Virus record (IMG/VR): IMGVR_UViG_3300042302_000394
Coordinates: 143,814 to 207,813 of that record
DNA length: 64,000 bases
Reading direction: 5' to 3' (one strand)
Shown: in pieces, positions 1-64,000 of the stretch
Numbering within the stretch: position 1 is the stretch's first letter
How the letters are laid out: the number at the start of each line of letters is the position of its first letter
The notes under the pieces: generated by a model
The model's input: the letters and a program-made list of their open reading frames with translations, nothing else
The model's database searches: none
Told to the model about the DNA's origin: nothing
Translations under genes and position numbers: made by a program

Positions 1-1267
1 GGGCAAAACGGCTTTCACGCATTTCTCGACCTGTTGTGCCCATGCCTGCTGCTGCATCACTAGCACCAAACTCGTCACCGGCCGGTGCAGGTGCATTCAT
101 ATCGTCTGGTGCCGCAATATCCATGCTTGGATCATCTGTTGGCATACCTGCGTCCATGCCTGGCTCCATTCCCATATTGCCCATGTCTGGAGTAGCTTCG
201 CCTGCCAACACTGCAACTGCGCCGCTTACTGCTTCACGCTGTTGTGTCAATACTTCTAGTGTTGCGCTCAGTGCCGGGCCTACGGATGCCTTGAATGCTT
301 CTGCTTCTTGTGCTCCAAAGTCTGCCTTGATAGCATCAGCCAATTCAATCATTGTCTTTGTCTGATATTGACCAACACGTTGCATCCAACTTGTAAAGTC
401 ATTGACCATGTCGCCTGCGGCTGTGATAGCCTTGGCCTTGCCTTCTTCGTCTTCTTGCAATAAGAACTGTAGGCTCTCATTTACAAAGTGAACGTTGTGG
501 TTAAATTGGCTTTCTTTCATAGCCTTCTTAGCTTTCTTATCGCTGTCTGGTGCTTTAGGAGCATCCTTACCACCGTAGTTCTTGCCTGCTGTGTGCTTTA
601 GACCTGTAGCAGTTTTAGTAATCTCGCCACCTGTGCTTGACTTCTTCTTCTCGCCTGCTTTCATACTGGCTGTACCAGCGGCTGCTTTCTTAGCATCGTC
701 AACAGTTGGGAAACCTTCTTTGACTTTTTTGTCTTTAACGGCTTTCTTCATCGGTTCTTTTTTATTACCGTCTTTGTCCATGTCGAGGAAGTCTGGCTTA
801 GATCCTTTACCTTCTTCAAATGGCTTGCCTGACTTGGCAGCAGCTTTAGCACGACTACCCCAGACTTCGTCCTTAGGGCTTTCTTTCTTGCCATCGCCGT
901 CGTAGTCTTTAGCAGAGGTACCCTGTGAGTGAATCTTGTACTTAGGTGCTTTGACGCCCTTTTTAGCTTCACTTAGCTCTGTCATTTTGTCACGTAGTTT
1001 TTTGATGTCTTCACCTAGCATTTCTTTAATCCTTGTGTTGAGCAAGTCCAACATGGCCTTGTCTTTTTGGTATGTTTCGTTAGTTAGCAGATCGTTAATA
1101 CCTGCACGTCCTTCTTGTTGGAACACCCTTGTGCGTAGTTTGTTACGCATATCTTCTAGCTGCTCTCTGTCATATTTGTCAAGATGAACGTTAAGGCCAA
1201 ACATTTTATTCATGTTTTCCTTTAGTTTAAAACTAGTAATTGTAGCTGAAAAATCTGTTGTCTTCAT
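1..1267 (-). CDS. Putative head/internal virion protein, truncated by the window edge (absent from the ORF track)
   Basis: ATG at 1267 opens MKTTDFSATITSFKLKENMNKMFG..., containing DYDGDGKKE and KPDFLDMDKDGNKKEPMKKA (DxDxDG-type motifs seen in large-phage head proteins). TAAATA box upstream at about 1295-1300. Translated by hand for about the first 180 codons; appears to run to the edge. Confidence 0.75.
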   Translation of the reverse strand, partial: MKTTDFSATITSFKLKENMNKMFGLNVHLDKYDREQLEDMRNKLRTRVFQQEGRAGINDLLTNETYQKDKAMLDLLNTRIKEMLGEDIKKLRDKMTELSEAKKGVKAPKYKIHSQGTSAKDYDGDGKKESPKDEVWGSRAKAAAKSGKPFEEGKGSKPDFLDMDKDGNKKEPMKKAVKDKKVKEGFPTVDDAKKAAAGTASMKAGEKKKSSTGGEITKTATGLKHTAGKNYGGKDAPKAPDSDKKAKKAMKESQFNHNVHFVNESLQFLLQEDEEGKAKAITAAGDMVNDFTSWMQRVGQYQTKTMIELADAIKADFGAQEAEAFKASVGPALSATLEVLTQQREAVSGAVAVLAGEATPDMGNMGMEPGMDAGMPTDDPSMDIAAPDDMNAPAPAGDEFGASDAAAGMGTTGREMRESRFA

Positions 1268-1297
1268 AGTGGTTCCGAAAGAATTGGTTAAATTTAT

Positions 1298-1768
1298 TTA
1301 TCTAAACCGCATTAGTTTCTCGAAGACTTTCTTAACTTCAAACATGTGCTGATTCTTTTTGTGTCTTGCAATAATTGACTTTGTGTACATCATTTCGGCT
1401 TTGTCTAGGTCTTTTTTACCTAGGCTGCGCTCAGCTAAATGAGTATGCAATTCTTCATCGAAATGTGCATGGCCATATTTTGTATCTGCCTGCATTATAT
1501 TGTCATCTATATACTTGCCCAGTGCTAACCTGTTGGCCTGTATTGCTGCGGTTTGCGGTAAGTTTATACGATTAAGTATAACTTCATTTTTAAAATCCAG
1601 TATGGAGTAAAATCCAGACCCTTCTTTTTTGATGCTGTACGAACCTATTTGAATAGATCCATCACGTTTCTTTACAGGAACAACAATGCCCTGACGTTTA
1701 AGTGTTTCCTTAACATCAGTGCTGATTTGTTGAATCTTTAAATAAATTTCATCTGAAGTTATTTTCAT
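1298..1768 (-). CDS. Hypothetical protein
   Basis: 156-aa ORF in a tightly packed minus-strand operon. Confidence 0.75.
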   Translation of the reverse strand: MKITSDEIYLKIQQISTDVKETLKRQGIVVPVKKRDGSIQIGSYSIKKEGSGFYSILDFKNEVILNRINLPQTAAIQANRLALGKYIDDNIMQADTKYGHAHFDEELHTHLAERSLGKKDLDKAEMMYTKSIIARHKKNQHMFEVKKVFEKLMRFR

Positions 1769-1958
1769 CTAATTTCTTTATAATTGATCGGCTGTCATTA
1801 CTTAGTTCATAGATGCCCTTGCGTACAAGGTTCTGAGCAATCCATTTATCTCGCTCGTCTAGTGCGTTGATAGTGGCTTCAGGGAAACGCTTTACAAATT
1901 TTTGTTCTTCATTTGTAAGTGCAATTGAAACACCGTCTAAAAGTTGTGCAATTTTCAT
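1749..1958 (-). CDS. Hypothetical protein
   Basis: 69-aa ORF coupled to its neighbours; starts MKIAQLLD. Confidence 0.7.
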   Translation of the reverse strand: MKIAQLLDGVSIALTNEEQKFVKRFPEATINALDERDKWIAQNLVRKGIYELSNDSRSIIKKLDENNFR

Positions 1959-1959
1959 A

Positions 1960-2376
1960 TTACATTGTTCCCTGTGCAGGAGTTGTTTGGCCTGGCAGGG
2001 TAGCAGGCTTTTGTCCCATTGGCTGACCTGGCTTTTGTGCAGATAATTGTTTTAGAGCAGTTGCAAATCCTTGATTCTTCATCATAGGATTAACTAGTTT
2101 ACCTAACAGCTCTTGCTGATCAGGCCTTAATTGTTTAGGATTCTGCATGGCAACTTGCAGAGCGGATGTGGCATTGTTTAGATCTTCCGGGTTTGTAATA
2201 CCCTGTGGCATCAACAACTTGGCCATCTTTTCTTGATCGGGATTTGTGGTTGCCTTATTATCAGTATTGGTCGGTGCAGATGATTGACTAACTTGAGGAA
2301 CCTGACCAGGAGTGCCTGCAGTTGAGCCCACACTGCCAATTGGTTGAATCTGCTCTAGAAGTTCGAATATACGCAT
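1960..2376 (-). CDS. Q/P-rich hypothetical protein, putative capsid-internal protein
   Basis: 138 aa, low complexity; N-terminus MRIFELLE resembles a capsid-targeting sequence. Confidence 0.7.
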   Translation of the reverse strand: MRIFELLEQIQPIGSVGSTAGTPGQVPQVSQSSAPTNTDNKATTNPDQEKMAKLLMPQGITNPEDLNNATSALQVAMQNPKQLRPDQQELLGKLVNPMMKNQGFATALKQLSAQKPGQPMGQKPATLPGQTTPAQGTM

Positions 2377-2377
2377 G

Positions 2378-2683
2378 TTATTTTATAAATTTTAAGATAG
2401 TGTCAGCATGTGCTGTTGCCCAACCTAATACTATCATTCCGCCGGCAAACGTATACATCCACCTGTCTTTTAATCTTTCCATGGCAGATATTTTTTTAGC
2501 CAGTTCCTCGTGCTGCTGGCAACTGGCCTGATACATAGTATCAAGTTTAACTCCTAGTTCATCACGAGTTTTATCTAGACAATCGTGCATTTCTTTTACA
2601 TCGACTTTAAGATTGTCTAATTTTTCATCTAAGTTAGTGACCTTGGTCTCTACTATACCAAGTCGCTCTACTGTTGTTGCCAT
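2378..2683 (-). CDS. Coiled-coil protein with C-terminal TM helix (holin/XhlA-like architecture)
   Basis: Heptad-rich N-terminus, hydrophobic WMYTFAGGMIVLGW near the C-terminus, AAGGAG RBS. Confidence 0.6.
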   Translation of the reverse strand: MATTVERLGIVETKVTNLDEKLDNLKVDVKEMHDCLDKTRDELGVKLDTMYQASCQQHEELAKKISAMERLKDRWMYTFAGGMIVLGWATAHADTILKFIK

Positions 2684-2721
2684 TGAGGCTCTCCTTAATT
2701 TTTAAAACTGAAACTTACTAC

Positions 2722-3147
2722 TTAGTTATTGCCTTGGATTGCCTTGATGATGGTATTTTTAGTGGCGGCGTTTTTTAACTCAAACATGGCCGTATCCATA
2801 TTTATAGTTTCTGTCAATTTTTGGATAACGGGGACTCCGTTGACATCGTCGAGTAGTGCGCCAACTTCGTTGTTTCCTTCTATGTAAGCCCCACTACGAT
2901 CTGGATAGAATCGGAATGTCCATACCCTGTGTTTGCCCTTGTATTGTGATCCAAATCCTAGATCCTTGATGTCGACTGTTTCCACAGTTGGACTAGCGTC
3001 ATAGCTGATAATAGATCTAATCTCAACACATTGTCTCAGTGTTGTAAAGTTTCGATATTGATCGTGTGCTAGAACAGATCCTTGATTGGGTCTAGCGACT
3101 TTAGTGTCTGTAATGTCTACAAGTGTTTGAATTTCGATGGTTTGCAT
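2722..3147 (-). CDS. Hypothetical late protein
   Basis: 141-aa ORF with a TAAATA box upstream. Confidence 0.75.
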   Translation of the reverse strand: MQTIEIQTLVDITDTKVARPNQGSVLAHDQYRNFTTLRQCVEIRSIISYDASPTVETVDIKDLGFGSQYKGKHRVWTFRFYPDRSGAYIEGNNEVGALLDDVNGVPVIQKLTETINMDTAMFELKNAATKNTIIKAIQGNN

Positions 3148-3180
3148 AAAGTACCTATTTAATTACAGATATTTATGTCA

Positions 3181-3208
3181 AAGAAAAAGGACGCTAAAAA
3201 ACGTCCTT
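3181..3208 (-). terminator. Rho-independent terminator
   Basis: On the minus strand AAGGACG-loop-CGTCCTT followed by a T-rich tail, just after the 3229-3633 gene. Confidence 0.65.
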
Positions 3209-3228
3209 CTCTTATCTAAGTAATTAGA

Positions 3229-3633
3229 TTATAGTGCGTAAGCAACTACGGTAGCATTTGCAAGGTTAACACCCTGGTGTGTACCAGCGGCAATAACTAG
3301 GTCTTCTAGGTGAACAGCGAAAGCTTCGCTGTTTGTACCGTCATATGTGTCAGCACCGTATGCACCGCCGATTGCTGCAACAGCAATACGTAGGCCATTA
3401 CCAGCACCGCCAGTTGCATCACCTGCACCGATAATTTCGATGCTAGCAACTTGTGCAATTGCTTCTAGAGCAACAGCAACTGGGCTGCGTGGAGCATTTG
3501 GGAATCCAACTGGGTCAGAATCGAACATTGCAGATACGTCTGCGCCGAAGTCAATTTGGAAGAACTGTAGTGTTACGCCGTTCTTGTAAAAAGGTGCTAC
3601 TACCTTTTCGTTTTTGTTTGTTAATGTTGCCAT
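3229..3633 (-). CDS. Probable abundant virion structural protein
   Basis: 134 aa, Ala/Gly-rich; strong AAGGAG RBS, 5' hairpin (about 3659-3678), TAAATA box and its own terminator. Confidence 0.6.
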   Translation of the reverse strand: MATLTNKNEKVVAPFYKNGVTLQFFQIDFGADVSAMFDSDPVGFPNAPRSPVAVALEAIAQVASIEIIGAGDATGGAGNGLRIAVAAIGGAYGADTYDGTNSEAFAVHLEDLVIAAGTHQGVNLANATVVAYAL

Positions 3634-3726
3634 TTTAATGGTCTCCTTAATCGTTTTTGAACTCCCCTATGGAGCTCGTTATGTTTTTATTTAGTCTCTT
3701 TGAAAAAAATTTACTCAAATGACTGA

Positions 3727-4026
3727 TTAATCGTCATCTTTTAGGTCACCCTCGATAACTTTTAACCCTTTAGCAGTTTCTTTACTATCACGTAACTTAC
3801 GTATACCCCTAGTAAATTTAGTAGGATCACCTGCTTTGATGCTGTTTAAGAGGCGCCGCTCTAACTCATACGCCTGCTCAGGTGGGAAATTTTCCTTAAT
3901 GATTGCTAAAAGATTAATTGCGCTATTAATGACATGAGCAGCTCTACTTTCTACAATAGCTTCGCCGTCTTTCTTAAGCGTAATTGAATTTAGTTCTTCT
4001 AATAGGCTTTTTGTGGCTCTTTTCAA
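3727..4026 (-). CDS. Hypothetical protein (probable TTG start at 4026)
   Basis: AAAGGA RBS 7 nt before the TTG; TAAATA at 4044-4049. Confidence 0.7.
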   Translation of the reverse strand: MKRATKSLLEELNSITLKKDGEAIVESRAAHVINSAINLLAIIKENFPPEQAYELERRLLNSIKAGDPTKFTRGIRKLRDSKETAKGLKVIEGDLKDDD

Positions 4027-4176
4027 GTTAGTATCCTTTGCAATATTTAGTTTCAAATAAAGTATAATAGATATTTTGGTAAAATACTATCTTGTTTTAA
4101 CTCAGTAGAAACACTAATATATAAATACAGAGTCAGTAGAAACCATGAGTCTACCCACACTTACAGAGGAAAAAAT

Positions 4177-4353
4177 ATGAAAATTATATCAGAATTTATG
4201 CTAGGACTAATGGAACGTTTAAGTGAGATGTTTCCGGGATCTAGTTATCAAAGCCGCTTAGACGCATATCTAAGCACCAAAGGCATTACCGATGCCGCAC
4301 AGTTGGAAACTTACGTCCGACAATTTAATTCTCAAAAGGAAAACTATCTATGA
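4177..4353 (+). CDS. DUF3563-like small protein, 58 aa (absent from the ORF track)
   Basis: GAGGA RBS; MKIISEFMLGLMERLSEMFPGSSYQSRLDAYLSTKGITDAAQLETYVRQFNSQKENYL; the AYL..x..D...LE...R pattern recalls betaproteobacterial DUF3563. Confidence 0.6.
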   Translation: MKIISEFMLGLMERLSEMFPGSSYQSRLDAYLSTKGITDAAQLETYVRQFNSQKENYL

Positions 4354-4472
4354 AAAAATTACTAAACATTCTATACGAAATTGGCCTAAGCATTGGTCAA
4401 GCTCGTGCTGCTTCTGCTATGGTTCGTGCAGGCATGCACAAAGAAGCACAGACATTACTGGCTGGCAAGTAA
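4350..4472 (+). CDS. Small hypothetical protein, 40 aa (absent from the ORF track)
   Basis: ATGA overlap with the upstream stop; MKKLLNILYEIGLSIGQARAASAMVRAGMHKEAQTLLAGK. Confidence 0.65.
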   Translation: MKKLLNILYEIGLSIGQARAASAMVRAGMHKEAQTLLAGK

Positions 4473-4493
4473 TATCGTATTTTGTCAGATCGC

Positions 4494-4527
4494 TTTACAC
4501 AGCGTAACAAGATCTATATAATAAATA
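4494..4527 (+). promoter_or_regulatory. Overlapping sigma70-type and late-type promoter
   Basis: TTTACA-17nt-TATAAT, with TAAATA overlapping the -10 box (TATAATAAATA). Confidence 0.6.
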
Positions 4528-4578
4528 CTTAGGCAGTAATGATACTGCTTATACAAACATACACACAAGGAGAAAAAT

Positions 4579-4833
4579 ATGTTTTCAGCATTTGCACCAT
4601 ACTTTACGCTCGAGGCACAGATCGATGCGTTTCAAACTACCAAGCGTGGTTTAACAGATAAGATCATCACTGATCCTACATTGAACAAAGCGGCACACCA
4701 ATACATCGATGCTCAGACTACATTTGCCAAGATGTTGTCTAAGAACTTCGCTGATCTTGCCAAGTATTCCGTGGATTCTTTTGCCAACAAGGCATTTCCA
4801 CAGACTAAAGAAAAAGCCACTACTAAGGCTTAA
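4579..4833 (+). CDS. Phasin-like amphipathic helical protein
   Basis: 84 aa, AAGGAG RBS, Ala/Thr/Lys-rich helical pattern (IDAFQTTK...YIDAQTTFAK) recalling phasins. Confidence 0.45.
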   Translation: MFSAFAPYFTLEAQIDAFQTTKRGLTDKIITDPTLNKAAHQYIDAQTTFAKMLSKNFADLAKYSVDSFANKAFPQTKEKATTKA

Positions 4834-4855
4834 TACACACATACAGGAAAAAAAT

Positions 4856-5125
4856 ATGACAGACTTTAATACACCAAAGCTACCAGAAGTTAAATTTAAT
4901 AAGAACGGCTACGAAATCCGTACAGACATTCTAGGCATGGCAAAAAGCCTAGTACAAGAAGATTTCCATGCTAAATTTCAAGGCTGGGAAATGACTGCTA
5001 CTCGTGACGAGAAGACTGGTCAGATCGTCAGTACTGTTGCAATGCCGACTTTTCCAGGACTAGACAAAGTTCTTGAAACAGCAGAAAAAATGTACGCATT
5101 TGTCAACGCTGGCGCCAAGAAATAA
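4856..5125 (+). CDS. Conserved phage hypothetical protein, called gene X here (89 aa)
   Basis: AGGA RBS, ATG at 4856: [26 protein letters not shown]...; second copy at 9225-9485. Confidence 0.8.
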   Translation: MTDFNTPKLPEVKFNKNGYEIRTDILGMAKSLVQEDFHAKFQGWEMTATRDEKTGQIVSTVAMPTFPGLDKVLETAEKMYAFVNAGAKK

Positions 5126-5173
5126 TTTATAATAATATTAGGGCATAGCCCATAAAATAATATACTAGAAAAT

Positions 5174-5200
5174 AAAAAAGGACCTTCGGGTCCTTTTTTT
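5174..5200. terminator. Bidirectional terminator with UUCG loop
   Basis: AAAAAAGGACC-TTCG-GGTCCTTTTTTT between convergent genes. Confidence 0.9.
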
Positions 5201-5603
5201 ATAGTGGCTTGCTTCTTAGATAGTTAGGATATCGTTTATTGAAGTTACGCATAATAACTCCTGCTATCTCATGTGCTTGATTTTCATGCGGACTACCTGT
5301 TTCACCACTAGTATCCGTTAGCTCACCTTGCTGATCTTGTTTGTAATGAACCAGCTCGTGTGCCACTGTTCTCAGTATGTCAACAGGGTGACGGTTCTTT
5401 AAGGCAACTAACAGCATATTCTCACTCGGCACGTATGCACCAAAGCTGGGCTGCTCGCCTGTATTTAGATCCGGGGCAAACTGCATCTTAGGCAACTGAT
5501 CTATTTCAAGGATCTCCATAGCTAGAGGTAGAAACTTTTGAAACATTTCCACAACGTTGGCATTTTCCTCTGCGCCTTCAACAATAAACTGACGTGCTCT
5601 CAT
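5199..5603 (-). CDS. Zincin-like metallopeptidase (HExxH)
   Basis: RTVAHELVH followed by E..A.E (PHENQAHE); N-terminus MRARQFIVE. Confidence 0.7.
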   Translation of the reverse strand: MRARQFIVEGAEENANVVEMFQKFLPLAMEILEIDQLPKMQFAPDLNTGEQPSFGAYVPSENMLLVALKNRHPVDILRTVAHELVHYKQDQQGELTDTSGETGSPHENQAHEIAGVIMRNFNKRYPNYLRSKPL

Positions 5604-5611
5604 AGCAGTAT

Positions 5612-8600
5612 TTAGCGCCGAACAAAATGATAATCACCGTCGGGTCCGTTGTTGCTAAAGATACCCAAACAGTCGAACCCTTGTGTGTCCATATATGCTA
5701 TTACATCATCTTTTAACGGGGCACCTTTATTGTATTCTACAACCTGTAGTTCTAGAATAACATGTTTCACTGTGGATAATGTTTCTACAGCACCCTTTAG
5801 CACATCTAACTCTGCACCTTGTACATCCATTTTAATCATATCTGGGGGAGGAAAGTTTTTAAGGCGGCGTACAGCATCTAGGGTCACTGTCTTTAGCCTA
5901 CGACGATGTGTTTCGTTAAAGTAGTTGACTGTTTCGGGATTTACTTCTTCGTTTTCTTTGTAATAACTGTTGCCACCCGGATGTACATCATTTTGATAGA
6001 AGTCAACTTCTTTGCCACTCTGGTCACTTAGCACACCCATATGATATTGCAAATTACGTTCTTTATATAGGAACTCGCTACTGTCCATTGCTTCAAATAC
6101 AACATACTTTGCTCGATCCCAAATACGTTGTGCTTCGTTAGTCCAGTGCAGAACACATGCACCGATATCGTATATAACCTTTGGTTCAAACCCTTCATTC
6201 TTGAGTTTGGCAAGATAATCTACATGGTTACGAGGAATCAGTCGTTGACTTCCTAACTCCCGTAAACGATCCTGTATGTTAAACGGTGTTACATCTGGGG
6301 CAGCAGTAATGGCATTATCTACATTAAAAGTAAAGCTGCCAGTATGGCTGCATAACACACTGGGATCTGCCCAAATTTTAAATCCTTTGTCCCGGGCCTT
6401 GCGACAGAAATCTACATCTTCTGAAACAGTGTTCCTATGATCGATAGCACTATAATACTTAAATTGTGGATAACCTATTTCACACATAACTTCTGCTTTG
6501 ACTAGAGCACAACCAAATCCACAGCCGGCAATTTCAACTAAAGGTCTACCCTTTAGCTTTTCATACGGCATATTGCTTACTCCGCCATTCTGATTGTGTT
6601 CATATATTTCTAAAATATGTAATCCAGGTTTACGTTGTATGTATAAACCGCTGACAACATCCTTATCGTGCGATAGCAACTTTGACAGTGTGTTAGGAGG
6701 GAAGCTAATATCACTATCTACACTGAATAGATAATCAAATCCTTTTACTACCCAGTCGGCAATCAAGTTGCGTACCTGATCAATATTGTATCCGTAAAAA
6801 TATTGGAACGTTGCTTCGTAGCCCTCGGGGATGATTAAGTCATAGATACTTTTAAAAGTTTCCGGTTCAATATTACGAGCTGTTGGAATTGCTATGAGAA
6901 TCTTTTTTTTAGATGGATTCATTTTTTTAATAATAGATTTAGCTGCTACGTTTTGTTCAATAGCATTTACTTTGTAATCGTTGAGTGGATTAACATCATT
7001 GTAATTATATACAATATCTTGTAGACATTTAACTTTACTAGGATCAGCATTTTCGATTAGTGCATAGAAAATACTGCCGTCACCGCCTGCCTTATACCAT
7101 GCACCTGTGTCATCTTGGAATAGGCTATCGTCTAGACCGTCAATTAACTGTTGTTTAAATGTGCGTAGGTGTGTGTAAGGTAAGATCCAATTAAAGTGAT
7201 GATTCCTGTATTCTTTGCTGTTCTTTACGTGCTCGGGATAAGGCTGACTAATCAATGGAATATTATCAACCATTGACCAGCAACTACCGTAGGTAAATTC
7301 TGTTGTGCCGTCATACACATTGTTATAGTAGCTGAACACAGTGTTGTCATTAACTAGACTGTCGTCACCGTCGAGTATCATTACAATAGCATTGGGATCT
7401 TGTAGACTTCTAAATGTATCTATTTGATTTTTTACTGCGCCTACGTTATTTTGATTTTCAATAACTTCAAACTTGGCTCGAATGTGTGCAGGATAGGCTG
7501 ACAGTGCAGTGTACAATGCTTCCAGTGTATTATCAGTACTTGCATCGTCTACCAAAATACATCGATAGTTGTCGTAGTCTTGTGTAGCAATACTGTTGAT
7601 GCAACGTGCAATATAATTTTTGCAATTGTAGAATGTGCTAACAACCACAATAGGTTGCTCTGTTCCCGGCTTGTAATCTTCTAATTCAACTGTATTATGA
7701 AACTTGCGATTGTAAATCTTGTGCAGTCTGTGGTTGATTTTGCTAACAGCACGATAGTCACTGCTGCTTAGATAATGTCCTGTCTTTTTATAAAAATGCT
7801 GCTTCCATTGCAGTGCTACACTGTCCCAACCCGCAATGTCTTTAACAATGTTGCAATAGTATTGTTTCTGTTGATGTAGATACGGATTACGATATGCTTC
7901 TACCGTGGTCTTGACAAACTGTTCAACCTGTGTTGGTACACTGATATCCGGAAACAGTCCATTGGGTTCAATAGCATAGTCAATTAAGTAACAAGCACCT
8001 GCCACTGCAATTTCTTCTAATGCACCAAAGCGGCAAGTTATGATAGGAGTGTTGTAGCATAAACTCTCCATTGATGAAATGCCGTAGGTTTCCGGAAACG
8101 CTGCCGGATACAGCATGAAGTTAGCAGTAGTTAGTATATCGGCAATTTCTTTCTGCGGTATAACACCTGTAAATTCTATACCTTGTGCTGCTAGCTGCGG
8201 ATCAGCAGCCATCTCGCGCCAATCTTTTTCTTGTTGATCAGGTTCTGCATTTGTGCTAAATCTATAGTAGCCGCCTATGACTTTTAGTTTAGCTTCAGGT
8301 ATATGTCGCTTGACATGTGGCCAGATCATTTTAACCAGCGGAATCATTCCTTTGGTCACTGATGCATTATAAACAAACAAATTCTTATCTTTGGCTTTGA
8401 TATCCACTTCGCGATTATAGATGCGTACACCGTTACGTGTGATGAACATCTTACGCTTTAGTACTTCGAAGTTTCGTCTGCGGCCATGATGACAGTTAGT
8501 AACATAGGTTAGGTGGAAATCGCTTAGTGTAAAGATGTCTGTAATTCTATCTGCAACAGCAAGCTCTTCGATCAAGTTATCGCCTAGACAGAATGTGTCG

Positions 8601-8980
8601 TGCATCCACAATACTCGCATTTTAGCTTTACTGATAATCCTGTCGTATAGATTCATAGACATGAATGGTACACTGCGATTATCGTTTAATCTCGGATAAT
8701 CTTTCGGATCAGTGAATGGAATAATTGTGCGACTGCTTATAACAATATCAAACTCGTGATTGTTAGCTAGATCTGTAAGTGGCCTATAAGTTACTGTGTC
8801 GTACTTGCCAGGTACTGCATGATCAATGTTACAGTTATTGAACACTGTAACATCAAATCCAATTTGTGCGAGTTCCCTACTCATTAGGATAACAGCACTT
8901 TCGCTGCCTCCTAGTCCTTGTTTGAATACCGTAGTTCCGTCGTATGGGATGCCGATAATATCTATAATAGCTAGCTTCAT
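5612..8980 (-). CDS. Four-domain enzyme: GT4-like (GT-B), GT2, second GT-A domain and FkbM-family methyltransferase
   Basis: GLGGSE and PETYGISSMES (GT4); VVVSTFYN...LVDDASTD...LDGDD (GT2); IAIPT...VDSD...GCGFGC (GT-A); YDIGAC and IKMDVQGAE (FkbM). Confidence 0.9.
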   Translation of the reverse strand: MKLAIIDIIGIPYDGTTVFKQGLGGSESAVILMSRELAQIGFDVTVFNNCNIDHAVPGKYDTVTYRPLTDLANNHEFDIVISSRTIIPFTDPKDYPRLNDNRSVPFMSMNLYDRIISKAKMRVLWMHDTFCLGDNLIEELAVADRITDIFTLSDFHLTYVTNCHHGRRRNFEVLKRKMFITRNGVRIYNREVDIKAKDKNLFVYNASVTKGMIPLVKMIWPHVKRHIPEAKLKVIGGYYRFSTNAEPDQQEKDWREMAADPQLAAQGIEFTGVIPQKEIADILTTANFMLYPAAFPETYGISSMESLCYNTPIITCRFGALEEIAVAGACYLIDYAIEPNGLFPDISVPTQVEQFVKTTVEAYRNPYLHQQKQYYCNIVKDIAGWDSVALQWKQHFYKKTGHYLSSSDYRAVSKINHRLHKIYNRKFHNTVELEDYKPGTEQPIVVVSTFYNCKNYIARCINSIATQDYDNYRCILVDDASTDNTLEALYTALSAYPAHIRAKFEVIENQNNVGAVKNQIDTFRSLQDPNAIVMILDGDDSLVNDNTVFSYYNNVYDGTTEFTYGSCWSMVDNIPLISQPYPEHVKNSKEYRNHHFNWILPYTHLRTFKQQLIDGLDDSLFQDDTGAWYKAGGDGSIFYALIENADPSKVKCLQDIVYNYNDVNPLNDYKVNAIEQNVAAKSIIKKMNPSKKKILIAIPTARNIEPETFKSIYDLIIPEGYEATFQYFYGYNIDQVRNLIADWVVKGFDYLFSVDSDISFPPNTLSKLLSHDKDVVSGLYIQRKPGLHILEIYEHNQNGGVSNMPYEKLKGRPLVEIAGCGFGCALVKAEVMCEIGYPQFKYYSAIDHRNTVSEDVDFCRKARDKGFKIWADPSVLCSHTGSFTFNVDNAITAAPDVTPFNIQDRLRELGSQRLIPRNHVDYLAKLKNEGFEPKVIYDIGACVLHWTNEAQRIWDRAKYVVFEAMDSSEFLYKERNLQYHMGVLSDQSGKEVDFYQNDVHPGGNSYYKENEEVNPETVNYFNETHRRRLKTVTLDAVRRLKNFPPPDMIKMDVQGAELDVLKGAVETLSTVKHVILELQVVEYNKGAPLKDDVIAYMDTQGFDCLGIFSNNGPDGDYHFVRR

Positions 8981-9102
8981 GCTATTAATTATACAGTATA
9001 TCTTAGTAGGGTCAATGATATTGATTTTTACTCATTGATCGGATAATGCTCGTGAAATTAATCTTTTAATAATCTAGGTAAGACTCTGTCAGTGCTGTAA
9101 AG

Positions 9103-9237
9103 TTAAGAAGTTTGGAAAGGACCTGCAGGTGCCGTGAAGTTAGCAGTGTAACGTGCTACACCATTGGTAATTCTGAAGTCACTAATGTATCCGTTCAAAT
9201 AATCACCAGCCTGGCCTCCAAAGTTTTGAAACCCCAA
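9103..9237 (-). pseudogene. Orphaned C-terminal remnant of a LamG tail-fibre gene
   Basis: Reads [43 protein letters not shown], paralogous to the end of 9578-14158 ([30 protein letters not shown]). In-frame stop at 9250-9252; no ATG or RBS. Confidence 0.85.
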
Positions 9238-9485
9238 AATTGCCAGAAGTTAAATTCAACAAAAACGGATACGAAATCCGTACAGATATCCTAGATATGG
9301 CAAAGGGACTAGTAAGCGAAGAATTTCATTCCAAATTTCAAGGTTGGGAAATGACTGCTACTCGTGACGAGAAGACTGGTCAGATCGTTACCAAAGTTGG
9401 TATGCCAGAGTTTCCAGGACTTGAAAAAGTTCTTGAGACAGCGGAAAAAATGTATAGTTTTGTCAATGCTGGTGCTAAGAAATAA
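9225..9485 (+). pseudogene. 5'-truncated second allele of gene X
   Basis: [27 protein letters not shown]...VNAGAKK*. Lacks the first codons and RBS, with an in-frame stop at 9183. The 3' UTR and terminator are also duplicated. Confidence 0.8.
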
Positions 9486-9537
9486 TTTTATAATAATAAT
9501 ATTAGGGCATAGCCCAAACATAATATAGTAAGTAATG

Positions 9538-9561
9538 AAAAAGGACCCGAAGGTCCTTTTT
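9538..9561. terminator. Bidirectional terminator
   Basis: AAAAAGGACC-CGAA-GGTCCTTTTT; same hairpin as 5174-5200 with the loop in the opposite orientation. Confidence 0.9.
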
Positions 9562-9577
9562 CTATAGTATTTCGCTG

Positions 9578-12500
9578 TTACTGAGTCAGGGAAACACCTG
9601 TAGGTGGTGTAAAGTTAGCAGTGTAACGGGCAATACCTAGGGTGATTCTAAAGTCACTAATATAACCATTGACACTATGAGCAGCACTAAAGCTACTGCC
9701 ACCTATATATATAAGACCGGTAGCAGATGCAAAATTAGTTGAATTAGAAGTAGTGGAGCCAACTTGTGTTCCGTTAACAAATAATCTCAGTGATGTGCCT
9801 GATCTGGTAGCTGCTATATGAGTCCAAGTATTTGCTACTACTGCTGTGGTCGTCACATTTAATATAACCGCGTTTCTTGCGTCAAGCTTCAGTTGGGTGG
9901 TGCTCCAATCGTAACCAAATGACACTACCGATCCTCCATCGTCAGGTCGTAAAAACGAAGAAAATGTACTAGTGTTTGCCATGTTTACCCAAAGTTCTAT
10001 AGTAAAGTCGCCTGTACCAAAATTTATAGAGGCACCGCCTATATAAGTCAAACTATCCCCATTACCGTCAAACTTCACGCTTTCTGTGCCGGTGAATTTA
10101 ACTACTGTGGTGTCAATTTTAGCATCACCCACAGTTTCATAATTGTTCATTCCCGAACTGTCATAGACACCAGCACCGGTTCCGTTGATCAATAATACAG
10201 TGTTTCTAACTGCTGTTAATGGTGTGTTTTGTGGTACGAAATTTGAGGTGTAGAGTGCGGTACCTTTGACATATCTAAAATCGCTGATGTAACCAGTAAC
10301 ACCTACTGGGTTAAAAGCAGTCCAATTGGTTGAATTAACGCCTAACCATAATCCGTTAGGTCCAGCTAAATCATATCGACTACTCAATGGTTGTGCTGCA
10401 CCAGGTGCGCTGACCGCTGTTCCTCCTACTCCATTTACATACACTTTAATAAAATTACTCGAACGAACTAGCGCAATGTGGTTCCAGCTATTAGTTGATA
10501 AAGTAGCCGACGACGGAAATAGCGCGGTATATTGTACAGAGCTCGTATTACTGCCGCCGCTGATAAAGATACTTGCGCTTTTGTTAGTAATCCAAATAAC
10601 CCGCTCACTGTTATATGCTTCTTTGTAAGTGCCGTAGTTTGCTATTGTGTAATCTGCCAAACCGCTAGTTGAGTAAACCCATAACTCCATAGTGAAGTCT
10701 TGACCGGAAGCAAAATTCATTACGGATGTGGTATTGGTCTGAGCAGAACCAATCCAATCATTGGTACCATCAAAGCGTGAACTACCGCCAAACACTTGTG
10801 GTGTATAACGTTGTCTAGTAGTGTAAGCGACGTTGAATGGTGCGAATTGGGATGGTATCGTGTTACCAACCGCAGTTATTGCAAAATTGTTTGTACTGTT
10901 ATCTATGAAAGTATTAGATTGGCAAGTCAATAAACTTGTACCTGCGATAGCAGTTAGTGGTTCAGTAGGTACTGTTATCGTAGTAGATGTAGCAGCGTAG
11001 GGAGCAGAACCAGTAGCACCATTATAAATCCTAACGTTACTAATATACCCCACATGGCCTCCGCCCCCAGCAATGATGCCAAAACCAATATATAAAGCAC
11101 TGGCACTGGTTTTTGCAGCAGTGTTCAATCCGTTGAAAGATGTTGCCCTAGTGCCATTGATGAACAAAGCCCAGTCTGCATTTGTTTTGACCAATGCCAA
11201 GTGATACCACTGACCTGCAACAGGAACGGTACTAGAAGGAAGAACGCCGATCCCCGAGCTGCCAGGTGCACCAGAAGCTCCCCAATTTATAGCAATTTGA
11301 CTAGATGCATTTAAATATATTGCCCAGTTTGAAAAAGAGACAGTATCTAATCCGCCGTTGTCAATGATAGTTCGGTTGGCACTAACAGTAGCAAAGTTTA
11401 CCCAAAGCTCGCAACTAAAAGAATCTGTGCTACCCGAAGTGATATTAAATGCAGCATTTGATGGTACAGTTAAATAATCCCCAGTACCATCAAAGTAGTT
11501 GCTATAATAAGGTGTAGGTAATGAGGTTTCTGTAAAAGGACTGAACTTTTGCACACTGACATCACCCGCCTTGGTGACGGCAAAGTTGTTGGGGCTGGCA
11601 TCGACGAGTCGATTGCGAGCACAGGTCAACAAACTTGTTCCAGCTATGGGTTGCAGTGGGGCGGTGCTTGGTGTAAAGTTAGCGGTATAAAGTGCGGTGC
11701 CTTTGACTAACCTTAAATTACTAATATAACCGGTAACATATTCAGATGTTCCGTCTGAATATGCTCCAACAGTCACTTGGCTTGCACCGTCGGTTAGTGC
11801 TCCTATTGTGCCGGTAGTTGCATCTAATACTCCGTTCACAAACAATCTAACAGTACTGCTGGATCGTGTAATTGCAACGTGATTCCATTGGTTGATGACT
11901 ACCGCAGTGGTAGTTCCTGTTACATTGGTAGCAGCCCCTGAAAATTGTAGTCGACCAGCAGCAACATATCTAAAGATCCATGCATTACCGGTACCCCATT
12001 GTGCCAATATATTATTATTTCCTGAAGTAATAGAAGTTGGATACACCCAGCATTCAAAAGTAAAGTCATTAGTGCCCAATGTGAACGCAGCGTTGTCCGG
12101 AATACTTAAATAATCGCCAGTACCATCAAAGTAGTTGCTCCATCCACCACCGTAGGGACTGAATGTTCCTTGTGTAGTATTACCATTTCTTGTTATCAAG
12201 AAATTGTTAGTGCTGTTGTCAATGAACACATTGTTGTTGACTGGTTGATTGGTTTGGCAAGTCAATAAACTTGTACCTGCGATAGCAGTTAGTGGTTCAG
12301 TAGGTACAGTTAATGTAGTTTGTGTCGGATCGTAAACTGCTGTACCTATAACAACTCTAAAATTACTAATATAACCAAAAAACATCTGTGAAGCTGCACC
12401 GCCTATAGTTGCTGGTCCTGCTACATAATTTGTGCTGACTGTACCATTGACATTACGAACACCGTTAAAAAATATACTTGTTTGGTTTGCACCTGTTCCA

Positions 12501-14158
12501 CTTCTTACAGCCACAATATGTAACCATCTATTTGTAACAAACGGACTTCCCGATGTTGCTATAGTATTGCCTACGCCGTATGTACCAATATTTAAATTTC
12601 CACCGCTATCTGTTTGTAATTGTATACCTCCGTTTGTAGTGGTACCAAATATAATAGCGTTTGTTGGTATTGATGTAGGATAAGCCCAAAACTCTATAGT
12701 AAAGGCACTAGTTCCGAGCGTCATTGATTGTGCCGTTAAAAAGTCCCCAGTACCATCAAAGTAAGTACTGCCGTATCCACTATAACTAGTATTGGGTACA
12801 AACGGATCAAACCCTGATATAGCCAAATTTCCATTTACTGTTAGTGCAAAATTGTTTGTACTGTTATCAATAAATCTATTGCTCTGACAAGTTAATAAAG
12901 TAGTACCTGCAATAGCAGTTAGTGGTACCGTAGGCGGTGTAAAGTTAGCTGTATAAACAGCAGAACCTTTGACTATTCTTACATTAGAAATATATCCGTT
13001 GAAGTCCCATCCACTGCCTGCATCTGGATTTCTACCAATGTAAAATGTACTTGCATTATCGGAGCCCGGGACAAGTGCGCCAGTAGCTGTTTGCGCTACA
13101 CCGTTTAAGTACAGTATATTTGTTGTTCCGTCGTAACACATGGCAACATGATTCCACTGGTTCAAAGGAGCAGTATTGTTTGATAGTTGACTACTGCCAG
13201 TATTAAATAACCAAGTCACTTGTTGAGATGTGTTTACATCAAGTCGCCATCTTGCGGCGCCTGATGAAATTAATTGAACTTGTTTTGAGCTTGTTTGATA
13301 AAACCAACATTCAACAGTCCACGACCCGGAGCTTAGGTTAAATGCTACATTTCCCGGATTAGATATAAAATCACCAGTACCATCAAAGAAATTACTGTAA
13401 TATCCAGGTGTATATGGACCGAAGTTATTTGGTCTAGTATCGCCAAATATAGATACTGGGAAGTTGTTTGTACTTGCATCGTCGACAAATACACTAGTTG
13501 CAGGGGAATTTGCACTAATCAATGTAGTGACATTTTTAAAGAAAGGGTCAGCGATCGTTATAGTAACAGTAAAGGCTCTGGGGCTTTCTTGTAATTCCAC
13601 ATCAATTGCTTCTATAGTAAAATTATAAAGTGTTTCAACACCCACTGCAACTAATCCAGTAATTAATCCACTGCTGGACAATGAAACACCGCTCGGTAAA
13701 CTACTACCGGCTTGAACCGCATATGTTAGTGGTGAATCTCCGGTTGTTTCTAGTTGTATAGAGATGGCAGTATTTGCCGGTTGATCGGGCAATGTACTAC
13801 CTGTTACCCAAGTAGGGTTTCCACTATAGGTTAACCCATTAACTCGTATTGCGACTCCACCATCGGGATTGACTACATACACTACATATGTACCCGCAAC
13901 CTGTGCAGGAACCTGTACATTTAGGGTAGTACTATTTACAAATGTAACTGATGTTGCGTTTGCACTGCCTAAAATAACTTGACATCCTGAAACAAACTTA
14001 GTTCCTGTGAGTTTTATGTAACCACCGGATAGTAATACAGCGGTATCATCAATAATAGCATAACTGGCATCTGTTATTTGTACGTTGGTTAACGTAGGGC
14101 CGCCCAACGCGGCTAATGTTGCAGGTTGTATGTTGTCTTGACTAATTTGAGTAGGCAT
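9578..14158 (-). CDS. Tail fibre/adhesin with IPT/TIG and Ig-like N-terminus and multiple LamG (ConA-like) domains
   Basis: About six repeats of YFDGTGD...FT.E.W...W.H.A..R...GYISN.R...YTANFTP. Confidence 0.85.
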   Translation of the reverse strand: MPTQISQDNIQPATLAALGGPTLTNVQITDASYAIIDDTAVLLSGGYIKLTGTKFVSGCQVILGSANATSVTFVNSTTLNVQVPAQVAGTYVVYVVNPDGGVAIRVNGLTYSGNPTWVTGSTLPDQPANTAISIQLETTGDSPLTYAVQAGSSLPSGVSLSSSGLITGLVAVGVETLYNFTIEAIDVELQESPRAFTVTITIADPFFKNVTTLISANSPATSVFVDDASTNNFPVSIFGDTRPNNFGPYTPGYYSNFFDGTGDFISNPGNVAFNLSSGSWTVECWFYQTSSKQVQLISSGAARWRLDVNTSQQVTWLFNTGSSQLSNNTAPLNQWNHVAMCYDGTTNILYLNGVAQTATGALVPGSDNASTFYIGRNPDAGSGWDFNGYISNVRIVKGSAVYTANFTPPTVPLTAIAGTTLLTCQSNRFIDNSTNNFALTVNGNLAISGFDPFVPNTSYSGYGSTYFDGTGDFLTAQSMTLGTSAFTIEFWAYPTSIPTNAIIFGTTTNGGIQLQTDSGGNLNIGTYGVGNTIATSGSPFVTNRWLHIVAVRSGTGANQTSIFFNGVRNVNGTVSTNYVAGPATIGGAASQMFFGYISNFRVVIGTAVYDPTQTTLTVPTEPLTAIAGTSLLTCQTNQPVNNNVFIDNSTNNFLITRNGNTTQGTFSPYGGGWSNYFDGTGDYLSIPDNAAFTLGTNDFTFECWVYPTSITSGNNNILAQWGTGNAWIFRYVAAGRLQFSGAATNVTGTTTAVVINQWNHVAITRSSSTVRLFVNGVLDATTGTIGALTDGASQVTVGAYSDGTSEYVTGYISNLRLVKGTALYTANFTPSTAPLQPIAGTSLLTCARNRLVDASPNNFAVTKAGDVSVQKFSPFTETSLPTPYYSNYFDGTGDYLTVPSNAAFNITSGSTDSFSCELWVNFATVSANRTIIDNGGLDTVSFSNWAIYLNASSQIAINWGASGAPGSSGIGVLPSSTVPVAGQWYHLALVKTNADWALFINGTRATSFNGLNTAAKTSASALYIGFGIIAGGGGHVGYISNVRIYNGATGSAPYAATSTTITVPTEPLTAIAGTSLLTCQSNTFIDNSTNNFAITAVGNTIPSQFAPFNVAYTTRQRYTPQVFGGSSRFDGTNDWIGSAQTNTTSVMNFASGQDFTMELWVYSTSGLADYTIANYGTYKEAYNSERVIWITNKSASIFISGGSNTSSVQYTALFPSSATLSTNSWNHIALVRSSNFIKVYVNGVGGTAVSAPGAAQPLSSRYDLAGPNGLWLGVNSTNWTAFNPVGVTGYISDFRYVKGTALYTSNFVPQNTPLTAVRNTVLLINGTGAGVYDSSGMNNYETVGDAKIDTTVVKFTGTESVKFDGNGDSLTYIGGASINFGTGDFTIELWVNMANTSTFSSFLRPDDGGSVVSFGYDWSTTQLKLDARNAVILNVTTTAVVANTWTHIAATRSGTSLRLFVNGTQVGSTTSNSTNFASATGLIYIGGSSFSAAHSVNGYISDFRITLGIARYTANFTPPTGVSLTQ

Positions 14159-14160
14159 AG

Positions 14161-14508
14161 TTATACTATTGTTATTCCATTCGGTTTTACTGCAACTTTT
14201 CCATTGTCAGTGGTTGTGACATAAACAATGTAATTTCCCACAGCTAGTGCAGGTACTTGAATATTTATTCTAACAGAGCTTACAAATGTAACTGTGCTGG
14301 CCAGTGCTGTACCTATCACAACATTGATGTTACTTGAAAAATTAGATCCGTTGATGATTGCAAACCCACCTGTTGTGCCTATTGTGGTTCCGCCTGTTGC
14401 AATATAAGAACCATTAGCAACCTGCACGCTGGTAATTTTAGGGCCAGATATATATATAATATCCAATGTACTGGGCTGAATATTGTTCGATGATATTTGA
14501 GTAGTCAT
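14161..14508 (-). CDS. IPT/TIG-domain virion protein, paralogous to the N-terminus of the LamG protein
   Basis: MTTQISSNNIQPSTL...VTFVSS...VPAL compared with MPTQISQDNIQPATL...VTFVNS...VPAQ. Confidence 0.7.
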   Translation of the reverse strand: MTTQISSNNIQPSTLDIIYISGPKITSVQVANGSYIATGGTTIGTTGGFAIINGSNFSSNINVVIGTALASTVTFVSSVRINIQVPALAVGNYIVYVTTTDNGKVAVKPNGITIV

Positions 14509-14535
14509 TTATTTAAATTTTGATCAAATAACGTT

Positions 14536-14901
14536 TCAAGACAGCGTGAGTAGAATCCAAGATTGTGTATCTTCGTCCCATGTATATGTTTCACCGTCAG
14601 TTGGATACGGTACTGGAGCAGTCCATTGGCTGGTATCTGTGTCAAGAACCCAACTTGGATAGGGACTGGGAGGTATAAATGCGTCTAATTCTAGATCATA
14701 TGTATGGCCCGTGCCCGCATAATTTTTTCTAAAATTAGCATTGTAACTGGTTTGAACCCAATTTCCACCCAATAACTGTGTACAAAATTCTTGACCCAAT
14801 TGTTCACTTTCATTACCGTTAGCATCCAATAAAACATCGTTGTTTACTACGATTACTTGAATTACTGAATTATTTTCATCTAGTTGGGCAAAATGTGCCA
14901 T
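14536..14901 (-). CDS. Tail-fibre-associated protein (MAHFA family)
   Basis: MAHFAQLD...WVQTSYN..FRKNYAG.G..YD...DAFIPP.PYPSW...W.APVPYP. Confidence 0.7.
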   Translation of the reverse strand: MAHFAQLDENNSVIQVIVVNNDVLLDANGNESEQLGQEFCTQLLGGNWVQTSYNANFRKNYAGTGHTYDLELDAFIPPSPYPSWVLDTDTSQWTAPVPYPTDGETYTWDEDTQSWILLTLS

Positions 14902-14918
14902 ATCTTTTCCTTTAATAT

Positions 14919-15857
14919 TTAAAATGTAATAGAGCCTGAGCCAATGAAGGAGTAGATTCTAAAACCGTTCAATAATGTAATAGTTGGACCACCAGTAGTA
15001 GATGTGGCCGCCGGGTACGCACTTGAGTATCTAAGTACCACAACTCCGGACGAACCGGCGGTACCTGTCGAACCTGTGCCACCACCACCACCGCCACCAC
15101 CCGTGTTTGCATCGCCAGCAACTGGTCTATTACCTGCGGCGGTTGGAGCGCCTTGGCCACCTGGTGAATAAGTTACAGCAGAGCCCCTAATACCATTAGA
15201 TAACCCTGCACCTCCGGCGGCCAGCACTATACCAGCACCGTTTGCGCCCACGCCGCCAGCTCCACCACCACCTGCGCCGCCGCCGCCGCTGGTGCCAGTT
15301 TCTGCTGTAGATCCACCGTTTCTACCGTAAACTCCGCCTGCACCAGCAGCGCCACTGGAGTTGGCGCCACCGCCTCCAGACCCATTTCCGGAACTATTTC
15401 CGGCACGAGTTGCAGCATAACTAGAGCCAGTACCACCGGCAGTTCCACCAAAACCTCCTCCATTGGCTGTGACAGAATACGCAACTGCTCCTGCTGTTGT
15501 AATACTGCTATTACCTCCGTTGGTTTGAGTTCTACTGGCCACGCCTCCAATTGTGCCGCCGCCGCCTACTGTGATGATATAGGTTTGGCCAATCTCAAAA
15601 TTCTGAGAAGACAATGTTAAGTATGCGCCGCCGCCGCCACCTCCGCCGCCACGTGCATTATTTGCTCCGGCACCGCCCGCTCCACCCCCTCCGACTATAA
15701 GTATATCATCAACAGGTATACGAAACAGCGGCGGCCAGGTATTAGTTTGTCTAGCCTGCATTTGCTGAGTAACATTAAAAACTCCATTTATCGCCGCTAC
15801 TGCGCTAATAGTTGGGGGTGTAGCCGATATTATTCCGCCAAGGTACCGTTTTACCAT
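14919..15857 (-). CDS. Glycine-rich domain tail-fibre protein
   Basis: LIVGGGGAGG...GGGGG...GSSGVVVLRY...YSFIGSGSITF. Confidence 0.8.
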   Translation of the reverse strand: MVKRYLGGIISATPPTISAVAAINGVFNVTQQMQARQTNTWPPLFRIPVDDILIVGGGGAGGAGANNARGGGGGGGGAYLTLSSQNFEIGQTYIITVGGGGTIGGVASRTQTNGGNSSITTAGAVAYSVTANGGGFGGTAGGTGSSYAATRAGNSSGNGSGGGGANSSGAAGAGGVYGRNGGSTAETGTSGGGGAGGGGAGGVGANGAGIVLAAGGAGLSNGIRGSAVTYSPGGQGAPTAAGNRPVAGDANTGGGGGGGGTGSTGTAGSSGVVVLRYSSAYPAATSTTGGPTITLLNGFRIYSFIGSGSITF

Positions 15858-15858
15858 G

Positions 15859-16230
15859 TTAACTTATATCCTCATAACTACAAGTAACTATCAATGAATT
15901 TCCTGTCGCCGCCGCAGCGCCTAGACTATTGTTTTCTTCTAAATAGTACTGACTAGTTTTGTCAATAACGTTCAATGTTGCTCCCGCCGGCACCGCTGCA
16001 TTACTTATAATTGCAAACGCAGCACCTCCTATGCTTGCAGTATTATACCAACTTACAGTTACATTGGTTGCTGTGGCTCCATAATTTGCCACGTTCAATG
16101 TGTTGACTTTCAAACATTTTCCACTATCTGATGGATTATTCAACACTGTAGTAGTTGATGTTGTGGTAAGACTAGTTCCGGTGGTCTTACCTGTAATTGT
16201 TGTTGCGCCGATTAAGTTTGGTGCTGTCAT
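15859..16230 (-). CDS. Small virion adaptor-like protein (MTAPNL)
   Basis: GGAGGA RBS before ATG 16230; paralogue of 17652-18005. Confidence 0.75.
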   Translation of the reverse strand: MTAPNLIGATTITGKTTGTSLTTTSTTTVLNNPSDSGKCLKVNTLNVANYGATATNVTVSWYNTASIGGAAFAIISNAAVPAGATLNVIDKTSQYYLEENNSLGAAAATGNSLIVTCSYEDIS

Positions 16231-16231
16231 A

Positions 16232-16693
16232 TTATCCTCCAAAGACTAAATTGTATCCTGCTATTGCTGCGTTGCTAGTTCCGCCGGATCCACCAGAGCC
16301 ACCAGAGCCACTAATGATTATTTCTCTTATCTGTATGGCCATATTTGTTGTAGGTGCTGTGACAAATATTAAGTTTGTGCCACTAACAGTATAATCAGTT
16401 GTGGGAAACTGCATAATACCGTTTTCAAATACAAACACACTGTTTACAGTCAATCCGTTCGTAATGGTAAAGGTTGTATTACTACCATTACCTGTGTAAT
16501 TTCTAGTTACAAAATTTATTGATGCGCTGCTGCCTTGACTACCTGTATATCCAATATCACCCTTTGAACCAGTATATCCCAATTCTCCCTGGGGTGGAAC
16601 AACTTCCCAGCCCTCGCCATTAAACTTCCATGTTCTAGTTCCTAGAGTATAGAGAGCGTCGAGGGCCGGTGATGATGGAAAATTTAATGACAT
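16232..16693 (-). CDS. Short fibre protein with GYTGS repeats
   Basis: MSLNFPSSP...W.FNG..W, GYTGS repeats, a beta-rich domain, C-terminus LVFGG. Confidence 0.75.
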   Translation of the reverse strand: MSLNFPSSPALDALYTLGTRTWKFNGEGWEVVPPQGELGYTGSKGDIGYTGSQGSSASINFVTRNYTGNGSNTTFTITNGLTVNSVFVFENGIMQFPTTDYTVSGTNLIFVTAPTTNMAIQIREIIISGSGGSGGSGGTSNAAIAGYNLVFGG

Positions 16694-16737
16694 AATATTG
16701 TATACTTATCTGTTGTTTGATAACTGATTGTTACTTT

Positions 16738-17652
16738 TTAGAATGTTATGCTACCGGACCCGGTGAAGGTATAGATTCTAAATCCACCAACTGTGGTAAT
16801 TGTAGGGCTTCCTGTTGTGGCTGATGCTGCATTGAATCTGTCTGGATAGCGAATGATGACAATGCCAGATCCACCACCACCGCCAGCACTGGTAGTGTTG
16901 CCGGCGCCACCGCCGCCACCACCTGTATTAGAAGTTCCCGGGGCAAACCCGCCGCTAGCTCTACCACCTTGGCCACCACCGCCAGCGCCTCCTGCAGGAA
17001 AAAAGCCAGCCGTTCCAGCAAAATGTCCGCCGCCTCCGCCGCCTGCATAGGTTACGGCATTTCCTGAAATAGCCGATGATGTTCCTGCGCCGCCAGCGCC
17101 GCCGCCAGTAGTATTGCCGGCAAATCCAGTACCACCTGCTCCACCACCACCACCAGCTGAAAACTGTGGGCTACCGGGACCTCCTTGTCCACCATTACTA
17201 CCTTGAGACGGAGTTGTAGACGGGGTATTACCGTCGCCGGCAGCTCCACTAGTATAGGAGCCACCTCCTCCTGAACCACCCGCAGCACCTGCTCCGGCAT
17301 TGCTAACACCACCTCTACCTCCACCGGTAGAAGTTATAGAAGAAAACACAGAGTTCACTCCGCTTGCAGCAGTAGTGCCGCCACTACCTCCTGCACCTAC
17401 TGTTATTGTATAACTTACTTGACTTGCAATACTTAAAGTTCCGGTTCTAAATCCTCCTGCGCCACCACCACCATAATTGCTGCCGCCGCCGCCGCCAGCA
17501 ACAACTAGATATTCAACTTCAGATACGATAAACCCCGGTGGCCATCTATTAAAGTTTTGCTGTTGTTCACTAATAGACCATATACCTGAAGATCCTAGCA
17601 GAGGATCTGGTGTATTCAACGAACCTATAAGGCCGCCATTATTCCTGCCCAT
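16738..17652 (-). CDS. Glycine-rich domain tail-fibre protein
   Basis: VEYLVVAGGGGG...GGSGIVIIRY...YTFTGSGSITF; paralogue of 14919-15857. Confidence 0.8.
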   Translation of the reverse strand: MGRNNGGLIGSLNTPDPLLGSSGIWSISEQQQNFNRWPPGFIVSEVEYLVVAGGGGGSNYGGGGAGGFRTGTLSIASQVSYTITVGAGGSGGTTAASGVNSVFSSITSTGGGRGGVSNAGAGAAGGSGGGGSYTSGAAGDGNTPSTTPSQGSNGGQGGPGSPQFSAGGGGGAGGTGFAGNTTGGGAGGAGTSSAISGNAVTYAGGGGGGHFAGTAGFFPAGGAGGGGQGGRASGGFAPGTSNTGGGGGGAGNTTSAGGGGGSGIVIIRYPDRFNAASATTGSPTITTVGGFRIYTFTGSGSITF

Positions 17653-18005
17653 TACTGAATTTCCTCATATGAGCACACTGCCTGTAGACGAGAATTGACC
17701 CCAGCAGTCAATCTCAATGTATCACCTTCTTCTAGATAAATTGATTTATTAATTACATCTAGTGTTGCATCAGCAGGTACAACTACAGTTTTGGCAATGT
17801 GATATGCAACACTGCTTCTAAACACATCTACAGTGACGGATTCATTATTTGTACCATCCACATTACTAATGTATAATGCGCTGATTTTCAACACAGTGTT
17901 GCTGGCAGTGCTGTTGGTAACAATAGCAGTTGCGGCAGTTGTTATTGATTGAACTGCGGTTTTTGGTGTAATTGTTGTTAAACTTAATAAATTTGGTGTT
18001 GCCAT
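17652..18005 (-). CDS. Small virion adaptor-like protein (MATPNL)
   Basis: GGAGGA RBS before ATG 18005; ends YLEEGD.L...CSYEEI like 15859-16230. Confidence 0.75.
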   Translation of the reverse strand: MATPNLLSLTTITPKTAVQSITTAATAIVTNSTASNTVLKISALYISNVDGTNNESVTVDVFRSSVAYHIAKTVVVPADATLDVINKSIYLEEGDTLRLTAGVNSRLQAVCSYEEIQ

Positions 18006-18006
18006 G

Positions 18007-19986
18007 TTATCCTCCAAAACTAAACACTGTGCCTAGTCCATAAACTTGTGAAGCGGTTAAGCCGCCCCCGCTGCCTGTCCCTACACTTCCAGTAAATCCA
18101 AGAGTACCTGGATTACTGAACTCTACCCACTGAGTAGAATTGCCGTCATCTATATAAAAATATTGTATGCCCGTGTCAGTATCAATCCAAACATCACCTA
18201 ATGATGGTGTGACTGGTGGCGTCGCAGATATTGTTGCTACTACTGCTCCTCGACTACCAGTGAATCCGACTCCTTGACTACCAGTGAATCCAACTCCCTG
18301 ACTACCAGTGAATCCTTGACTACCCACAAATCCATTAATACCTTGACTACCAGTGAATCCAACTCCCTGACTACCAGTGAATCCTTGACTTCCGTCATAT
18401 CCATTAATACCTTGACTACCAGTGAATCCAACTCCCTGACTACCAGTGAATCCTTGACTTCCCACAAATCCAACACTGCCAGTAAATCCCTGACTACCGG
18501 TATAGCCAATATCCCCCTGCGGCCCAACAATGCTGCCAACTGCATTCCATGTTGAACCAGTCCAAACATTAAGATATCCATTGTCTGTTGTAATGTATCC
18601 GTCGCCTATATTGCCTGAATAAGGATCAGGTAACGCAGTGTAAGTAGAAGTAGACCCAACGATAGCCACAGAAGTTCCGTCATTTCCTTGACTACCAGTA
18701 TATCCTTGACTACCAGTATATCCAATAACAGTGCTTGCCGAACCAGTGAATCCGACTCCTTGTGATCCAGTATAGCCAATATCTCCTTGACTACCTGTAT
18801 AACCTTGACTGCCAGTAAATCCTTGACTTCCGGTATAGCCAATATCTCCTTGACTACCCACAAATCCAACACTGCCAGTAAATCCTTGACTCCCGGTATA
18901 GCCAATATCTCCTTGACTACCCACAAATCCAACACTGCCAGTAAATCCTTGACTTCCGGTATAGCCAATATCTCCTTGACTACCTGTATAACCTTGACTA
19001 CCAGTAAATCCTTGACTTCCGGTATAGCCAATATCTCCTTGACTACCTGTATAACCTTGACTACCAGTGAACCCCTGACTACCAGTAAATCCCTGACTAC
19101 CAGTAAATCCCTGACTACCAGTATAGCCAATATCTCCCTGACTGCCAGTATAACCATCAGCGCCATCTGAGCCATTAGTACCGTCTGTACCCGGGTCTCC
19201 TTGGCTACCTGTATATCCCGTATCGCCTTGACTACCAGTATACCCTTGTGATCCGTCATAGCCTCTAGATCCAGTATATCCGTAGCCTACACTGATTCCA
19301 TTTCTGAATATCTCTCCGGCAATTTGTAGATCCTTACCAATGCCCGCGCCACCGGCAACTACTAACGCACCAGTTTCTGTTGATACGGAGTTAGTATCAT
19401 TGTCCACTGTGAATACATCATCAGTGACAATAGATGTTGTAGTAATTGTAGTCAGCTGTATTGTTAACTTTTCAGCAACAATCTCACCACCTACATATAG
19501 GTTTCCGCCGATGCCCACTCCGCCTGCTACTACTAATGAGCCCGTAACAGTTGATGTTGACTGTGTTGCAGTTGTCAACACTATGCTGGCAGCAGTTATA
19601 GTAGAATTGGCATTTATTCCACTAGTGAATAACGTTCCATTCTGATATAGGTCACCGCCAAAGTATATATTGCCACCGACTCCTAGGCCGCCAGAAATAA
19701 CCAATGCACCCGTTGTAGTGCTAGTAGATTCTGTGTCATTGACTATTGATAGGATACCGCTTACAGTTCCTGTAGTTATTGTAACAAAATCTAAAGTTAG
19801 ATTAGTTAATGTTTGTGACCAATATCTTAAACCATCGATACTACCTAATAATACAGAATTGTCATCGTTGGGTAGACCCAAGTCAGGTTCCGCTTGACTT
19901 ACATCTAAATATTCGTAGCGATCAACGGAGAGTTGCCCTCCGCTTAACTTTTTTATCTTACCGCTGAAGAGTCTGCTCTTACTCAT
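18007..19986 (-). CDS. Collagen-like fibre protein with G[YF]TGSQ repeats
   Basis: STTTGALV..GG.G.G repeats followed by long Gly-X-Y tracts of GYT/GFT-GSQ. Confidence 0.85.
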   Translation of the reverse strand: MSKSRLFSGKIKKLSGGQLSVDRYEYLDVSQAEPDLGLPNDDNSVLLGSIDGLRYWSQTLTNLTLDFVTITTGTVSGILSIVNDTESTSTTTGALVISGGLGVGGNIYFGGDLYQNGTLFTSGINANSTITAASIVLTTATQSTSTVTGSLVVAGGVGIGGNLYVGGEIVAEKLTIQLTTITTTSIVTDDVFTVDNDTNSVSTETGALVVAGGAGIGKDLQIAGEIFRNGISVGYGYTGSRGYDGSQGYTGSQGDTGYTGSQGDPGTDGTNGSDGADGYTGSQGDIGYTGSQGFTGSQGFTGSQGFTGSQGYTGSQGDIGYTGSQGFTGSQGYTGSQGDIGYTGSQGFTGSVGFVGSQGDIGYTGSQGFTGSVGFVGSQGDIGYTGSQGFTGSQGYTGSQGDIGYTGSQGVGFTGSASTVIGYTGSQGYTGSQGNDGTSVAIVGSTSTYTALPDPYSGNIGDGYITTDNGYLNVWTGSTWNAVGSIVGPQGDIGYTGSQGFTGSVGFVGSQGFTGSQGVGFTGSQGINGYDGSQGFTGSQGVGFTGSQGINGFVGSQGFTGSQGVGFTGSQGVGFTGSRGAVVATISATPPVTPSLGDVWIDTDTGIQYFYIDDGNSTQWVEFSNPGTLGFTGSVGTGSGGGLTASQVYGLGTVFSFGG

Positions 19987-20314
19987 TGCTTGTTTCTAGA
20001 ATACTTAGAATTAAATTTACACTGTTATTGGCACCGGCGCTGGCAGTAACAGATGAACCTGTTTCGATTACCAATTTACCTGTAGTTACTTCAGCCGCAT
20101 CATTAACAGGGATTTCAAAATCTTTTAACATGACAAAATTTGTATCATTTTTAATCAAGGTAAATCTAACAGTAACTGGGTCATTACCTATGTTGTTTGC
20201 CTGAGCGCCTAGTACGATGGTAGTAATATCAGCCGGCGTTTCATATATTGTCTGCGTCGATGTTGTTAACTCGAATGCCATAGTTTTAAACGAATTTAAG
20301 GGTAGCGTTGCCAT
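19979..20314 (-). CDS. Small virion adaptor-like protein
   Basis: 111 aa, beta-rich, same general pattern as the MATPNL proteins. Confidence 0.65.
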   Translation of the reverse strand: MATLPLNSFKTMAFELTTSTQTIYETPADITTIVLGAQANNIGNDPVTVRFTLIKNDTNFVMLKDFEIPVNDAAEVTTGKLVIETGSSVTASAGANNSVNLILSILETSNE

Positions 20315-20317
20315 TTT

Positions 20318-22561
20318 TTAGGATCCTATTGCCAGTATATATGGCGTCATTACTGCGAACAGACTCTTGGTAAATGTTCTACCAGATATTGTTCCTATGC
20401 TGTTATTTATAACCAGGTCATTACCAATACGGAAATCTCCCTGCTGGTCTGTACCGGTATAGTAGACTTTCCCCCCATCTAATGCCACTGCTTGATTATC
20501 ACTGTTGGGTTCACCGCCTAGATAGGGCAAGGCCGAATTGATGTTTATACCTGCACCAATCCATTCAAAGTTGTGTGCCGAACTCTGTATTTGACTGTAT
20601 TGATGGAATGATACCACAGTGTTGTCCGCAACAGCCGGACTAACTGACGACTGTAAGGTAACTGTGCTCGAGTAAGCGTTTTCTAATATGTTAGATACGA
20701 TTGCTACTAATGCCTGTGCTCTTGCTGATTCAGTAGATGTTCCTGCTGTGGTACTAGTATTCTGCACTACACTAGACTGCAATGGAGTAACGGCTGTTGC
20801 TAATATACAATCATCTACAATTGTACTGATAAAATCATATGCTGCAATAGTAGCAGGTTTTTCTTCTAATGGTATTCTAAACACTGCTCCGTCGTAGTAG
20901 GAATCGGCAGCATCGGCAGTCTGACTATTGCCCCCGTATAATACATCGTAACTTACTGCATCTATAATATATCCTACATCTCTCTTGCAGGTGCCTGTAT
21001 TGTAGACAAGAGAAGGATATTCATCAGCAATATAGGCTATAGTTTCTTCTGCAATGAATGCTCTATTAGACTGAAGTAAAGTAACTGCATTAACAGTAGA
21101 AGTACTTGCACCTGTTGGTGTATTATAAGCCAGTGCAGGCGCTGCCGATTCGCCATTCTCTAATATGTTTAATAATATATCAAACAGATTAGATGTGCGT
21201 GTATAGGCAGTAGTTGCCGGAGTTAATAAAGCCAGTGTCTTGGTTTTTAAGAAACTGATAGCACTTAATGTTTCAGTTAATTGATCTTCTACGACTACTA
21301 AACTTGCTGCTCTATAATAACTCGTGCCTGCTTTCACAGTTTGATAGTTAGTGTTTAACACCATGTCGTATGCCACAGCATTTAAAATGTCACCTACGTC
21401 TCTACTGCACTTGAATTGATTAAAATCAAATCCTGGAAATGTTTCAAGAACATGATTAATAGTCATCACCTGTAATTTTGGCTTTTCGTTGAGTATAACT
21501 TGTCTAGAATTTCTTAAACCTGCATCTTCTGCTGTTAATATAGGATAGACAATGTCTGTGTTGCCCGTTTTAAATGCAGTTGCACTGACAATGGTATAGT
21601 ATGTACTAGTACCGAAACTGATAGCATCTCCCACGGATGGTTTAATACTTAAATTATCAATAGTAATTGTTCTACCACTAGATGTGCTGACTACCTTGCC
21701 TGTGTATTTTGCGGGACTTACTCCTACTGCTTTTAATGCATAGTTACCGAAACTGCTGTTACTGTTGGTAATAGAACAGAATCCGCCTGTTTCACACAAA
21801 AATCCCACATCGCAGCAAATGGTAAACACTGACACTAAAGATGCATATCCACTGTTTAACATATGTATGCCGATGCCGCCCTGGTTATACTGCGTGAACG
21901 CATCAACCATCATACTCTTTGTACCCAGTGCATGATCCCCGTCAACACGCATACCAGTACCGCTGCTGGTCATACTGGTGCAGTTTTGCACATATGGACT
22001 AGTAGATATAACACCTGCACTACCGTCCGGATCAAATGCCACTGCTGCGGAGGGGCTTACATGATCCTTAAATGTCATGTGTGCTAGGTAAGATCCATTG
22101 TTTACGTAGAATAAGTCGTTAGTGGGAGTTTGTGGACGAACTGTAACAGATCTTAAATTATCACCAATTACAGATACAAAATCTGGTACTGTGATAGGAT
22201 TTGCTTCAGTGTAGTCCCCGCTCTTGACAAAAACTGTAGTACCGCGAGTAGCAATAGCTAACGCTGCTTTGATAGTTCTTTTGCTTAAATTTAGTGCAGT
22301 TCCAGAATTTGCATCGTTGCCGCTTTCACTAACATACAGAACATTATCGACTGCAATGTTGCCCACGCTACCTGCATAACCTACACTACCTGTATAGCCG
22401 CGAATCCCGCCGTAGTCTAAATCTAGCCAGTTGTCCTGGCCGTTACCTATTTTAAACAGATCAGTATCTGTTTCTATACCCATTTCGGCTACAGCTAGGG
22501 CAGGGTTAACGCTAGCCCATTCCGCTGCTGTCCCCCTTTTAAATTGAATCTGTATTGCCAT
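20318..22561 (-). CDS. Tail fibre/spike: Mtd_N-like N-terminus, beta-helix region and two C..RDVG helical repeats
   Basis: IQFKRGTAAEW..NP.LA..E.G.ETDT..FKIGNG; YVSESGNDANSG; KCSRDVG and TCKRDVG repeats. Confidence 0.75.
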   Translation of the reverse strand: MAIQIQFKRGTAAEWASVNPALAVAEMGIETDTDLFKIGNGQDNWLDLDYGGIRGYTGSVGYAGSVGNIAVDNVLYVSESGNDANSGTALNLSKRTIKAALAIATRGTTVFVKSGDYTEANPITVPDFVSVIGDNLRSVTVRPQTPTNDLFYVNNGSYLAHMTFKDHVSPSAAVAFDPDGSAGVISTSPYVQNCTSMTSSGTGMRVDGDHALGTKSMMVDAFTQYNQGGIGIHMLNSGYASLVSVFTICCDVGFLCETGGFCSITNSNSSFGNYALKAVGVSPAKYTGKVVSTSSGRTITIDNLSIKPSVGDAISFGTSTYYTIVSATAFKTGNTDIVYPILTAEDAGLRNSRQVILNEKPKLQVMTINHVLETFPGFDFNQFKCSRDVGDILNAVAYDMVLNTNYQTVKAGTSYYRAASLVVVEDQLTETLSAISFLKTKTLALLTPATTAYTRTSNLFDILLNILENGESAAPALAYNTPTGASTSTVNAVTLLQSNRAFIAEETIAYIADEYPSLVYNTGTCKRDVGYIIDAVSYDVLYGGNSQTADAADSYYDGAVFRIPLEEKPATIAAYDFISTIVDDCILATAVTPLQSSVVQNTSTTAGTSTESARAQALVAIVSNILENAYSSTVTLQSSVSPAVADNTVVSFHQYSQIQSSAHNFEWIGAGININSALPYLGGEPNSDNQAVALDGGKVYYTGTDQQGDFRIGNDLVINNSIGTISGRTFTKSLFAVMTPYILAIGS

Positions 22562-22593
22562 TTTTATATATTCCAGTTGACAGGATATTTATT

Positions 22594-25500
22594 CTAAACA
22601 ATGTAGCCTGCATCTAAGGCAGTAATGCCCACATGATTTGAGTCCGGAGTCCCGCCATCGTAATTACCGGATGCGCCGCTGCCACCCGATATAGTAACTA
22701 CGACGGCTCCTGTGCCACTTGACACAGCAGACACTCCGTCCCCTAAGAATGTGATACTTGTAACGGTGTTAGTTATAGTAGTTGTTTGATCGACAATTTT
22801 AATAGAAGATCCTGATCCGGCGCTACCAGTGTAACCAACAGCAGCATATTCACCCGGGATACCTTGGCTACCAGTGTATCCTAGATCGCCCTTACTTCCG
22901 GTAAATCCAGTTTCACCTTGACTACCGGTAAATCCAGATCCTTGACTGCCGGTGTATCCAATACTGCCAATAAATCCAACTGATCCCACAAATCCAGTTT
23001 CACCTTGACTACCTGTGAATCCGGTTCCTTGACTGCCGGTGTATCCAACTGATCCCACAAATCCAGTTTCACCTTGACTACCTGTAAATCCAGCTCCTTG
23101 GCTACCAGTAAATCCAATACTGCCAGTGTATCCAACTGATCCCACAAATCCAGATTCGCCTCGACTACCTGTAAATCCAACTCCTTGACTACCTGTGTAA
23201 CCTAAATCGCCGGCAATACCCTGACTACCAGTGAAACCTGTAATGCCTTGACTACCTGTAAATCCAATACTGCCTGTATAACCTTTACTACCCGTAAAGC
23301 CCTTGCCGCCGGCAACAGGTGTAAACACAACAATTAAATTAAACGTTGCTGATGCTGTTTGTGGAACTGTGTCTTGCACTGTCACAGTAAAAGCAGCAGA
23401 ATTCGTCAGTACAGTAGGAATACCAGTGATAAATCCTGTAGCAGTGTTGAAACTTAGACCTGCAGGAAGATTAGGACTGATAGAATAAGTAACTGCACCA
23501 AAGCCCCCGGACACGATCACTGGCTGAAATTCTGTTTCAGCGTTTAATTCTAAAGCAACATCGCTGTTTTGCGGTGCAGCAACTAACGACGGAGGAACAG
23601 CATCATTTACTACTAAGTTAAAGTTAGCCGACGCAGTTATGCCCACACTGTCCAATGCAGTTACTGTATAAGTTGCTGAGGATTCAGTAGTAGGGGTTCC
23701 TGTAATTTGTCCGCTGGCGGTGTTAAATGTCAATCCGATAGGAAGCGAAGGACTAATGCTATATGTTTTAGATCCAGTGCCGCCTGTAGCAGTGACAGGG
23801 CTGACTGCTGTAATTTGAACATACTCTGTCAATACAATAGTTGGATTATTAACTACGGCAACTAACGGTTGTGCGATTACAGATAGACTAAAAGTGTTAC
23901 TGCTGGTTTGCGATAAACTATCAGTTACTGTAACAGTAAAATTAGTAGAAGTTAATAGTGCAACAGGTGTTCCTGTTATTCTTCCTGTGCTGCTGGCAAA
24001 TTGTAAACCAGTTGGCAAACTCGGGCTGATAGAAAATACTAGTGTACCATCGCCGCCTGTGGCAGTAACTGGAATAACGGGTGTGATCGTTTGACTTATA
24101 ACTAGCTCAACTGACGCAGTACTCAACACAGTGTTAACTGGCGGAGGATCTATTACAGTTAACAAGAATGTGGAAGAATTTGAAGACCCTACACTGTCAG
24201 ACACAATAACAGTAAAAGATGTAGCTGTCAACAAAGAATTAGGTTTACCGCCAACGAGTCCAGTGTTGACATTTAATGTCATTGTTGCAGGTAATGAAGG
24301 GCTTATGCTGTAAACCAAAGGAGCAATACCTCCAGCGCCGTTCACTGGTTTAAATGCTGTTGTTTCTTTTGTTCTTGTTGCAGTAGTTGAAGCAATCACC
24401 GTTGTTGCAGTAACAGGTGGATTGTTCAACGTTAAATTAAATTGTTTACTACTGACTTGTGCAATAGAATCATTTGCCGTAATAGTATAAGTTTGGTTAA
24501 CTAATACTGTGGCAACACCGCTGATTCTACCGTTGCCACTGTTAAAACTTAATCCTGCGGGCAAACTTGGGCTAATAGCAAAACTTATTGAACCAAAGCC
24601 GCCGGATGCGCTTACCGGGACTATGCTGATTGTGTCGGTTACTCTGTTAAATGTAGCAGACGATATAACCAAAGTGGTAGTTAATGGTGGCGGCTCATTT
24701 ACTGTTATTTTAAATGTGTTGCTGGCTGTTTGACTTAAACTGTCTGTAACAGTAACTGTATAAGTTGTTTCTGTTGATACAACTGTAGGGGTTCCAGTGA
24801 TCTGTCCAGTTGAAGTGCTAAATGCTAGCCCTGCAGACAAATTTGGTGCTACGCCGTAAGAATAAATTAAAGACCCGCCTGTAGCAGTCACTGGTGTAAA
24901 TGCTGAAATTGGTACAGTTCTAATCAGTGTCGAACCTGCAACAGATTGTTGTGCTTGTAATGGAGGCGTTTCAACTGTTAAACTAAAACTCTCGCTAGCA
25001 GACTGTGTAGCCTGATCTGAGACTGTTACAGTATGATTGGTAGCAGTACGGAAAATAGTAGCGGTGCCTGATACCTGTCCAGTTGCTGCGTTAAAATTTA
25101 AACCTGTAGGGAGTGCTGGATTAATTGCAAATGTCAGTGTACCAAATCCGCCAGTTGCAGTTATTGGAATAAAAGGAGTGTCTGCTAGATTTTGAACCAG
25201 TGTCTTAGTACCAATACTGGAAATTATCAATATAGGTGCAGGGTCTACTTTAAGACTAAATGTTTTGCTGCTAGTCTGTGGGGTACTATTACTGTCAGTT
25301 ACTGTAACAGTGTTGTTGGTGTTAGCACTTACAACTGTAGAAGATCCTGTTATTTGTCCAGTCGCAGTATTAAATGACAATCCTGAGGGCAAGCTAGGAC
25401 TAATTGCAAATGTCAGTGTACCTTCGCCACCACTTGCAGTTACCGGTGTAAAGGGAGCACTAACTTGCGAATTCTGAATCAATGTTCTAGAAGAAATCGC

Positions 25501-27216
25501 CAGTGTCGTTGATAATACAGGTGGGCCAACTAGAATAGTAAACTGTTTTGATGTAGTTTGTGTTGCTTGATCCGTTATGGTAACTGTATACTGCGTCTGA
25601 GTAGAAGTAACAGTAGGACGACCAGATATTTGACCAGTTGTAGTACTGAATGTTAATCCAGCAGGTAGTGCCGGACTAATTGCATAAGATAAAGTTAAAT
25701 ACCCACCGCTAGCAGATACTGGAGTAAATGCCGTAATGGTAGTATTTTTAATGAATGTACTAGTTGCAACTAGTAGTGTTGAATTAAGAGCAGGTAATGC
25801 TTCAACTGTTAAACTAAAAGTTTTGCTGCTAACTTGTGAAGGACTACTAGAGTCAGTAACTGATACAGTGTAAGTCGAAGCTGCAATGGCTTCAGTGGCC
25901 GTGCCCGATACTACCCCAGTTGATGTGTTAAAACTTAACCCAGCAGGCAATGCTGGACTAATTGAAAATGCTAAAGGCGTTATACCACCGCTAGCAGTTA
26001 CTGGAGTAAATGCTGTGAACGCAATAGTTCTAATTAGAGTTCTACTAGAAACATTTTGTACAGTAATTAGCGCCGGAGGAAGTATTTCTAAACTAAAAGT
26101 CTTACTGCTAGTAGCACCAGAACTGTCGCTAACAGTAATAACAAAATTATTCTGTGCAAAAGATACAGATGGTGTTCCTGAAATAAATCCTGTTGCAGTA
26201 TTAAATGTTAGTCCTGCAGGTAATGCAGGATTGATAGAATATGTTAAAGTTCCAATTCCGCCTGTACCATTAACTGGTTTAAATGCGGTAATAGATAAAT
26301 TTTGTGTAAGTGTTCTACTTGCCGTGTCTAGTGTAGAACCCAATTGGGTTGCTCCTGCGGCAACAGCTAATGTAAATGTTGCACTGCCTGTTTGACCGCT
26401 AGCATCTGTAAAAGTCATTACATATGAAGTAGATGGCGATGCTACTGTAGGAGTTCCGGCGATAACAATATCAAGATAGTTGTACCAGTAATTAACTGTG
26501 TCCGCTGCTGTTATCGATTTAACAGTAGCATCAGTGATACTAACAGTTGCACCTGTATTCCACGCAACCTGTCCTATCGGTGATGTTCCTCCGCTTAGAC
26601 TAGGATTAGCATTATATCTAAGCGTGATTGTGGATACTGTAACAGCAGTACATTCCCATATTCCGTTGTAGCTGGTTTTAGTTTGTCCTCTTACTGCGTA
26701 AAAACTTCCAGCAACAGGAGTTTGTCCGTTAGAAGTATATTGATATGTTACAGACCACGAAGTTCCAGATCCTGATATAGTAGGAGCAGTGCCAGAGACA
26801 TTTAGATCAACTCTAGTTTTTTTAATAGCAAGTCCAGCAGGCAGTGCAGGATTGATACTAACATTTAAAATTTCAGTTGGTATCGCACTTCCGCCGTACA
26901 CACTTACCGGATTAAAGGTGGCCAGTGTGCCTTGTGTAAAATTCAATGTAGGAACTAAGGTCGTTGCTACAATATTAGGCGGAGTAGGAGGTGAAGCTAG
27001 ACCGGGAAATCTAGAACCTGTTACGCCCAGGTAAGGTTTTGTTAAATCGTAGTTGCCCAGTGTAATCTTACCAGCAGACAACCCAGTACCTAATACGCCC
27101 GTTCTGGCAGCGCCGTTTTGGTTGATATAAGCGTCTTGAGCACCGAAGTAATTGTCACCTGCTACAGTAGCGGGTGCAGGTTGAGCTGTTGGATAGGGAA
27201 AGTAATAAATGGTCAC
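22594..27216 (-). CDS. Large virion protein with tandem putative-Ig (He_PIG-like) repeats and a collagen-like tail
   Basis: More than 10 repeats of [YF]SISP.LP.GL.FNT.TG.I.GTPT; GFTGSQ tract; GTG start 7 nt after TAAATA. Confidence 0.85.
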   Translation of the reverse strand: MTIYYFPYPTAQPAPATVAGDNYFGAQDAYINQNGAARTGVLGTGLSAGKITLGNYDLTKPYLGVTGSRFPGLASPPTPPNIVATTLVPTLNFTQGTLATFNPVSVYGGSAIPTEILNVSINPALPAGLAIKKTRVDLNVSGTAPTISGSGTSWSVTYQYTSNGQTPVAGSFYAVRGQTKTSYNGIWECTAVTVSTITLRYNANPSLSGGTSPIGQVAWNTGATVSITDATVKSITAADTVNYWYNYLDIVIAGTPTVASPSTSYVMTFTDASGQTGSATFTLAVAAGATQLGSTLDTASRTLTQNLSITAFKPVNGTGGIGTLTYSINPALPAGLTFNTATGFISGTPSVSFAQNNFVITVSDSSGATSSKTFSLEILPPALITVQNVSSRTLIRTIAFTAFTPVTASGGITPLAFSISPALPAGLSFNTSTGVVSGTATEAIAASTYTVSVTDSSSPSQVSSKTFSLTVEALPALNSTLLVATSTFIKNTTITAFTPVSASGGYLTLSYAISPALPAGLTFSTTTGQISGRPTVTSTQTQYTVTITDQATQTTSKQFTILVGPPVLSTTLAISSRTLIQNSQVSAPFTPVTASGGEGTLTFAISPSLPSGLSFNTATGQITGSSTVVSANTNNTVTVTDSNSTPQTSSKTFSLKVDPAPILIISSIGTKTLVQNLADTPFIPITATGGFGTLTFAINPALPTGLNFNAATGQVSGTATIFRTATNHTVTVSDQATQSASESFSLTVETPPLQAQQSVAGSTLIRTVPISAFTPVTATGGSLIYSYGVAPNLSAGLAFSTSTGQITGTPTVVSTETTYTVTVTDSLSQTASNTFKITVNEPPPLTTTLVISSATFNRVTDTISIVPVSASGGFGSISFAISPSLPAGLSFNSGNGRISGVATVLVNQTYTITANDSIAQVSSKQFNLTLNNPPVTATTVIASTTATRTKETTAFKPVNGAGGIAPLVYSISPSLPATMTLNVNTGLVGGKPNSLLTATSFTVIVSDSVGSSNSSTFLLTVIDPPPVNTVLSTASVELVISQTITPVIPVTATGGDGTLVFSISPSLPTGLQFASSTGRITGTPVALLTSTNFTVTVTDSLSQTSSNTFSLSVIAQPLVAVVNNPTIVLTEYVQITAVSPVTATGGTGSKTYSISPSLPIGLTFNTASGQITGTPTTESSATYTVTALDSVGITASANFNLVVNDAVPPSLVAAPQNSDVALELNAETEFQPVIVSGGFGAVTYSISPNLPAGLSFNTATGFITGIPTVLTNSAAFTVTVQDTVPQTASATFNLIVVFTPVAGGKGFTGSKGYTGSIGFTGSQGITGFTGSQGIAGDLGYTGSQGVGFTGSRGESGFVGSVGYTGSIGFTGSQGAGFTGSQGETGFVGSVGYTGSQGTGFTGSQGETGFVGSVGFIGSIGYTGSQGSGFTGSQGETGFTGSKGDLGYTGSQGIPGEYAAVGYTGSAGSGSSIKIVDQTTTITNTVTSITFLGDGVSAVSSGTGAVVVTISGGSGASGNYDGGTPDSNHVGITALDAGYIV

Positions 27217-27239
27217 AGTATTATATTTACCCTATTTTA

Positions 27240-28931
27240 TTATGCTCTCACTGTCAAGTCTAATATGTCAAAATATCCTAATCCAGTATCGTAACAAATG
27301 AATATAGCAGCATTGACATCATCATAGTAATAGTCACCGGGTTTAAGATCGCTTAGGCTTAATCCGTTTGCAGCATCTGCATTGGTATACATTCTAGGTG
27401 CAGCTGACAGTTGTCCCGAGCCATCTGGAAATACTAGGGTGTAACCCGATTGTATAGTAATAGAACCGATACCGTCTGAAACAAGACCTTCTACGGCACT
27501 ACCTGTATAGCCAATGTCCCCTTGACTACCTGTATAACCATCACGTCCTATTACACCGTCAACACCTGCACTACCTGTGAATCCAATACTACCTGTATAA
27601 CCTAGATCACCGGCGCTGCCTACATCACCTTTTTCTCCTTGCGAACCTACATAACCTACGTTGCCTCTCGAACCTACATAGCCCACATCGCCTTGTGAAC
27701 CTACATAGCCCACATCGCCTTTTTCTCCCTGCGAACCTACATAACCTACGTTGCCTCTCGAACCTACATAGCCCACATCGCCTTGTGAACCAGTATATCC
27801 ATCTATGCCTTGGCTACCAGTAAAACCAATACTTCCAGTATACCCTAACTCTCCCTGCGGTCCTACAATATTTCCAACATCTAACCAATCATCACCGACC
27901 CAAATGTTTAAGTGGCCATTATCAGATGTAATGTATCCATCACCGATATTTCCTAGATAGGACCCGGGGAGAGTTGCGTAGGTAGAAGTACTACCTAAAA
28001 TCTGTACACTAGTACCGTCAGTACCTCGACTACCCACATAGCCCACATTTCCCTGACTACCTGTAAATCCTAATTCTCCTTGTGAACCCGAGTATCCAAT
28101 GCTTCCAGTAAAACCTAGATCACCTTGACTACCTGTAAATCCTAATTCACCTTGTGATCCGGTAAAACCTTGTGATCCAGTATATCCACGACTTCCAGTA
28201 AATCCTATATCGCCTTGACTACCAGTAAATCCAGTATCACCAACTGATCCATCAACACCGGCACTTCCAGTAAATCCTATATCGCCTTGACTACCAGTAA
28301 ATCCAGTATCACCAACTGATCCATCAACACCGGCACTTCCAGTAAATCCAGTATTGCCTTGACTACCAGTAAATCCAGTATCACCAACTGATCCATCAAC
28401 ACCGGCACTTCCAGTAAATCCAGTATTGCCTTGACTACCAGTAAATCCAGTATCACCAACTGATCCAGTATAACCTACATTCCCTTGACTACCTGTAAAA
28501 CCTTGACTGCCTGTGTAGCCCGTATATCCGAGATTTCCCTGAGATCCAGTGTACCCGGTATCTCCACGCGAGCCTGTATAGCCAATATTACCCTGCGAAC
28601 CTGTATAGCCTGTAGGGCCTTGTATTTTTCCTACATCAACCCAAACTGTCCCGTCCCATACCCATAAATTTCCAGTGGCTTCTTCAATAAATCCATCACC
28701 GGAATCGCCTGCGTAACTAGTTTCCAATTGAGTACTATTAGATACGCTGCCTGTAATAGTAACGCCACTACCCGAACCATTAAATTGCAGTAATCTGCCG
28801 CCAGGGGTAACGCCGTCACCTATGCGTAGGTCCCCTAATGTCTCATCATACCAAATTGTGCCCTTGTCCCCTACCCAGTCGTAAGAATTGACAGTTATTA
28901 TTCTACCGGCTTGTATTTTATAGATTGGCAT
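27240..28931 (-). CDS. Collagen-like fibre protein with G[YF]TGSQ repeats
   Basis: [12 protein letters not shown]-terminus and long [17 protein letters not shown] tracts with exact DNA tandem duplications. Confidence 0.85.
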
Positions 28932-28952
28932 AACGATATTTATCGTATGCTG

Positions 28953-29243
28953 TTATCTTGACATTAATGCTTTTAGTTGTTGAATAATGTCGTTCTGCTC
29001 AGGGGGCTCTTCGCCCACTGTTTCCTGACCTGTTAGTTTGTCTATAACAGGGCTGTCTTTGCCTGCTGCGGCTTTAGCAAGTTCTAGTTCTTGCTGCTGT
29101 GGGCTGATCATCACAGGATTTTGCTGCAATTCTGTATCGGCTTCCTCGGGTGGGTTTTGACCAGCAGCATTAACCACAGGATCTTCATCACCATTAATTG
29201 TAATGGTAATAGGTACATTAATGGTGAATTCTTTTGCTCTCAT
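28953..29243 (-). CDS. Acidic hypothetical protein, putative capsid-internal protein
   Basis: Starts MRAKEF; TAAATA-4nt-ATG. Confidence 0.7.
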   Translation of the reverse strand: MRAKEFTINVPITITINGDEDPVVNAAGQNPPEEADTELQQNPVMISPQQQELELAKAAAGKDSPVIDKLTGQETVGEEPPEQNDIIQQLKALMSR

Positions 29244-29381
29244 GATGTATTTAGTTGCCGGTTACTTAATCCGGCGCCGAATTTTTTATGGCTCAGCAGT
29301 GTAATTACGCCGGCAATTTACGTTTGCTAGACGGACGCCTGCCCGGTGGGCTAACCGTTACGACAACGGACCTAAGGTGGT

Positions 29382-29822
29382 TTAGTTACACCAACTTTGT
29401 TTAGCATCGCCGTAATATTCGCGTGCTAGACCGTTGGCAATTAATCCTTGACGAATGCTCTGTCCATTGACTAAGATGTCTCCTAGAATGCGACCGCCAA
29501 ACTTGTCCCAACCGTAGATGATAACTTGATGTTTAGGGTGGGATTGAATCGCATGTGTGGTAAATTTGCTGGCCACTAATGCTCTCTCGTTTTCTTGCGG
29601 GCACTGTGCTCTGTGTCCTTTTTCCGGAGTATCAACACCAAATATACGAACTGCTAGTTCTGGCTTTAGTGGAGCAGGAAGGAATGGTGCTGCAATCACA
29701 ATAGTGTCACCGTCGCTTACACGTATAATCTGTGCGTCATAAGTTGCACCTTTAGGTGTCTTTTGTGCTAGAGCAGGAACTGCCGCCACTGCTAATAATA
29801 GGGTTAATAATAGTTTTTTCAT
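29382..29822 (-). CDS. Thermonuclease (SNase-like) with signal peptide
   Basis: MKKLLLTLLLAVAAVPALA signal; DGDT, RIFGVDTPE, DKFGGRILG motifs; start moved to ATG 29822. Confidence 0.9.
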   Translation of the reverse strand: MKKLLLTLLLAVAAVPALAQKTPKGATYDAQIIRVSDGDTIVIAAPFLPAPLKPELAVRIFGVDTPEKGHRAQCPQENERALVASKFTTHAIQSHPKHQVIIYGWDKFGGRILGDILVNGQSIRQGLIANGLAREYYGDAKQSWCN

Positions 29823-29829
29823 AATGTAT

Positions 29830-31542
29830 TTAAGTAATTTCTTGCCAGCCAATTTGTGCCAGCACGTCTGCGTTGTTTGATGTTGCTGCCATAGTTAGTG
29901 TCACAATATCGCTGACTCCTGCCAATGTTCTGCCTAACTGAAACGCAAACGCATCTGCTCCTAGTTCCGATAGTTCTCTACTGCTGACATAACCAGTTTG
30001 TAGTTCTATACCGCCCGAAACTCCTGTGGCGGCCGTGTCATATTCAACAGTTCCTGAAGTACTGGTTCCTGCCCAAGTAGCACCAGTTAGGGTAGGGTTT
30101 AGCACCAATCTCCAACGATAGTAATTCACTGTGGGACTCAGCACATCCACTTGTCTGGGCAACACAATAGCATCTAATCTTGTGCTGGCCAATCTAATGC
30201 TGACCAACGGATAGTATGTTCCGGCATTGACCAATCTCAACACACTGGTGCCACGTCCTGCTGATTCGCTGTAGGTAAATGCGTTGTAGCCACCTTCGCT
30301 GATTACAGTGGAGCATATCTGTCTCATCATACTGGATGAAGCAGTGGCTCCAGTATTGGTTATTTCATAACGCACTGGCAGTACAGCCGTGGTCATATAA
30401 GTGGTGGTATTATTCACAACATTGGCATGATGGAATGTGTGGCAAAGCACATAAGCACCGTTGACAACAAATCCACAGCGAACACTTCCCACGCCCAACC
30501 ACTCAATGTCTGTCCAAAATATCTGTGTCCTGTCTACATTTAATGCGGCGAATGGATTGTCCCAAGCGTCTTGTCTTATCCTATCTTCAACCAACGCACC
30601 TGTACTATAACTTCTTATTACCAAATAGTTATATGCGCCATCATTTTCAAAATAGACTCCGTTGTTGGTGGTAAAATATCCCACACGCTGACGCAGGTTG
30701 GCCTTGGGAGTGTTCATGGCAAAAGTGGCCAACACCAGCAGACTCTTGCCTGGCTGATAAGGAAAAACTCTTTTGGTTTCTCGTATGACACTGGATCCAT
30801 TACTTGTGCTCACTGCCAGTCTAAATGTAGAACTGTCTGTTTCGTAGACCACTGTGCCGCCAGTGCTGGTGCTACTGCTAAAATCATTGTGGTCGTAATA
30901 TCTTGCTCTACTGTCAAACAGTGTATAAGGCTCACTGACTCGCAGTCTACCAAACGCATCAGTAGATCCTGTGCCCAATGTAAATGTGTTAGTGCCAGTT
31001 AGTGTGGCAGTTACCGTACCACTGACGGGTATAGGATTACCTGAATCGTTTTTAATCTCTACTTCCGGAAGGCTTGAGATAGCAACTGTGCCAGTTATAG
31101 TCCACGGTATTGTACCTTGGTATACTGTGGAGGTGGTTGGAAAGTTAGTTACAGCAAAACTGGTGTTGCTGATTGTCAGTGTATTGCTTACAAATACAGT
31201 TGAAGTAAAATTACTTACTGTGACTGTTCCTGTGATAGCAGGTAGAGAAGAAATATTTACAGTTGATGTAAAATTGCTGACTACAACTTGTCCGTTGGTT
31301 CCTATGCTAACTGTCCAGGTGCCTTCTTGACGAACACTAATGCTTTCTAATGCAGCCAGTGTTGATGTACTTAAACTTACAGTGTCAACAATAACATCAC
31401 CTTCAAGATTGATACCATCAACATGTACACGAGCCACGGGTTGCCCCTGGCTGTTGTACTGCATAGTCTTATGAATATTTAGAAGATTGCTCTCCTGTGG
31501 ATGTTCATAGGCTGTGCTGTTCTGATAGCGATCAACCGCCAT
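29830..31542 (-). CDS. Virion structural protein
   Basis: S/T-rich VSNF repeats then a DAFGRLRVSEPYTLFD...YQPGKS...EWLGVG domain typical of phage virion proteins. Confidence 0.7.
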   Translation of the reverse strand: MAVDRYQNSTAYEHPQESNLLNIHKTMQYNSQGQPVARVHVDGINLEGDVIVDTVSLSTSTLAALESISVRQEGTWTVSIGTNGQVVVSNFTSTVNISSLPAITGTVTVSNFTSTVFVSNTLTISNTSFAVTNFPTTSTVYQGTIPWTITGTVAISSLPEVEIKNDSGNPIPVSGTVTATLTGTNTFTLGTGSTDAFGRLRVSEPYTLFDSRARYYDHNDFSSSTSTGGTVVYETDSSTFRLAVSTSNGSSVIRETKRVFPYQPGKSLLVLATFAMNTPKANLRQRVGYFTTNNGVYFENDGAYNYLVIRSYSTGALVEDRIRQDAWDNPFAALNVDRTQIFWTDIEWLGVGSVRCGFVVNGAYVLCHTFHHANVVNNTTTYMTTAVLPVRYEITNTGATASSSMMRQICSTVISEGGYNAFTYSESAGRGTSVLRLVNAGTYYPLVSIRLASTRLDAIVLPRQVDVLSPTVNYYRWRLVLNPTLTGATWAGTSTSGTVEYDTAATGVSGGIELQTGYVSSRELSELGADAFAFQLGRTLAGVSDIVTLTMAATSNNADVLAQIGWQEIT

Positions 31543-31544
31543 AA

Positions 31545-31835
31545 TTAATCAGCGTCGATAAGTGTAACGTAACCTAAACCCGTTGGACTGATAAACGCAA
31601 CGTGCGTTCCTGTAGTAACATTAAAATCCATCATAGAGTTTGCAGGAACTACACAGCTGGCAGTCGTTGCAGCAACAGTTCCTGTACCGAATGACATGAA
31701 CTGGCTAGTACCGTTGGTTACTACAGTAATACGTCTTGCGGTAATTGCTGTATTAACACTGGCTGCACCTGTTTGCAGTGTGGTGAATTTTGGAGTGGCG
31801 CTATTGCTAGCATAAAGGGTGTGATATCTACTCAT
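31545..31835 (-). CDS. Small beta-rich virion protein
   Basis: 96-aa ORF in the late operon. Confidence 0.65.
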   Translation of the reverse strand: MSRYHTLYASNSATPKFTTLQTGAASVNTAITARRITVVTNGTSQFMSFGTGTVAATTASCVVPANSMMDFNVTTGTHVAFISPTGLGYVTLIDAD

Positions 31836-31837
31836 TG

Positions 31838-32140
31838 TTATTCCTTGGTTTGAAAGTTTGGATACATGCTTACGCTGTCTGATCTAATGTCACTAGGGTT
31901 TTTAGGACCGTTTAGTCCGCCTAGCCCTGCGGCTGTGGTCACGCTGTCAATGCCTTGTACATGCACGTCTGGACTGTTGTCATACATGCCAGCAGATTTA
32001 ACTTCTACAGGTTCTGCTGATAATTGTGCAAACAGTTGTGCAAAGGCACCACCGATCGGATCTTGCTGTGTAGATTGTTGGGCGCACTCAACTTGATCAA
32101 TAAGATCCAGTACGCCACGAATAATTTCAGTTGCTCTCAT
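31838..32140 (-). CDS. Hypothetical protein, putative capsid-internal protein
   Basis: Starts MRATEII; TAAATA-6nt-ATG. Confidence 0.7.
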   Translation of the reverse strand: MRATEIIRGVLDLIDQVECAQQSTQQDPIGGAFAQLFAQLSAEPVEVKSAGMYDNSPDVHVQGIDSVTTAAGLGGLNGPKNPSDIRSDSVSMYPNFQTKE

Positions 32141-32170
32141 AATGTGTATTTACTCGTAAGTTAACACTGA

Positions 32171-34870
32171 TTAGACTATGTTGATAACATTACCCATTAC
32201 GCCATGGATAGTGCATTGATAATACAGTGTAGATGGTGCATTCATTGGCACAGTAAATGTCTGTGTGCCTGCTTGACTGCCTGAAACGCCGTCAGTATAA
32301 GCTGCGCCGCCGTCACTTACTCTAATAGCAAAGGGATGACTGCCACCCGTAGTGTTGATAAAAGTATAGGTAAATCCTCTGTATAGATATAGCACAGGAT
32401 CATTAGTGTTGCCTGCAACTACACCGGGTCCGCTGAATACGTAATCACTAGTTCCAGTAGATGATACTGACCACGTAATAGAAGCACTAGGGCCAGTTGG
32501 CCCTGTATCGCCTTGTGGTCCTTGTGGTCCAGTTACTCCTTGTGGACCAGTTGGACCTACGTTTCCTTGAACGCCTTGTGAACCACTTGGCCCAGTTGGC
32601 CCTGATGGTCCAATAAATCCTATGCCGTTTGCTCCACTAGGTCCTGATGGCCCGGTTGGCCCGGTGGGTCCTGTGGCCCCGTCGACTCCTGTGGGTCCCG
32701 ATGGCCCAGTAGGACCCGAAGGTCCTGCTACTGCGCTTGCCGGTCCTGCTGGTCCAGTGGCGCCTGATGGGCCAGTAGGTCCTGTATCACCAGATGGTCC
32801 TTGTGGACCAGTTGGGCCTGCACCTGTAGGTCCTGTATCGCCTGGAATTCCTTGAGCACCTGATGGTCCAGTTGGACCAGTTGGACCTACAGCTCCTTGA
32901 ACACCCTGTGGGCCAGTTGGACCCACGTCTCCTTGAACGCCTTGTGGACCTTGCGGGCCACCGGATGGGCCAGTTGGACCCACGTCTCCTTGAACGCCTT
33001 GTGGACCAGCAGGGCCAGTTGCACCAGTAGGCCCCTGTGGACCTACGTCTCCTTGAACGCCTTGTGGACCTTGCGGGCCACCGGATGGGCCAGTTGGACC
33101 CACGTCTCCTTGAACGCCTTGTGGACCAGCAGGGCCAGTTGCACCTACCGATCCTTGACCACCGGCAGGGCCAGTTGGACCCACGTCTCCTTGAACGCCT
33201 TGTGGACCAGCAGGACCAGTTGGACCTACAGCTCCTTGACCACCAGCAGGTCCTTGTGGGCCAGTTAGTCCTTGTGATCCGGTACTTGCAACTACAATAC
33301 CATTTACACTTATATCACCTTCGAGTGTAACTTGCAAAGGAATACCGCCAAAATATACGGTGCTAGTCCCAACATACAAACTACGCCATTGTTTATCAGC
33401 ACTACCTAAATCAAATCTTATATCATCTGTTGGAATTAAACTGTTTTGCACTTGTAAGTCTGTACCTGTTGCCAGTGACCCTATCTTTGTAAACTTAAAT
33501 GTTCCTGTTGATGAAAGCTCCGATGAAACTATGCTAGTAGTAGTAGTTCCGGAGTTAGTAAAAAACATAAACTTGGCAGTGGGGAAAGTCCCTGTGTTTT
33601 CAACTCGAACGTGTATTCTTGCGGGAGCCATGAATTGTGTTGGAGTTCGAGTTGAAAACACAAGCTCTGCAATATTATCATTTTCTAACAAAGGTGTTGG
33701 TGCAGTTGCTGTTCCTCTAGTTCTAACCCATCTAAAATCTAATGCATCTGGTTGATCAAAGTGTTGTGAAAATGACCAACCTGCGGCACCTGGTATAAAA
33801 AGTTCTCTAGACCAAGCAACACTTGTACCAGTATTAGAGGTAGCACCACCAATAAAAATTACCTGACTATCGAAATTGTAAGACATTGCTAAACTAGGAG
33901 AAATTTCTGTATTATTAGTTGTTCCGTAGAGTGCAAATCTTCCAAATTGACCAGGATTTACTCTTCCTTGTCTAATACCATCTATACTAATTCCGGTTGT
34001 TGGATCTACAGATACTTGGTAATTGTCAAAGTACATGGATGTAGATGCTACATGTATCGTTCCACTGTTTAGGTATAGATTGCCTTGTCCAGTTAGTTCT
34101 AACTTTTTAACCCAGGTAGTTTCCTGTCCGGTGGTAGGGACTGTATAGGTTTCAAATGAATTGTCAGCAACACCGATACCGAATAATGTCTGTGAATCAC
34201 CCGGTCCCGTATCCCCTAGAAATAAAACTTGATTTATGTTTGCATCTTCATTTACTAAAACTGTTGATTGCTCGTATGCCGAGGCGAATCCGTATGCTCG
34301 ATATTCACCTCCGGTAAATGGAGTTGATTCTAAGTGACGTATTCTACTATAATTGTCACTATCATAACCTCCAACAACAATAGCTTGACGAATGGTAAGT
34401 GTGTTAACATAGACGGTATTCCATCTACGTAGGTCAGATCCTAAGTTAAATTGGTTACTAGCATTGGGTAATACATTACCGGAAGTTACTAAGTTTCCAA
34501 AGCTATTTAGACTAGTAACAAAAGATCCGTTAACCAGAGACGACGTGGTTGAAAATCCGCCCCCGGTACCGGCAGGGCCAGTTGGGCCAGTCTCACCTTG
34601 TGGCCCAGCAGGGCCGGTAGGACCGGCAGCTACAGTAAATTGAACAATATTTAATGCATCATTATATACAGCAGTCATGCCACTATGACTACTATGAACT
34701 AATAGCGTAGCACCAGCGTCTGCTACTGCTTCTGTAAAATCAGTACCAGTTGTTCCTAGCAGTGTGGCAATTTCTGTAAAATTTTGATTTACTTTGATAA
34801 ATGCAGATCGTATGCTGTCACCGTCGCCTGAGTTTGCATTAGAACCTGTATTGATAACTTGAATGGTCAT
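32171..34870 (-). CDS. Tail fibre: baseplate-attachment N-terminus, GPT/GPQ collagen tract, C-terminal cupredoxin-like domain
   Basis: [26 protein letters not shown] (T4 gp9/gp10-like); long G-P-T/G-P-Q/G-P-S tract; HPF...[10 protein letters not shown]. Confidence 0.85.
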
Positions 34871-34872
34871 TT

Positions 34873-35160
34873 TTATAATCCTGCTAGTTTTCTAATTGAC
34901 TCTAACTGATCCGGTTTCTCTAGAATCTTGTCATAATCTTGCATAGTGAGTACACCCTTGTTCTTAATAGCCAAAATGTTAGTGATAACAAAGTGCAGGT
35001 CTGCATCCGATTTTACGTCCTCGCGGGCTAGTTCTAAAATTCGAGTAAGTAATGGAATATCCAATGTTACTGTATCAACAGCATCTGCGGACTCCTTTAC
35101 TGTAATATTTGGTTTGGCAGGGTTTACAATGCCGGAATGTATAAAAGTTGAGTGACTCAT
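34873..35160 (-). CDS. Hypothetical head-associated protein
   Basis: C-terminal [10 protein letters not shown] motif; TAAATA-5nt-ATG. Confidence 0.65.
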
Positions 35161-35236
35161 ATGACTATTTAGTTGCTCTTTATGGTAAATGACTGTATAA
35201 TAAATACTGGGTCACAACAACCTTTGAAAGTAGTAA

Positions 35237-35749
35237 ATGAGTTCGACATTATTGTTAAATGCAGACGGAGCCCCGATTTCTTGGCTACCGTTGAGCACAA
35301 TTTCCTGGGAAGAATCTATTAAGTTCATAGTGCTTGAAAAAGCCACTGTGTTAGATGTCTACGATAATTGGGTCGTGCATAGTGCAAACTGGGAAACACA
35401 GGTTCCTGCCGTTATGATTCTTCGCGAGTACGAAAAGCGCAAGACTGCAATTCGTTATTCCAAACATAATGTGTTCCTTCGTGATGGCTATACATGCCAG
35501 TACTGTGGGGATGATGTAAGCCGTAAAACAGCCACGTTAGACCACGTGCTGCCAGTTAGTCACGGTGGTAAGACTACCTTTGAAAACACTGTCTGCGCCT
35601 GCGCGAGCTGTAATGCAAACAAGGGTAACGACAAGAAGATTGTGCCAAAGCACAAGCCAGTTAAGCCCACCTACTATCAATTAGTAGACAAGCGTAGACA
35701 GCAAAAGTGGGATATACCACACCCATCGTGGGCCAACTACTTAGGATAA
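35237..35749 (+). CDS. HNH endonuclease (McrA-like)
   Basis: RDGYTCQYCG...TLDHVLP.SHGG...EN.V.AC..CN..K; upstream TTGCTC-17-TATAAT (35173-35201). Confidence 0.92.
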   Translation: MSSTLLLNADGAPISWLPLSTISWEESIKFIVLEKATVLDVYDNWVVHSANWETQVPAVMILREYEKRKTAIRYSKHNVFLRDGYTCQYCGDDVSRKTATLDHVLPVSHGGKTTFENTVCACASCNANKGNDKKIVPKHKPVKPTYYQLVDKRRQQKWDIPHPSWANYLG

Positions 35750-35752
35750 AAG

Positions 35753-35777
35753 AAAAGCACCGTAAGGTGCTTTTTTT
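35753..35777. terminator. Bidirectional terminator
   Basis: AAAAGCACC-GTAA-GGTGCTTTTTTT between convergent genes. Confidence 0.9.
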
Positions 35778-35789
35778 ATGACCCAAATT

Positions 35790-36008
35790 TTATTTTGAAC
35801 GATATACTATACGACATTTAGTTAAGTCGTATGGGCTCATTTCTACCCTAACTCTATCCCCTAACAGTATTTGAATTCTGTTCTGTCGCATCTTGCCCGA
35901 GATGAATCCCAGAACTGCGGAACCTTGTTCCAACCTTACCCGAAACATTGCGTTGGGTAGTACTTCTTCGATCCTGCCCTCAAGGCTGATCATATCTTCT
36001 TTAGCCAC
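35790..36008 (-). CDS. infA: Translation initiation factor IF-1
   Basis: [19 protein letters not shown]...[28 protein letters not shown]; 72 aa. Confidence 0.97.
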
Positions 36009-36010
36009 GA

Positions 36011-36253
36011 TTAAACACTTTCTCCTTTAAGTCCTTTAATGACCATTTCTTTAGCTCTCCTATCTAAATCAGCTACTTCAGCTTTGTGTATATTTACTGC
36101 CATTTGAATCATAAAGTCCGTTATGGCAATCTTGCCCCGATCAGTAAAATAACAGTATTCTGGACCTACGGCACTGCGGTGGTAGAATCGATCGTCCCTG
36201 GCCAACTCGCAGAAGCCTCCGAACATTAAATTTTTAACAGCTTCTTTATCCAT
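36011..36253 (-). CDS. Hypothetical protein
   Basis: ATG 36253 ([13 protein letters not shown]) lies immediately after the ligase stop. Confidence 0.7.
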
Positions 36254-36254
36254 A

Positions 36255-37547
36255 TTATAGTTTCTCACCTGCTTTAAAACCTCGGAATCGAAGAGCCCGT
36301 GGAAATCGGAGGCTGTATACGTCTTCACTATCTTGGCTCCGAGTAATTGCATCTGCTCGCACTTCCAAGACTTGACCAATAACCTCATCGTCAACTTCGG
36401 CTCTCTGATCATCTGTCCAGCCAGAGCCAACATTAACACGGATGAACTTGCCATCCTCTTCGCCTTCGCAGATAACTGCGCCCATTTTGCCTTCATTTTT
36501 ACCTGTTCCTGGCTCGATGCCCACAATGGTTAAACTTACTTCGATAAATGGCTTTTGTTTGAGCCACGCCACATGACGCTTACAGACATAAGGTGCATCA
36601 ATGTCTTTGATCATAATGCCTTCAAACCCTGCATCAATGGCATCTTTGTTATATTGTTTAAATTGCATTTCACCAACTGCTGTGTCTAGATCCACTTCAA
36701 GTTGAGGAATAATATCAATGTTCCCAATCTTATCCAGTACAGACTGCATACTGCGTAGGAGATTACTACGACGGCGTTGTCCCAGAATGCTTTTACCTTT
36801 TCGGAATTCACTAAGTGGAAGAACATCAAAGGCCATCAGTCGTGCATCGCTGGCATCTGCATCGCTTTTACGATGTACCTGTTTCATTAGTGCTTGGAAG
36901 CTAGAGCTAACCACTTCACCGTCAATGACAATACTGCGATCAAACAGTTCGATGTTATCTTCAATGCCTTTGGTAATGTGTCCAAAGTTTTCTAAAATTT
37001 TGCCATTGCGGCTGTAGACAGTTGCAGTCTTAGCATCGGCATCAACAATCAACACAGCACGAACACCGTCCAGTTTAGGCTCAAGCAGTTTCTTACCTGC
37101 GACTTTGCTTTCGTGGTTGGCGCCGTCGTGAGCCAACATGCACTCGAACAATGGTACAGCGTCTTTCTTAATCTTATTGATAGTCTTTTCACTAACACCG
37201 CAACGGAGATCCTTGATTAGGATACGACGATACCAATCATTCCATTGCTTCTGTGTGCTTGCACTCAATGCCAATTCGATTGCATCACGTGCGGCATCGC
37301 CTGTTAGTTGTCGAGTGCGTAGAAGTTCGCACAGTTCTTTAAATGCAACCCAAGGCAGACCCTGTCCGCTACCACCTGTGCTGGTAGGTACTTTCTTTAC
37401 ACCAAATGTAATAAATGGACTTAGAGCCAGTTGAAAGCCTTCAAACAACTCTACGTTGTCGATTTCTGCTTCTAGGATTGCTTCTTTGTTTAGTCGGCTG
37501 GAGTGTTCTTCCAGACTGCGGATTACTGCATCGCAAGGAGTTGTCAT
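36255..37547 (-). CDS. ATP-dependent DNA ligase
   Basis: Motif I EPKLDGVR, IDGEV, EGIMIK, WLKQKP, SLRFPR. Confidence 0.95.
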   Translation of the reverse strand: MTTPCDAVIRSLEEHSSRLNKEAILEAEIDNVELFEGFQLALSPFITFGVKKVPTSTGGSGQGLPWVAFKELCELLRTRQLTGDAARDAIELALSASTQKQWNDWYRRILIKDLRCGVSEKTINKIKKDAVPLFECMLAHDGANHESKVAGKKLLEPKLDGVRAVLIVDADAKTATVYSRNGKILENFGHITKGIEDNIELFDRSIVIDGEVVSSSFQALMKQVHRKSDADASDARLMAFDVLPLSEFRKGKSILGQRRRSNLLRSMQSVLDKIGNIDIIPQLEVDLDTAVGEMQFKQYNKDAIDAGFEGIMIKDIDAPYVCKRHVAWLKQKPFIEVSLTIVGIEPGTGKNEGKMGAVICEGEEDGKFIRVNVGSGWTDDQRAEVDDEVIGQVLEVRADAITRSQDSEDVYSLRFPRALRFRGFKAGEKL

Positions 37548-37578
37548 GTGTGTTTCATTAGTGTGTTACGATAAGACA

Positions 37579-37607
37579 ATTATACAACATTTTTGGAACA
37601 GTGTCAA
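37579..37607 (-). promoter_or_regulatory. Consensus sigma70 promoter for the ligase-infA operon
   Basis: TTGACA-17nt-TATAAT on the minus strand. Confidence 0.85.
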
Positions 37608-37625
37608 TGGACATTTTACCAAAAT

Positions 37626-37949
37626 TTAAATGGAGAAGCTACTGCCGCAGCCGCAAGTGGATTGAGCGTTTGGATTTTTTATTGAAAAGCTAGATCCGGA
37701 AAGATCTTCTTTGTAATCAATTTCGGCACCTTGTAGATACTGCATACTCATAGCATCTACTACGACTTTAAATTCACCAATTGGAAATTGGAAATCATCT
37801 TCGTTAAATTCTTCATCAAAGGTAAATCCGTAACTAAATCCAGAACAGCCGCCACCTTGTACAAAGGTTCTTAAGGCAAGTTTTGGATTATTTTCCTCCA
37901 TTAGGAGGTCTGTAATCTTTGTCTTAGCATTTGATGTTATGTTGATCAT
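37626..37949 (-). CDS. erpA: A-type Fe-S cluster carrier (ErpA/IscA, HesB family)
   Basis: [20 protein letters not shown]...VD..S..YL.G..IDY...[12 protein letters not shown]; start moved to ATG 37949. Confidence 0.9.
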
Positions 37950-37989
37950 ACTACTATTTACACTATAAATATCCAAGCAGGAGAAAAAC

Positions 37990-38154
37990 ATGGAACAATA
38001 CATGGATGACTTTCAAAACTACAAACGATTTACAGCTAAATGCAAATGCGGATGTCCTGCACACTGCAATCATAGTTGTACTGAATGCGAATACTGCCCG
38101 GACTGCGAATGTCCAGAGTGCATAGAATTAGATAATAGCAGAGGGTACAATTAA
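37990..38154 (+). CDS. Metallothionein-like Cys-rich peptide, 54 aa (absent from the ORF track)
   Basis: TATAAATA (37964-37971), [62 protein letters not shown]; stop overlaps the next ATG. Confidence 0.8.
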
Positions 38155-38507
38155 TGGCATACTGGTCTAGAGATGATACTAAAGAATGGATCATACAGTT
38201 AGAGCATCGTATTGACGACATCGACTACTATTTGAATAAAACTTTAGAATGGTGCGAAGAATACGGTATAGAAAATCAACGTGTGATTTTTATGTGCAGT
38301 TTCTTAACCTGTATTTGGGTTAGCCAGGTTCGGGGAGAGACTATAACGTTTACAGAACTAATGGAAATGTTAGGCGTTTCGGAATGGGAAACTAATTTTA
38401 ATAACGAAGAAAAAATATATGAACTCGACAAGTGTTTCGCCGAGTTAGATCATCACGAGTTGTTAGAAACGGCCGTGCTGAAACTCAATCAGAATGACGA
38501 GTGGTAA
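38154..38507 (+). CDS. Acidic hypothetical protein
   Basis: 117 aa, TAATG coupling to the Cys-rich peptide. Confidence 0.75.
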   Translation: MAYWSRDDTKEWIIQLEHRIDDIDYYLNKTLEWCEEYGIENQRVIFMCSFLTCIWVSQVRGETITFTELMEMLGVSEWETNFNNEEKIYELDKCFAELDHHELLETAVLKLNQNDEW

Positions 38508-38759
38508 TCATTTACTGTCGTAGTCTTTAACAGGGCCGCCGTGTAATTCACTCTTAGACTTTTTGCCTTTGAGTCTTACACCGCTGCCTGCCTTGCCCTG
38601 TGTACCCGTACCGTCAGTATGATTGCTATCATGTTTAAGCATGCCGCGGCTCACGCATTGTGAATAGCGCACATTACTCAATCTAGAACGCCCAATAGAG
38701 CATTGGCTAGCAGTAGGTGCGGCTATTTTCTTTTCGGCAAGTAGTTCTGTGATTCGCAT
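38508..38759 (-). CDS. Basic hypothetical protein, putative capsid-internal protein
   Basis: Starts MRITELLAE; TAAATA-5nt-ATG. Confidence 0.7.
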   Translation of the reverse strand: MRITELLAEKKIAAPTASQCSIGRSRLSNVRYSQCVSRGMLKHDSNHTDGTGTQGKAGSGVRLKGKKSKSELHGGPVKDYDSK

Positions 38760-38767
38760 AGATTTAT

Positions 38768-39088
38768 TTATTTGAATAGGATCAAACTCATAATTACTGT
38801 CTGTGCCGCAAAGCCCAAACAGATAGTAGCAATGTACAAGAAGTTACGTTCAATAAGAGCTTTAAAAAACAGCGTGATCAATGCACTCCAAACAAATACC
38901 ATTAAATCTACAGGAGGCAGCTTATCGCTCTGCGCCATCAATACTGCTACAAGAGTAGGAATACTAGACAGATGCAGTAGGATAATTGTAACCCAACCTA
39001 ATGTATGGGCACTTACATGCCCAAGGTGATCTTTAGCAAATTTAACAAGAAATAATACTGCGTCTTTAATTTGATCAATGATAAACAT
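38768..39088 (-). CDS. Small three-TM membrane protein
   Basis: Three hydrophobic segments; directly downstream of the cell-wall hydrolase. Confidence 0.7.
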   Translation of the reverse strand: MFIIDQIKDAVLFLVKFAKDHLGHVSAHTLGWVTIILLHLSSIPTLVAVLMAQSDKLPPVDLMVFVWSALITLFFKALIERNFLYIATICLGFAAQTVIMSLILFK

Positions 39089-39096
39089 ACTTGTCC

Positions 39097-39678
39097 TTAC
39101 TTGTAAAAAATGTGATTGCCGATTTTAGTGATACGTTCTCTCTTCCAGCCTGGATTGATATAATCACCGTGGAAGTACATGGCCTCTTTTAGGCTAGGAA
39201 GGCGAAATCCTTCTAGTAGAACTTTCTTAGCGACTTCTTCGCTTTCTTTAAAAGAAGCCTTGTTCACTGCCCTAGTTGGAACAGTCCTGTCACAGACCCA
39301 ACTAAATTGGCATAGGACCTTTTCATAGACAATGTTCTTTTGATAGATTGTCTTGCAGATATCGCTTGGATACTGCCCGCTTTCAGTTCTGTTTATTGTA
39401 ACTTGTGCAACTGCAACCTTGCCCTCAAACGGCTGATTGCCTGCTTCATAATAGATGTTCTTGGCGAGACAAGCTAATTGTCTTTCGCGAACTTCTGTTG
39501 TAATTTGGGAACTATCTGTTACTTGATAATTAGATTGCTTGTTAGCAATGGCCCATTGTAATAGAGATACAGATCCATAAGCAGCTACAATCATCAACAA
39601 TAATGTGATGATCTTCAACAAAGTCGAAGAAACTTGCACCTGTGTATCTTGATCCCTATCTAGCGTTAACTCAGTCAT
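39097..39678 (-). CDS. Cell wall hydrolase, SleB/CwlJ (Hydrolase_2) family, with N-terminal TM
   Basis: CLAKNIYYEA.NQ...GK.AVAQV..NR...CQFSW.C...YFH..YI.P.W...IGNHIFY. Confidence 0.92.
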   Translation of the reverse strand: MTELTLDRDQDTQVQVSSTLLKIITLLLMIVAAYGSVSLLQWAIANKQSNYQVTDSSQITTEVRERQLACLAKNIYYEAGNQPFEGKVAVAQVTINRTESGQYPSDICKTIYQKNIVYEKVLCQFSWVCDRTVPTRAVNKASFKESEEVAKKVLLEGFRLPSLKEAMYFHGDYINPGWKRERITKIGNHIFYK

Positions 39679-39777
39679 ATAGACCTCCTTTTTCGTTAGT
39701 GGTAAAATAATTATACAACAATGACTATTATACAGTCAAAGTTGGTAAAAAGCAACCGGTTTTGGTAAAATCTAGGA

Positions 39778-40329
39778 TTACTTAATGCCAATAAGCATAA
39801 ATCTTGAGAACTTCCAAGTGGGGTACTCAAAGTCTTTTTGGCCGCGGTACAGTAGGTTACTAACTGGATAAGTCCCGATGAACTCGTCTAAACTACTGCT
39901 GTGTATGTGGTGGTCTTCGTGCGGCATATTGTTGCCTTGAAGTACTACAGTGGTTCCTTTTGGGATACTGTTCCACCAATCCAAACTTTCGAAGTGTTCG
40001 GTGCTTGTATTTATAACCAAATCTGGGCCGTGCCAGTCCAGATCAAGTAGATTACAGTCCTGGGTTTTAGCTTTAAACTTCCAGTTATCTATAACCCAAT
40101 TCTCGTTGATCATGTCCGCCACAGCTTCGCATTTTGGATCAACGTCGTAACTGCGTATCTTTCCAATCTGTATATTGCCTCGACTGTTTAATAGGAACGC
40201 TGTTACTCCATACCATCCGCCGTAGATCCAAATACTATCGACAGAATCAAAAAGTTTTTCTAATTCTTCGCAGAGCCAAATCTTACTTCCTATTTGACCG
40301 CTACTAAATGCATCCTTATTCACTATCAT
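39778..40329 (-). CDS. Class I SAM-dependent methyltransferase-like protein
   Basis: SK.WL...IYGGWYG...SYDVDP...VINTSTEH. Confidence 0.7.
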   Translation of the reverse strand: MIVNKDAFSSGQIGSKIWLCEELEKLFDSVDSIWIYGGWYGVTAFLLNSRGNIQIGKIRSYDVDPKCEAVADMINENWVIDNWKFKAKTQDCNLLDLDWHGPDLVINTSTEHFESLDWWNSIPKGTTVVLQGNNMPHEDHHIHSSSLDEFIGTYPVSNLLYRGQKDFEYPTWKFSRFMLIGIK

Positions 40330-40438
40330 ACTTTAATTTCAATATTTTTTTCAAGACTAGGAACCCTAAATATAGCATCTATTTACTGAGAGATCAAATG
40401 TTGTTAATATAACAGTATTTTATTTAATAAATACCGCT

Positions 40439-42403
40439 ATGCCTGATAGATCTATACAATTACTAACTGATGTTTTTCCAAATTCAACTACAAATCATGG
40501 TAATTTGAACAATCCCGATATAATACTAGTCCAGGCACCTGGATGGGGAGTGCAAACAGCTCCGCTTTCTTTAGCATCACTTTCAGCCTATGTTCGGCAG
40601 AAAGGATACAAGATTTTACCATTAGATTTAAATGTTGAATTTTTTGCTATTAGACCTGAGAAATTTTCCATAATGTGGGACATAGATCAATCTCAGTGGT
40701 TTTGGGAATCTAAAGACTGCGTTAATGACCTGTTAACCGAATACAAAAAAGAAATTGATGACTTTGTCGAGTTAGTGGTGTCGACTAATACACCATTAGT
40801 TGGATTTAGTTTATACAACACTTCAATGCATACTTCGATGCATCTTATCAAACTGCTCAAAGCACGTAAGCCTGAGCTAAAGATTATTGTCGGTGGTCCT
40901 CATGCCCACCGATATCTAGCTGGTAATGTTTTGGCAAAAAATCCGTTAATAGATGCAGTCGCCCAGGCTGAGGGAGAAGAAACATTAGTAGACATAATTG
41001 AGCGTGTTCGAAAAAATCAATCATTGCTCGATTGCCCTGGATTGTTAGTGTTTAAAGACGGAGCAGTACATGCTACTCCAACAAGGCCAATGATTCCAAA
41101 AATCGACACTCTTCCGATACCCCACTACAGTGATTTTTCATTAGCTCCTTACCTATCCCCAACACGATTACCAATGGCGTCTAGTCGAGGGTGTCCTAAT
41201 AAATGTATATTCTGTAATGAGCAACCTTATTGGGAATCATATCGATTTCGGTCTGCAGAAAGCATGATTGAAGAAGTTAAGTACCAATTAAAATTATATC
41301 CTGAAATTGACTTTATTGACTTTCAAGATAGTTTATGTAACGGGAAGATAAGCGCAATTGAAAAGTTTGCCGAATACCTCATTGAAAATAAAATTAAAAT
41401 ACAATGGGCCGGACAGGCAGTTATTAGAAAAGAAATGACCGAAGAACTGATGATAAAATTAAAACAGTCCGGATGTGTGGTCATGGCCTACGGATTAGAA
41501 ACTCCAAACCCTACACTTATGAGGAGTGTAGGAAAGTTATTATCAAAAGGTGCCGATATTGATAAAATTGCTGAATCTCATGCAAGGACCGGACTTAATG
41601 CAGTTTACAATGTCATGTTTGGGTTACCGGGAGAAACTGAAGAAGATTCATTAATGGTCTTAGAGTTTTTAAGACGTAATTCAAAAAATAAATTATATGT
41701 AAATCCCAGTGCAGCATTTTGCGGATTTGCTAACGGAACTCCTGGATGGGAGAACGCAGAAAAATTCGGTATTGACAAAACACTCGGCGGAACTTTTTGG
41801 AAAAGTGTAGATGGTAATAACACATTCCTAGTTCGATTAAAAAGATTTGAAGATTTTTGTCGATTAGTTTCCGACTTAGGTATAAAAACCACTTATCCGT
41901 CGACATATCTTCTCAATAGAAATCAAGTCATTGCCCAATATTATATTGCAATAGGTCAACCAGAAAAAGCAATATACTATTACACAGAATGGGTTAAAGA
42001 TCATCCCGAAGATCAAATAGCTAAAAAGTTTTTATTCGAATATTCAGGTTTCTTAAAAAGTACCCCAAGTTCAAATGTTTATGCAATTAGCCGGCATTCG
42101 GATGAGAATTGGTTAAATGGTGTTGCTAGAAATTGGGGGCCTGCAATATTATTTTCACATGTTCCTTACATTTTAGAAGAATTAACAGTTGGTAAAATTG
42201 TACAGTTTTCAGATCTTCAAACAAGAAAAATAATTAGAGTTGAAGATAATTTTGAAAATGATTGTATTGTAATACACCTCGACGGCACTCATTTAGATGG
42301 AGATCAAGTTGGTTGGCCAAAACTAATAACTGTTTTAGAGGAGCCTAGCAAAGTTATCCCTATTAAGATAGTTAATTACACAGAAATAGATTTTAAAAAA
42401 TGA
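40439..42403 (+). CDS. Cobalamin-binding radical SAM enzyme (class B methyltransferase-like) with C-terminal extension
   Basis: PLSLASL...D.N, VGGPH, EGEE, SRGCPNKCIFC, YGLET, MFGLPGET. Confidence 0.9.
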   Translation: MPDRSIQLLTDVFPNSTTNHGNLNNPDIILVQAPGWGVQTAPLSLASLSAYVRQKGYKILPLDLNVEFFAIRPEKFSIMWDIDQSQWFWESKDCVNDLLTEYKKEIDDFVELVVSTNTPLVGFSLYNTSMHTSMHLIKLLKARKPELKIIVGGPHAHRYLAGNVLAKNPLIDAVAQAEGEETLVDIIERVRKNQSLLDCPGLLVFKDGAVHATPTRPMIPKIDTLPIPHYSDFSLAPYLSPTRLPMASSRGCPNKCIFCNEQPYWESYRFRSAESMIEEVKYQLKLYPEIDFIDFQDSLCNGKISAIEKFAEYLIENKIKIQWAGQAVIRKEMTEELMIKLKQSGCVVMAYGLETPNPTLMRSVGKLLSKGADIDKIAESHARTGLNAVYNVMFGLPGETEEDSLMVLEFLRRNSKNKLYVNPSAAFCGFANGTPGWENAEKFGIDKTLGGTFWKSVDGNNTFLVRLKRFEDFCRLVSDLGIKTTYPSTYLLNRNQVIAQYYIAIGQPEKAIYYYTEWVKDHPEDQIAKKFLFEYSGFLKSTPSSNVYAISRHSDENWLNGVARNWGPAILFSHVPYILEELTVGKIVQFSDLQTRKIIRVEDNFENDCIVIHLDGTHLDGDQVGWPKLITVLEEPSKVIPIKIVNYTEIDFKK

Positions 42404-43182
42404 AAAGTTTTTTAAATCAATATAATGTTATATCTGAAGATATACCAGGGTCCTTACAATTTCCCAGTGCATTAGTATGGGACTCGTTATTAGGTTATCA
42501 AACCGAAAATAAAGTTGTGCGTAATTTTTTAGAAATAGGTGTATTACATGGAAAGTCTGCAATGCTAAGTGGGCTATATGCACAGGCCAACAACACACAG
42601 CAGGTGATTGTAGATCCCGGTGAATGGATGGACACAACTTATTCAAATTTACTATCAAAGATTGAGGGATTAAATCTAAGATTAATAAATGATTATTCTA
42701 ACAGTTTGGTGCATTTTCATTATTCTATTTTTCAAGAACATTCTCGCGATTATTCATGGTTTCATATTGATGGCGATCATAGTTATGCACAATGCTATAA
42801 AGATTTAATTTTAGCTGATCATTTTTTGTCTGACTATGGAGTTGTTATTGTTGATGATTTCTTTTCAACCATGTTTCCTCAGGTTACAGCTAGCACTTTT
42901 TCATATTTAGAAAAACATCCATTAAATTTAAAAATGTTTTTAGTTGGTCAATGTAATAAAGCATATCTATGCAGACCGCCAGCATTTGATTTTTATAAAA
43001 CGTTTTGCATAGATGTATTATCTAAAGATATGAAAGACCGAAAATATCCTGTAACTATAACTAAAACAACTTATCCTCAGGATTTTGATTGTTACGGGTA
43101 TCAACCCATAGGATGGACTGATGACAGAATGGAGTTTCGTGGTCCGGACTGGGATAGAACTAATTTTATAAAATATACCTAA
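42400..43182 (+). CDS. Class I SAM methyltransferase (Methyltransf_24-like)
   Basis: LEIGVLHGKS...HIDGDHSY...D...L...GV..VDD. Confidence 0.85.
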   Translation: MKSFLNQYNVISEDIPGSLQFPSALVWDSLLGYQTENKVVRNFLEIGVLHGKSAMLSGLYAQANNTQQVIVDPGEWMDTTYSNLLSKIEGLNLRLINDYSNSLVHFHYSIFQEHSRDYSWFHIDGDHSYAQCYKDLILADHFLSDYGVVIVDDFFSTMFPQVTASTFSYLEKHPLNLKMFLVGQCNKAYLCRPPAFDFYKTFCIDVLSKDMKDRKYPVTITKTTYPQDFDCYGYQPIGWTDDRMEFRGPDWDRTNFIKYT

Positions 43183-43185
43183 CAG

Positions 43186-44421
43186 TTAATTTTTCCACCA
43201 CGGCAAATATTTTTCTGTATTGTGATTTCGATAAGCATCCATCTTTTTTATTATCGAAACACTGTTTTTAAAATTTATATCTGACTCAGGTGTTCCGATT
43301 AAAAATGTAATCATTGCACTCAATATGTTAGCCTTTTCTTTAACTGCATCTTTTTCAAGTAGTTCTCTATTGTTTTCAAACCAGGTTGCAATTTCTTGAT
43401 ACACTGTATTTTTATAAGCTGTTGGTAAATTACTCGGGGATGCATAGCTTGGATCGTAGATATAATTTATGTGAGGAAAGTTTAAAATATTCTTTCCTTC
43501 CAACCTCACAATATAATCTAACAATTCTGTAAATTTATGTGTATTAAAAATAGAAAACACAGTGTGAAACTCGATACCAATATTTTCGTTTTCATTCGAA
43601 TATTGAACTATGCTATCAATATTATCTTTAACAATGTTCCATTTTCCAGGATATCTAATATATTCGTACATATCAGCAACAGCATCAATACTTACTTTAA
43701 TAGTCATAGTCTTAAAATGGCTCCAGATGTCAAACCATTTTGACGGTGTCACAGTTAAATTTGTATGTATAGATAAGTCAACCTGTTTAGATAAACCTGA
43801 ACTAATTAGTTCTTTACAAAATGTATAAAAATCGTTGTTGATTAATGGTTCACCACCGGTTACTAATATCTGCACTAATCCGTCAGTCTTTACTAGGTCA
43901 AGGATATGTTTAATTTGATCATAGTTCCATTGAGCTTTATAATCACTTTCTTTTTCACCCCATGGTTTAATGTTGAGGAATTTAAATTCTTTTATTAGTT
44001 GATCGCTAGCTCCCGGGGTACACATCTTGCATTGTAGATTACACTTATTCGACCAACTTAAATCTAAGTAATTTACATCAACAGATTCTAACTTGCCCGT
44101 ATGCATTTCAGTGTTTGTTATAATATCTTCAATCGGCCATCTCTTTACAAACCAATTTCTAACACTTTCACCCCCATTGTCCTCAACATTATAACAATGC
44201 TGGCACTCGGCCACCCGCTCGCCGTCTATCATTTTCTTTCTTATATTTTTTAATTGATCAATATTGTAAAATTCAATCAAACTTGTTATCTCATTTATTT
44301 TTACAAACTTGCCATCTTTCTTTAATCTTCCTGCATTAGTAGAATTACAACAAAGACGCATATTGCCATCAGTGTGTGTAGAAAAATGATTCCATGCTAA
44401 CGGGCAATATGTCTTAGTCAT
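43186..44421 (-). CDS. Radical SAM protein with N-terminal SPASM/twitch-like Cys cluster
   Basis: CPLAW...CC...CQHCY; NKCNLQCKMC; TGGEP. Confidence 0.9.
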   Translation of the reverse strand: MTKTYCPLAWNHFSTHTDGNMRLCCNSTNAGRLKKDGKFVKINEITSLIEFYNIDQLKNIRKKMIDGERVAECQHCYNVEDNGGESVRNWFVKRWPIEDIITNTEMHTGKLESVDVNYLDLSWSNKCNLQCKMCTPGASDQLIKEFKFLNIKPWGEKESDYKAQWNYDQIKHILDLVKTDGLVQILVTGGEPLINNDFYTFCKELISSGLSKQVDLSIHTNLTVTPSKWFDIWSHFKTMTIKVSIDAVADMYEYIRYPGKWNIVKDNIDSIVQYSNENENIGIEFHTVFSIFNTHKFTELLDYIVRLEGKNILNFPHINYIYDPSYASPSNLPTAYKNTVYQEIATWFENNRELLEKDAVKEKANILSAMITFLIGTPESDINFKNSVSIIKKMDAYRNHNTEKYLPWWKN

Positions 44422-45763
44422 GTTTAAAAGCATCTTTCAAGTCTGGAATATAATCGCCGATTGAAATTCCTCTATGGTCATCAAGTATTTTAATTCTATG
44501 TTTGAATACCTTAAACAGTTTCGGATTGTCAGGCTTGGTTAATTCATTTAATAACAAGTGTATCTTTCCATCTAGTCCGGGAAAATCTTTAATGACTTGA
44601 CTATTTTCTAGATATGCTGTTAATCTCTGTGTAGCTAAATCTTTCAGAGACTGTGGTAACATTGATATTTGTTGTTCCATCGGAAACATAATTAAGTTGA
44701 TGTTATATGGCCACTCTTTAAAGTATGGATGCACTTTGGCCTGTTCTTCTATAAAATATAATAGGCTATCTAAGTTAACAATGTTCAATGAGCTAACGGT
44801 GATATTATTCAATATCTTAACATTGCTGTGTTTCATATAACTCTTTGCTTCAATGTAATTCTTTGATACCTGGCGCCATTTACTAGGATATCTAGCATAA
44901 TCGTTGACTTTATCAAACCCGTCAATACTGGCAATGAGTTCAAACTTTTTAAACTTAGGCATTAACTCTAAAAAGTTTTTATTTAGGTTTGTAAAGTTAC
45001 TGGACAAAAATACAGTAATATTTTTAGCATGATCATTGTCTACAACATATTGCAGTGCCTTTAACACAAATGGCATAATTGTAGGTTCACCACCGGCAAA
45101 ACTTAATACTTCTAGTCCAGGTGCTAATTTTGTAAAACTTTCCCATATTTCTTCATTATCAGACCAATCGGGATGTTCGACATCTTTCCATGTTTTATTA
45201 TGTTCAGTGATTCCAAACACACTGGAAATTTCAATAAATCTTCCATCTAATACTTTGATGCCACCAAATTTATTATTAAGTTCACCTAACTCTTTAGCAA
45301 TCTGACTACTGTCGTAACTGTTGCACATGACACATTTAAGGTTGCACAAATTACTAGGCTTTAATTCTAAATATGTTGGTTGGTGTAACACTTCGTAACT
45401 GTTGTTTATGCTGTTGGCAACTATCTCTAATGTTTTTCGATTATTTTTATAATCTTCAATTGACCGTGTACGCATACTAACGTCGCCGTCTCGAATGCAA
45501 CGCCTGCAAGCATCAGGAGTATCTCCTGTATGTAATTTTTTTCTTAAATCAACAAGGTGTTCGCTGTTCCACGCATCACTAAAATTATCCCCGGATAAAA
45601 TGCTAATGATATCTCCGTTCGGGTGTGTCATTGTTCCTACATAATTACAACACGGTTTAAGGTGGCCAGCGGGATTAGAACTTAGTTGTGTAAAAGGATA
45701 AAAACAAAATGTCTCACTTTCAATAATTTCTGTTCTTAATTGATCAATCTTGTCCATATTCAT
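44414..45763 (-). CDS. Radical SAM protein with N-terminal SPASM/twitch-like Cys cluster
   Basis: CFYPF...PCC...CRRC; NLCNLKCVMC; AGGEP. Confidence 0.9.
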   Translation of the reverse strand: MNMDKIDQLRTEIIESETFCFYPFTQLSSNPAGHLKPCCNYVGTMTHPNGDIISILSGDNFSDAWNSEHLVDLRKKLHTGDTPDACRRCIRDGDVSMRTRSIEDYKNNRKTLEIVANSINNSYEVLHQPTYLELKPSNLCNLKCVMCNSYDSSQIAKELGELNNKFGGIKVLDGRFIEISSVFGITEHNKTWKDVEHPDWSDNEEIWESFTKLAPGLEVLSFAGGEPTIMPFVLKALQYVVDNDHAKNITVFLSSNFTNLNKNFLELMPKFKKFELIASIDGFDKVNDYARYPSKWRQVSKNYIEAKSYMKHSNVKILNNITVSSLNIVNLDSLLYFIEEQAKVHPYFKEWPYNINLIMFPMEQQISMLPQSLKDLATQRLTAYLENSQVIKDFPGLDGKIHLLLNELTKPDNPKLFKVFKHRIKILDDHRGISIGDYIPDLKDAFKHD

Positions 45764-48689
45764 TATTCCTTGTTGCTTCTAACACTAATTTCATTTCTGG
45801 TATGATTTCATAAGTATTCTCACCTCTTAACTTATCCAATTGTTCCGTCACTGTTACAAATTTCTTTGCTGATGTTAAATCAAATGGTTTTTTTAATTCA
45901 TGTATGATATGTGTTAAAAGATGATCTATGCTTGTATTATATGTTTCGTTGTGCTCTTTGACAAAAGTTTCTAATTTAATTACAGTCTCTGCACGATAAT
46001 CATCGGGTAGAATACTAACATGATAATGTGAAGGATGTTCTAACAAATTGATGAAGAAATTATTGTAATTAATAAATTTGGTTTTAGGATGTTGACGTAT
46101 AACTCCTATTGAAATCAAATGTTTAATAATTTCAGGAAATCTGCCAACATTCCAAGCACCTACAGTAATACCCGGGCGTATGATAGCATTATCTAATGTC
46201 ATCAATTCTTTTAGATTTGACTCAACCTTAGACCATACAGTGCCGGCTCGAATGAGTTCTGCACGTTCTCCAACTTCATCGATACTGGGCCATATTTCTA
46301 ATTTGCCAAAGTTCCATCGCCGCCAGTAGTCAATAACATTTTTCTTATTATAAGATAACACTGATGCATTTGTGTTATATGATAGTTTAACATCAAATCG
46401 TTGTTTTTCTACCAACATTTCTAAAATTTGCCAGTGTTCAGGCATGAGTAGAGGTTCGCCTCCAGCAAAGTAAATTCTTTCCACATGGTTAATTTGATCT
46501 TTTAGAAAATCAAAGTTATTCTTATCATCTACTGATTCGATGCTCCATATTTTTTCTTGATCAGTGAGGCCTAATTTTTTAGCATCCGGCACCCATGCTG
46601 AACTGTAACGTGGTCCGCAACTACGACATTTAAAATTGCAAAGATTACTAAAACGGAAATCCCAATACTTCAACTCCATAGTAGTGCATGTTCCGTCTGC
46701 TAGTGTAATTTCTGGAATTTTTTTTACTACCTCTGGAAAGTCTCTATTGTGATAGAAACGACCACTTTCACCAGTGACCCGTTCTCTATCAAAACATTTA
46801 CGGCATATTTCGGGCTCTTTGCCCCCTATCATATCTTTTCTTAAAGATTTCATATTGCCGCTGTTCCAAATTTCTTCAATGCTCTGATGTGTTAGATCAC
46901 CAGCAAAATAATTATGTACAGAGGTTAGGCAACACGGAATTACTTTTCCACTAGGTTCAAATGCAAGATGCATCCAGGGCACTGCACATATTGTGGTTGT
47001 ATTTGTTGCAACTGCAACTACATCTTCTTTTTTGACAATTTTAATAGGTTTGTAATCGAAGGCAGTTATTTTTTTTGAGTTGAACATTGTGAGTAACCAG
47101 GACCTGTTATTTATTTGTTGTAATGTTGGTGTATTTTTATTTGCATCAAAGAACTCTTTAGCAGAATGTACAGCAGATAATGCATAATTACCGAACGGCC
47201 TATCTACTCCCAGAGTCTCCCATGCTGCCAATCTATCAATAGCTTCAGCATTATCGGGATCTTGTGCAATGGTATTGCATAACTTAATTGTTTCCCTAAA
47301 TGCACTTCGCCATGTGGCAAACTCGTCTGTGTTAAATGTTGTAATGTTACTGACTTTATCGAAGACTTTTAATTTAGGAACAATAGTCGTCAGTAGGTCT
47401 AATGTTTTCCAAACTTTGATTTTGCCAAATGCCCGCTTAGGGAATAATTTAACGCCACCGTAACCATATTCTAAATCATTAACAGGATTCTTACTGTGCC
47501 AGACGTATGTACAGTCTCTATCAAATATCTCTGGTTGGTAGTCGAACTGCCAGTCATCGACTAAGTAAGCATCACCGTCGACTACATAGAACATGTCAGT
47601 CTTGGATAACTTAGCCGCTGCCTTATGTGCCTCAAAGATACCAGTAACACCATCCACACGTTTGGCATGTGGTGCTTTTTCTAAAACACGCTGCCAATTC
47701 TCTTCTGCATTAGATTCATGGTAACTAATAAAGATTACATCCAGTGTTTCGGCAATCAGAGGAGTAACTGTTCCTATTTCTTTAACACCCACAATCTCTG
47801 CACTGGGAGTAATTTTCAAAGCCCAAATCTTCTCCCCGTTTATTTCTTTGTCTAGATACCATATATGTTCATAGGCTAGATCGTGCCAAGGAATGTCGTA
47901 ATCTAAATCAAAACGCATTTCTGGTAGGCTAGGATTTTGTTCAATTTTAAACTCAGGACTAACTGTGCCTAACCATTCCCATTTAGAAGTTTTTTTACGT
48001 TTAGGTTCAAACTTAATCAACCAAGTACCTGGTTTTGGACTGTAGTTAGGATCCAGCTCAAGTGCAGTAACGTAATCCAGAAACCAAAATGGCGGATAAC
48101 ATTCGTTGACATCGATGAGTAGTTTAGGAAGATCAGGATTCCATGTAACTCGCATTTCAGGCATAACGTATCCCATGTCTTTCTCGCCTTTAACGTTGGC
48201 GCCAGGCACCTCACAAGTAAATGCCCATATTTTATCTTCTAAAGGATTGACTCTAGGATCAATGTACCAAACTAACGTATAGTCAGCATCGTCTTGATTA
48301 TATACATAACTTTCTATAGGATTAAATTCAAATGTAATAGAACTTGCTATTGCAGAATTCTTTTTCCAGATAGGCGTTTTTGCCCACATGTGATTCTTTG
48401 GTACTTCTATTTCATGTGTTTCATATCCAGCATATGGGTGCCACCCATCTTTAAACAGTTTGGCTACCCACTCACCTTTGTATGTCCAAACTAGACATTT
48501 TCTTGTTTTAGGCACATCATTTACAAAGTTCAAGACACTAGAATGTCTTGCATAAGGATTTATCACTAAGAATTCAGTATCGCCTTCACCTAAGTTGTAT
48601 AATTGTTGGTCATAATAAAACTCATCCCCTCCCCAGGGGATTTCTTTGATTAGGTCTGTATTGATTTTGGGGTATTGATCTAGAAGCAT
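45744..48689 (-). CDS. Fusion of aromatic-rich repeats, a glycosyltransferase-like (DxD) domain and a twitch radical SAM domain
   Basis: DVIFISY.E..AEENW...AHKAAA...YVVDGD...YGYGGVKL; then CAVPW...PCC...CRKC, NLCNFKCRSC, AGGEP. Confidence 0.85.
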   Translation of the reverse strand: MLLDQYPKINTDLIKEIPWGGDEFYYDQQLYNLGEGDTEFLVINPYARHSSVLNFVNDVPKTRKCLVWTYKGEWVAKLFKDGWHPYAGYETHEIEVPKNHMWAKTPIWKKNSAIASSITFEFNPIESYVYNQDDADYTLVWYIDPRVNPLEDKIWAFTCEVPGANVKGEKDMGYVMPEMRVTWNPDLPKLLIDVNECYPPFWFLDYVTALELDPNYSPKPGTWLIKFEPKRKKTSKWEWLGTVSPEFKIEQNPSLPEMRFDLDYDIPWHDLAYEHIWYLDKEINGEKIWALKITPSAEIVGVKEIGTVTPLIAETLDVIFISYHESNAEENWQRVLEKAPHAKRVDGVTGIFEAHKAAAKLSKTDMFYVVDGDAYLVDDWQFDYQPEIFDRDCTYVWHSKNPVNDLEYGYGGVKLFPKRAFGKIKVWKTLDLLTTIVPKLKVFDKVSNITTFNTDEFATWRSAFRETIKLCNTIAQDPDNAEAIDRLAAWETLGVDRPFGNYALSAVHSAKEFFDANKNTPTLQQINNRSWLLTMFNSKKITAFDYKPIKIVKKEDVVAVATNTTTICAVPWMHLAFEPSGKVIPCCLTSVHNYFAGDLTHQSIEEIWNSGNMKSLRKDMIGGKEPEICRKCFDRERVTGESGRFYHNRDFPEVVKKIPEITLADGTCTTMELKYWDFRFSNLCNFKCRSCGPRYSSAWVPDAKKLGLTDQEKIWSIESVDDKNNFDFLKDQINHVERIYFAGGEPLLMPEHWQILEMLVEKQRFDVKLSYNTNASVLSYNKKNVIDYWRRWNFGKLEIWPSIDEVGERAELIRAGTVWSKVESNLKELMTLDNAIIRPGITVGAWNVGRFPEIIKHLISIGVIRQHPKTKFINYNNFFINLLEHPSHYHVSILPDDYRAETVIKLETFVKEHNETYNTSIDHLLTHIIHELKKPFDLTSAKKFVTVTEQLDKLRGENTYEIIPEMKLVLEATRNNEYGQD

Positions 48690-48728
48690 TACTACTAATT
48701 ATCTTAGTAGAGAATGCTTCCGAATCTT

Positions 48729-50258
48729 TTAGAAACTCTTAGGCAGCGACACAATGCTGGTCAGTACTGTACCCGAATTGTCAAATCCTATAAATTTACG
48801 TGTCACTGTTCCATCAAGTATAGCGCCGGAGTCTAACTGGTAATACCTAGGCGGAGTATCAACATTCGAATAATAATGGAATGCTCTAGTTAGATTTTTT
48901 AGTGTTGTATCAAAATCACTGTTAAGATCCGATATGTCCCTCAACTGATTTAATGAAACATTAACGTTTCCGTTGCCGTCGTCATTGACAATGAACATAG
49001 ATCCTACAGAAGATTCTAAACCAAAAGATGTTTCGTAGTCCAATCCTGGTGTACTCTTTACCTTATACAGTGGCAGGCCGTCACTATTTGTGGCGCTACT
49101 GAGATGCTGTACAGGTCCAGTAGACGATAACGGGAATCTATATACAGTGGCCCATCCACTATACGGATAGTCTGTAGCTGTGGCAAGATAGCCCAATGTG
49201 CTGGTTGCTGTAAAGACTTGACCACCAGCACCATATAAATCTGTGCCATCTCCACCTGTACCTACACCTATGGTAAGAACTTTAACTTGATCAATCTTGT
49301 CGTAACTCATTCCTATAACACTGTTATACGGTGCAGCAGGACTTACCCAATAACCCAAGGATTCAAATCTCGAAAGGTCAATAGCTACATTAACTATGTT
49401 AGTGACTGTGACTACAGAGTTAATTCCAACACCGCCTTCAGATGCAATAGTTACATTGTTAGTATAGGTTCCGGGTGTGTTGTTTAGCTCTAGCACACGC
49501 AATCTTACAGTAAAGGTATTGTTGGCTTTATCAACGATGCTCCATCCTGGGTTGTTGTTTCCAAACGATGTAGTAAAATCTAATAGTACATCTGGCTGAT
49601 CAATTAGATCATATACGGGCATAATTTCAAAACTTTGACGTACTTGTTCTCCTAGCTGTGTTGCCGTGGTAGTTGCAGTGATGGGACTTACACGCATACT
49701 AAAGGTACGTTCTACATTTTGAAATGTAGGTATCTTATAGTTTACAGCATCAAAATCAGAAACAATATTTAAGAAATTAGAATATTGACCTACTTCAGTT
49801 CCATAATAAGAGATAATAAAGTTTTGACTGCCGCCCGGAGGGATAACAAAGGAACTGGTAGTATGAAATATTGGAAAGACTCCGTTAGGAAAAGATCGTT
49901 TAATACCATTACCATCAGTGTCTCCTACGGTCAAAGGAGTATTTCCGTCATTATGTAGGGTAAGAGTCTGTCGTGTAGCAGTACTGTACCATTTTAACAA
50001 ATCTGCCCAGTTAGTTGGATTTTGCAAAACAAGATCTGTGGTACTGGTCGAAGCTGGTGGAAATACAAAGGTAGGAACGGGATTAGGTGTTACTCGTAAT
50101 ATCTTTGTTTGAGTAACAGCCGTAGGTGCCCTCTTAACTGGTTCCCATAGATATTTCAGTGTCTCTAATGTTGGAACTGGGCCTTTAACAGCGCCACCAG
50201 ATATTCTAAATCCGAGTGAACTGGTAATTCTTAGATTAGTATCAAAATTATTTGCCAT
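48729..50258 (-). CDS. Virion protein with Ig-like domains
   Basis: T/S/N-rich beta protein; LTLHNDGNTPLTV motif. Confidence 0.6.
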   Translation of the reverse strand: MANNFDTNLRITSSLGFRISGGAVKGPVPTLETLKYLWEPVKRAPTAVTQTKILRVTPNPVPTFVFPPASTSTTDLVLQNPTNWADLLKWYSTATRQTLTLHNDGNTPLTVGDTDGNGIKRSFPNGVFPIFHTTSSFVIPPGGSQNFIISYYGTEVGQYSNFLNIVSDFDAVNYKIPTFQNVERTFSMRVSPITATTTATQLGEQVRQSFEIMPVYDLIDQPDVLLDFTTSFGNNNPGWSIVDKANNTFTVRLRVLELNNTPGTYTNNVTIASEGGVGINSVVTVTNIVNVAIDLSRFESLGYWVSPAAPYNSVIGMSYDKIDQVKVLTIGVGTGGDGTDLYGAGGQVFTATSTLGYLATATDYPYSGWATVYRFPLSSTGPVQHLSSATNSDGLPLYKVKSTPGLDYETSFGLESSVGSMFIVNDDGNGNVNVSLNQLRDISDLNSDFDTTLKNLTRAFHYYSNVDTPPRYYQLDSGAILDGTVTRKFIGFDNSGTVLTSIVSLPKSF

Positions 50259-50261
50259 GAC

Positions 50262-51086
50262 TTATTTGTTTTTCCTATATAAGGATATCCACGATTTTCT
50301 TGCATATCTTTTACTTACAACAGCACCAGTTACAGTCATTGCCGCTAACCAAACAACACTATTTGGTATAGATAATTTATTAAATCTGTTACCGCGTAAC
50401 ATATTTGTAGCATTAGTAAATGACCATTCTACATATTTAGATGTCCACCTTGTTCCGTTTTTAAACAATAAAGGAAGAATGATTTTTGATCCAATAACCT
50501 GATAACCGCGTCGAAATGTTTCACCTAACATTGTATCATGTAAAGCATTTTCGCACCACTTTACTAATTCCATTTTTTCAGATAAAGACCAAGTGCCAGC
50601 GGTAGTCAACGCTGTTGCTACTACGCAAGCACCGGCGCTGCCGCTGCCGCTGCCGCTGGCCGAGCAACTACTACTGTTGCTGTCAGCACAAGAAACACCA
50701 CCGCCACCACCGCCGTCACCTGTAGGTGTGTAAGGAACTTCTGGGTCTGGCTGCGATGTTCCAGAAATACGCACTGTTGTGGTCTCTGATGTAGTAGTTG
50801 AACTAGCGTCCGGGTACTGACCAGACACTGTTAAAACACTGAGATAGTCACCTGTGACCAGTGTGGCCGAAGTATGGAATGTGGTAAATTCAGAACTGTA
50901 TGTACGTGGGGGCAACACCAACGGACTAGCCAGGGTAATGGGCGTTGTGGTAATGTCACTGCCCTCTCCAAATACTGTGAGATTCGCGTGTTGCAGTATC
51001 TTAGTGTTGTCAATTGTAAAAGAGAATGTGGTAACAGTGATGGTGTTTGCACTGTTGTTGTATAGTTTAAAGTTTCCCGCTGCCAT
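50262..51086 (-). CDS. Virion protein with Gly/Ser linker and a C-terminal Cys-initiated helical domain
   Basis: GDGGGGGGVSCADSNSSSCSASGSGSGSAGACVVATAL...RRGY; basic hydrophobic end. Confidence 0.6.
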   Translation of the reverse strand: MAAGNFKLYNNSANTITVTTFSFTIDNTKILQHANLTVFGEGSDITTTPITLASPLVLPPRTYSSEFTTFHTSATLVTGDYLSVLTVSGQYPDASSTTTSETTTVRISGTSQPDPEVPYTPTGDGGGGGGVSCADSNSSSCSASGSGSGSAGACVVATALTTAGTWSLSEKMELVKWCENALHDTMLGETFRRGYQVIGSKIILPLLFKNGTRWTSKYVEWSFTNATNMLRGNRFNKLSIPNSVVWLAAMTVTGAVVSKRYARKSWISLYRKNK

Positions 51087-51101
51087 ATATGTTGTTCTCT
51101 T

Positions 51102-51929
51102 TTATAGTACGATGTTCTCAAAATGGGTCTTGGGCGTGATGATAAAGCCAGGAGCCGTGGTATCTGTATAGGTTATGGTAAATTCCACACCCTTGCCGGT
51201 GTTAACGTCCTTTTGTGCTACCATGCTGATCTGCAGGGTACCACTGGTCCAGTAGGTACTGGTAGTGGGCCAGGCTGTGTCGCGCCACTGTGTTCTGGTA
51301 TATTTCCAGTTCTGGGTATCCTGTATATAGAGTATAAATGCAGCCCACTCCTGATCTAGATCGTTGACCCCCGTGGTGTCATCGTAGAAACTGCTCCAAA
51401 CAAACTCACCCCCAGTGTTAAAGAAATAGTGACCTAGCAGGCTAGTAGTCCAACTGGCCGTGACCACATGGCTGATTTCCCCAACCCATGATGTAGTTGT
51501 ACTGGTACTAACACCCCCTCTATAAGGGCTTGTGGTCACAGCGCCTGTGCGATCTATAGTATTACCACCATCTGAGAAGTACTGGCTAGGATGGCAAGTG
51601 TACCGACGCACATCGTCCAAGAGCCAAAGAGCTCTGTAGTGTAGATCATTATGTGTGGCTGTGGAGACCAGGGTAGTGCCTGTTGTGGGGCCCACTGTTG
51701 ATGTAGTGACGTTTAGTACGTGAAGATGTATTTGATTAATGTCAGCAATCAAGTTATGCCAACCCTGGGCTGTGACCCTGTTGCGATTGGTCACGGGCAC
51801 ACTGTTCAGCCAGGTCAACCCATAGCCATCTATGCCCGTGCCCAGAATTTCTTCCACATTGTTGTAGATGGTGTTGTAGTCGTCGATCTGGATTAGAGTC
51901 AATGGACTGGAATATAGTGGATAGGTCAT
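51102..51929 (-). CDS. Virion (tail/baseplate-associated) structural protein
   Basis: I...DYN.I...V..ILGTG..GYG...W..L..DI.....H and YFFNTGG motifs; TAAATA upstream. Confidence 0.6.
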   Translation of the reverse strand: MTYPLYSSPLTLIQIDDYNTIYNNVEEILGTGIDGYGLTWLNSVPVTNRNRVTAQGWHNLIADINQIHLHVLNVTTSTVGPTTGTTLVSTATHNDLHYRALWLLDDVRRYTCHPSQYFSDGGNTIDRTGAVTTSPYRGGVSTSTTTSWVGEISHVVTASWTTSLLGHYFFNTGGEFVWSSFYDDTTGVNDLDQEWAAFILYIQDTQNWKYTRTQWRDTAWPTTSTYWTSGTLQISMVAQKDVNTGKGVEFTITYTDTTAPGFIITPKTHFENIVL

Positions 51930-52004
51930 AATGATGTTACAATAGTGTGATATTTATCCTTGATCTCGACATTGACAAATCAGCTTAGATTAAATACTAA
52001 CATT

Positions 52005-52763
52005 ATGAAACGATACAAACATTCAGGTACCATGGGCGACATCATATATGCTCTGCCCATAATGCGTCACTTTGGCGGTGGAGAATTTTATCTACACCTC
52101 AATCAAGTTGACTGGATAGGTCAACACTACTACGGTAGCCCCCCAAACCCATTCCATCAGGGTCGCATGACCCCAAAAGATCTAGACTTCATGCAGAGCT
52201 TTTTCCTGGCCCAGGACTACATCACACGCTGTGATGCACTGGATCCCAAAGAGGAAATCACGCACAATTTGGATCTATTCAGACCCTTGTTCGTGGGTCA
52301 CCCGGGCAACTATGTGGACTGCTACGCAGAAGCATTCAAGATCCGAGAGCCGGGTCTGCGCACAATTTTACGCAATCAACCCTGGCTCACCGTGCCCAAG
52401 CCCACGCCCATTGCGGAAATAGTGGTCAACAGGTCCGCTCGTTGGAACAGTCCCGACAGTCTAACAGGTTGGACAGCCATTCGTGATCAAGCAGAAGATC
52501 GAGCTGTGTTTGTGGGTCTACCCGAAGAGCATCAAGAGTTCTGTAAGTTTGCCAACTGGGCCATACCCTATCATCCCACAGAGACCCTACTGGAGTTGGC
52601 TGAAGTCATTGCGGGTGCGGATCAGTTCGTGGGCAATCAAAGCCTAGGTTTGAGTCTGGCCATAGGACTGGGAGCGGACTGGGCCTGTGAACTACGCAGA
52701 GATCTACCACAGGAACGCAATGAATGCTGGTTCCCGGATCATCCCCGCGGCGAATACTTTTAA
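52005..52763 (+). CDS. GT9 (heptosyltransferase-like) glycosyltransferase
   Basis: HSGTMGDIIYALP...LLELAEVIAGADQFVGNQS...LAIGLG; start moved to ATG 52005. Confidence 0.75.
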   Translation: MKRYKHSGTMGDIIYALPIMRHFGGGEFYLHLNQVDWIGQHYYGSPPNPFHQGRMTPKDLDFMQSFFLAQDYITRCDALDPKEEITHNLDLFRPLFVGHPGNYVDCYAEAFKIREPGLRTILRNQPWLTVPKPTPIAEIVVNRSARWNSPDSLTGWTAIRDQAEDRAVFVGLPEEHQEFCKFANWAIPYHPTETLLELAEVIAGADQFVGNQSLGLSLAIGLGADWACELRRDLPQERNECWFPDHPRGEYF

Positions 52764-52771
52764 TCAACAAT

Positions 52772-53503
52772 ATGACAGCAAAATCTCCACGTAGACCCAA
52801 ACTGGGCATAGTACAATCAAGAGGTCTAGGCGACATAGTGATAGCTCTGCCCATAGCTAAATTTTATCACGATCAAGGCTGGGATATTCTGTGGCCCATA
52901 TGTACAGAATTCATCTCGCACTTTGAACACACAGTACCCTGGATCAAATGGATTCCAGTGCAGACAGACCCGGGCAGTTTCTTCTACGACCAACCCATGA
53001 AGGCCCTGAAGAACTTTCATTGTGACGAGATCATCCCCCTGTATCAAGCACTGACGGGCCATAAATTCCACGAAGAACTGTACTTTCAACAGACCAAGTT
53101 TGATCAATACAAGTACATCAAAGCGGGCGTACCATTCTTAAACAAGTGGAAACTTAGCGAGTGTATTCAGCGTGATGCACAAAGAGAACAACGTCTATAT
53201 GACAAGATCATTACCAATGAAAAATACGCAGTAGTACATCTAGAAGGCAGCGATCACACGGCCAACTTCGATCCCAGTATAATACCCAGCGACTGGCAAA
53301 CAGTGTATATCAAAGCGGAAACTGACAGCATCTTCGACTGGCTAAAGATCATAGAAGGCGCAGAAAGTCTAGTAATGGTCGACAGTGTGTATAGTAATCT
53401 AGTTGATCAATTAAAGATCAAAACGGACAAATACTTTATACCAAGAAGTCATGTGGGACTAACACCTGTACACGGTATGGACTGGACATGGATTAAGTTC
53501 TAA
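52772..53503 (+). CDS. GT9-like glycosyltransferase
   Basis: RGLGDIVIALPIA...IFDWLKIIEGA...MVDS; start moved to ATG 52772. Confidence 0.7.
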   Translation: MTAKSPRRPKLGIVQSRGLGDIVIALPIAKFYHDQGWDILWPICTEFISHFEHTVPWIKWIPVQTDPGSFFYDQPMKALKNFHCDEIIPLYQALTGHKFHEELYFQQTKFDQYKYIKAGVPFLNKWKLSECIQRDAQREQRLYDKIITNEKYAVVHLEGSDHTANFDPSIIPSDWQTVYIKAETDSIFDWLKIIEGAESLVMVDSVYSNLVDQLKIKTDKYFIPRSHVGLTPVHGMDWTWIKF

Positions 53504-53523
53504 ACACACAGTATATATACACT

Positions 53524-53664
53524 ACACTGTATACACCCAAATACCCCGCTACAGCCTAATACGTTATAGCGGGATTCTTATATATACACATAGTCAAATA
53601 CCCCGCTGTAGGTCTATTGGGGATTAGTCATACAGCGTATATACACATAGTCAAATACCCCGCT
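53524..53664 (+). repeat. Three direct repeats with a 57-bp period
   Basis: CAAATACCCCGCT at 53538, 53595 and 53652; exact 27-mer TATATACACATAGTCAAATACCCCGCT at 53581-53607 and 53638-53664. Confidence 0.9.
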
Positions 53665-53924
53665 ATAAGAGGCCCCTCACACAGTAAAGAGAACTCAAAC
53701 TTCTACAATGATTGGCGGTGGGAGAACCTGAGAGAACCTGAGGAAGAACGGTGAAAACCATTTTACGATAACCTCTCTTCACCATGGCCCCACCACAGCC
53801 CGCACCCTAGAAATCACGGTGAATCCACAGCCAAACCACAGCATCTTATGCTGGAAAAGTGGCATTTTCGCCACAGAAATGCTGGAAATACACCGGTTAT
53901 TAGCAGGGTTTTTCAGCCCCACAG

Positions 53925-53953
53925 TTGCCCAAACTAGCTAATGATGTTATACT
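53925..53953 (+). promoter_or_regulatory. Sigma70-type promoter with no downstream ORF
   Basis: TTGCCC-17nt-TATACT with extended -10 TG. Confidence 0.6.
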
Positions 53954-53959
53954 ATACGC

Positions 53960-54270
53960 ATACAGTAGAGAAAACCGTAACTGTATAGGTAGTGTATGAG
54001 CTTAACCACAGTCGCTTACCGGATGGGAGTGGGGACCAAGTACATGAGCAGAAGTCCTAGACCTGTGTACTATACAGTGAAAGACCGGCCGGAATGTGGT
54101 AAGCGGCAAAGTCTAGCTCATTGAGCAGGAACAAGGTCTGCGGGCCCGTATAATGACACTTGCGTATATACGGGATATATAATGACTATACTGGTATATT
54201 GGAGTATTATCTCACTATATACAGTATAGTCTATTATGTAGATAATCAATAACTGATTATCTGGATTATC
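53960..54270 (+). ncRNA. Candidate structured non-coding RNA A
   Basis: Promoter upstream, no ORF, nested stems ATGAGCT/AGCTCAT and GTCGCTTACC/GGTAAGCGGC, plus further hairpins. Confidence 0.5.
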
Positions 54271-54272
54271 TT

Positions 54273-54524
54273 TTAAACAAACTCAATATTATCTGTACGC
54301 ATAGTTTGTTTTGCAGTAGAGATAATACGCTCTTTATCTTTTTGTATAGTTTCCCAAACAAAATCTCCGCTAACAAAATCGCATTTAGCACGAGTGGGAA
54401 ACTTCCAAGCACCTTTATCTGTTTGTTCTGTAACATTAAAAGCGCAGATAATAGTATATACTTCTTTTTCTTTATTATATACAATTTTAGCTTTTGCAGT
54501 GTTTGCAGTGTATACTTTTGACAT
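54273..54524 (-). CDS. Hypothetical early protein in inverted orientation, AT-rich
   Basis: AAGGA RBS; TATAAT at 54551-54556 on the minus strand. Confidence 0.75.
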   Translation of the reverse strand: MSKVYTANTAKAKIVYNKEKEVYTIICAFNVTEQTDKGAWKFPTRAKCDFVSGDFVWETIQKDKERIISTAKQTMRTDNIEFV

Positions 54525-54651
54525 GTGCTTCCTTTGTTGTTTAAGTATGTATTATAGCATCTTTTGGAGTGCCTGTCTTGTTGTATTTTGAACACAGATC
54601 ATTTGGAGGGTCTTTGGTTGACTGATTGGTAAAACCTTGCTATAATACACT

Positions 54652-54990
54652 ATGACGACACAAACAGTAACCCGTAAGAAGCGTGTAGACCGCAATCATA
54701 TCATCTATGAGCTTGTGGTCAACGGCAAGAACTACATTGGCGTCACAGCTAAGACAGAGAGCACTGTGAACAAGAGTGTTTTGAGTCGTGCCGCTAAACA
54801 CTTCTATCGTGCCAAGACTGAGACTAAGAACTGGCTGCTCTGTGCTGAGTTGCGCACACTGAGCGACAAGAGCGAGATTGAAGTATACGTGCATGAAGTT
54901 ATACGAGGCAAGGCAGAAGCCCACAAGCGTGAAGTAGAGATCCGCAGAATGGTTAAGCCTGTTTTAAATACAGACGTTCGTGGGGACTAA
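54652..54990 (+). CDS. GIY-YIG nuclease-superfamily protein
   Basis: HIIY...NYIGVT...R...H...E...KPVLN; ATG only 5 nt after TATAAT. Confidence 0.7.
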   Translation: MTTQTVTRKKRVDRNHIIYELVVNGKNYIGVTAKTESTVNKSVLSRAAKHFYRAKTETKNWLLCAELRTLSDKSEIEVYVHEVIRGKAEAHKREVEIRRMVKPVLNTDVRGD

Positions 54991-55061
54991 GTGTCACTTC
55001 AAGTAACACTTGACAAGTTGGTAAAACCGTGTTATAATTGACACTTACACACTAAGGAGCA

Positions 55062-55340
55062 ATGATGAGTTATACACTATACATCTACAAAGCAGATCGT
55101 CGTACAAAGACCGGAGAGCGCTTGTTCTCTACTACAGTTTGGCCCGTAGCGGATGACAATGCCATGCGCCGCACTGTAGCGGACTTGTTCCATTTGTACA
55201 GGCCAGAAGACGGCTTCCGCTTCGACTGGACTCCCAGCATGAAGACTGTTAAGAACTTGATGACTGGGGCAATGGTTGAGATCGCACACGACACTCCCCG
55301 CAGTTGCGATCCGTCAAGCGAACTCTACTGGAGCATGTGA
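55062..55340 (+). CDS. Hypothetical early protein
   Basis: AAGGAG RBS; C-terminal TP.SCDPSSELYWSM. Confidence 0.8.
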   Translation: MMSYTLYIYKADRRTKTGERLFSTTVWPVADDNAMRRTVADLFHLYRPEDGFRFDWTPSMKTVKNLMTGAMVEIAHDTPRSCDPSSELYWSM

Positions 55341-55501
55341 TGAAGAACGAAATTGAACGTTTGAACTTTGTGATCTGGGCCAAGGATCGATTCCCGGGCT
55401 TTACCACCAATCACGAACAATGGACCAAGGCCAATCGGGCATGGCGGGCTGTGGCTCGCAAAAACCCAATGGTTGACAAGGTTATCGGTTTTACCGTATA
55501 A
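55340..55501 (+). CDS. Small hypothetical early protein
   Basis: TGATG coupling, GGAG RBS; its last codons run through the next promoter. Confidence 0.55.
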   Translation: MKNEIERLNFVIWAKDRFPGFTTNHEQWTKANRAWRAVARKNPMVDKVIGFTV

Positions 55502-55528
55502 TATACACTTACACACAAAGGAGCTGAT

Positions 55529-55801
55529 ATGTCCGTTCAATCTATCAACAATGAGATTCTTGCAGGCAACTTCACTAACGATCAACTGACCAGCATCATC
55601 GACGCTGTGAAATTTGCCCGAGCACGCCTTGCAGAGAAGACCAAACGCTCTGTCACGCTGGGCAGTGCTGTGAAGTTCACTAGCACTAAAACAGGCATCA
55701 CTATGCAGGGTGTCGTAGACAAGATCGCGATCAAATACGTAACAGTTCGTACTAACCAGGGCCTGTGGAGGGTGCCTGCAAATATGTTAGAAACCGCTTG
55801 A
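55529..55801 (+). CDS. Hypothetical early protein (SH3-like C-terminus)
   Basis: AAGGAG RBS; G..VKF...G.V.KI..K...V....WRVPA.ML. Confidence 0.8.
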   Translation: MSVQSINNEILAGNFTNDQLTSIIDAVKFARARLAEKTKRSVTLGSAVKFTSTKTGITMQGVVDKIAIKYVTVRTNQGLWRVPANMLETA

Positions 55802-55852
55802 CACTTTGGTAAAACCGTGTTATAATACATACTTGTTTAACAGGAGAAGACG

Positions 55853-56209
55853 ATGACTGTAGTGTATAAAGCAGGTGAGCAGACCTTTAAGGCCGTTGAG
55901 TTGTTGTTTGGCAAGCGCGAACTGGTCAATGCCGTTGTAGAGCAAGTACTGATCAGCCAGACAGAAGCTTTCATTGAGATGATCATGGACGGGCAAGAGG
56001 ACATGTCGCGCAATGGGATCAACGAAACCCTGCGTGGCGTTAAAGACAGCGCCACTGACTTCATTGGCGATATGATGGGCGACCTCGAAAGCATGATCAG
56101 AGAGCGTCTCAAGCAGGTCAACTACGGCGCGGCTGTGACGGGTATTAAGTACGATCTCGCTGGCGACGTTACAGATATTGAGGTCGATGTGTCTGTGGGC
56201 GTTGAATAA
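55853..56209 (+). CDS. Acidic hypothetical early protein
   Basis: AGGAG RBS, 118 aa. Confidence 0.8.
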   Translation: MTVVYKAGEQTFKAVELLFGKRELVNAVVEQVLISQTEAFIEMIMDGQEDMSRNGINETLRGVKDSATDFIGDMMGDLESMIRERLKQVNYGAAVTGIKYDLAGDVTDIEVDVSVGVE

Positions 56210-56271
56210 CCCTTCGGTTGACAGGGTTGGTAAAACCTGTTATAATACATACATCGCAACAAGGAGCTGAT

Positions 56272-56502
56272 ATGCGCAAGTACACTACGAAGCTGTTAGA
56301 GATGATGGATGAGGGTTTGATCTCAGCAGAAGCTGTGGCAGAGATGGCATTGGCCTACATGAGCGAGGACGATGTTAAAGACATGTGCCGTGCTAACGAC
56401 ATCCTGGACGAAGAGGATGAGGACACCATTGTTGAAGAAGACGAGGAGTGGACTCCCGACAATGCAGACTTCTGCGATCCCGGCTCACGTCACCACTATT
56501 GA
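56272..56502 (+). CDS. Acidic hypothetical early protein
   Basis: AAGGAG RBS before ATG 56272. Confidence 0.8.
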   Translation: MRKYTTKLLEMMDEGLISAEAVAEMALAYMSEDDVKDMCRANDILDEEDEDTIVEEDEEWTPDNADFCDPGSRHHY

Positions 56503-56511
56503 AAGGCAACT

Positions 56512-56892
56512 ATGCGATACTACGATGAACTGGCAACTTACGAGCGCGATGGCTTTACTGTGATCGTAGACAAGAGCTACGAAGACCTGAACCCACGTGA
56601 TTGCTTTGACTTTGATAGTGAAGAAGAAGTTAGCAAGATGTGTAAAGACATCGACAATGGCAACTTGGATTGGTTCATGTTGCGAGTGCGTGTAATGGTT
56701 GACAGCCTTGAGATGGGTTCGCACTACCTGGGCGGATGTCTGTACAAGGATGCTCGCGAAGTACTGACAGACGGCACCGCAGAGGACTGCATCGGCGAAG
56801 CACTGCACGAAGCCAAACGCGAAGTCTACAAGTACAAACAAAAATTCGCTGAGTTGAGCGACATGGTTGATCGTGAAGGTGTTGATGTTTAA
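56512..56892 (+). CDS. Hypothetical early protein
   Basis: 126 aa, YLGGCLY motif. Confidence 0.8.
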   Translation: MRYYDELATYERDGFTVIVDKSYEDLNPRDCFDFDSEEEVSKMCKDIDNGNLDWFMLRVRVMVDSLEMGSHYLGGCLYKDAREVLTDGTAEDCIGEALHEAKREVYKYKQKFAELSDMVDREGVDV

Positions 56893-57115
56893 TAAGAATG
56901 AAGTACTACAGTGGGTGGGTGCCGTGGCGATCATTGCCGGGCACGTACTCAACGCAATAGGTCCCAGTGTCTATCCTTACAATATTATCGCGTTCGCTGT
57001 GGGCACTGTAGCGTTCTTGGCATGGGCTATCCGTGTGGCAAATAAGCCACAGGCTGTGGTCAACGTTGTATCATTAGCCATAGGCATTGTAGGGTTATAC
57101 AAAGCATTTGGTTGA
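56885..57115 (+). CDS. Small three-TM membrane protein
   Basis: Hydrophobic 76 aa; stop is the TGA of the next TTGACA. Confidence 0.75.
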   Translation: MFNKNEVLQWVGAVAIIAGHVLNAIGPSVYPYNIIAFAVGTVAFLAWAIRVANKPQAVVNVVSLAIGIVGLYKAFG

Positions 57116-57146
57116 CAAGTTGGTAAAACCTTGCTATAATAAGGCA

Positions 57147-57348
57147 TAGTAAGAAATAAACAGGGTTACCTAGTCCGTTAGGGCCCACAGCAAGCGAAGA
57201 GTTCCGACGGGGACAGGTTGCTGTGGGGCATGAAGGCAGTTGTAAACGAAAGTTTACACGAGTTGCTGACGGGGAACTAGGGCGTAATGTTTGGCACACC
57301 GAACGTTAGAGACGGACTAACGGGTAGTTGACAATCCCCTGTTTTCTT
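57147..57348 (+). ncRNA. Candidate structured non-coding RNA B
   Basis: Perfect TTGACA-17-TATAAT upstream, no RBS or ORF, multi-stem junction (see findings). Confidence 0.75.
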
Positions 57349-57382
57349 GCTATAATACACACTTACACACTAAGGAGCAAAG

Positions 57383-57652
57383 ATGAAAGCACTAGAGAAG
57401 TTTATCGAGCAGAAGAATCACTGGAACAGTTTCTTCAAAGGCGAGCAATACGAGATCCAGAGTGCCAAGGGTCGCCAGCGTATCGCAGACATGATCGATG
57501 CCGCATTGAGTCCGGAGAACTTGACCTGTGATGGCGAACTGAGCCGCACAGAAGTCAATCGTCGCTACAAGGAACTGATGACTGCGGCAAAGCAGTTGAA
57601 GAAGTTGGACCCGGCTGTTTCTTTTTACGAGTGGGAAGAGGAGATCATCTAA
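57383..57652 (+). CDS. Hypothetical early protein
   Basis: AAGGAG RBS; LSPENLTCDGE motif. Confidence 0.85.
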   Translation: MKALEKFIEQKNHWNSFFKGEQYEIQSAKGRQRIADMIDAALSPENLTCDGELSRTEVNRRYKELMTAAKQLKKLDPAVSFYEWEEEII

Positions 57653-57864
57653 TGAAAGCAATGGTTACAACTGTTCTCCGTCAGGAGATTGAAGTGCCCG
57701 AGGGCACGGATCGTCAAAGTGTGCTGGAGTTTCTGGCAGAGAACCAAAGCTTCACAGATGCGTTCTGTGGTGTTAGCGATATGACACAACGGTTCCGCAT
57801 TGTTGATATCAGTGTGGTGGAAGAAGAGATTACTGAACTTGGCGAGGAGAGCTACGATGCCTAA
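57652..57864 (+). CDS. Hypothetical early protein
   Basis: TAATG coupling, GAGGAG RBS. Confidence 0.7.
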   Translation: MKAMVTTVLRQEIEVPEGTDRQSVLEFLAENQSFTDAFCGVSDMTQRFRIVDISVVEEEITELGEESYDA

Positions 57865-58405
57865 TTGGTGTTCAAACGGTATTACACTGCGTCACGCAGA
57901 CCCCCAAATGATCCAGCGGGCCGCCAAGGCTCTGCAAGAGGGCAAGTTCCTGCAGGAGTTCATTCCTTGCCCTGCCGAACTGCTGGACACTGTGGCTCAG
58001 ATGGGCACCAACGATGCTGAAAAAGCTAACCGAGAGAAGTACGGATACAGTTCCTGGTATGACTTCAATGTGGCCAACTGGGGCACCAAGTGGGATGTAG
58101 AGTCTAGCAATGTAGAGATCGAGGATGCTAACACTGTCACAGCTGGCTTCGACAGTGCCTGGGCACCACCCATCCGTGCATATGAGCAGTTGATGGACTT
58201 GGGCTTTGATCTAGTGGCCTTCTACTACGAGCCTGGCATGCAGTTTGTGGGCAAGTGGGACAACGGTAGTGACGACTGCTGTGAGTACGGTGGCGCAACT
58301 GCTGACACGGTGCGTGACATGATCGGCGAGGAGTTAGACGACTACTTCTGCATCAGCGAGAGTATGGCTGACTGGGAAGAAGAGAACCAAGAGGATCAAG
58401 AATAA
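57857..58405 (+). CDS. DUF1281/YubB-like ferredoxin-fold protein
   Basis: MPNWCSN...WY.....NWGTKWD...FDSAWAPP...YYEPGM.F.G. Confidence 0.8.
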   Translation: MPNWCSNGITLRHADPQMIQRAAKALQEGKFLQEFIPCPAELLDTVAQMGTNDAEKANREKYGYSSWYDFNVANWGTKWDVESSNVEIEDANTVTAGFDSAWAPPIRAYEQLMDLGFDLVAFYYEPGMQFVGKWDNGSDDCCEYGGATADTVRDMIGEELDDYFCISESMADWEEENQEDQE

Positions 58406-58488
58406 CCCTACAGCCCCCAGGGGCTTTGGTTGCTCGTTTTACAAAACAGTGTTATAATACACACATGTTAAAACAAACAGGAACCAAA

Positions 58489-58665
58489 ATGTTAAAAATG
58501 TATACACTGCAACGCAATAACACTTATCTAATTGCAGGAAAATTTGTGCCGCTAGCAGTAGCACAAAAAAATAAAGCAAGCATGTACAAATATAAAACTA
58601 TGCTCGCACATGCAACACAAAGCATTAAGCAAGCAGGAGACACTGTAGCAGTGTTTACTTTATAA
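58489..58665 (+). CDS. Small basic hypothetical protein, AT-rich
   Basis: AGGA RBS after promoter 58430. Confidence 0.6.
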   Translation: MLKMYTLQRNNTYLIAGKFVPLAVAQKNKASMYKYKTMLAHATQSIKQAGDTVAVFTL

Positions 58666-58748
58666 CCCTACAGCACATAGGGTCTTTGGTTGCCCTGTGT
58701 ACCTTTTTGCGTTATAATACACACATGTTAAACGAAAAGGAAATTAAA

Positions 58749-59135
58749 ATGCAAACATACACTACACTGCACACAAACGGACTCGGCTACTGGAGCCGCA
58801 CAGCTAAAGCTGTAGACGTTACGAAACTAGACTTGCAGTTCATTAACGACGAGAGAGACTTCGGCGAGCTGTGTGTGTACTTTACAGCAGACAGCTGGGA
58901 CGTTAACACAATGGGACTAATTTACACAGACAAGCAGTTTAAAGCAGAACTGCGTGAGTACTTGGTTACGTTGGGCTTTACGCAAGCAGAAGCAAACGAC
59001 GTGGAGTACAGCGAGCAGGGTATGCAGGGCGACAATTACGTGTCGTGCGATGTAGGAGATAAGTTTATTGCGGGCTTAATGCGTTTGGACCCCCAGCATG
59101 TTAACGCTGTGATTGCGGAGTGCGAGGGCATTTAA
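58749..59135 (+). CDS. Hypothetical early protein
   Basis: AAGGA RBS; G.GYWS...GLIYTD...YSEQGMQG..YVS.D. Confidence 0.8.
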   Translation: MQTYTTLHTNGLGYWSRTAKAVDVTKLDLQFINDERDFGELCVYFTADSWDVNTMGLIYTDKQFKAELREYLVTLGFTQAEANDVEYSEQGMQGDNYVSCDVGDKFIAGLMRLDPQHVNAVIAECEGI

Positions 59136-59217
59136 TAGTACAGTAAAGTGGAAGGGCATTGTTGACAGCAGTGCCCTTTTGCGTTATAATACACACATAC
59201 ACTAAACAGGAGCAGAC

Positions 59218-59373
59218 ATGAAGCGTACAGATGTTGAAGAGCTGTTGGGAAAGATGGAACAGTTTGCGGACTTCCTGTTTGCACAGGGCAAGAACTGTGC
59301 AGGCAATGAGCTGTTGGGCTTTATTGAGACCGCAGATGCTGTGTTAGAGGACTGCGAGTTGGAGGCGGAATGA
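59218..59373 (+). CDS. Small acidic protein, 51 aa (absent from the ORF track)
   Basis: AGGAG RBS; MKRTDVEELLGKMEQFADFLFAQGKNCAGNELLGFIETADAVLEDCELEAE; ATGA overlap with the next gene. Confidence 0.75.
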   Translation: MKRTDVEELLGKMEQFADFLFAQGKNCAGNELLGFIETADAVLEDCELEAE

Positions 59374-59594
59374 TTACAGCGGACAAACTCAAACTCCTCA
59401 CCAACATGCCAGCAGTTATGCTAGAGCAGGCACTGCCCGTCAAAGGCCGACCCAAACTCAAGACAGCCCGCTTCCTGGGCATCACCAACGGGCACGAGTT
59501 CTGCTACCTTGTGACAGACACTGATGACGGTGCGGGCAAACTGTTCCTCAAGTATGACCCTACAGCGGATAAGGTTTCTGCTACGCTGGCTTGA
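59370..59594 (+). CDS. Hypothetical early protein
   Basis: GGAGG RBS; stop lies inside the next TTGACA. Confidence 0.75.
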   Translation: MITADKLKLLTNMPAVMLEQALPVKGRPKLKTARFLGITNGHEFCYLVTDTDDGAGKLFLKYDPTADKVSATLA

Positions 59595-59644
59595 CAAGTT
59601 GGCAAAATCTTGTTATAATACATACATCGCAACAAGGAGTAGAC

Positions 59645-59908
59645 ATGCTTACAGTCAATCAAACTACCCGCTCTTACACTGGCAAGCCCGGCTGCATGTG
59701 CGGATGCAATGGCACTTACAACGAGGGCGAACGTGCTCGTAAGATGGCTATAACTGCTCTGCTTAAAAACCCTGCTGTGCGCTACGACAGCTGGAACGAT
59801 GGGCAAGAGGGCGCTGTGTTTGTTGTTACAGCTACCCGCAATCGTGTACTTTATCTTACAGCAGAGGGCGTGAAAGCTGTTGAAGCTATGGGCGTAAAGC
59901 CCGAGTAA
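59645..59908 (+). CDS. Hypothetical early protein with GCMCGC motif
   Basis: AAGGAG RBS; YTGKPGCMCGCNGTY. Confidence 0.8.
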   Translation: MLTVNQTTRSYTGKPGCMCGCNGTYNEGERARKMAITALLKNPAVRYDSWNDGQEGAVFVVTATRNRVLYLTAEGVKAVEAMGVKPE

Positions 59909-59980
59909 GCTGTAGGGTCTTTGGTTGACAGGGTAGCCAAACAGTGTTATAATACACACATACACAACAAAGGAGCTGAT

Positions 59981-60223
59981 ATGAATATGTCTTACTGCAT
60001 GTTTGAGAACACAATGAATGATCTGCGTCACTGCGTGGAAGCAATGGACAATGCGGACTCTATGAGCGAGCTGGACTTGAGCCGCACTGAGAAAGCAGCT
60101 TATGAGTATATGCGCGAGCTGTGCCAAAACTTCCTGGACTGTGCAGAGCGCCTGGAGCAAGAGGAAGCTGACGGACAGCCCGACGAAGCGCAAGAGTGGG
60201 CAGACTTTGATCCCGATTGCTGA
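59981..60223 (+). CDS. Acidic hypothetical early protein
   Basis: AAGGAG RBS; NMSYCMFENT..DL..C motif. Confidence 0.8.
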   Translation: MNMSYCMFENTMNDLRHCVEAMDNADSMSELDLSRTEKAAYEYMRELCQNFLDCAERLEQEEADGQPDEAQEWADFDPDC

Positions 60224-60336
60224 AATGTCAACCCCTGCCATTAGACCCTGCAACACGCCTGGGTACTTCGCAGGGGTTGACAGTTTGGTAAAACCTTGCT
60301 ATAATTAACACTTACACAAACACACTGGAGCACACA

Positions 60337-60750
60337 ATGGGTACACGAAGCACTATCGCACTTGAGTTTGCAGATGGCACAGTACAGCAAGTCTACTGTC
60401 ACTGGGACGGCTACCTGGCACACAACGGCCAGCTCTTGCTCAAGCACTACAGCGATCCGTTCAAACTGCGTGACTTGATTGACTTGGGCGGTTTCTCAAG
60501 CCTGTGCGACTCTGTTGAGGAAACTAAACAGGGTGCCTACACACAACGCGGTGAAGAGTTGTCGATTGAGAAATACAAAGACATTGAGGACTATTACAAA
60601 AATGTCAGCGGCGAGGAGTACGACTACATCCTCAGCATGAACTGGAAAGGCAAGGCTCAGTGGTATGTTCGTCACTACGGCACACAAGAGAATTGGATTC
60701 CGTTAGAACTGGCATTTGAACAAGAGAAGCAAGAGGAGGAAATGGAATGA
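60337..60750 (+). CDS. Hypothetical early protein (YCHWDGY family)
   Basis: MGTRS.I...VYCHWDGY...G..L..HY...EEYDY. Confidence 0.85.
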   Translation: MGTRSTIALEFADGTVQQVYCHWDGYLAHNGQLLLKHYSDPFKLRDLIDLGGFSSLCDSVEETKQGAYTQRGEELSIEKYKDIEDYYKNVSGEEYDYILSMNWKGKAQWYVRHYGTQENWIPLELAFEQEKQEEEME

Positions 60751-60926
60751 GCAAGATCGCTGAACTGGCATACGACATTGAGCAACTGTACATCGATGGC
60801 ATGAGTGCCAGAATGATTGCACTGACATTGGATTGCCCCGTGGAGATGGTCTACGGTTGGATTGAAGGCAACAGTGTTGCTGATACGCCACAAGAGGAGG
60901 AAGTCTATTCGCCATATTTTGGTTGA
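60747..60926 (+). CDS. Small helix-turn-helix protein, 59 aa (absent from the ORF track)
   Basis: GAGGAGG RBS, ATGA overlap; LYIDGMSARMIALTLDCPVEMVYGWI fits an HTH pattern. Confidence 0.7.
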   Translation: MSKIAELAYDIEQLYIDGMSARMIALTLDCPVEMVYGWIEGNSVADTPQEEEVYSPYFG

Positions 60927-61008
60927 CAGTTCCTCCAAAAGAGGTTATAATTAATACATGGACAGCGCGGTGCTGTTCGTACACACAGACAAACACAAAG
61001 GAAATTTT

Positions 61009-61428
61009 ATGTCTAAATCTTTTACCCATGCTGGCGTTTCTAAACAAGATGGCCAATTCAAAGTTCGTTTTGCCAATGACGCACTGCGTACCAAGGTGCT
61101 GATCAAGAACGGTCATACCGATATTGATATCATCGAGCTGAAACACGCTATGACCAAAGAGGACGCTGTTGCTTATCTCATGGAGATCGACTTTGCCACT
61201 ACCAACGGCAAGACCAATGCTGATGTGTTGGCTGCACTGGCTGCTGAGATCGACAAGCGTAGCGAAGTGCCTGCTAAAGAGGCTAAGGTTGCCAAAGCTG
61301 CAAAGGCCAAGCCTACTATGAAGGCTATCGAAGCCAAGGTGGCTGCTAAGAAGGCAGAAGCCAAACCCACTCCTACTAAAGCCCAAGTGATTGCCCAGCT
61401 GGCTGACATGGAAGACGCCCCTTACTAA
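61009..61428 (+). CDS. Hypothetical protein with Lys/Ala-rich tail
   Basis: AAGGA RBS; KVRFAND...KVL.KNGHTDI; AKEAKVAKAAKAKP tail. Confidence 0.8.
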   Translation: MSKSFTHAGVSKQDGQFKVRFANDALRTKVLIKNGHTDIDIIELKHAMTKEDAVAYLMEIDFATTNGKTNADVLAALAAEIDKRSEVPAKEAKVAKAAKAKPTMKAIEAKVAAKKAEAKPTPTKAQVIAQLADMEDAPY

Positions 61429-61512
61429 GAATAACCCCTGCAGTGTGCGTAGAGGCAATGTCAATAAGTCCTCTTCGATAACATGTATAACGGGGTATTC
61501 AGAGAGAACACT

Positions 61513-61731
61513 ATGAGTAGATTAGATTATATTGGTCGTCCTTGGACGGCATTCGATCCGGAGAACAAGCAACACCGCAAATGGTTTGCAGAGTTCCAAA
61601 GGTCCGGTACTTGGGGTCGTTGCCCTGTTCGATTCATTGTTTCGGATCAGCACGGGGATTTGATTACCCTTATCCAGCGTAAACTGATCGGACATTATGT
61701 CGATCGTGAATTTGGCAAAATTAGTGCTTGA
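61513..61731 (+). CDS. Hypothetical early protein
   Basis: RP...FDP.NK.HR.W...F.....WG.CPVRF. Confidence 0.75.
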   Translation: MSRLDYIGRPWTAFDPENKQHRKWFAEFQRSGTWGRCPVRFIVSDQHGDLITLIQRKLIGHYVDREFGKISA

Positions 61732-61796
61732 TTTACCAGTCAGTCTTCTCTATAATAGATAATAACTGCACAGCAGTATCTAACAAGGAAGACAAA

Positions 61797-62066
61797 ATGA
61801 AAACGATTAATCCAGAAACCAAAGCCGGGAAACTATTCACAGCATTGAAAGCAGGCGAGGCATTGACTCCTGCACAGGCTGCAAAGCGTTTCGGTATCAA
61901 GAATGTCACAGCTGAAGTCAGCCGTATTCGTCAAAGCGGTTTCGCAGTGTATGCAAACAACCGCAAAGCCGGTAACGGTGTTGAAGTGACCGAGTATGTT
62001 ATGGGTCAACCAAGCCGCAAGATCATTGCCGCAGGTTACAAGGCTATGGCTCTCGGCCTTGCGTAA
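61797..62066 (+). CDS. Winged helix-turn-helix DNA-binding protein
   Basis: L..GE.LT..QA..RFGI.N..A.VS.IR..GF.VY.N; AAGGA RBS. Confidence 0.75.
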   Translation: MKTINPETKAGKLFTALKAGEALTPAQAAKRFGIKNVTAEVSRIRQSGFAVYANNRKAGNGVEVTEYVMGQPSRKIIAAGYKAMALGLA

Positions 62067-62116
62067 GTAGAGAGTTCGCTCCGAAGTCCTGGGGGTAGTG
62101 TCCCAGGCAAACCCCC

Positions 62117-62158
62117 GAGCCCTGCCACGCTGTGAAGCTGTTGCGGGGCTCACCTTTT
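62117..62158 (+). terminator. Probable terminator hairpin
   Basis: GAGCCCTGC...GCGGGGCTC followed by ACCTTTT. Confidence 0.5.
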
Positions 62159-62220
62159 GTGGCAAAAATACAACACCAAAAGAGGTTGACAGAGTGGTAA
62201 AACCTTGCTATAATACATAC

Positions 62221-62493
62221 ATGAACTTAAACAATGTCGACGAAGAATGGTTCCGCAGAGATCGAAGCTTTCGTATCATAGGCAATGATCAAGTAGGCTA
62301 TCATGTCCGAGCCTGTGGAAACCATCGTGTTCTCAGCGATAGAGAAGAGCCCTTAAAGACCCTACAAGACGCAAGGAATTGGTTGACAGAATACTATCCC
62401 GGTGTTATAATACATACATCGCAACAAGGAGCAGTCAATGAGCTACATTGTTTTCAAACACAACAAGGAATACGGTCCACGCAAAGGACTTGA
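62221..62493 (+). CDS. Possible leaderless ORF that reads through the next promoter cassette
   Basis: ATG 6 nt after TATAAT; the C-terminal third overlaps promoter 62383 and the next gene. Confidence 0.35.
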   Translation: MNLNNVDEEWFRRDRSFRIIGNDQVGYHVRACGNHRVLSDREEPLKTLQDARNWLTEYYPGVIIHTSQQGAVNELHCFQTQQGIRSTQRT

Positions 62494-62641
62494 AGGACCC
62501 TTCCACTATCCCAATGGCCGTGTTGCCTACTACGATCCTAAGGAAGGCCGCTACTGGGATCCACGGACTGACTTCTACCTCGAGACTGAGGAAGCCGCTG
62601 AACTCCAGAACTCGATCTTCGGAGTGCTGAAACGTGCTTAA
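62438..62641 (+). CDS. Hypothetical early protein
   Basis: AAGGAG RBS; GLEGPF...G.V.YYDPKEG.Y.D...D.Y. Confidence 0.8.
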   Translation: MSYIVFKHNKEYGPRKGLEGPFHYPNGRVAYYDPKEGRYWDPRTDFYLETEEAAELQNSIFGVLKRA

Positions 62642-62819
62642 GATACATCCAGACCTTAACCCACTAGAGGTCATCCTAGTCGAAGAGGACATGGCCCGCA
62701 AGGGAATCACACACTACACAATGACTCCGGGCAATGACTGCATCTGGGTCTACTACGGTTCTATGAACCTTTACTACATCTTCAACGAGGGTAAGATACA
62801 TGACATCCAAATCGATTAA
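62634..62819 (+). CDS. Hypothetical early protein
   Basis: GTG start with GGAG RBS, overlaps both neighbours. Confidence 0.6.
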   Translation: MLKIHPDLNPLEVILVEEDMARKGITHYTMTPGNDCIWVYYGSMNLYYIFNEGKIHDIQID

Positions 62820-63009
62820 AGTCTATCAGGAAACCACACAGTGGACAGACAGCAACGCCGGTAACCATGTCTACATCTTCAACGAGCGGGTTACAGGTCG
62901 AAGTGCCACAGCTATTGCCTACATACCTGCGGGCACAGATCAGGTAAAGAAGTTCCGTACACCGCTCAAGCTGGATCTCAAAGGGCGAACATTTAAAGAG
63001 TTGACTTGA
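62800..63009 (+). CDS. Hypothetical early protein
   Basis: 69 aa; ETT.W...NH.Y...R.F pattern. Confidence 0.7.
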   Translation: MTSKSIKVYQETTQWTDSNAGNHVYIFNERVTGRSATAIAYIPAGTDQVKKFRTPLKLDLKGRTFKELT

Positions 63010-63035
63010 TAAATAATTGACTGTATAATAGAACT

Positions 63036-63323
63036 ATGAAACGAATCCTTACTTCAATCGCACTGATCGCATCCTTGGGCACTGCACAGGCAGCTGGTCC
63101 AGAGGATGTCTTGCTGGGTATCATCCTAGGCGGATTCATAGGCAATTCAATGGCTAAACAACAGCCCGTTCAGCCTCCTGTAATCGTTCAACAACCTCCT
63201 GTGATCTACCAACCACAACCGCAGATCATCTACCAACCCTTGCCCCCACAGCCGGTATGCTACCATACTCCGGTCTATAACGGCTATGGTCAGTTCTTTG
63301 GCTGGCGCACTCACTGTAGATAA
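63036..63323 (+). CDS. Exported or membrane Pro/Gln-rich protein
   Basis: Signal peptide, glycine-zipper-like LLGIILGGFIG, QPPVIYQP repeats; ATG 6 nt after TATAAT. Confidence 0.75.
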   Translation: MKRILTSIALIASLGTAQAAGPEDVLLGIILGGFIGNSMAKQQPVQPPVIVQQPPVIYQPQPQIIYQPLPPQPVCYHTPVYNGYGQFFGWRTHCR

Positions 63324-63329
63324 AGATTC

Positions 63330-63404
63330 CTGGCCATAGTTCAATGGACAGAACATCTGCCTTCTAAGCAGTCAATCCAGGTTCGATTCCTGGTGGCCGG
63401 ACCA
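63330..63404 (+). tRNA. tRNA-Arg (anticodon TCT)
   Basis: Acceptor CTGGCCA/TGGCCGG, D arm GTTC/GAAC, anticodon loop CTTCTAA, T loop TTCGATT, encoded CCA. Confidence 0.95.
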
Positions 63405-63472
63405 AATAACCCTGCACTTGACAGGGTTTCTTTTTGATGTTATAATACATACATCGCAACAAGGAGCACACA

Positions 63473-63790
63473 ATGGCTAAACTGTTAATCACTACACAAT
63501 ACTACGAGAACTACGGTGCCCATGATTGGGACGGCAAGAACGAGTGCCCACAGTACTGGAAAGCCAAGGGCGGTTCGGACTACGTGGTCAAGAAGTTCAA
63601 AGGTGGCTCTGCCGATGCTACCATGGCGGTCATGTGCCTGCGAGCACAGATTGAGTCAGACAACGATCACTTCCGTGAAACAGTGATCGACTTCCGCATT
63701 GTCAAGGACGACTACCTCACAGAGTTTGAGCAGAGCCAGTTGGACTACGAAGGTTCCATCCGTTACCCAGCAAAAGAGTTGGTTTGGTAA
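63473..63790 (+). CDS. Hypothetical early protein
   Basis: AAGGAG RBS; TQY.ENYGAHDWDG..ECPQYWK.KGG. Confidence 0.85.
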   Translation: MAKLLITTQYYENYGAHDWDGKNECPQYWKAKGGSDYVVKKFKGGSADATMAVMCLRAQIESDNDHFRETVIDFRIVKDDYLTEFEQSQLDYEGSIRYPAKELVW

Positions 63791-63857
63791 AGACCTTAGT
63801 GGTTGACAGGGCTTTGAATTCCTGTTACAATACACACATAGACACTAAGGAGCAAAG

Positions 63858-64000
63858 ATGATTAGAGAACACATCGAGATGGACACACGACACGGTGGTC
63901 CTTATGATCGCGGCATGGCAGACAGCTATTACCGCAGGGACTACAATCCCCACTACTACCTAGGTGACACCAAAGCCTCAGGGCGTGTCACTCTCAAGGA
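63858..64000 (+). CDS. Hypothetical early protein, truncated by the window edge
   Basis: AAGGAG RBS; RHGGPYDRG.ADSYY.R...PHYY. Confidence 0.75.
   Translation, partial: MIREHIEMDTRHGGPYDRGMADSYYRRDYNPHYYLGDTKASGRVTLK

What the first reader, a model, noticed from the sequence alone, without database searches (positions are those of the whole stretch)
37626..38154. Unannotated metallothionein-like peptide transcribed divergently from the Fe-S carrier ErpA/IscA
Seen: a 54-aa ORF missed by the ORF track, with 10 Cys and 2 His in 27 residues ([27 protein letters not shown]), a good RBS and TATAAATA, back-to-back with the TAAATA box of erpA only a few bases away. Known: CxC/CxxC clusters with His typify bacterial metallothioneins, and Cys-rich peptides are also substrates of SPASM radical SAM enzymes (ranthipeptides). 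Inference: either a metal-buffering partner supporting Fe-S supply to the four radical SAM enzymes 2-10 kb away, or their peptide substrate.
Basis: partly seen in the sequence, partly recalled or inferred. Interest (0 to 1): 0.65.

Follow-up and report, generated by a model that had tools for sequence, protein, structure and literature searches.

The report
Cys-rich mini-protein of phage Fe-S operon
The 54-codon frame is a real, strongly conserved and usually unannotated gene of lake-water jumbo phages. It encodes a cysteine-packed mini-protein that, in relatives, is the first gene of a viral iron-sulfur assembly operon (peptide-iscU-iscA-erpA), so it is probably a new metal-binding helper of that pathway and not a substrate of the nearby radical SAM enzymes.

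Summary
ORF 37990-38154(+) encodes 54 aa with 10 Cys and 2 His in 27 residues. It has an AGGAG ribosome-binding site and lies 40 nt from a divergent ErpA-type carrier gene. The window belongs to a 208-kb fragment of a ~350-kb lake-water phage.

The gene is real. More than 80 viral or metagenomic loci carry it, dN/dS is 0.05-0.17, and nine Cys plus His25 are invariant in a 38-sequence alignment, with Cys22 in more than 90%. No Pfam, PHROG, NCBIfam or PDB sequence match appears even at E=10, and gene callers often skip it.

Its context gives the best clue. In syntenic relatives the peptide heads a co-directional cassette, pep-iscU-iscA-erpA, with overlapping stop and start codons. Other arrangements include pep-iscU-ATC, pep-iscA and nrdA-pep-trx-nrdB. 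A separate T4-like clade keeps it between the gp14-like and gp15 genes.

The nearby radical SAM genes are one B12-type enzyme and three N-terminal-twitch enzymes. They are not ranthipeptide maturases, and they are not conserved next to the peptide.

My best reading is a metal or Fe-S cluster mini-protein that acts as an accessory of the phage ISC system. Which metal it binds and what it does there remain untested. It is not a member of the SmtA/BmtA metallothionein family by sequence.

The parts
37990..38154 (+). Gene for the 54-aa Cys-rich mini-protein ('pep'). It has an N-terminal helix-prone segment (Y-M-D-D-F/Y-x-x-Y-K-R-F), a 27-residue core with 10 Cys and His25, and a short C-terminal tail.
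   Evidence: Conserved in 35 IMG/VR loci and 25 metagenome loci, plus distant kin. dN/dS is 0.05-0.17. Invariant residues are listed.
37979..37983 (+). Shine-Dalgarno AGGAG, 6 nt upstream of the ATG.
   Evidence: Conserved in all syntenic loci.
37964..37971 (+). TATAAATA, a -10-like element in the 40-nt divergent spacer. Its function is unverified.
   Evidence: not enriched in the window; no sigma-70 pair found. In relatives only ATAAATA is kept.
37626..37949 (-). ErpA-type A-type Fe-S carrier, 107 aa, transcribed divergently.
   Evidence: PF01521 at 1.5e-18. 83-97% identical in syntenic loci. It is the ErpA paralogue type rather than the IscA type.
38154..38507 (+). o117, a 117-aa protein of unknown family. 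Its ATG overlaps the peptide's stop codon (TAATG), so it is probably co-translated with the peptide.
   Evidence: No Pfam, PHROG or NCBIfam hit. 83 homologous clusters. In L080 and L081 a 46%-identical homologue follows iscA with a 4-nt overlap in an iscU...iscA cassette. In L061 it follows pep-iscA.
36255..37547 (-). ATP-dependent DNA ligase. It serves as a synteny anchor on the erpA side.
   Evidence: Conserved next to the ISC genes in L086-L091, L097 and L101-L106.
38508..39678 (-). o83, o106 and a SleB-like cell-wall hydrolase. They serve as synteny anchors on the peptide side.
   Evidence: The same genes precede pep-iscU-iscA-erpA-ligase on one strand in L102.

Best explanation
The frame is a genuine phage gene for a 45-62-aa metal-cluster mini-protein, and it is an accessory component of a virus-encoded ISC-type iron-sulfur assembly module.

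Shown: the protein is under strong purifying selection. Nine Cys and one His are invariant across the family, and a tenth Cys is nearly so. In relatives that share the window's flanking genes, the peptide is the first cistron of a co-directional, translationally coupled cassette, pep-iscU-iscA-erpA. The window's layout is a rearranged version of that cassette: the peptide lies divergent to erpA and is coupled to o117, while iscU-iscA sit 45 kb away beside nrdA-nrdB-grx.

Inferred: the 11 conserved thiolate/imidazole ligands packed into 27 residues fold around a polynuclear metal centre. This could be an Fe-S cluster or an M4-type thiolate cluster of the kind seen in the metallothionein alpha-domain (M4Cys11) and in SmtA (Zn4Cys9His2). 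The conserved N-terminal helix would dock the protein on IscU or an A-type carrier. My committed guess is that it works at the entry of the pathway, holding and handing over iron or a cluster, or passing electrons, to IscU and the carriers. That would boost Fe-S supply to the phage's many Fe-S clients: 7 radical SAM genes in this record, and possibly the RNR system beside which the ISC genes sit.
For: It is a real gene. 35 IMG/VR loci are 80-100% identical. Synonymous sites are saturated while the protein stays 80-85% identical, dN/dS is 0.05-0.17, and Cys codons flip between TGC and TGT. The exhaustive HMM search finds 19 further representatives of 45-60 aa with the same Cys/His register, plus one 88-aa protein and one spurious 1,594-aa repeat protein. 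The invariant columns are C18, C20, H25, C26, C30, C33, C36, C39, C41 and C44, and C22 is kept in more than 90%.

It is linked to ISC genes in these arrangements:
- Window type, erpA<>pep.
- L061: erpA<>pep-iscA-o117 with overlapping stop and start codons.
- L055: pep-iscU-iscA(IscA type). L058: pep-iscU-erpA type, with different flanks.
- L102: o183-sleB-o106-o83-pep-iscU-iscA-erpA-ligase on one strand.
- L104-L106: iscA<>pep-iscU-erpA..ligase.
- L100: ATC..pep-iscU. L101 and L103: pep-ATC-ligase.

It also has a related redox/iron context. nrdA-pep-trx-nrdB occurs in L053, L059, L060 and L077. G000 itself carries nrdA-nrdB-iscU-iscA-grx. A Dps/ferritin gene lies two to three genes upstream in L064 and L065. 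ErpA-type genes lie 6-8 kb away in G006 and G007.

The co-translated neighbour o117 is independently tied to iscA. Phage ISC genes travelling with radical SAM clients are documented in marine T4-like genomes (PMC5332604).
Against: No experiment or structure shows metal binding. AlphaFold2 models are low confidence (pLDDT 53 and 58), and the fold search on the model found nothing.

In a large T4-like clade the peptide sits between a gp14-like virion protein and the gp15 tail-sheath stabiliser, with no ISC gene within 6 kb. In G001 the only A-type carrier found in the 151-kb fragment is about 70 kb away. Other contexts (GH19-like, DUF6267, DNA polymerase region) show no Fe-S gene next door.

Many ISC-adjacent loci share ligase and sleB synteny, so part of the association is inherited rather than independently re-created. 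G006 and G007 also encode a classical 2x[4Fe-4S] ferredoxin near erpA, so a 'replacement ferredoxin' role is not required there. No RNA data exist for this phage.
Confidence: 0.55

Rival explanations
1. It is a generic metallothionein-like metal sponge. The peptide would sequester Zn, Cu, Cd or Co during infection, for instance to keep IscU and the A-type carriers from being poisoned by these thiophilic metals, without taking part in cluster assembly itself.
For: Cys density is 37% in the core, with CxC and CxxC motifs and a conserved His. Eleven conserved ligand residues equal the ligand count of M4 clusters in the metallothionein alpha-domain and SmtA (established knowledge). The spacing of the fourth-to-sixth Cys tolerates a shift in one subfamily, C-x4-C-x-C instead of C-x2-C-x2-C, as in metallothioneins. 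The gene lies next to proteins known to be inhibited by Zn, Cu and Co (my own knowledge of the E. coli literature).
Against: No metallothionein model matches even at E=10. Unlike typical metallothioneins, non-ligand residues and a 15-residue aromatic and charged N-terminal segment are strongly conserved, which points to a specific protein partner. Translational coupling to iscU, iscA or o117 suggests a stoichiometric partner rather than a bulk buffer.
Confidence: 0.15
2. It is a Zn-stabilised small protein with a role unrelated to Fe-S, such as a virion neck or assembly factor or a host-takeover binder. Its position beside ISC genes in one phage clade would then be inherited synteny.
For: The widest sequence spread at one fixed position is in the T4-like neck module. 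There the gene overlaps both the gp14-like and the gp15 genes, and the peptides range from 48 to 85% identity to the window's. Several other contexts lack Fe-S genes.
Against: T4-like phages often carry auxiliary genes inside structural modules. A NUDIX gene and a 2OG-Fe(II) oxygenase gene lie next to this one. The ISC adjacency persists through inversions, paralogue swaps (ErpA type versus IscA type) and gain or loss of iscU. It also occurs in L055 and L058, which lack the ligase and sleB anchors.
Confidence: 0.2
3. It is a RiPP precursor (ranthipeptide or sactipeptide-like) whose Cys are cross-linked by the radical SAM enzymes 2-10 kb downstream.
For: It is a Cys-rich short peptide with a conserved N-terminal 'leader-like' segment. 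Four radical SAM genes lie at 40439-48689. The B12-type enzyme scores weakly against RiPP C-methyltransferase models (113 bits against cut-offs of 282-750).
Against: There is no hit to SCIFF or other precursor models. The three SPASM-like enzymes are NF033640 N-terminal-twitch radical SAMs (E=1e-91 to 1e-105), not maturase equivalogs. The cluster also has a distinct low G+C content (31-37%). It is absent from the flanks of most syntenic relatives and from every other context. No RiPP recognition, protease or exporter gene is adjacent. The whole peptide, core included, is conserved, unlike typical leader/core patterns.
Confidence: 0.04

Closest known systems
Bacterial metallothioneins SmtA/BmtA (Pfam PF02069)
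   Same: Similar size (about 55 aa). Eleven Cys/His ligand residues (SmtA has 9 Cys and 2 His; here 10 Cys and 1 invariant His). CxC motifs.
   Different: No sequence match at E<=10. The ligands are packed into 27 residues rather than spread over about 46. There is a conserved aromatic and charged N-terminal segment. The gene is phage-borne and sits in an operon with iscU, iscA and erpA. Metal content is unknown.
ISC-operon accessory proteins of bacteria: ferredoxin Fdx, IscX and CyaY, and YfaE of the nrdAB operon
   Same: A small protein encoded in the same operon as iscU and iscA, or between nrdA and nrdB. This mirrors fdx and iscX in the isc operon and yfaE after nrdB in E. coli (established knowledge).
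   Different: No homology to PF00111 or IscX models. It has a different Cys pattern. It is the first cistron, not a late one. Its redox or iron-donor activity is untested.
SCIFF / ranthipeptide precursors
   Same: About 45-55 aa, with many Cys in the C-terminal half.
   Different: No model match. No adjacent dedicated radical SAM/SPASM maturase. The neighbourhood with radical SAM genes is not conserved.
Viral Fe-S auxiliary metabolic genes (A-type carriers and IscU in marine T4-like genomes; Nishimura et al. 2017, PMC5332604)
   Same: The same kind of module: phage iscU and A-type carrier genes together with radical SAM and glutaredoxin genes.
   Different: That work does not mention a Cys-rich peptide; a search of its text for 'cysteine-rich' gave 0 hits. 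The peptide would be a further, unannotated member of the module.

Membership tests
Bacterial metallothionein SmtA/BmtA (PF02069) | Sequence match to the family model | tested here: not met
   No Pfam family for the window peptide at E<=0.01, and none for the 25 family members at E<=10. No PDB sequence at E<=10.
Bacterial metallothionein SmtA/BmtA (PF02069) | Conserved Cys9His2-type ligand set able to hold an M4 cluster | tested here: inconclusive
   Ten Cys and His25 are conserved, giving 11 ligand residues. The count matches, but the spacing differs and H28 is not conserved.
Bacterial metallothionein SmtA/BmtA (PF02069) | Binds several Zn, Cd or Cu ions per chain | not testable with these tools
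   Needs ICP-MS or native MS on purified protein.
SCIFF / ranthipeptide precursor | Match to a precursor model (six Cys in forty-five residues) | tested here: not met
   NCBIfam scan of the peptide gave 0 families.
SCIFF / ranthipeptide precursor | Adjacent, co-conserved radical SAM/SPASM maturase | tested here: not met
   The nearest radical SAM gene is 2.3 kb away and is B12-type. The others are NF033640 N-terminal-twitch enzymes. None is kept next to the peptide in relatives.
ISC-operon accessory protein (functional class, not a homology family) | Encoded in one operon with iscU and/or A-type carrier genes | tested here: met
   pep-iscU-iscA-erpA in L102, pep-iscU-erpA in L105 and L106, pep-iscU-ATC in L055 and L058, and pep-iscA in L061, with overlapping or abutting cistrons.
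ISC-operon accessory protein (functional class, not a homology family) | Homology to Fdx, IscX, CyaY or HscB | tested here: not met
   No Pfam or NCBIfam hit.
ISC-operon accessory protein (functional class, not a homology family) | Physical or functional interaction with IscU or the carriers | tested here: inconclusive
   The complex prediction of the ErpA dimer with the peptide gave 'no answer' (score 0.00).
Clostridial-type 2x[4Fe-4S] ferredoxin | Two CxxCxxCxxxCP motifs and a match to the Fer4 models | tested here: not met
   The sequence lacks the motif, and there is no Fer4 hit.

The most novel reading that the evidence does not exclude
The peptide founds an undescribed class of Fe-S biogenesis factor. 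It would be a virus-specific, roughly 50-residue metal-cluster protein that completes a minimal viral ISC system (pep-IscU-IscA-ErpA). It would supply iron, electrons or a pre-formed cluster to IscU, so that the phage needs only the host cysteine desulfurase.
Probability: 0.3. Interest if true: 0.75.

Novelty: new variant of a known kind. Interest (0 to 1): 0.6.

Why it matters
Phage-encoded Fe-S assembly genes are recognised auxiliary metabolic genes, but how a bare IscU/A-type-carrier set works inside an infected cell is unknown. A conserved, unannotated first cistron of that operon is a concrete and cheap target: about 50 residues, easy to synthesise or express. It could reveal a new way to feed iron, electrons or clusters into the ISC pathway, or a new minimal metal-thiolate fold.

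The case also shows that routine gene calling misses a strongly selected small protein in many lake and ocean viral genomes. Finally, the link that matters is between the peptide and the Fe-S machinery, not between the peptide and the radical SAM enzymes as substrate and modifier.

Tried and rejected
- **Family and sequence scans found nothing.** Pfam, PHROG and NCBIfam scans of the peptide gave no hit. The PDB sequence profile search gave none at E<=10.
- **The language-model atlas gave no usable lead.** Its best score was 0.83, below the level the tool treats as meaningful.
- **Structure prediction was too uncertain to use.** AlphaFold2 with 14 and then 38 sequences gave pLDDT 53 and 58. Foldseek of the better model against the PDB returned nothing, and I draw no conclusion from it.
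- **The complex prediction gave no verdict.** The ErpA dimer with the peptide scored 0.00, 'no answer', which is not evidence for or against binding.
- **Searches of named phage records were blank.** megablast and tblastn against the phage collection found no match.
- **A scan of cellular genomes found no relative.** No contig among 185,579 species genomes matched with the close-family patterns.
- **A T4 late-promoter reading of TATAAATA is not supported.** The motif is not enriched (5 found, 4.96 expected), and the other four sites are poorly placed.
- **No expression data exist.** All 24 runs that hold the locus are lake or freshwater DNA metagenomes, so I did not use read laying.
- **One hit was spurious.** The 1,594-aa protein in the big HMM search is a dockerin repeat protein.
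- **The T4 gp15 family was not found in the 208-kb record.** This is inconclusive because the record is about 58% complete.

Full report
**What is there.** The window is bases 143814-207813 of a 207,813-base IMG/VR virus record that CheckV rates 58% complete, which implies a jumbo phage of about 350 kb. The locus occurs in identical form in at least 24 lake-water or freshwater metagenome runs, and none of those runs is RNA.
- **The ORF.** ORF 37990..38154 (+) encodes 54 residues.
- **Translation and promoter signals.** AGGAG lies 6 nt before the ATG, and TATAAATA lies at 37964-37971.
- **Upstream neighbour.** The divergent gene 37626..37949 (-) is an A-type Fe-S carrier (PF01521, E=1.5e-18), 40 nt away.
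- **Downstream neighbour.** The peptide's stop codon overlaps the ATG of a 117-codon gene, o117 (38154..38507), which matches no Pfam, PHROG or NCBIfam family.
- **Rarity.** Of 1,896 stop-to-stop frames of at least 40 aa in the record, this is the only one with 10 Cys in 27 residues.
- **Promoter claims.** These are not verifiable. TATAAATA is not enriched (5 found, 4.96 expected). No sigma-70 pair is found in the spacer. The proposed erpA box sits about 5 nt from the erpA start codon.

**It is a real gene.**
- **Conservation at the DNA level.** A back-translated pattern scan found the frame in 35 viral contigs at 80-100% identity and in 25 further metagenome contigs.
- **Relative to its neighbours.** In the syntenic relatives the flanking genes are 57-81% identical, while the peptide is 86-94% and ErpA 83-97% identical.
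- **Selection.** dN/dS is 0.05-0.17. Synonymous sites are saturated between the two main groups while the protein stays 80-85% identical. Cys codons switch between TGC and TGT.
- **Family size.** An exhaustive HMM search of 1.84 billion representatives returned 21 hits. Nineteen are proteins of 45-60 aa with the same register and one is 88 aa. The remaining 1,594-aa hit is a spurious dockerin repeat protein.
- **Invariant residues.** In 38 sequences, C18, C20, H25, C26, C30, C33, C36, C39, C41 and C44 are invariant, and C22 is kept in more than 90%. H28 is not conserved. The N-terminal segment Y-M-D-D-Y-x-x-Y-K-R-F is well kept.
- **No known relatives.** No Pfam, PHROG, NCBIfam or PDB sequence matches even at E=10.
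- **Annotation gap.** In two public assemblies (L078, L079) the intact frame was not called as a gene. This explains the sparse protein-database record (3 clusters).
- **Cellular genomes.** No contig among 185,579 species genomes carries a close relative.

**Context is the informative part.** I grouped loci by their neighbouring genes.

| Type | Loci | Arrangement |
|---|---|---|
| (a) Window type | L001-L016, L033, L034, L078, L079, L086-L089, L091 | ligase, erpA (-) <> pep, o117 (+), then o83, o106, sleB, o183 (-) |
| (b) | L102 | o183-sleB-o106-o83-pep-iscU-iscA-erpA-ligase, all on one strand |
| (c) | L104-L106 | iscA (-) <> pep-iscU-erpA ... ligase |
| (d) | L061 | erpA <> pep-iscA-o117 |
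| (e) | L100, L101, L103 | ATC..pep-iscU (L100); pep-ATC-ligase (L101, L103) |
| (f) | L055, L058 | pep-iscU-ATC with unrelated flanks; IscA type in L055, ErpA type in L058 |
| (g) | L053, L059, L060, L077 | nrdA(-methyltransferase)-pep-thioredoxin-nrdB |
| (h) | L017-L032, L050-L052, L075, L076, L090, L092-L096, L098, L099, L108, and the contig of P0010 | T4-like clade: gp13 <> gp14-like-pep-gp15-NUDIX |
| (i) | L064-L067, L062, L063, L107, L110, L068-L073, L056, L057 | Dps...pep...DNA polymerase region; GH19-like-pep; DUF6267-pep; unknown neighbours |

- **Type (b).** L102 carries the same gene set as the window. There pep (3986-4156) shares one base with the start of iscU (4156-4539), followed by iscA (4511-4837) and erpA (about 4842-5171). 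The window's layout is therefore a rearranged version of a pep-iscU-iscA-erpA cassette.
- **This record's iscU and iscA.** In G000 they sit 45 kb away in nrdA-nrdB-iscU-iscA-grx.
- **Type (f).** The carrier paralogue differs between L055 and L058.
- **Type (h).** The peptides there range from 48 to 85% identity to the window's, and the gene abuts or overlaps both neighbours.
- **G006 and G007.** An ErpA-type gene lies 6-8 kb from the peptide. A classical 2x[4Fe-4S] ferredoxin lies beside that erpA.

**o117 is also tied to ISC genes.** It has 83 homologous clusters. In L080 and L081 a 46%-identical homologue follows iscA with a 4-nt overlap, in an iscU-hydrolase-(radical SAM)-iscA-o117 cassette that lacks the peptide.

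**The radical SAM idea.**
- **What the enzymes are.** The 654-aa enzyme is a B12-binding radical SAM, far below every equivalog cut-off. The 415-, 449- and 981-aa enzymes match NF033640, the N-terminal-twitch radical SAM subfamily (E=1e-91 to 1e-105).
- **Their setting.** They sit beside a methyltransferase in a low-G+C block of 31-37%.
- **No link to the peptide.** The peptide matches no precursor model. The cluster is absent from the flanks of most syntenic relatives and from all other contexts. I give the RiPP reading about 4%.
- **A more natural reading.** The enzymes are clients of Fe-S supply. This record has 7 radical SAM genes, 2 A-type carriers and 1 IscU. The pattern matches what is described for marine T4-like genomes (PMC5332604).

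**Mechanism.**
- **Shown.** The gene is under purifying selection, has an invariant set of 10 Cys and 1 His, and belongs to an operon with iscU, iscA and erpA in several arrangements.
- **Inferred from established chemistry.** Eleven thiolate/imidazole ligands in 27 residues cannot form separate mononuclear sites with four ligands each. They fit a polynuclear centre. The same ligand count builds the M4 clusters of the metallothionein alpha-domain (Cys11) and SmtA (Cys9His2). Fe-S clusters with a His ligand are typical of cluster-transfer and sensing proteins.
- **Inferred from conservation.** The conserved N-terminal helix-prone segment suggests a specific docking partner. The helix prediction comes from low-confidence models.
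- **My committed reading (0.55).** The peptide is an accessory of the viral ISC pathway that acts with IscU and the carriers, holding or passing iron, a cluster or electrons. Which of these it does is open.
- **Rivals.** A Zn-stabilised protein unrelated to Fe-S, on the strength of the gp14/gp15 position (0.2). A plain metal buffer (0.15). A RiPP precursor (0.04).

**Comparison with known families.** The peptide works like a metallothionein or mini-ferredoxin in composition, and like Fdx, IscX or YfaE in gene position. It fails the sequence membership tests for all of them. It is best filed as a new, unnamed small-protein family of aquatic jumbo and T4-like phages, and so as a new variant of the metal-thiolate mini-protein kind attached to a known viral auxiliary module.

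**What failed or gave no answer.** The AlphaFold2 models were low confidence, and the fold search on the better one was empty. The complex prediction gave no verdict. No RNA runs exist.

Noticed in passing
window 37579-37607 (-): A perfect sigma-70 consensus promoter (TTGACA, 17 nt, TATAAT; 12 of 12 matches) lies between the erpA stop codon and the DNA ligase start codon. The ligase may therefore have its own strong host-type promoter.
   Followed up: no
window 40439-51929: A low-G+C (31-37%) block holds a B12-binding radical SAM, a Methyltransf_24 protein and three paralogous N-terminal-twitch radical SAMs (NF033640). One of the three is fused to a 560-aa N-terminal extension. Three further ORFs of 509, 274 and 275 aa match no family. 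The substrate is unknown; a small-molecule, sugar or nucleic-acid modification pathway is my guess.
   Followed up: partly
G000:C1 about 135.8-138.3 kb (locus L074), outside the window: The same phage carries nrdA-nrdB-iscU-iscA-glutaredoxin on one strand, so class I RNR and ISC genes form one operon-like block.
   Followed up: partly
window 38154-38507 (+); L080 2710-3036; L081 3501-3827: The o117 family has 83 clusters and no annotation. It is itself translationally coupled to iscA in distant phages that lack the peptide, which makes it a second unknown candidate ISC accessory protein.
   Followed up: partly
L078 and L079, about 2675-2839: The intact peptide frame lies between erpA and a 221-aa GDSL-like gene, but the JGI and ENA gene callers did not call it. 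This is evidence that the family is systematically under-annotated.
   Followed up: yes
L082 2-274 (-) and L083 453-773 (-): A classical 2x[4Fe-4S] ferredoxin gene lies near the ErpA-type gene in the two phage records whose peptide follows a GH19-like gene.
   Followed up: no
window 18007-34870 (-): A run of large collagen-repeat tail-fibre paralogues (659, 747, 1540, 563 and 899 aa) is followed by an HNH endonuclease gene at 35237-35749 (+).
   Followed up: no
window 5612-8980 (-): A 1,122-aa protein combines glycosyltransferase-like and methyltransferase-like regions and sits next to the baseplate and tail genes.
   Followed up: no
window 63330-63404 (+): This is a tRNA-Arg(TCT), the only tRNA in the window. 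The last 10 kb of the window has higher G+C (about 48%), positive AT skew and only short ORFs.
   Followed up: no

What the first reader, a model, noticed from the sequence alone, without database searches (positions are those of the whole stretch)
39778..48689. Radical-SAM island: three twitch-type enzymes, one B12-dependent enzyme and two methyltransferases with unknown product
Seen: four CxxxCxxC enzymes within 8.3 kb, flanked by virion and lysis genes. The B12-rSAM/methyltransferase pair (40439-43182) is on the opposite strand and visibly AT-rich, suggesting a later insertion, yet has the phage late TAAATA-5nt-ATG signature. Known: class B rSAMs methylate unactivated C or P atoms using cobalamin, and twitch enzymes include sugar dehydrogenases such as BtrN. 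Inference: a late-expressed pathway making unusual sugar or protein modifications, dependent on host B12 and phage ErpA.
Basis: partly seen in the sequence, partly recalled or inferred. Interest (0 to 1): 0.65.

Follow-up and report, generated by a model that had tools for sequence, protein, structure and literature searches.

The report
Phage radical-SAM sugar-tailoring gene cassette
A large uncultured lake-water phage carries a conserved trio of unusual iron-sulfur "radical SAM" enzymes joined to a glycosyltransferase, two methyltransferases and a vitamin-B12-type methylase, most likely a kit for building an unusual sugar decoration; the enzyme family is catalogued but has never been studied.

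Summary
Four CxxxCxxC enzymes lie in 40439-48689. Three are NF033640 "N_Twi_rSAM" proteins, all above the curated cut-off. One is a B12-binding class-B rSAM. Two methyltransferases flank them, one by Pfam and one only by fold.

New findings:
- The twitch domain sits at the N-terminus, permuted relative to BtrN. Four invariant Cys align with four Cys of BtrN's twitch domain.
- The 981-aa protein fuses two unknown N-domains, a GT-A glycosyltransferase-like domain and the rSAM.
- T3C-T2-T1 are ancient paralogues, kept as a triad in at least six phage lineages. The T2-T1 pair is also kept in Bdellovibrionota, whose genomes hold up to about 24 copies of the family.
- In relatives the triad sits beside NTP-transferase/SDR sugar-nucleotide genes, GT2 genes, carbamoyltransferases and the same TylF-like methyltransferase.

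The B12/MT pair is not a compositional outlier. An 85%-identical relative has it in the same convergent layout, so "recent insertion because AT-rich" is not supported.

Housekeeping assignments (MoaA, QueE, NrdG) are excluded by score.

Best reading (about 0.5): a late-expressed sugar or glycan tailoring cassette, possibly for virion fibres. The product and the acceptor are unknown. The family is uncharacterised, and rSAM-rich aquatic T4-like phages were already reported in 2017.

The parts
37626..38003 (-). A-type Fe-S carrier (ErpA/IscA-like, Fe-S_biosyn). One of two copies in the phage fragment. Presumed supplier of clusters to the rSAM enzymes.
   Evidence: 76% identical to the Fe-S_biosyn gene of L005. 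PF01521 match at genome 181457-181759, with a second copy at 136103-136408.
39097..39678 (-). Cell-wall hydrolase (Hydrolase_2, SleB-like). This is the lysis-gene flank.
   Evidence: Pfam PF07486, E 4.6e-23. The gene is syntenic in L103/L104.
39778..40329 (-). A183: a divergent class I SAM-dependent methyltransferase-fold protein.
   Evidence: No Pfam or PHROG hit. AF2 pLDDT 84.5; Foldseek hits TehB, BioC and NodS at E 1e-8, TM 0.66. Homologues lie next to the GT family or N_Twi arrays in L011, L051, L088 and L103.
40426..40433 (+). AATAAATA, a T4-late-promoter-like motif 5 nt upstream of the ATG of the class-B rSAM gene.
   Evidence: Sequence read. The TAAATA-N5-start spacing is enriched genome-wide, 11 of 276 ORFs.
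40439..42403 (+). Class-B (B12-binding domain) radical SAM enzyme, a putative C-methylase. CxxxCxxC at residue 252, plus a C-terminal extension of about 200 aa.
   Evidence: PF02310 54 bits and PF04055 49.5 bits. Best NCBIfam hits (ApyD, rSAM_ocin_1, HpnJ, PhpK) are all far below their cut-offs. PDB: TokK and CysS. Orthologues of 83%, 66% and 48% identity in other phage contigs.
42400..43182 (+). MT260: Methyltransf_24 (TylF-clan) SAM methyltransferase. Its start overlaps the stop of the class-B rSAM gene by 4 nt.
   Evidence: PF13578 46.8 bits against a cut-off of 26.3. Some homologues also carry PF05711 TylF. A 50% orthologue lies directly downstream of the T1 orthologue in L179, and an 86% orthologue is paired with the B12 rSAM in L180.
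43186..44433 (-). T1: N_Twi_rSAM paralogue (415 aa). Twitch Cys at 10, 28, 29, 77 and 80; CxxxCxxC at 131.
   Evidence: NF033640 324 bits against a cut-off of 170. It has its own orthogroup in the tree, support 1.0. Its start overlaps T2 by 20 nt.
44414..45763 (-). T2: N_Twi_rSAM paralogue (449 aa). CxxxCxxC at 140.
   Evidence: NF033640 306 bits. Orthologues of 52-63% identity in L005, L009, L011, L102 and L179, and 85% in L180. The T2-to-T1 pair is conserved in Bdellovibrionota loci.
45744..47009 (-). T3C: the N_Twi_rSAM domain of the 981-aa fusion protein (residues 561-981). CxxxCxxC at 684.
   Evidence: NF033640 353 bits over residues 565-967. It is 65-70% identical to stand-alone orthologues in L005, L009, L102 and L179, and 85% to the one in L180.
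47010..47759 (-). GT-A (nucleotide-diphospho-sugar transferase) fold domain of the fusion protein (residues 311-560), with an invariant DGD at 371-373.
   Evidence: No Pfam hit. The family holds 2637 metagenomic proteins. AF2 pLDDT 89.3. Foldseek hits SunS/ThuS, ppGalNAc-T2, PBCV-1 A64R and TarP. VIA-align Z 10-11 to B4GALNT1, ThuS, WrtF, SpsA and Mimivirus R699.
47760..48689 (-). Two copies of an unknown N-domain of about 150 aa (fusion protein residues about 14-179 and 222-310). The same domain precedes the GT domain in stand-alone 390-400-aa homologues.
   Evidence: BLASTP against P0127. No Pfam hit.
48729..50258 (-). X509: a Cys-free 509-aa protein directly upstream of the fusion gene. Probably a virion or fibre protein and a candidate acceptor.
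   Evidence: Residues 1-334 are 30% identical to the N-terminus of the 787-aa Laminin_G_3 protein at the same syntenic position in L102. There is only a weak lead to HYDIN/ASH Ig-like domains, score 0.80. No Pfam or PHROG hit.
50262..51929 (-). Two co-directional unknown genes (274 and 275 aa) that open the same gene string. The 275-aa gene has a syntenic homologue in L102.
   Evidence: Gaps of only 3 and 15 nt separate them from the next gene downstream. 38% identity to L102:3899-4708. No family hit.
51951..51957 (-). ATAAATA late-promoter-like motif 21 nt upstream of the first gene of the minus-strand string (51929 down to 43186).
   Evidence: The same motif precedes the fibre genes at 28931 and 22561.

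Best explanation
The island is a late-transcribed carbohydrate (nucleotide-sugar or glycan) tailoring cassette of a large uncultured freshwater tailed phage.

Conserved core. The core is a translationally coupled triad of paralogous radical-SAM enzymes of the uncharacterised NF033640 family, in the order T3C, T2, T1. In this family a BtrN-type twitch domain carrying an auxiliary [4Fe-4S] cluster has moved to the N-terminus. In this phage the first member of the triad is fused to a GT-A glycosyltransferase-like domain. A TylF-clan methyltransferase, a cobalamin-type (class B) rSAM and a second divergent class I methyltransferase complete the set.

Proposed working (inferred, not shown):
1. A hexose is supplied as an NDP-sugar, or is attached by the GT-A domain to an acceptor.
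2. Each twitch enzyme cleaves SAM to the 5'-deoxyadenosyl radical and abstracts one particular sugar C-H.
3. The fully Cys-ligated auxiliary cluster takes the electron, as in BtrN. This gives a keto-sugar, or an epimer if an H atom is returned (perhaps from the extra invariant Cys of the PCC motif), or a dehydrated sugar.
4. The two SAM methyltransferases O- or N-methylate the product, and the class-B enzyme methylates an unactivated carbon.
5. The phage's two A-type carriers help load the many Fe-S clusters.

The most likely acceptor is a virion fibre protein, such as the co-directional 509-aa protein just upstream. The acceptor is the least secure part of the model.
For: Shown here:
1. Family and cofactor motifs.
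2. Against the PDB, the N-terminal 80 residues match only BtrN's twitch domain (E 2e-4). BtrN C169, C187, C232 and C235 align with the invariant C10, C28, C77 and C80.
3. T3 residues 311-560 model as a GT-A fold with an invariant DGD.
4. In L102 the same GT is a separate gene overlapping the T3C orthologue, followed by four N_Twi genes and two carbamoyltransferase genes.
5. In L103/L104 the GT sits beside a UDP-glucose/GDP-mannose dehydrogenase and a nucleotidyltransferase/cupin gene.
6. In L179 the triad is followed by the MT260 orthologue, with an SDR (Epimerase/RmlD-like) gene and a sugar-1-P NTP_transferase gene next to it.
7. The fourth N_Twi gene of this phage lies next to a Glyco_transf_34 gene and a Methyltransf_11 gene.
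8. In 80 bacterial loci the commonest non-rSAM neighbours are GT2 (22 genes in 11 loci), NodU/CmcH-type carbamoyltransferases (11 loci), class-B rSAMs (9 loci) and A183-like methyltransferases (6 loci).
9. T1, T2 and T3C are separate, well-supported orthogroups, each with bacterial sister clades. This points to distinct, non-redundant steps.
10. The 20-nt and 4-nt gene overlaps and the late-type motifs upstream of both units fit late co-expression.
11. The same window encodes a 1122-aa GT1+GT2+FkbM-methyltransferase fusion among collagen-like, Ig-like and Laminin_G_3 fibre genes, so the phage invests in glycans near its fibres.
12. The assembly is reproducible: 11.3 kb is 100% identical in four other UViGs.
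Against: - No substrate, product or acceptor is shown. No member of NF033640 has been characterised, and I found no paper on it.
- The rSAM core's best PDB match is a RiPP cyclopropyl synthase (8vpo, E 1e-12). It ranks ahead of the sugar-nucleoside enzyme BlsE and of viperin, so core similarity does not point specifically to sugars.
- The GT-A fold is shared with nucleotidyltransferases (IspD, MobA) at similar Z scores. The best Foldseek hits, SunS and ThuS, glycosylate peptides.
- The GT fusion is lineage-specific. The 85%-identical relative L180 has a stand-alone T3C, and L179 has a different upstream gene.
- This phage fragment shows no NTP_transferase and only one SDR epimerase gene, about 150 kb away. 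The record is an incomplete genome, estimated at 58% complete.
- No RNA data exist for timing.
- Several bacterial neighbours are plain housekeeping genes.
Confidence: 0.5

Rival explanations
1. Same chemistry, different target. The cassette edits host envelope glycans (LPS, capsule or S-layer glycan) or a soluble sugar metabolite during infection, for example for superinfection exclusion or receptor masking, rather than decorating virions.
For: The bacterial homologues lie in chromosomal GT2-rich loci typical of surface polysaccharide synthesis. Relatives carry sugar-nucleotide genes. Nothing here ties the product to a virion protein.
Against: A late-type motif and co-direction with a fibre-like gene (X509, syntenic with a Laminin_G_3 protein) point to virion assembly time. 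No flippase, polymerase or polyprenyl-phosphate transferase gene was seen in the island.
Confidence: 0.17
2. Protein or peptide (RiPP-like) radical modification without sugar chemistry. The three twitch enzymes and the class-B methylase would cross-link, epimerise or methylate side chains of a virion or other phage protein, and the GT domain would only add a glycan to the same protein.
For: The best PDB match of the core is a RiPP rSAM-SPASM enzyme (8vpo). SkfB also scores. The best NCBIfam hits of the class-B enzyme are the RiPP C-methyltransferases ApyD and rSAM_ocin_1. The GT's best Foldseek hits are the peptide S-glycosyltransferases SunS and ThuS.
Against: No RRE domain was detected by Pfam or NCBIfam. 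There is no credible small precursor ORF, because the intergenic gaps are at most 109 nt. All RiPP family scores are far below their cut-offs. The recurrent neighbours are sugar enzymes, not peptidases or transporters. The twitch domain resembles only BtrN.
Confidence: 0.15
3. DNA hypermodification. The GT and tailoring enzymes would build a modified sugar on phage DNA bases to evade restriction.
For: Phage glycosyltransferases often glycosylate DNA, and rSAM enzymes occur in thymidine hypermodification pathways (papers listed).
Against: No ThyA/dCMP-hydroxymethylase family gene is present in the 207.8-kb fragment, though the genome is incomplete. The island sits among late, virion and lysis genes, not replication genes. 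The homologous arrays in Bdellovibrionota chromosomes lie next to GT2 and carbamoyltransferase genes, which fits polysaccharide rather than DNA.
Confidence: 0.07
4. Housekeeping cofactor or nucleotide enzymes (MoaA, QueE, NrdG, PFL-activase), as automatic annotations of homologues suggest.
For: JGI names for homologues include MoaA, AslB and PFL-activating enzyme. A KVP40-group homologue is annotated queE in one record.
Against: Scores for these families are 15-44 bits against cut-offs of 131-284, while NF033640 is met at 306-353 bits. None of the 14 model genomes has a member above the cut-off. The gene is multiplied up to about 24-fold per genome, which is unlike a housekeeping enzyme.
Confidence: 0.02

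Closest known systems
NCBIfam NF033640 'twitch domain-containing radical SAM protein' (N_Twi_rSAM)
   Same: T1, T2 and T3C, and a fourth gene elsewhere in the genome, score above the curated cut-off over the whole model.
   Different: The family is only a named sequence model. I found no characterised member and no paper on it. The phage triad, the GT fusion and the gene contexts are not part of that definition.
BtrN (butirosin 2-deoxy-scyllo-inosamine dehydrogenase), the founding twitch-domain rSAM
   Same: It is the only PDB protein whose twitch domain matches the N-terminal domain (E 2e-4). Four BtrN Cys (C169, C187, C232, C235) align with invariant Cys. That these four are BtrN's auxiliary-cluster ligands is from memory of the BtrN structure paper. 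A carbohydrate-type substrate is plausible.
   Different: In BtrN the twitch domain is C-terminal; here it precedes the core. The cores are not specifically similar. The proteins here are 150-200 residues longer, with a helical C-terminal region and an extra invariant Cys in the PCC motif.
Class-B cobalamin-dependent rSAM methylases (TokK, CysS, GenK-type, PhpK, ApyD)
   Same: The domain order is a B12-binding domain followed by the rSAM core with CxxxCxxC. The best solved relatives are TokK and CysS.
   Different: The protein falls far below the cut-off of every curated subfamily. It has a C-terminal extension of about 200 aa. Its substrate is unknown.
Virus-encoded virion glycosylation machineries: chlorovirus PBCV-1 A064R (GT+GT+methyltransferase) and mycobacteriophage capsid/tail glycosylation
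   Same: A viral GT-A domain is combined with methyltransferases in late gene regions. The A64R domain appears among the structural matches. Mycobacteriophage virion glycosylation is cited in PMC12619734. The domain functions of A064R are from memory.
   Different: As far as I know, none of those systems uses radical SAM enzymes. Glycosylated virions are not demonstrated here.
T4-like marine environmental viral genomes rich in rSAM genes plus an A-type Fe-S carrier (Nishimura et al. 2017, PMC5332604)
   Same: The same phenomenon was reported there: a T4-like genome with an ATC gene and 12 rSAM genes. This phage fragment has 7 rSAM genes and 2 ATC genes.
   Different: That paper counted the genes as Fe-S-related auxiliary genes. 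It did not resolve the family, the conserved triad, the sugar-gene context or the Bdellovibrionota link. The present phage comes from lakes.
rSAM-SPASM RiPP maturases (e.g. cyclopropyl synthase 8vpo, SkfB)
   Same: These give the best core-domain sequence matches in the PDB.
   Different: No RRE, no precursor peptide and no C-terminal SPASM domain are present here. The neighbourhood consists of sugar enzymes.

Membership tests
NF033640 N_Twi_rSAM | Whole-protein HMM score above the curated cut-off (170 bits) | tested here: met
   324, 306 and 353 bits for T1, T2 and T3C; 180 bits for the fourth copy.
NF033640 N_Twi_rSAM | Twitch-type Cys set located N-terminal to the CxxxCxxC core | tested here: met
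   C10, C28, C29, C77 and C80 are invariant in 17 sequences. They align to BtrN C169, C187, C232 and C235.
Radical SAM superfamily | CxxxCxxC cluster motif and GGE SAM-binding motif | tested here: met
   Motifs listed. The GGEP motif is invariant. PF04055 is above its cut-off in all four proteins.
Radical SAM superfamily | Reductive SAM cleavage and Fe-S cluster content | not testable with these tools
   This needs purified protein.
BtrN-like twitch dehydrogenases | Twitch domain C-terminal to a shortened core, with overall sequence kinship | tested here: not met
   The domain is N-terminal. Only the twitch part matches BtrN; the cores match other enzymes better.
Class-B (cobalamin) rSAM methylases | N-terminal B12-binding domain plus rSAM core | tested here: met
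   PF02310 54.1 bits (cut-off 32.1) at residues 101-186; PF04055 at 248-411.
Class-B (cobalamin) rSAM methylases | Membership of a characterised subfamily (ApyD, PhpK, HpnJ, BchE, KedN5 and others) | tested here: not met
   Best score is 114 bits against cut-offs of 280-750.
GT-A glycosyltransferases | Nucleotide-diphospho-sugar transferase fold with a DxD motif | tested here: met
   Model pLDDT 89. Z 10-11 over about 135 residues at rmsd about 3 A. DGD is invariant in 22 sequences. IspD/MobA nucleotidyltransferases score similarly, so the fold alone does not prove transferase activity.
GT-A glycosyltransferases | Match to a curated GT sequence family | tested here: not met
   No Pfam hit even at E 5.
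Class I SAM methyltransferases (A183) | Rossmann-like methyltransferase fold with a Gly-rich motif I and an acidic residue after strand 2 | tested here: met
   Foldseek: the 500 matches counted all have E <= 0.001 and the listed ones are essentially all SAM methyltransferases, best TM 0.66. The GGWYG motif is present and D64 is invariant. There is no sequence-family hit.
Methyltransf_24 / TylF clan (MT260) | Pfam PF13578 above the gathering score | tested here: met
   46.8 bits against 26.3. PF05711 TylF is seen only in some homologues, not in MT260 itself.
Housekeeping rSAMs (MoaA, QueE, NrdG) | Score above the equivalog cut-off | tested here: not met
   MoaA 44 against 284; QueE 22-24 against 200-260; NrdG 15 against 131.
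RiPP rSAM maturase systems | RRE domain and an adjacent precursor peptide gene | tested here: not met
   No RRE family hit. Intergenic gaps are at most 109 nt, and the only small ORF there (40308-40412) is a 34-aa ORF in AT-rich intergenic sequence, not a credible precursor gene. This is a limited test, because a precursor could lie elsewhere.

The most novel reading that the evidence does not exclude
The permuted-twitch rSAM triad (T3C-T2-T1) could be a new kind of radical glycan-editing machinery. Three non-redundant radical enzymes would rewrite C-H positions of a sugar, before or after transfer by the fused GT-A domain. Together with a class-B C-methylase and O-methyltransferases they would create a sugar not yet known in biology on phage virion fibres. 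The same toolkit would be expanded to about 10-24 paralogues per genome in predatory Bdellovibrionota for their own surface glycans.
Probability: 0.25. Interest if true: 0.8.

Novelty: new variant of a known kind. Interest (0 to 1): 0.58.

Why it matters
Radical SAM enzymes that act on sugars (BtrN, DesII, AprD4, GenK; listed from memory) are few, and each has revealed new chemistry. Here a whole catalogued but unstudied family turns out to be organised in several ways:
- as conserved multi-enzyme sets;
- fused or adjacent to glycosyltransferases and sugar-nucleotide genes;
- carried by abundant lake and marine phages;
- massively multiplied in predatory bacteria.

This gives enzymologists a defined three-gene core with natural partner genes to express. 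It gives phage biologists a concrete hypothesis for why aquatic T4-like phages carry many rSAM genes and their own Fe-S carriers, a point left open in 2017. If virions are the target, it would be the first radical-enzyme-built virion glycan that I know of.

Tried and rejected
- Megablast of the island against 50,697 phage records: no match.
- Pfam at E 5 and PHROGs on T3 residues 1-560, A183, X509 and the 274- and 275-aa ORFs: nothing usable.
- Profile of the A183 family against PDB sequences: only chance-level thioredoxin hits at E 0.07 or weaker, discarded. phmmer of MT260 against the PDB: nothing.
- ESM Atlas for X509: scores of 0.80 or lower to HYDIN/ASH Ig-like clusters. I kept this as a weak lead only.
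- Complex prediction on T2+T1, because the pair is conserved and translationally coupled: no verdict, so it counts neither for nor against binding.
- Literature searches for an N-terminal twitch family, for rSAM in Bdellovibrio, and for rSAM sugar or polysaccharide epimerases with a twitch domain: no relevant paper.
- Searches of the 207.8-kb record found no PEP mutase, ThyA family, CobS_N, carbamoyltransferase, NTP_transferase or psbA/psbD gene. The record is estimated at 58% complete, so these are not absences.
- Sigma-70 promoter and terminator scans of the island were not above the shuffle expectation and were not used.
- Rfam: no riboswitch or other RNA in the island.
- Composition as evidence for insertion was rejected: GC and GC3 z-scores range from -0.5 to -1.5.
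- Read laying was not run, because all 24 holders are DNA contigs with no RNA.

Full report
WHERE THE WINDOW LIES. The window is the last 64 kb of a 207,813-base IMG/VR virus record that CheckV rates 58% complete. An identical copy of one island protein occurs on contigs of up to 376 kb. The island sequence is held completely by at least 24 lake-water or freshwater metagenome runs from 2020-2024. All of these are DNA runs and none is RNA. An 11.3-kb stretch covering the island is 100% identical in four other IMG/VR contigs and 99.9% identical in a fifth, so the gene structures, including the 981-aa fusion, are not assembly accidents. Virion proteins are most similar to those of T4-like cyanomyoviruses, at about 46% identity. 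No cultured phage matches the island at the DNA level. I therefore treat it as a large uncultured freshwater tailed phage of unknown host.

CHECK OF THE OBSERVATION.
- The 654-aa protein (40439-42403, plus strand) has a B12-binding domain and a radical SAM core.
- Its stop overlaps the start of a 260-aa Methyltransf_24 protein (42400-43182).
- Three minus-strand ORFs of 415, 449 and 981 aa (T1, T2, T3) each carry CxxxCxxC. Each scores 306-353 bits on NCBIfam NF033640 "twitch domain-containing radical SAM protein", whose cut-off is 170.
- T3 and T2 overlap by 20 nt, as do T2 and T1.
- The 183-aa ORF (39778-40329) has no sequence-family hit. Its AF2 model (pLDDT 84.5) is a class I SAM-methyltransferase fold, so "two methyltransferases" holds.
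- TAAATA-5 nt-ATG is present upstream of the B12 gene. TAAATA at exactly 5 nt from a start codon occurs at 11 of 276 ORFs in the genome, against 1-4 at other spacings.
- An ATAAATA motif also lies 21 nt upstream of the first gene of the minus-strand string 51929 down to 43186, and upstream of several fibre genes.
- The flanks are a Hydrolase_2 lysin, an ErpA-like Fe-S carrier and a DNA ligase on one side. On the other side is a 509-aa protein (X509) that is syntenic with a Laminin_G_3 protein of a relative.

WHAT THE TWITCH ENZYMES ARE. In all three, the SPASM/twitch match lies N-terminal to the core. An alignment of 17 family members has these invariant positions, in T1 numbering:
- C10, C28, C29, C77 and C80 in the N-terminal domain;
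- the CxxxCxxC motif and GGEP in the core;
- R65, R92, N129, N225, S248, D250, R260 and D399.

A profile of the N-terminal domain finds only BtrN among all PDB sequences (E 2e-4). BtrN's C169, C187, C232 and C235 fall on C10, C28, C77 and C80. I recall these as the four ligands of BtrN's auxiliary cluster; the alignment itself is the result obtained here. The whole-protein profile matches a RiPP cyclopropyl synthase best (8vpo), then BlsE, viperin, SkfB, Tes and MoaA, so the core alone does not reveal the substrate. Housekeeping families are excluded by score. The family is therefore a circularly permuted twitch rSAM, probably with one fully ligated auxiliary [4Fe-4S] cluster. It is catalogued but uncharacterised, and no paper was found.

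THE 981-AA PROTEIN IS A FUSION.
- Residues 311-560 belong to a family of 2637 metagenomic "hypothetical" proteins with no Pfam domain.
- The AF2 model (pLDDT 89) is a GT-A / nucleotide-diphospho-sugar transferase fold with an invariant DGD.
- Foldseek's best matches are the peptide S-glycosyltransferases SunS and ThuS, ppGalNAc-T2, the PBCV-1 capsid glycosyltransferase A64R, and TarP/TarS.
- VIA-align gives Z 10-11 to B4GALNT1, ThuS, WrtF, SpsA, STIV A197, Mimivirus R699 and the collagen glycosyltransferase domain of LH3. It also matches IspD/MobA nucleotidyltransferases, which share the fold.
- Residues 1-310 are two copies of an unknown domain of about 150 aa, which also precedes the GT domain in stand-alone 390-400-aa homologues.
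- In L102 the GT is a separate gene overlapping the T3C orthologue. In the 85%-identical relative L180, T3C stands alone. The fusion is therefore lineage-specific, but it reflects a recurrent adjacency.

THE TRIAD IS CONSERVED AND ANCIENT. T1, T2 and T3C are only 21-26% identical to one another, yet each has its own orthologue in the related phage contigs L005, L009, L102, L179 and L180 (L011 has T1 and T2 only). T1 orthologues are 37-87% identical, T2 orthologues 52-85% and T3C orthologues 65-85%. In a tree of 238 family members the three form separate phage clades (support 1.0, 1.0 and 0.998), each nested with different bacterial sequences. A T2-type gene followed directly by a T1-type gene is also found in four Bdellovibrionota loci, and in reversed order in a fifth. 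Distinct, co-inherited paralogues argue for successive, non-redundant steps on one substrate.

DISTRIBUTION. Other phage contigs carry up to five N_Twi genes plus four further rSAM genes in 14 kb. Among one genome per prokaryotic species, most of the 80 best loci came from Bdellovibrionota MAGs. In those loci 206 of 916 ORFs are N_Twi genes, with up to nine per 17 kb. Single genomes hold 14-24 matches. In a sample of 121 genomes from the same phylum as locus L023's genome (handle G002), 26 are positive. None of the 14 model genomes is positive.

GENE CONTEXT POINTS TO SUGARS.
- In the 80 bacterial loci the commonest non-rSAM neighbours are GT2 glycosyltransferases (22 genes in 11 loci), NodU/CmcH-type carbamoyltransferases (11 loci), class-B rSAMs homologous to the one here (9 loci) and A183-like methyltransferases (6 loci). 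One locus has a weak LA_3751-type glycosyltransferase match.
- In phage L102 the triad is followed by carbamoyltransferase genes.
- In L179 it is followed by the MT260 orthologue, and next to that lie an SDR (Epimerase/RmlD/GDP-Man-dehydratase-like) gene and a sugar-1-phosphate NTP_transferase gene.
- In L103/L104 the same syntenic slot (lysin, Fe-S carriers, NifU, ligase) holds the GT together with a UDP-glucose/GDP-mannose dehydrogenase and a nucleotidyltransferase/cupin protein, and has no N_Twi genes.
- The fourth N_Twi gene of this phage sits beside a Glyco_transf_34 gene and a Methyltransf_11 gene.
- The window also encodes a 1122-aa GT1+GT2+FkbM-methyltransferase fusion among fibre genes: 6x Laminin_G_3, collagen repeats and 11x He_PIG.
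- Some MT260 homologues carry the TylF (macrocin O-methyltransferase) domain.

THE B12/MT PAIR.
- The class-B enzyme's best solved relatives are TokK and CysS. All curated subfamilies are missed by a wide margin.
- Gene GC is 0.36 for the B12 gene and 0.32 for MT260, against 0.32, 0.34 and 0.37 for T1, T2 and T3. Genes of at least 150 aa in this genome average 0.40 +/- 0.055. The z-scores of -0.6 to -1.5 are not outliers, and many genes elsewhere are more AT-rich.
- The same convergent arrangement (B12-MT on one strand, T1-T2-T3C on the other) occurs in L180/L181 at 83-87% protein identity.
- A 48% orthologue directly follows an N_Twi gene in L107. A 66% orthologue sits alone, on the opposite strand to its neighbours, beside a fibre gene and an Fe-S carrier in L105.
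- Of 74 viral loci chosen only for carrying a class-B relative, 27 have N_Twi genes within 8 kb.
- The pair is thus an accessory but recurrent partner of the triad. It is absent from L005, L009 and L102, and L179 has the methyltransferase without the B12 enzyme. Composition gives no sign of recent insertion.

MECHANISM PROPOSED. Shown here: the domain content, the cofactor motifs, the conservation, the gene coupling and the context. Inferred:
1. A hexose is provided as an NDP-sugar or attached by the GT-A domain.
2. Each twitch enzyme abstracts a specific sugar hydrogen with the 5'-deoxyadenosyl radical.
3. The auxiliary cluster accepts the electron, as in BtrN. This yields a keto-sugar, or an epimer if an H atom is returned, or a dehydration product. 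The extra invariant Cys of the PCC motif is a candidate H donor, by analogy (from memory) with the Cys donors of rSAM epimerases such as NeoN and HygY.
4. The TylF-clan enzyme and A183 methylate O or N, and the class-B enzyme methylates an unactivated carbon.
5. The two phage A-type carriers help mature the clusters: at least ten Fe-S clusters across the seven rSAM proteins of this fragment, counting one in each class-B enzyme and two in each twitch enzyme.

The acceptor is unknown. A virion fibre protein such as X509 is favoured by co-direction, the late-type motif and synteny. A host envelope glycan is the main alternative.

RIVALS.
- A purely peptide or protein chemistry is kept at about 0.15. 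The core's best PDB match and the class-B enzyme's best family hits are RiPP enzymes. However, no RRE and no precursor gene is present, and the neighbours are sugar enzymes.
- DNA hypermodification is kept at about 0.07. No ThyA-family gene was found in the fragment, the island sits in a late-gene context, and the bacterial arrays lie in polysaccharide-like loci.
- Housekeeping roles are rejected.

NOVELTY. Nishimura et al. 2017 (PMC5332604) already reported T4-like marine viral genomes with an A-type carrier and up to 12 rSAM genes, without resolving them. NCBI already has a model for the family. The following appear new, within the limits of the literature I could search:
- the recognition that the enzymes are permuted BtrN-type twitch proteins;
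- the conserved T3C-T2-T1 triad with its TylF-like methyltransferase, class-B rSAM and GT partners;
- the sugar-nucleotide context;
- the expansion in Bdellovibrionota.

I rate it a new variant of a known kind (radical SAM sugar tailoring), interest 0.58.

LIMITS. Everything functional is inference from sequence, predicted folds and neighbourhoods. The genome is incomplete. No expression data exist. The complex-prediction job on T2+T1 returned no verdict. Statements about BtrN's ligands, rSAM epimerases and A064R rest on my memory of the literature, not on tool results.

Noticed in passing
window 5612-8980 (-): A 1122-aa protein fuses a GT1 (GT-B) domain, a GT2 (GT-A) domain and an FkbM-family methyltransferase. 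It lies among fibre genes. Its layout recalls multi-domain viral glycan synthases such as chlorovirus A064R (comparison from memory).
   Followed up: partly
window 9578-14158, 18007-19986, 20318-22561, 22594-27216 (all -): Very large fibre-like proteins: 1526 aa with six Laminin_G_3 domains; 659 aa collagen-like; 747 aa with an N-terminal Mtd_N (major tropism determinant) domain; 1540 aa with eleven He_PIG Ig domains plus collagen repeats. The Mtd_N hit raises the question of a diversity-generating retroelement target, which I did not examine.
   Followed up: no
whole genome; e.g. window 28937-28943, 38765-38771, 40427-40433: TAAATA lies exactly 5 nt upstream of the start codon at 11 of 276 ORFs. 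If this is the late promoter -10 element, these late mRNAs would be nearly leaderless.
   Followed up: partly
window 54600-55900 (+): A series of small plus-strand ORFs are each preceded by near-consensus sigma-70 elements (TTGACT-17-TATAAT, or a repeated AACCGTGTTATAAT). This looks like an early-gene block with a reiterated promoter.
   Followed up: no
G000:C1:63000-98000 (outside the window): A second AT-rich region holds two more class-B-like rSAM genes (74239-75771 and 86457-87959), a QueC/PP-loop-like gene and a TctC-family solute receptor homologue. It also holds a fourth N_Twi_rSAM gene (95007-96089) next to Glyco_transf_34 and Methyltransf_11 genes. The fragment has 7 rSAM genes and 2 A-type Fe-S carrier genes in all.
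   Followed up: partly
loci L016-L095; genomes G001-G003: N_Twi_rSAM genes are hugely multiplied in Bdellovibrionota MAGs (14-24 matches per genome, arrays of up to 9). They also occur in a 1.2-Mb marine gammaproteobacterial MAG. Whether this hints at the phage's host range or only at gene exchange is open.
   Followed up: partly
L017, L021, L026, L040 (and L018 reversed): A T2-type gene is followed directly by a T1-type gene in bacteria as well as in phages, usually with overlapping stop and start codons. This could mean a two-subunit enzyme. The complex prediction gave no verdict.
   Followed up: partly
L180:376-2994 against window 40439-42403: The 83%-identical orthologue of the class-B rSAM in a related phage carries an extra N-terminal domain of about 217 aa that is absent here.
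   Followed up: no
window 43183-43185: The convergent genes MT260 (+) and T1 (-) end only 3 nt apart, with no terminator-like structure. Transcripts from the two units would therefore run into each other as antisense.
   Followed up: no
window 63330-63404 (+): A single tRNA-Arg(TCT) gene is the only RNA family match in the window.
   Followed up: yes
L103/L104: Related phages carry NifU-like, two Fe-S_biosyn and APS-kinase genes in the same syntenic slot. This is a small Fe-S/sulfur auxiliary block next to the glycan genes.
   Followed up: no

Follow-up and report, generated by a model that had tools for sequence, protein, structure and literature searches.

A jumbo-phage gene joining a predicted glycosyltransferase-fold module to a radical SAM enzyme, with a likely link to sugar chemistry

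Background

Virus-encoded glycosyltransferases of the GT-A type that glycosylate virion proteins have been described in several systems; these include A64R of PBCV-1, the glycosylation machinery of giant viruses (PMC9614988), and the virion glycosylation of mycobacteriophages (Freeman et al. 2023, as cited in PMC12801897). In contrast, NF033640 (N_Twi_rSAM, twitch domain-containing radical SAM protein) is a large radical SAM subfamily with no known substrate and, apparently, no characterized member. In this study, a GT-A-fold domain and a domain of this subfamily were found in a single open reading frame (ORF) of a jumbo phage, located in a window of 64,000 nucleotides (positions 143,814 to 207,813 of IMG/VR record IMGVR_UViG_3300042302_000394). 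Literature searches for this fusion, or for this radical SAM subfamily in phages, found nothing relevant.

Domain Architecture of the Fusion Protein

The ORF at 45744-48689 (-) is a single open frame with an ATG start, encoding a protein of 981 aa (P0001). The initial annotation, which had proposed a GT-like domain fused to a complete twitch radical SAM enzyme behind about three aromatic repeats, was confirmed. The same 981 residues, with no mismatch and no stop, are encoded in four other IMG/VR metagenome assemblies, and full-length homologous fusions exist at 69%, 54%, and 32% identity (P0006, P0065, and P0020 with P0040). A sequencing error that removed a stop is therefore excluded, and an assembly artefact or a frameshift joining two genes is very improbable, although the two parts are separate genes in most relatives. 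No match to the ORF was found by blastn against cultured phages.

The protein begins with a head domain of 110 aa (aa 1-110; 48360-48689, -), which is conserved across the family, with nearly invariant W19, Y26, D27, W74, K77, and W83, and which is not itself a repeat. No family or fold match was obtained for this domain, and in the zero-repeat members it sits directly next to the GT-A domain. It is followed by three Trp/Tyr/Pro-rich repeats of ~68 aa, detected with an HMM grown by jackhmmer on repeats of other proteins and seeded with unit C of P0001. These are repeat 1 (aa 111-179; 48153-48359, -; E 3.2e-20), repeat 2 (aa 181-247; 47949-48149, -; E 2.8e-18), and repeat 3 (aa 249-312; 47754-47945, -; E 2e-32), while nothing else in the protein scores better than E 0.06. 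The units are divergent (23-29% identical), as a plain BLASTP self-comparison of aa 1-320 showed no internal repeat, but their consensus, NPxLP...DLxYExVWxLDP...WAxK...GxKxMGxxxP, matches the pattern proposed in the initial annotation. A search of the PDB with the repeat unit gave only chance hits or nothing, and ESM Atlas searches with head plus repeats gave only a chance-level lead (TAGT, 0.82).

The middle domain (aa 313-545, 233 aa; 47055-47753, -) agrees with the position of about 47090-47745 initially assigned to it. Its AF2 model has a pLDDT of 91.8 and shows a GT-A fold. Foldseek returned hits of probability 1.00 to SunS, WrtF, PcManGT, RmlT, GalNAc-T2, and A64R, the best being the glycocin S-glycosyltransferases SunS (E 3e-5) and ThuS, and all hits with E below 1e-3 were glycosyltransferases. 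Structural comparison (VIA) gave Z-scores of 8-11.1, the highest with B4GALNT1 (11.1). A DxD-type motif, DGD (D371-G372-D373; 47571-47579, -), lies at the end of the fourth strand of the domain (strand E54-59 of the model) and is invariant in two alignments of 32 and 55 sequences. However, no curated GT family profile was matched above its threshold: P0001 has no Pfam, NCBIfam, or PHROG hit in aa 1-564, and Glycos_transf_2 (PF00535) is the only Pfam family recurring sub-threshold, in 5 of 32 members (best E 0.012). PDB profile and sequence searches identified no relative of the domain, ESM Atlas searches returned only unannotated viral clusters, and hhalign against the GT2-containing protein of the same window showed no relation (probability 0.4%), although with a single-sequence template this comparison is uninformative.

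The GT-A fold is shared with nucleotidyltransferases, and IspD, MobA, and other enzymes of this type score nearly as high (Z 9-10 over about 130-140 residues). The domain could thus activate a sugar phosphate or another phosphate compound to an NDP or CDP derivative, which the radical SAM enzymes would then tailor. This alternative was considered unlikely, as the full-length alignments (about 220 residues) are to GT2 synthases. In addition, the invariant DGD lies at the GT-A DxD position, and the first strand is followed by FISYxE rather than a Gly-rich loop.

The C-terminal domain (aa 565-967; 45789-46997, -) is a complete N-terminal-twitch radical SAM domain, matching NF033640 with 352.6 bits against a cut-off of 170 (profile positions 2-395 of 398). 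Pfam SPASM (568-632, 50.7 bits) and Radical_SAM (680-790) were also matched. The domain contains a CX3CX2C motif (CNFKCRSC, aa 684-691; 46617-46640, -) and an N-terminal Cys cluster at positions 568, 586, 587, 629, and 632. PDB searches with this domain gave only chance hits or nothing.

Genomic Context and the Variable Island

The fusion ORF is followed by two further N-twitch radical SAM genes, P0002 (44414-45763, -; 449 aa; NF033640 305.7 bits), whose start overlaps the end of the fusion ORF by 20 nt, and P0003 (43186-44433, -; 415 aa; 324.2 bits). Convergent with this operon is a gene encoding a B12-binding radical SAM protein (40439-42403, +; 654 aa; Pfam B12-binding plus Radical_SAM), whose best NCBIfam hits are C-/P-methyltransferase families, all below cut-off; a further gene encodes a Methyltransf_24 SAM methyltransferase (42400-43182, +; 260 aa). 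These genes form part of a variable, low-GC island (40350-48689). In comparison with the near-identical phage L003, DNA identity falls from 99-100% to 70-84% at the start codon of the ORF, homology ends at 47015, the GT-A/radical SAM junction, and it resumes at 40349. The different cargo of L003 includes an NDP-sugar dehydrogenase-like gene (E 1.3e-42), an RfaE-II-like nucleotidyltransferase plus cupin, and a carbamoyltransferase-like gene, whereas the island of the window itself has no recognizable NDP-sugar synthesis gene.

Upstream of the ORF lies a conserved gene, P0004 (48729-50258, -; 509 aa), whose relatives precede the module in all five syntenic loci. It is a candidate virion protein or acceptor by inference only; tblastn found no match among cultured phages, and ESM Atlas gave only a weak, chance-level Ig-like lead (0.80). 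The neighborhood is rich in collagen-like, Ig-like, and lectin-like fibre genes, and holds another GT1-GT2-FkbM protein.

Distribution of the Module and Its Association with Radical SAM Genes

The head-repeat-GT-A module belongs to a large, apparently virus-restricted, unannotated family of over 1,100 protein clusters and at least 571 IMG/VR loci, carrying 0-14 repeats (length = 325 + 68.5n). Fusion is the exception, observed in 7 of 240 sampled proteins, and the module is normally a separate gene opening an operon of radical SAM genes. Of 46 non-redundant IMG/VR loci, 40 have a radical SAM gene downstream or fused and 34 have it adjacent or fused, whereas none of 34 has one upstream; the mean is 2.7 per locus, and 96% are co-directional. 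However, most of the 80 fetched loci belong to one syntenic phage lineage, so part of the adjacency may be inherited rather than selected, and six of the 46 islands lack radical SAM genes and carry other cargo. No significant correlation was found between the number of repeats and the number of downstream radical SAM genes (Spearman 0.27, p 0.12, 34 loci). In a FastTree phylogeny of 121 rows, fusions sit at four or more places in the GT-A tree and involve two radical SAM classes.

A similar pairing was observed in cultured phages. Ralstonia phage RsoM2USA has the order gp350 (GT-A), gp349 (N-twitch radical SAM), and gp348 (GT-A), of which gp350 is a paralogue of the domain while gp347 is not, and the same trio was found in L090. 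In Vibrio phage K566, N-twitch radical SAMs are interleaved with two GT8 genes and a GT4-like gene.

Possible Function of the Cassette

Taken together, the recurrent fusion, the near-obligate operon, and the swapped cargo that includes NDP-sugar enzymes support, by inference, the initial proposal that the fusion links this radical SAM family to glycan chemistry. The explanation favored here, with moderate confidence, is that the ORF is the first gene of a variable sugar-tailoring cassette. The middle domain would be a metal-dependent, DxD-type GT-A nucleotide-sugar transferase of a new family, while the C-terminal domain would use a 5'-deoxyadenosyl radical, with an auxiliary cluster, to abstract a hydrogen from the same sugar or nucleotide-sugar. 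The downstream radical SAM paralogues, the B12-radical SAM protein, and the methyltransferase would add further tailoring steps (epimerization, deoxygenation or dehydration, C- or O-methylation), and the head and repeats would be a non-catalytic targeting or spacer part. The most likely acceptor is a virion surface or fibre protein, although this is a guess based on gene order.

Alternatively, the twitch/SPASM-type radical SAMs and the B12-radical SAM could modify amino-acid residues of a protein substrate such as the P0004-like protein (crosslinks, epimerization, C-methylation), with the GT-A domain acting as a protein S-/O-glycosyltransferase of the SunS kind. The Foldseek hits to SunS and ThuS and the conserved gene preceding the module are in line with this RiPP-like reading, as are secondary NCBIfam hits to peptide maturases: DynA, PapB, and the sulfatase maturase for P0002, and ApyD and rSAM_ocin_1 for the B12 enzyme. 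However, all of these hits lie far below their family cut-offs, and no short precursor peptide or RRE-type domain was seen, albeit without a dedicated search. The NDP-sugar enzymes of sister islands and the gene arrangement of K566 also argue against this possibility, which appears unlikely.

A role in nucleotide or DNA modification, with the GT-A domain glycosylating modified phage DNA as an anti-restriction device, seems less likely still. The next-best radical SAM matches act on nucleotides (viperin, MoaA, QueE, and NrdG), the island is swapped between near-identical phages, as anti-defence loci often are, and there is the chance-level TAGT lead noted above. Nevertheless, those hits are all below cut-off, the locus lies among fibre genes, and a stalk of 0-14 repeats is unexplained for a DNA enzyme. 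No thymidylate-synthase-like hydroxymethylase (PF00303) was found in the 207,813-bp contig, although this is only about 58% complete, and the NDP-sugar dehydrogenase and carbamoyltransferase genes fit glycan building better.

More speculatively, jumbo phages of this lineage, and others such as RsoM2USA and K566, may carry a swappable cassette that builds and attaches radically tailored, strain-variable sugars onto virion fibre or Ig-like proteins, as a phage counterpart of O-antigen diversity. Although doubtful at present, this would give NF033640 its first function and would imply new radical SAM carbohydrate reactions. If the product is a virion glycan that varies between otherwise identical phages, it would bear on host range and on immune or defence recognition of phages.

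Comparison with Known Systems

PBCV-1 A64R (Foldseek E 7e-4; Z 8.2-9.5) and the other virus-encoded virion glycosylation systems share with this module a DxD GT-A domain located near structural genes, with virus-encoded sugar-nucleotide enzymes present here in sister islands. However, there is no sequence-level relation, and the module adds a head and novel repeats and is systematically coupled to arrays of radical SAM enzymes, which those systems do not have. The GT2 family, including SunS/ThuS and the catalytic domains of BcsA (Z 10.0 over 220 residues) and hyaluronan synthase, provides the best structural matches, but identity is 10-13%, and there are no transmembrane or TPR parts. Within NF033640, the C-terminal domain and the two downstream genes are members, one copy being fused here to a GT-A module. 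The proposed mechanism is by analogy with radical SAM enzymes that probably act on sugars or aminocyclitols with an auxiliary cluster, such as BtrN and AprD4, although their auxiliary domain appears to be C-terminal and no significant match to them was found (AprD4 family only 30 bits, for the B12 enzyme). Finally, the replacement of a low-GC cassette of glycan-type genes with sharp boundaries between near-identical genomes resembles what would be expected of bacterial O-antigen and capsule loci, but this cassette lies in a phage genome and its cargo is dominated by radical SAM enzymes rather than by GTs, flippases, and polymerases.

Sequence Features of the Fusion Protein

The window corresponds to bases 143,814-207,813 of a 207,813-bp IMG/VR viral contig that CheckV rates about 58% complete, so it comes from a jumbo-phage-sized genome. 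ORF 45744..48689 on the minus strand is one open frame of 981 aa (protein P0001) with an ATG start, located 39 nt downstream of the preceding gene. Four other IMG/VR assemblies from different samples encode the same 981 residues with no mismatch and no stop, and the fusion is therefore not a sequencing or assembly error. Scans against Pfam, PHROGs, and NCBIfam recognized only the C-terminal part of the protein, whereas residues 1-564 matched nothing in any of the three libraries. NF033640 (N_Twi_rSAM) scored 352.6 bits against a cut-off of 170 over aa 565-967, and Pfam identified SPASM at 568-632 and Radical_SAM at 680-790. The CX3CX2C motif is found at 684-691, and five cysteines (568, 586, 587, 629, and 632) form the N-terminal twitch part.

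A BLASTP self-comparison revealed no repeats in the N-terminal region. However, a profile grown on the repeats of other proteins detected exactly three units in P0001, at aa 111-179, 181-247, and 249-312, with E-values of 3e-20, 3e-18, and 2e-32, respectively. An alignment of 38 units gave the consensus NPxLP...DLxYExVWxLDP...WAxK...GxKxMGxxxP, which is the Trp/Tyr/Pro-rich pattern noted in the initial annotation. In the AF2 model each unit is a small, mostly beta module, while residues 1-110 constitute a separately conserved head.

A word search with aa 1-565 retrieved 474 protein clusters of 540-1717 aa, and a search with aa 313-545 retrieved 707 clusters of 128-408 aa. Almost all of them are labeled as hypothetical proteins and have no Pfam domain. 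Mapping of the head, repeat, and middle-domain profiles onto 240 of these proteins showed one architecture, consisting of the head, then n repeats (n = 0 to 14), and then the roughly 228-aa domain at the C-terminus, with protein length equal to 325 + 68.5n (r = 0.998 over 194 proteins). Seven of the 240 have a long C-terminal extension, and in all seven it is a radical SAM domain. This domain is of the N-twitch type in the family members P0006, P0065, P0020, and P0040, while in P0005, P0016, and P0072 it is a shorter type whose best, sub-threshold match is viperin-like. In a FastTree of the middle domain these fusions lie at four or more separate places, and P0001 is sister to the fusions of the other radical SAM class, although this is a quick tree with local support values only.

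Predicted GT-A Fold of the Middle Domain

An alignment of 32 sequences, 49-68% identical to P0001, showed invariant FISYxE, N331, R344, G350, H355, D371, D373, Y408, GG411-412, K414, D431, S447, R465-E466, and K469. The AF2 model of the domain has a mean pLDDT of 91.8 and a pTM of 0.86. Comparison of this model with the PDB by Foldseek gave 21 hits with E at or below 1e-3, all of them glycosyltransferases, including SunS (3e-5), CgT, ThuS, WrtF, PcManGT, RmlT, GalNAc-T2, PBCV-1 A64R, GtrB, and TarP. An independent VIA search gave BcsA at Z 10.0 (220 residues aligned, rmsd 5.1) and GnT-I at 9.2, and with the full-module model B4GALNT1 reached Z 11.1 (140 residues, rmsd 3.2). These Z values are only moderately above the stated background of 7-8 of the tool, and the assignment rests on the uniform fold class of all top hits, the Foldseek probabilities, and the DGD motif at the end of the fourth strand taken together. 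Against viral models, the best hits after two uncharacterized family members were viral glycosyltransferases, and Glycos_transf_2 was the only Pfam family that recurred, sub-threshold, in 5 of 32 members.

Nucleotidyltransferases of the same fold (IspD and MobA) also lie at Z 9-10, and nucleotidyl transfer by this domain therefore had to be considered as an alternative. It is concluded that the domain has the GT-A fold with a DxD-type site and represents a new sequence family. Glycosyl transfer is favored over nucleotidyl transfer, since there is no Gly-rich loop after strand 1 and the DxD is invariant, although the choice between the two activities remains an inference.

Genomic Context and Linkage to Radical SAM Genes

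In the window, the ORF is followed, with overlapping or abutting reading frames, by two more NF033640 genes (P0002 and P0003), and facing them are a B12-binding radical SAM gene and a Methyltransf_24 gene. A fourth NF033640 radical SAM gene (178 bits) lies elsewhere in the same contig, at 95136-96008 and outside the window. Four other long contigs are syntenic, with flanking 267-aa and 259-aa genes 55-68% identical to those of the window. All of them keep the order of a protein (459-1714 aa with a shared C-terminal part) resembling P0004, the product of the gene preceding the ORF, then the head-repeat-GT-A gene, and then 1-7 radical SAM genes. Notably, the 1714-aa protein of contig L006 (2821-7965, +) joins in one chain segments that are separate genes in the other syntenic phages (a He_PIG protein, a 342-aa protein, and a P0004-like protein), and it also has a Pro-kuma_activ domain.

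Among 50 non-redundant loci of the 80 fetched, 46 have at least 3 kb of downstream sequence, of which 40 have a radical SAM gene downstream or fused, and 34 have it within 100 nt or fused. None of the 34 loci with at least 3 kb of upstream sequence has a radical SAM gene upstream. The mean is 2.7 radical SAM genes per locus, and 96% are on the same strand. However, these loci are the closest relatives and mostly one lineage, so the counts overstate independence. The six islands without radical SAM genes carry other cargo, namely DctP- and TctC-like binding proteins, an amidohydrolase, a GDSL esterase, and unknowns. For instance, an island without radical SAM genes in locus L049 (7038-10080, +) encodes DctP- and TctC-type solute-binding proteins and an Amidohydro_2 enzyme, which are unusual for a phage. 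A different cargo type was found in locus L005 (13760-18769, +), where four paralogous unknown genes of 258-296 aa lie downstream of the module and its single radical SAM gene, followed by Methyltransf_23, NTP_transf_3, and a shikimate-dehydrogenase-like gene.

More distant cases give further support to this linkage. The cultured jumbo phage Ralstonia phage RsoM2USA (record 216629-219688) has gp350 (GT-A family, 148 bits), gp349 (NF033640, 316 bits), and gp348 (GT-A family, 238 bits) in a row, all annotated as hypothetical. The same trio is present in a MAG contig (L090), and two further MAG contigs have N-twitch radical SAMs beside the domain. In Vibrio phage K566 (record 160041-171009), four N-twitch radical SAM genes are interleaved with two GT8 genes (above the Pfam cut-off) and a GT4-like gene, although the GT-A family studied here is absent from this cluster. 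Only 6 hits were found across genomes of 185,579 prokaryote species, all on MAG contigs, and the GT-A family is therefore essentially viral.

A Variable Island among Fiber and Surface Genes

The contig L003 is 99-100% identical in DNA to the window from about 52,650 to 48,647, and identity drops to 70-84% exactly at the start of the ORF. The alignment stops at 47,015, which corresponds to aa 558, the GT-A/radical SAM junction, and resumes at 40,349 at 93% identity. In between, L003 carries different cargo, comprising a viperin-like radical SAM domain fused to its module, two N-twitch radical SAMs, an NDP-sugar dehydrogenase-like gene (E 1.3e-42, below the subfamily cut-off), an RfaE-domain-II-like nucleotidyltransferase with a mannose-6-phosphate-isomerase-type cupin, a carbamoyltransferase-like gene, a methyltransferase, and another radical SAM gene. 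The island (window 40350-48689) coincides with the lowest GC of the window, 0.31-0.37 against 0.40-0.49 elsewhere. This is the pattern of a cassette exchanged by recombination, and the sugar-nucleotide genes in the sister cassette are the most direct support for glycan chemistry.

The window also encodes very large fiber-like proteins, including a 1526-aa protein with six Laminin_G_3 domains (9578-14158, -), a 1540-aa protein with 11 He_PIG Ig domains plus collagen repeats (22594-27216, -), and three further collagen-repeat proteins (18007-19986, -; 27240-28931, -; 32171-34870, -), which suggest a phage with many fibers and are possible glycan acceptors. A 747-aa protein (20318-22561, -) has an Mtd_N domain, the N-terminal domain of the major tropism determinant, which hints at a diversity-generating retroelement target or a receptor-binding protein. 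In addition, the window encodes an endolysin, a DNA ligase, and a 1122-aa protein (5612-8980, -) combining GT1 (Glycos_transf_1), GT2 (Glycos_transf_2), and an FkbM-type methyltransferase domain, a second glycan enzyme in the same phage. The island thus lies among fiber and surface genes of a phage that has other glycan enzymes. This setting, together with the constant upstream P0004-like gene, favors a virion protein as the acceptor. However, this is inference only. P0004 has no family match and only a chance-level Ig-like lead.

Proposed Mechanism and Comparison with Known Families

In the mechanism proposed here, the GT-A domain would bind an NDP-sugar through a divalent metal at DGD and transfer the sugar, while the fused and downstream radical SAM enzymes would abstract hydrogen atoms from that sugar, either before or after transfer, to epimerize, deoxygenate, or methylate it. 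The B12 enzyme and the SAM methyltransferase would add methyl groups, and the head and repeats would position the enzyme on its target. Every chemical step in this scheme is inferred. Besides nucleotidyl transfer by the GT-A-fold domain, alternative explanations are protein (RiPP-like) maturation and nucleotide or DNA modification. With regard to the latter, no ThyA-like gene was found in the contig, but the genome is incomplete.

The initial annotation had described a glycosyltransferase-like domain fused to a radical SAM enzyme behind tandem aromatic repeats, which is confirmed, and had proposed that the fusion links this radical SAM family to glycan chemistry, which is supported as an inference. 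While the GT-A fold and the NF033640 radical SAM family are already known, the protein described here contains a new GT-A family that carries a variable repeat stalk and is systematically coupled, sometimes fused, to N-terminal-twitch radical SAM enzymes in a swappable phage island.
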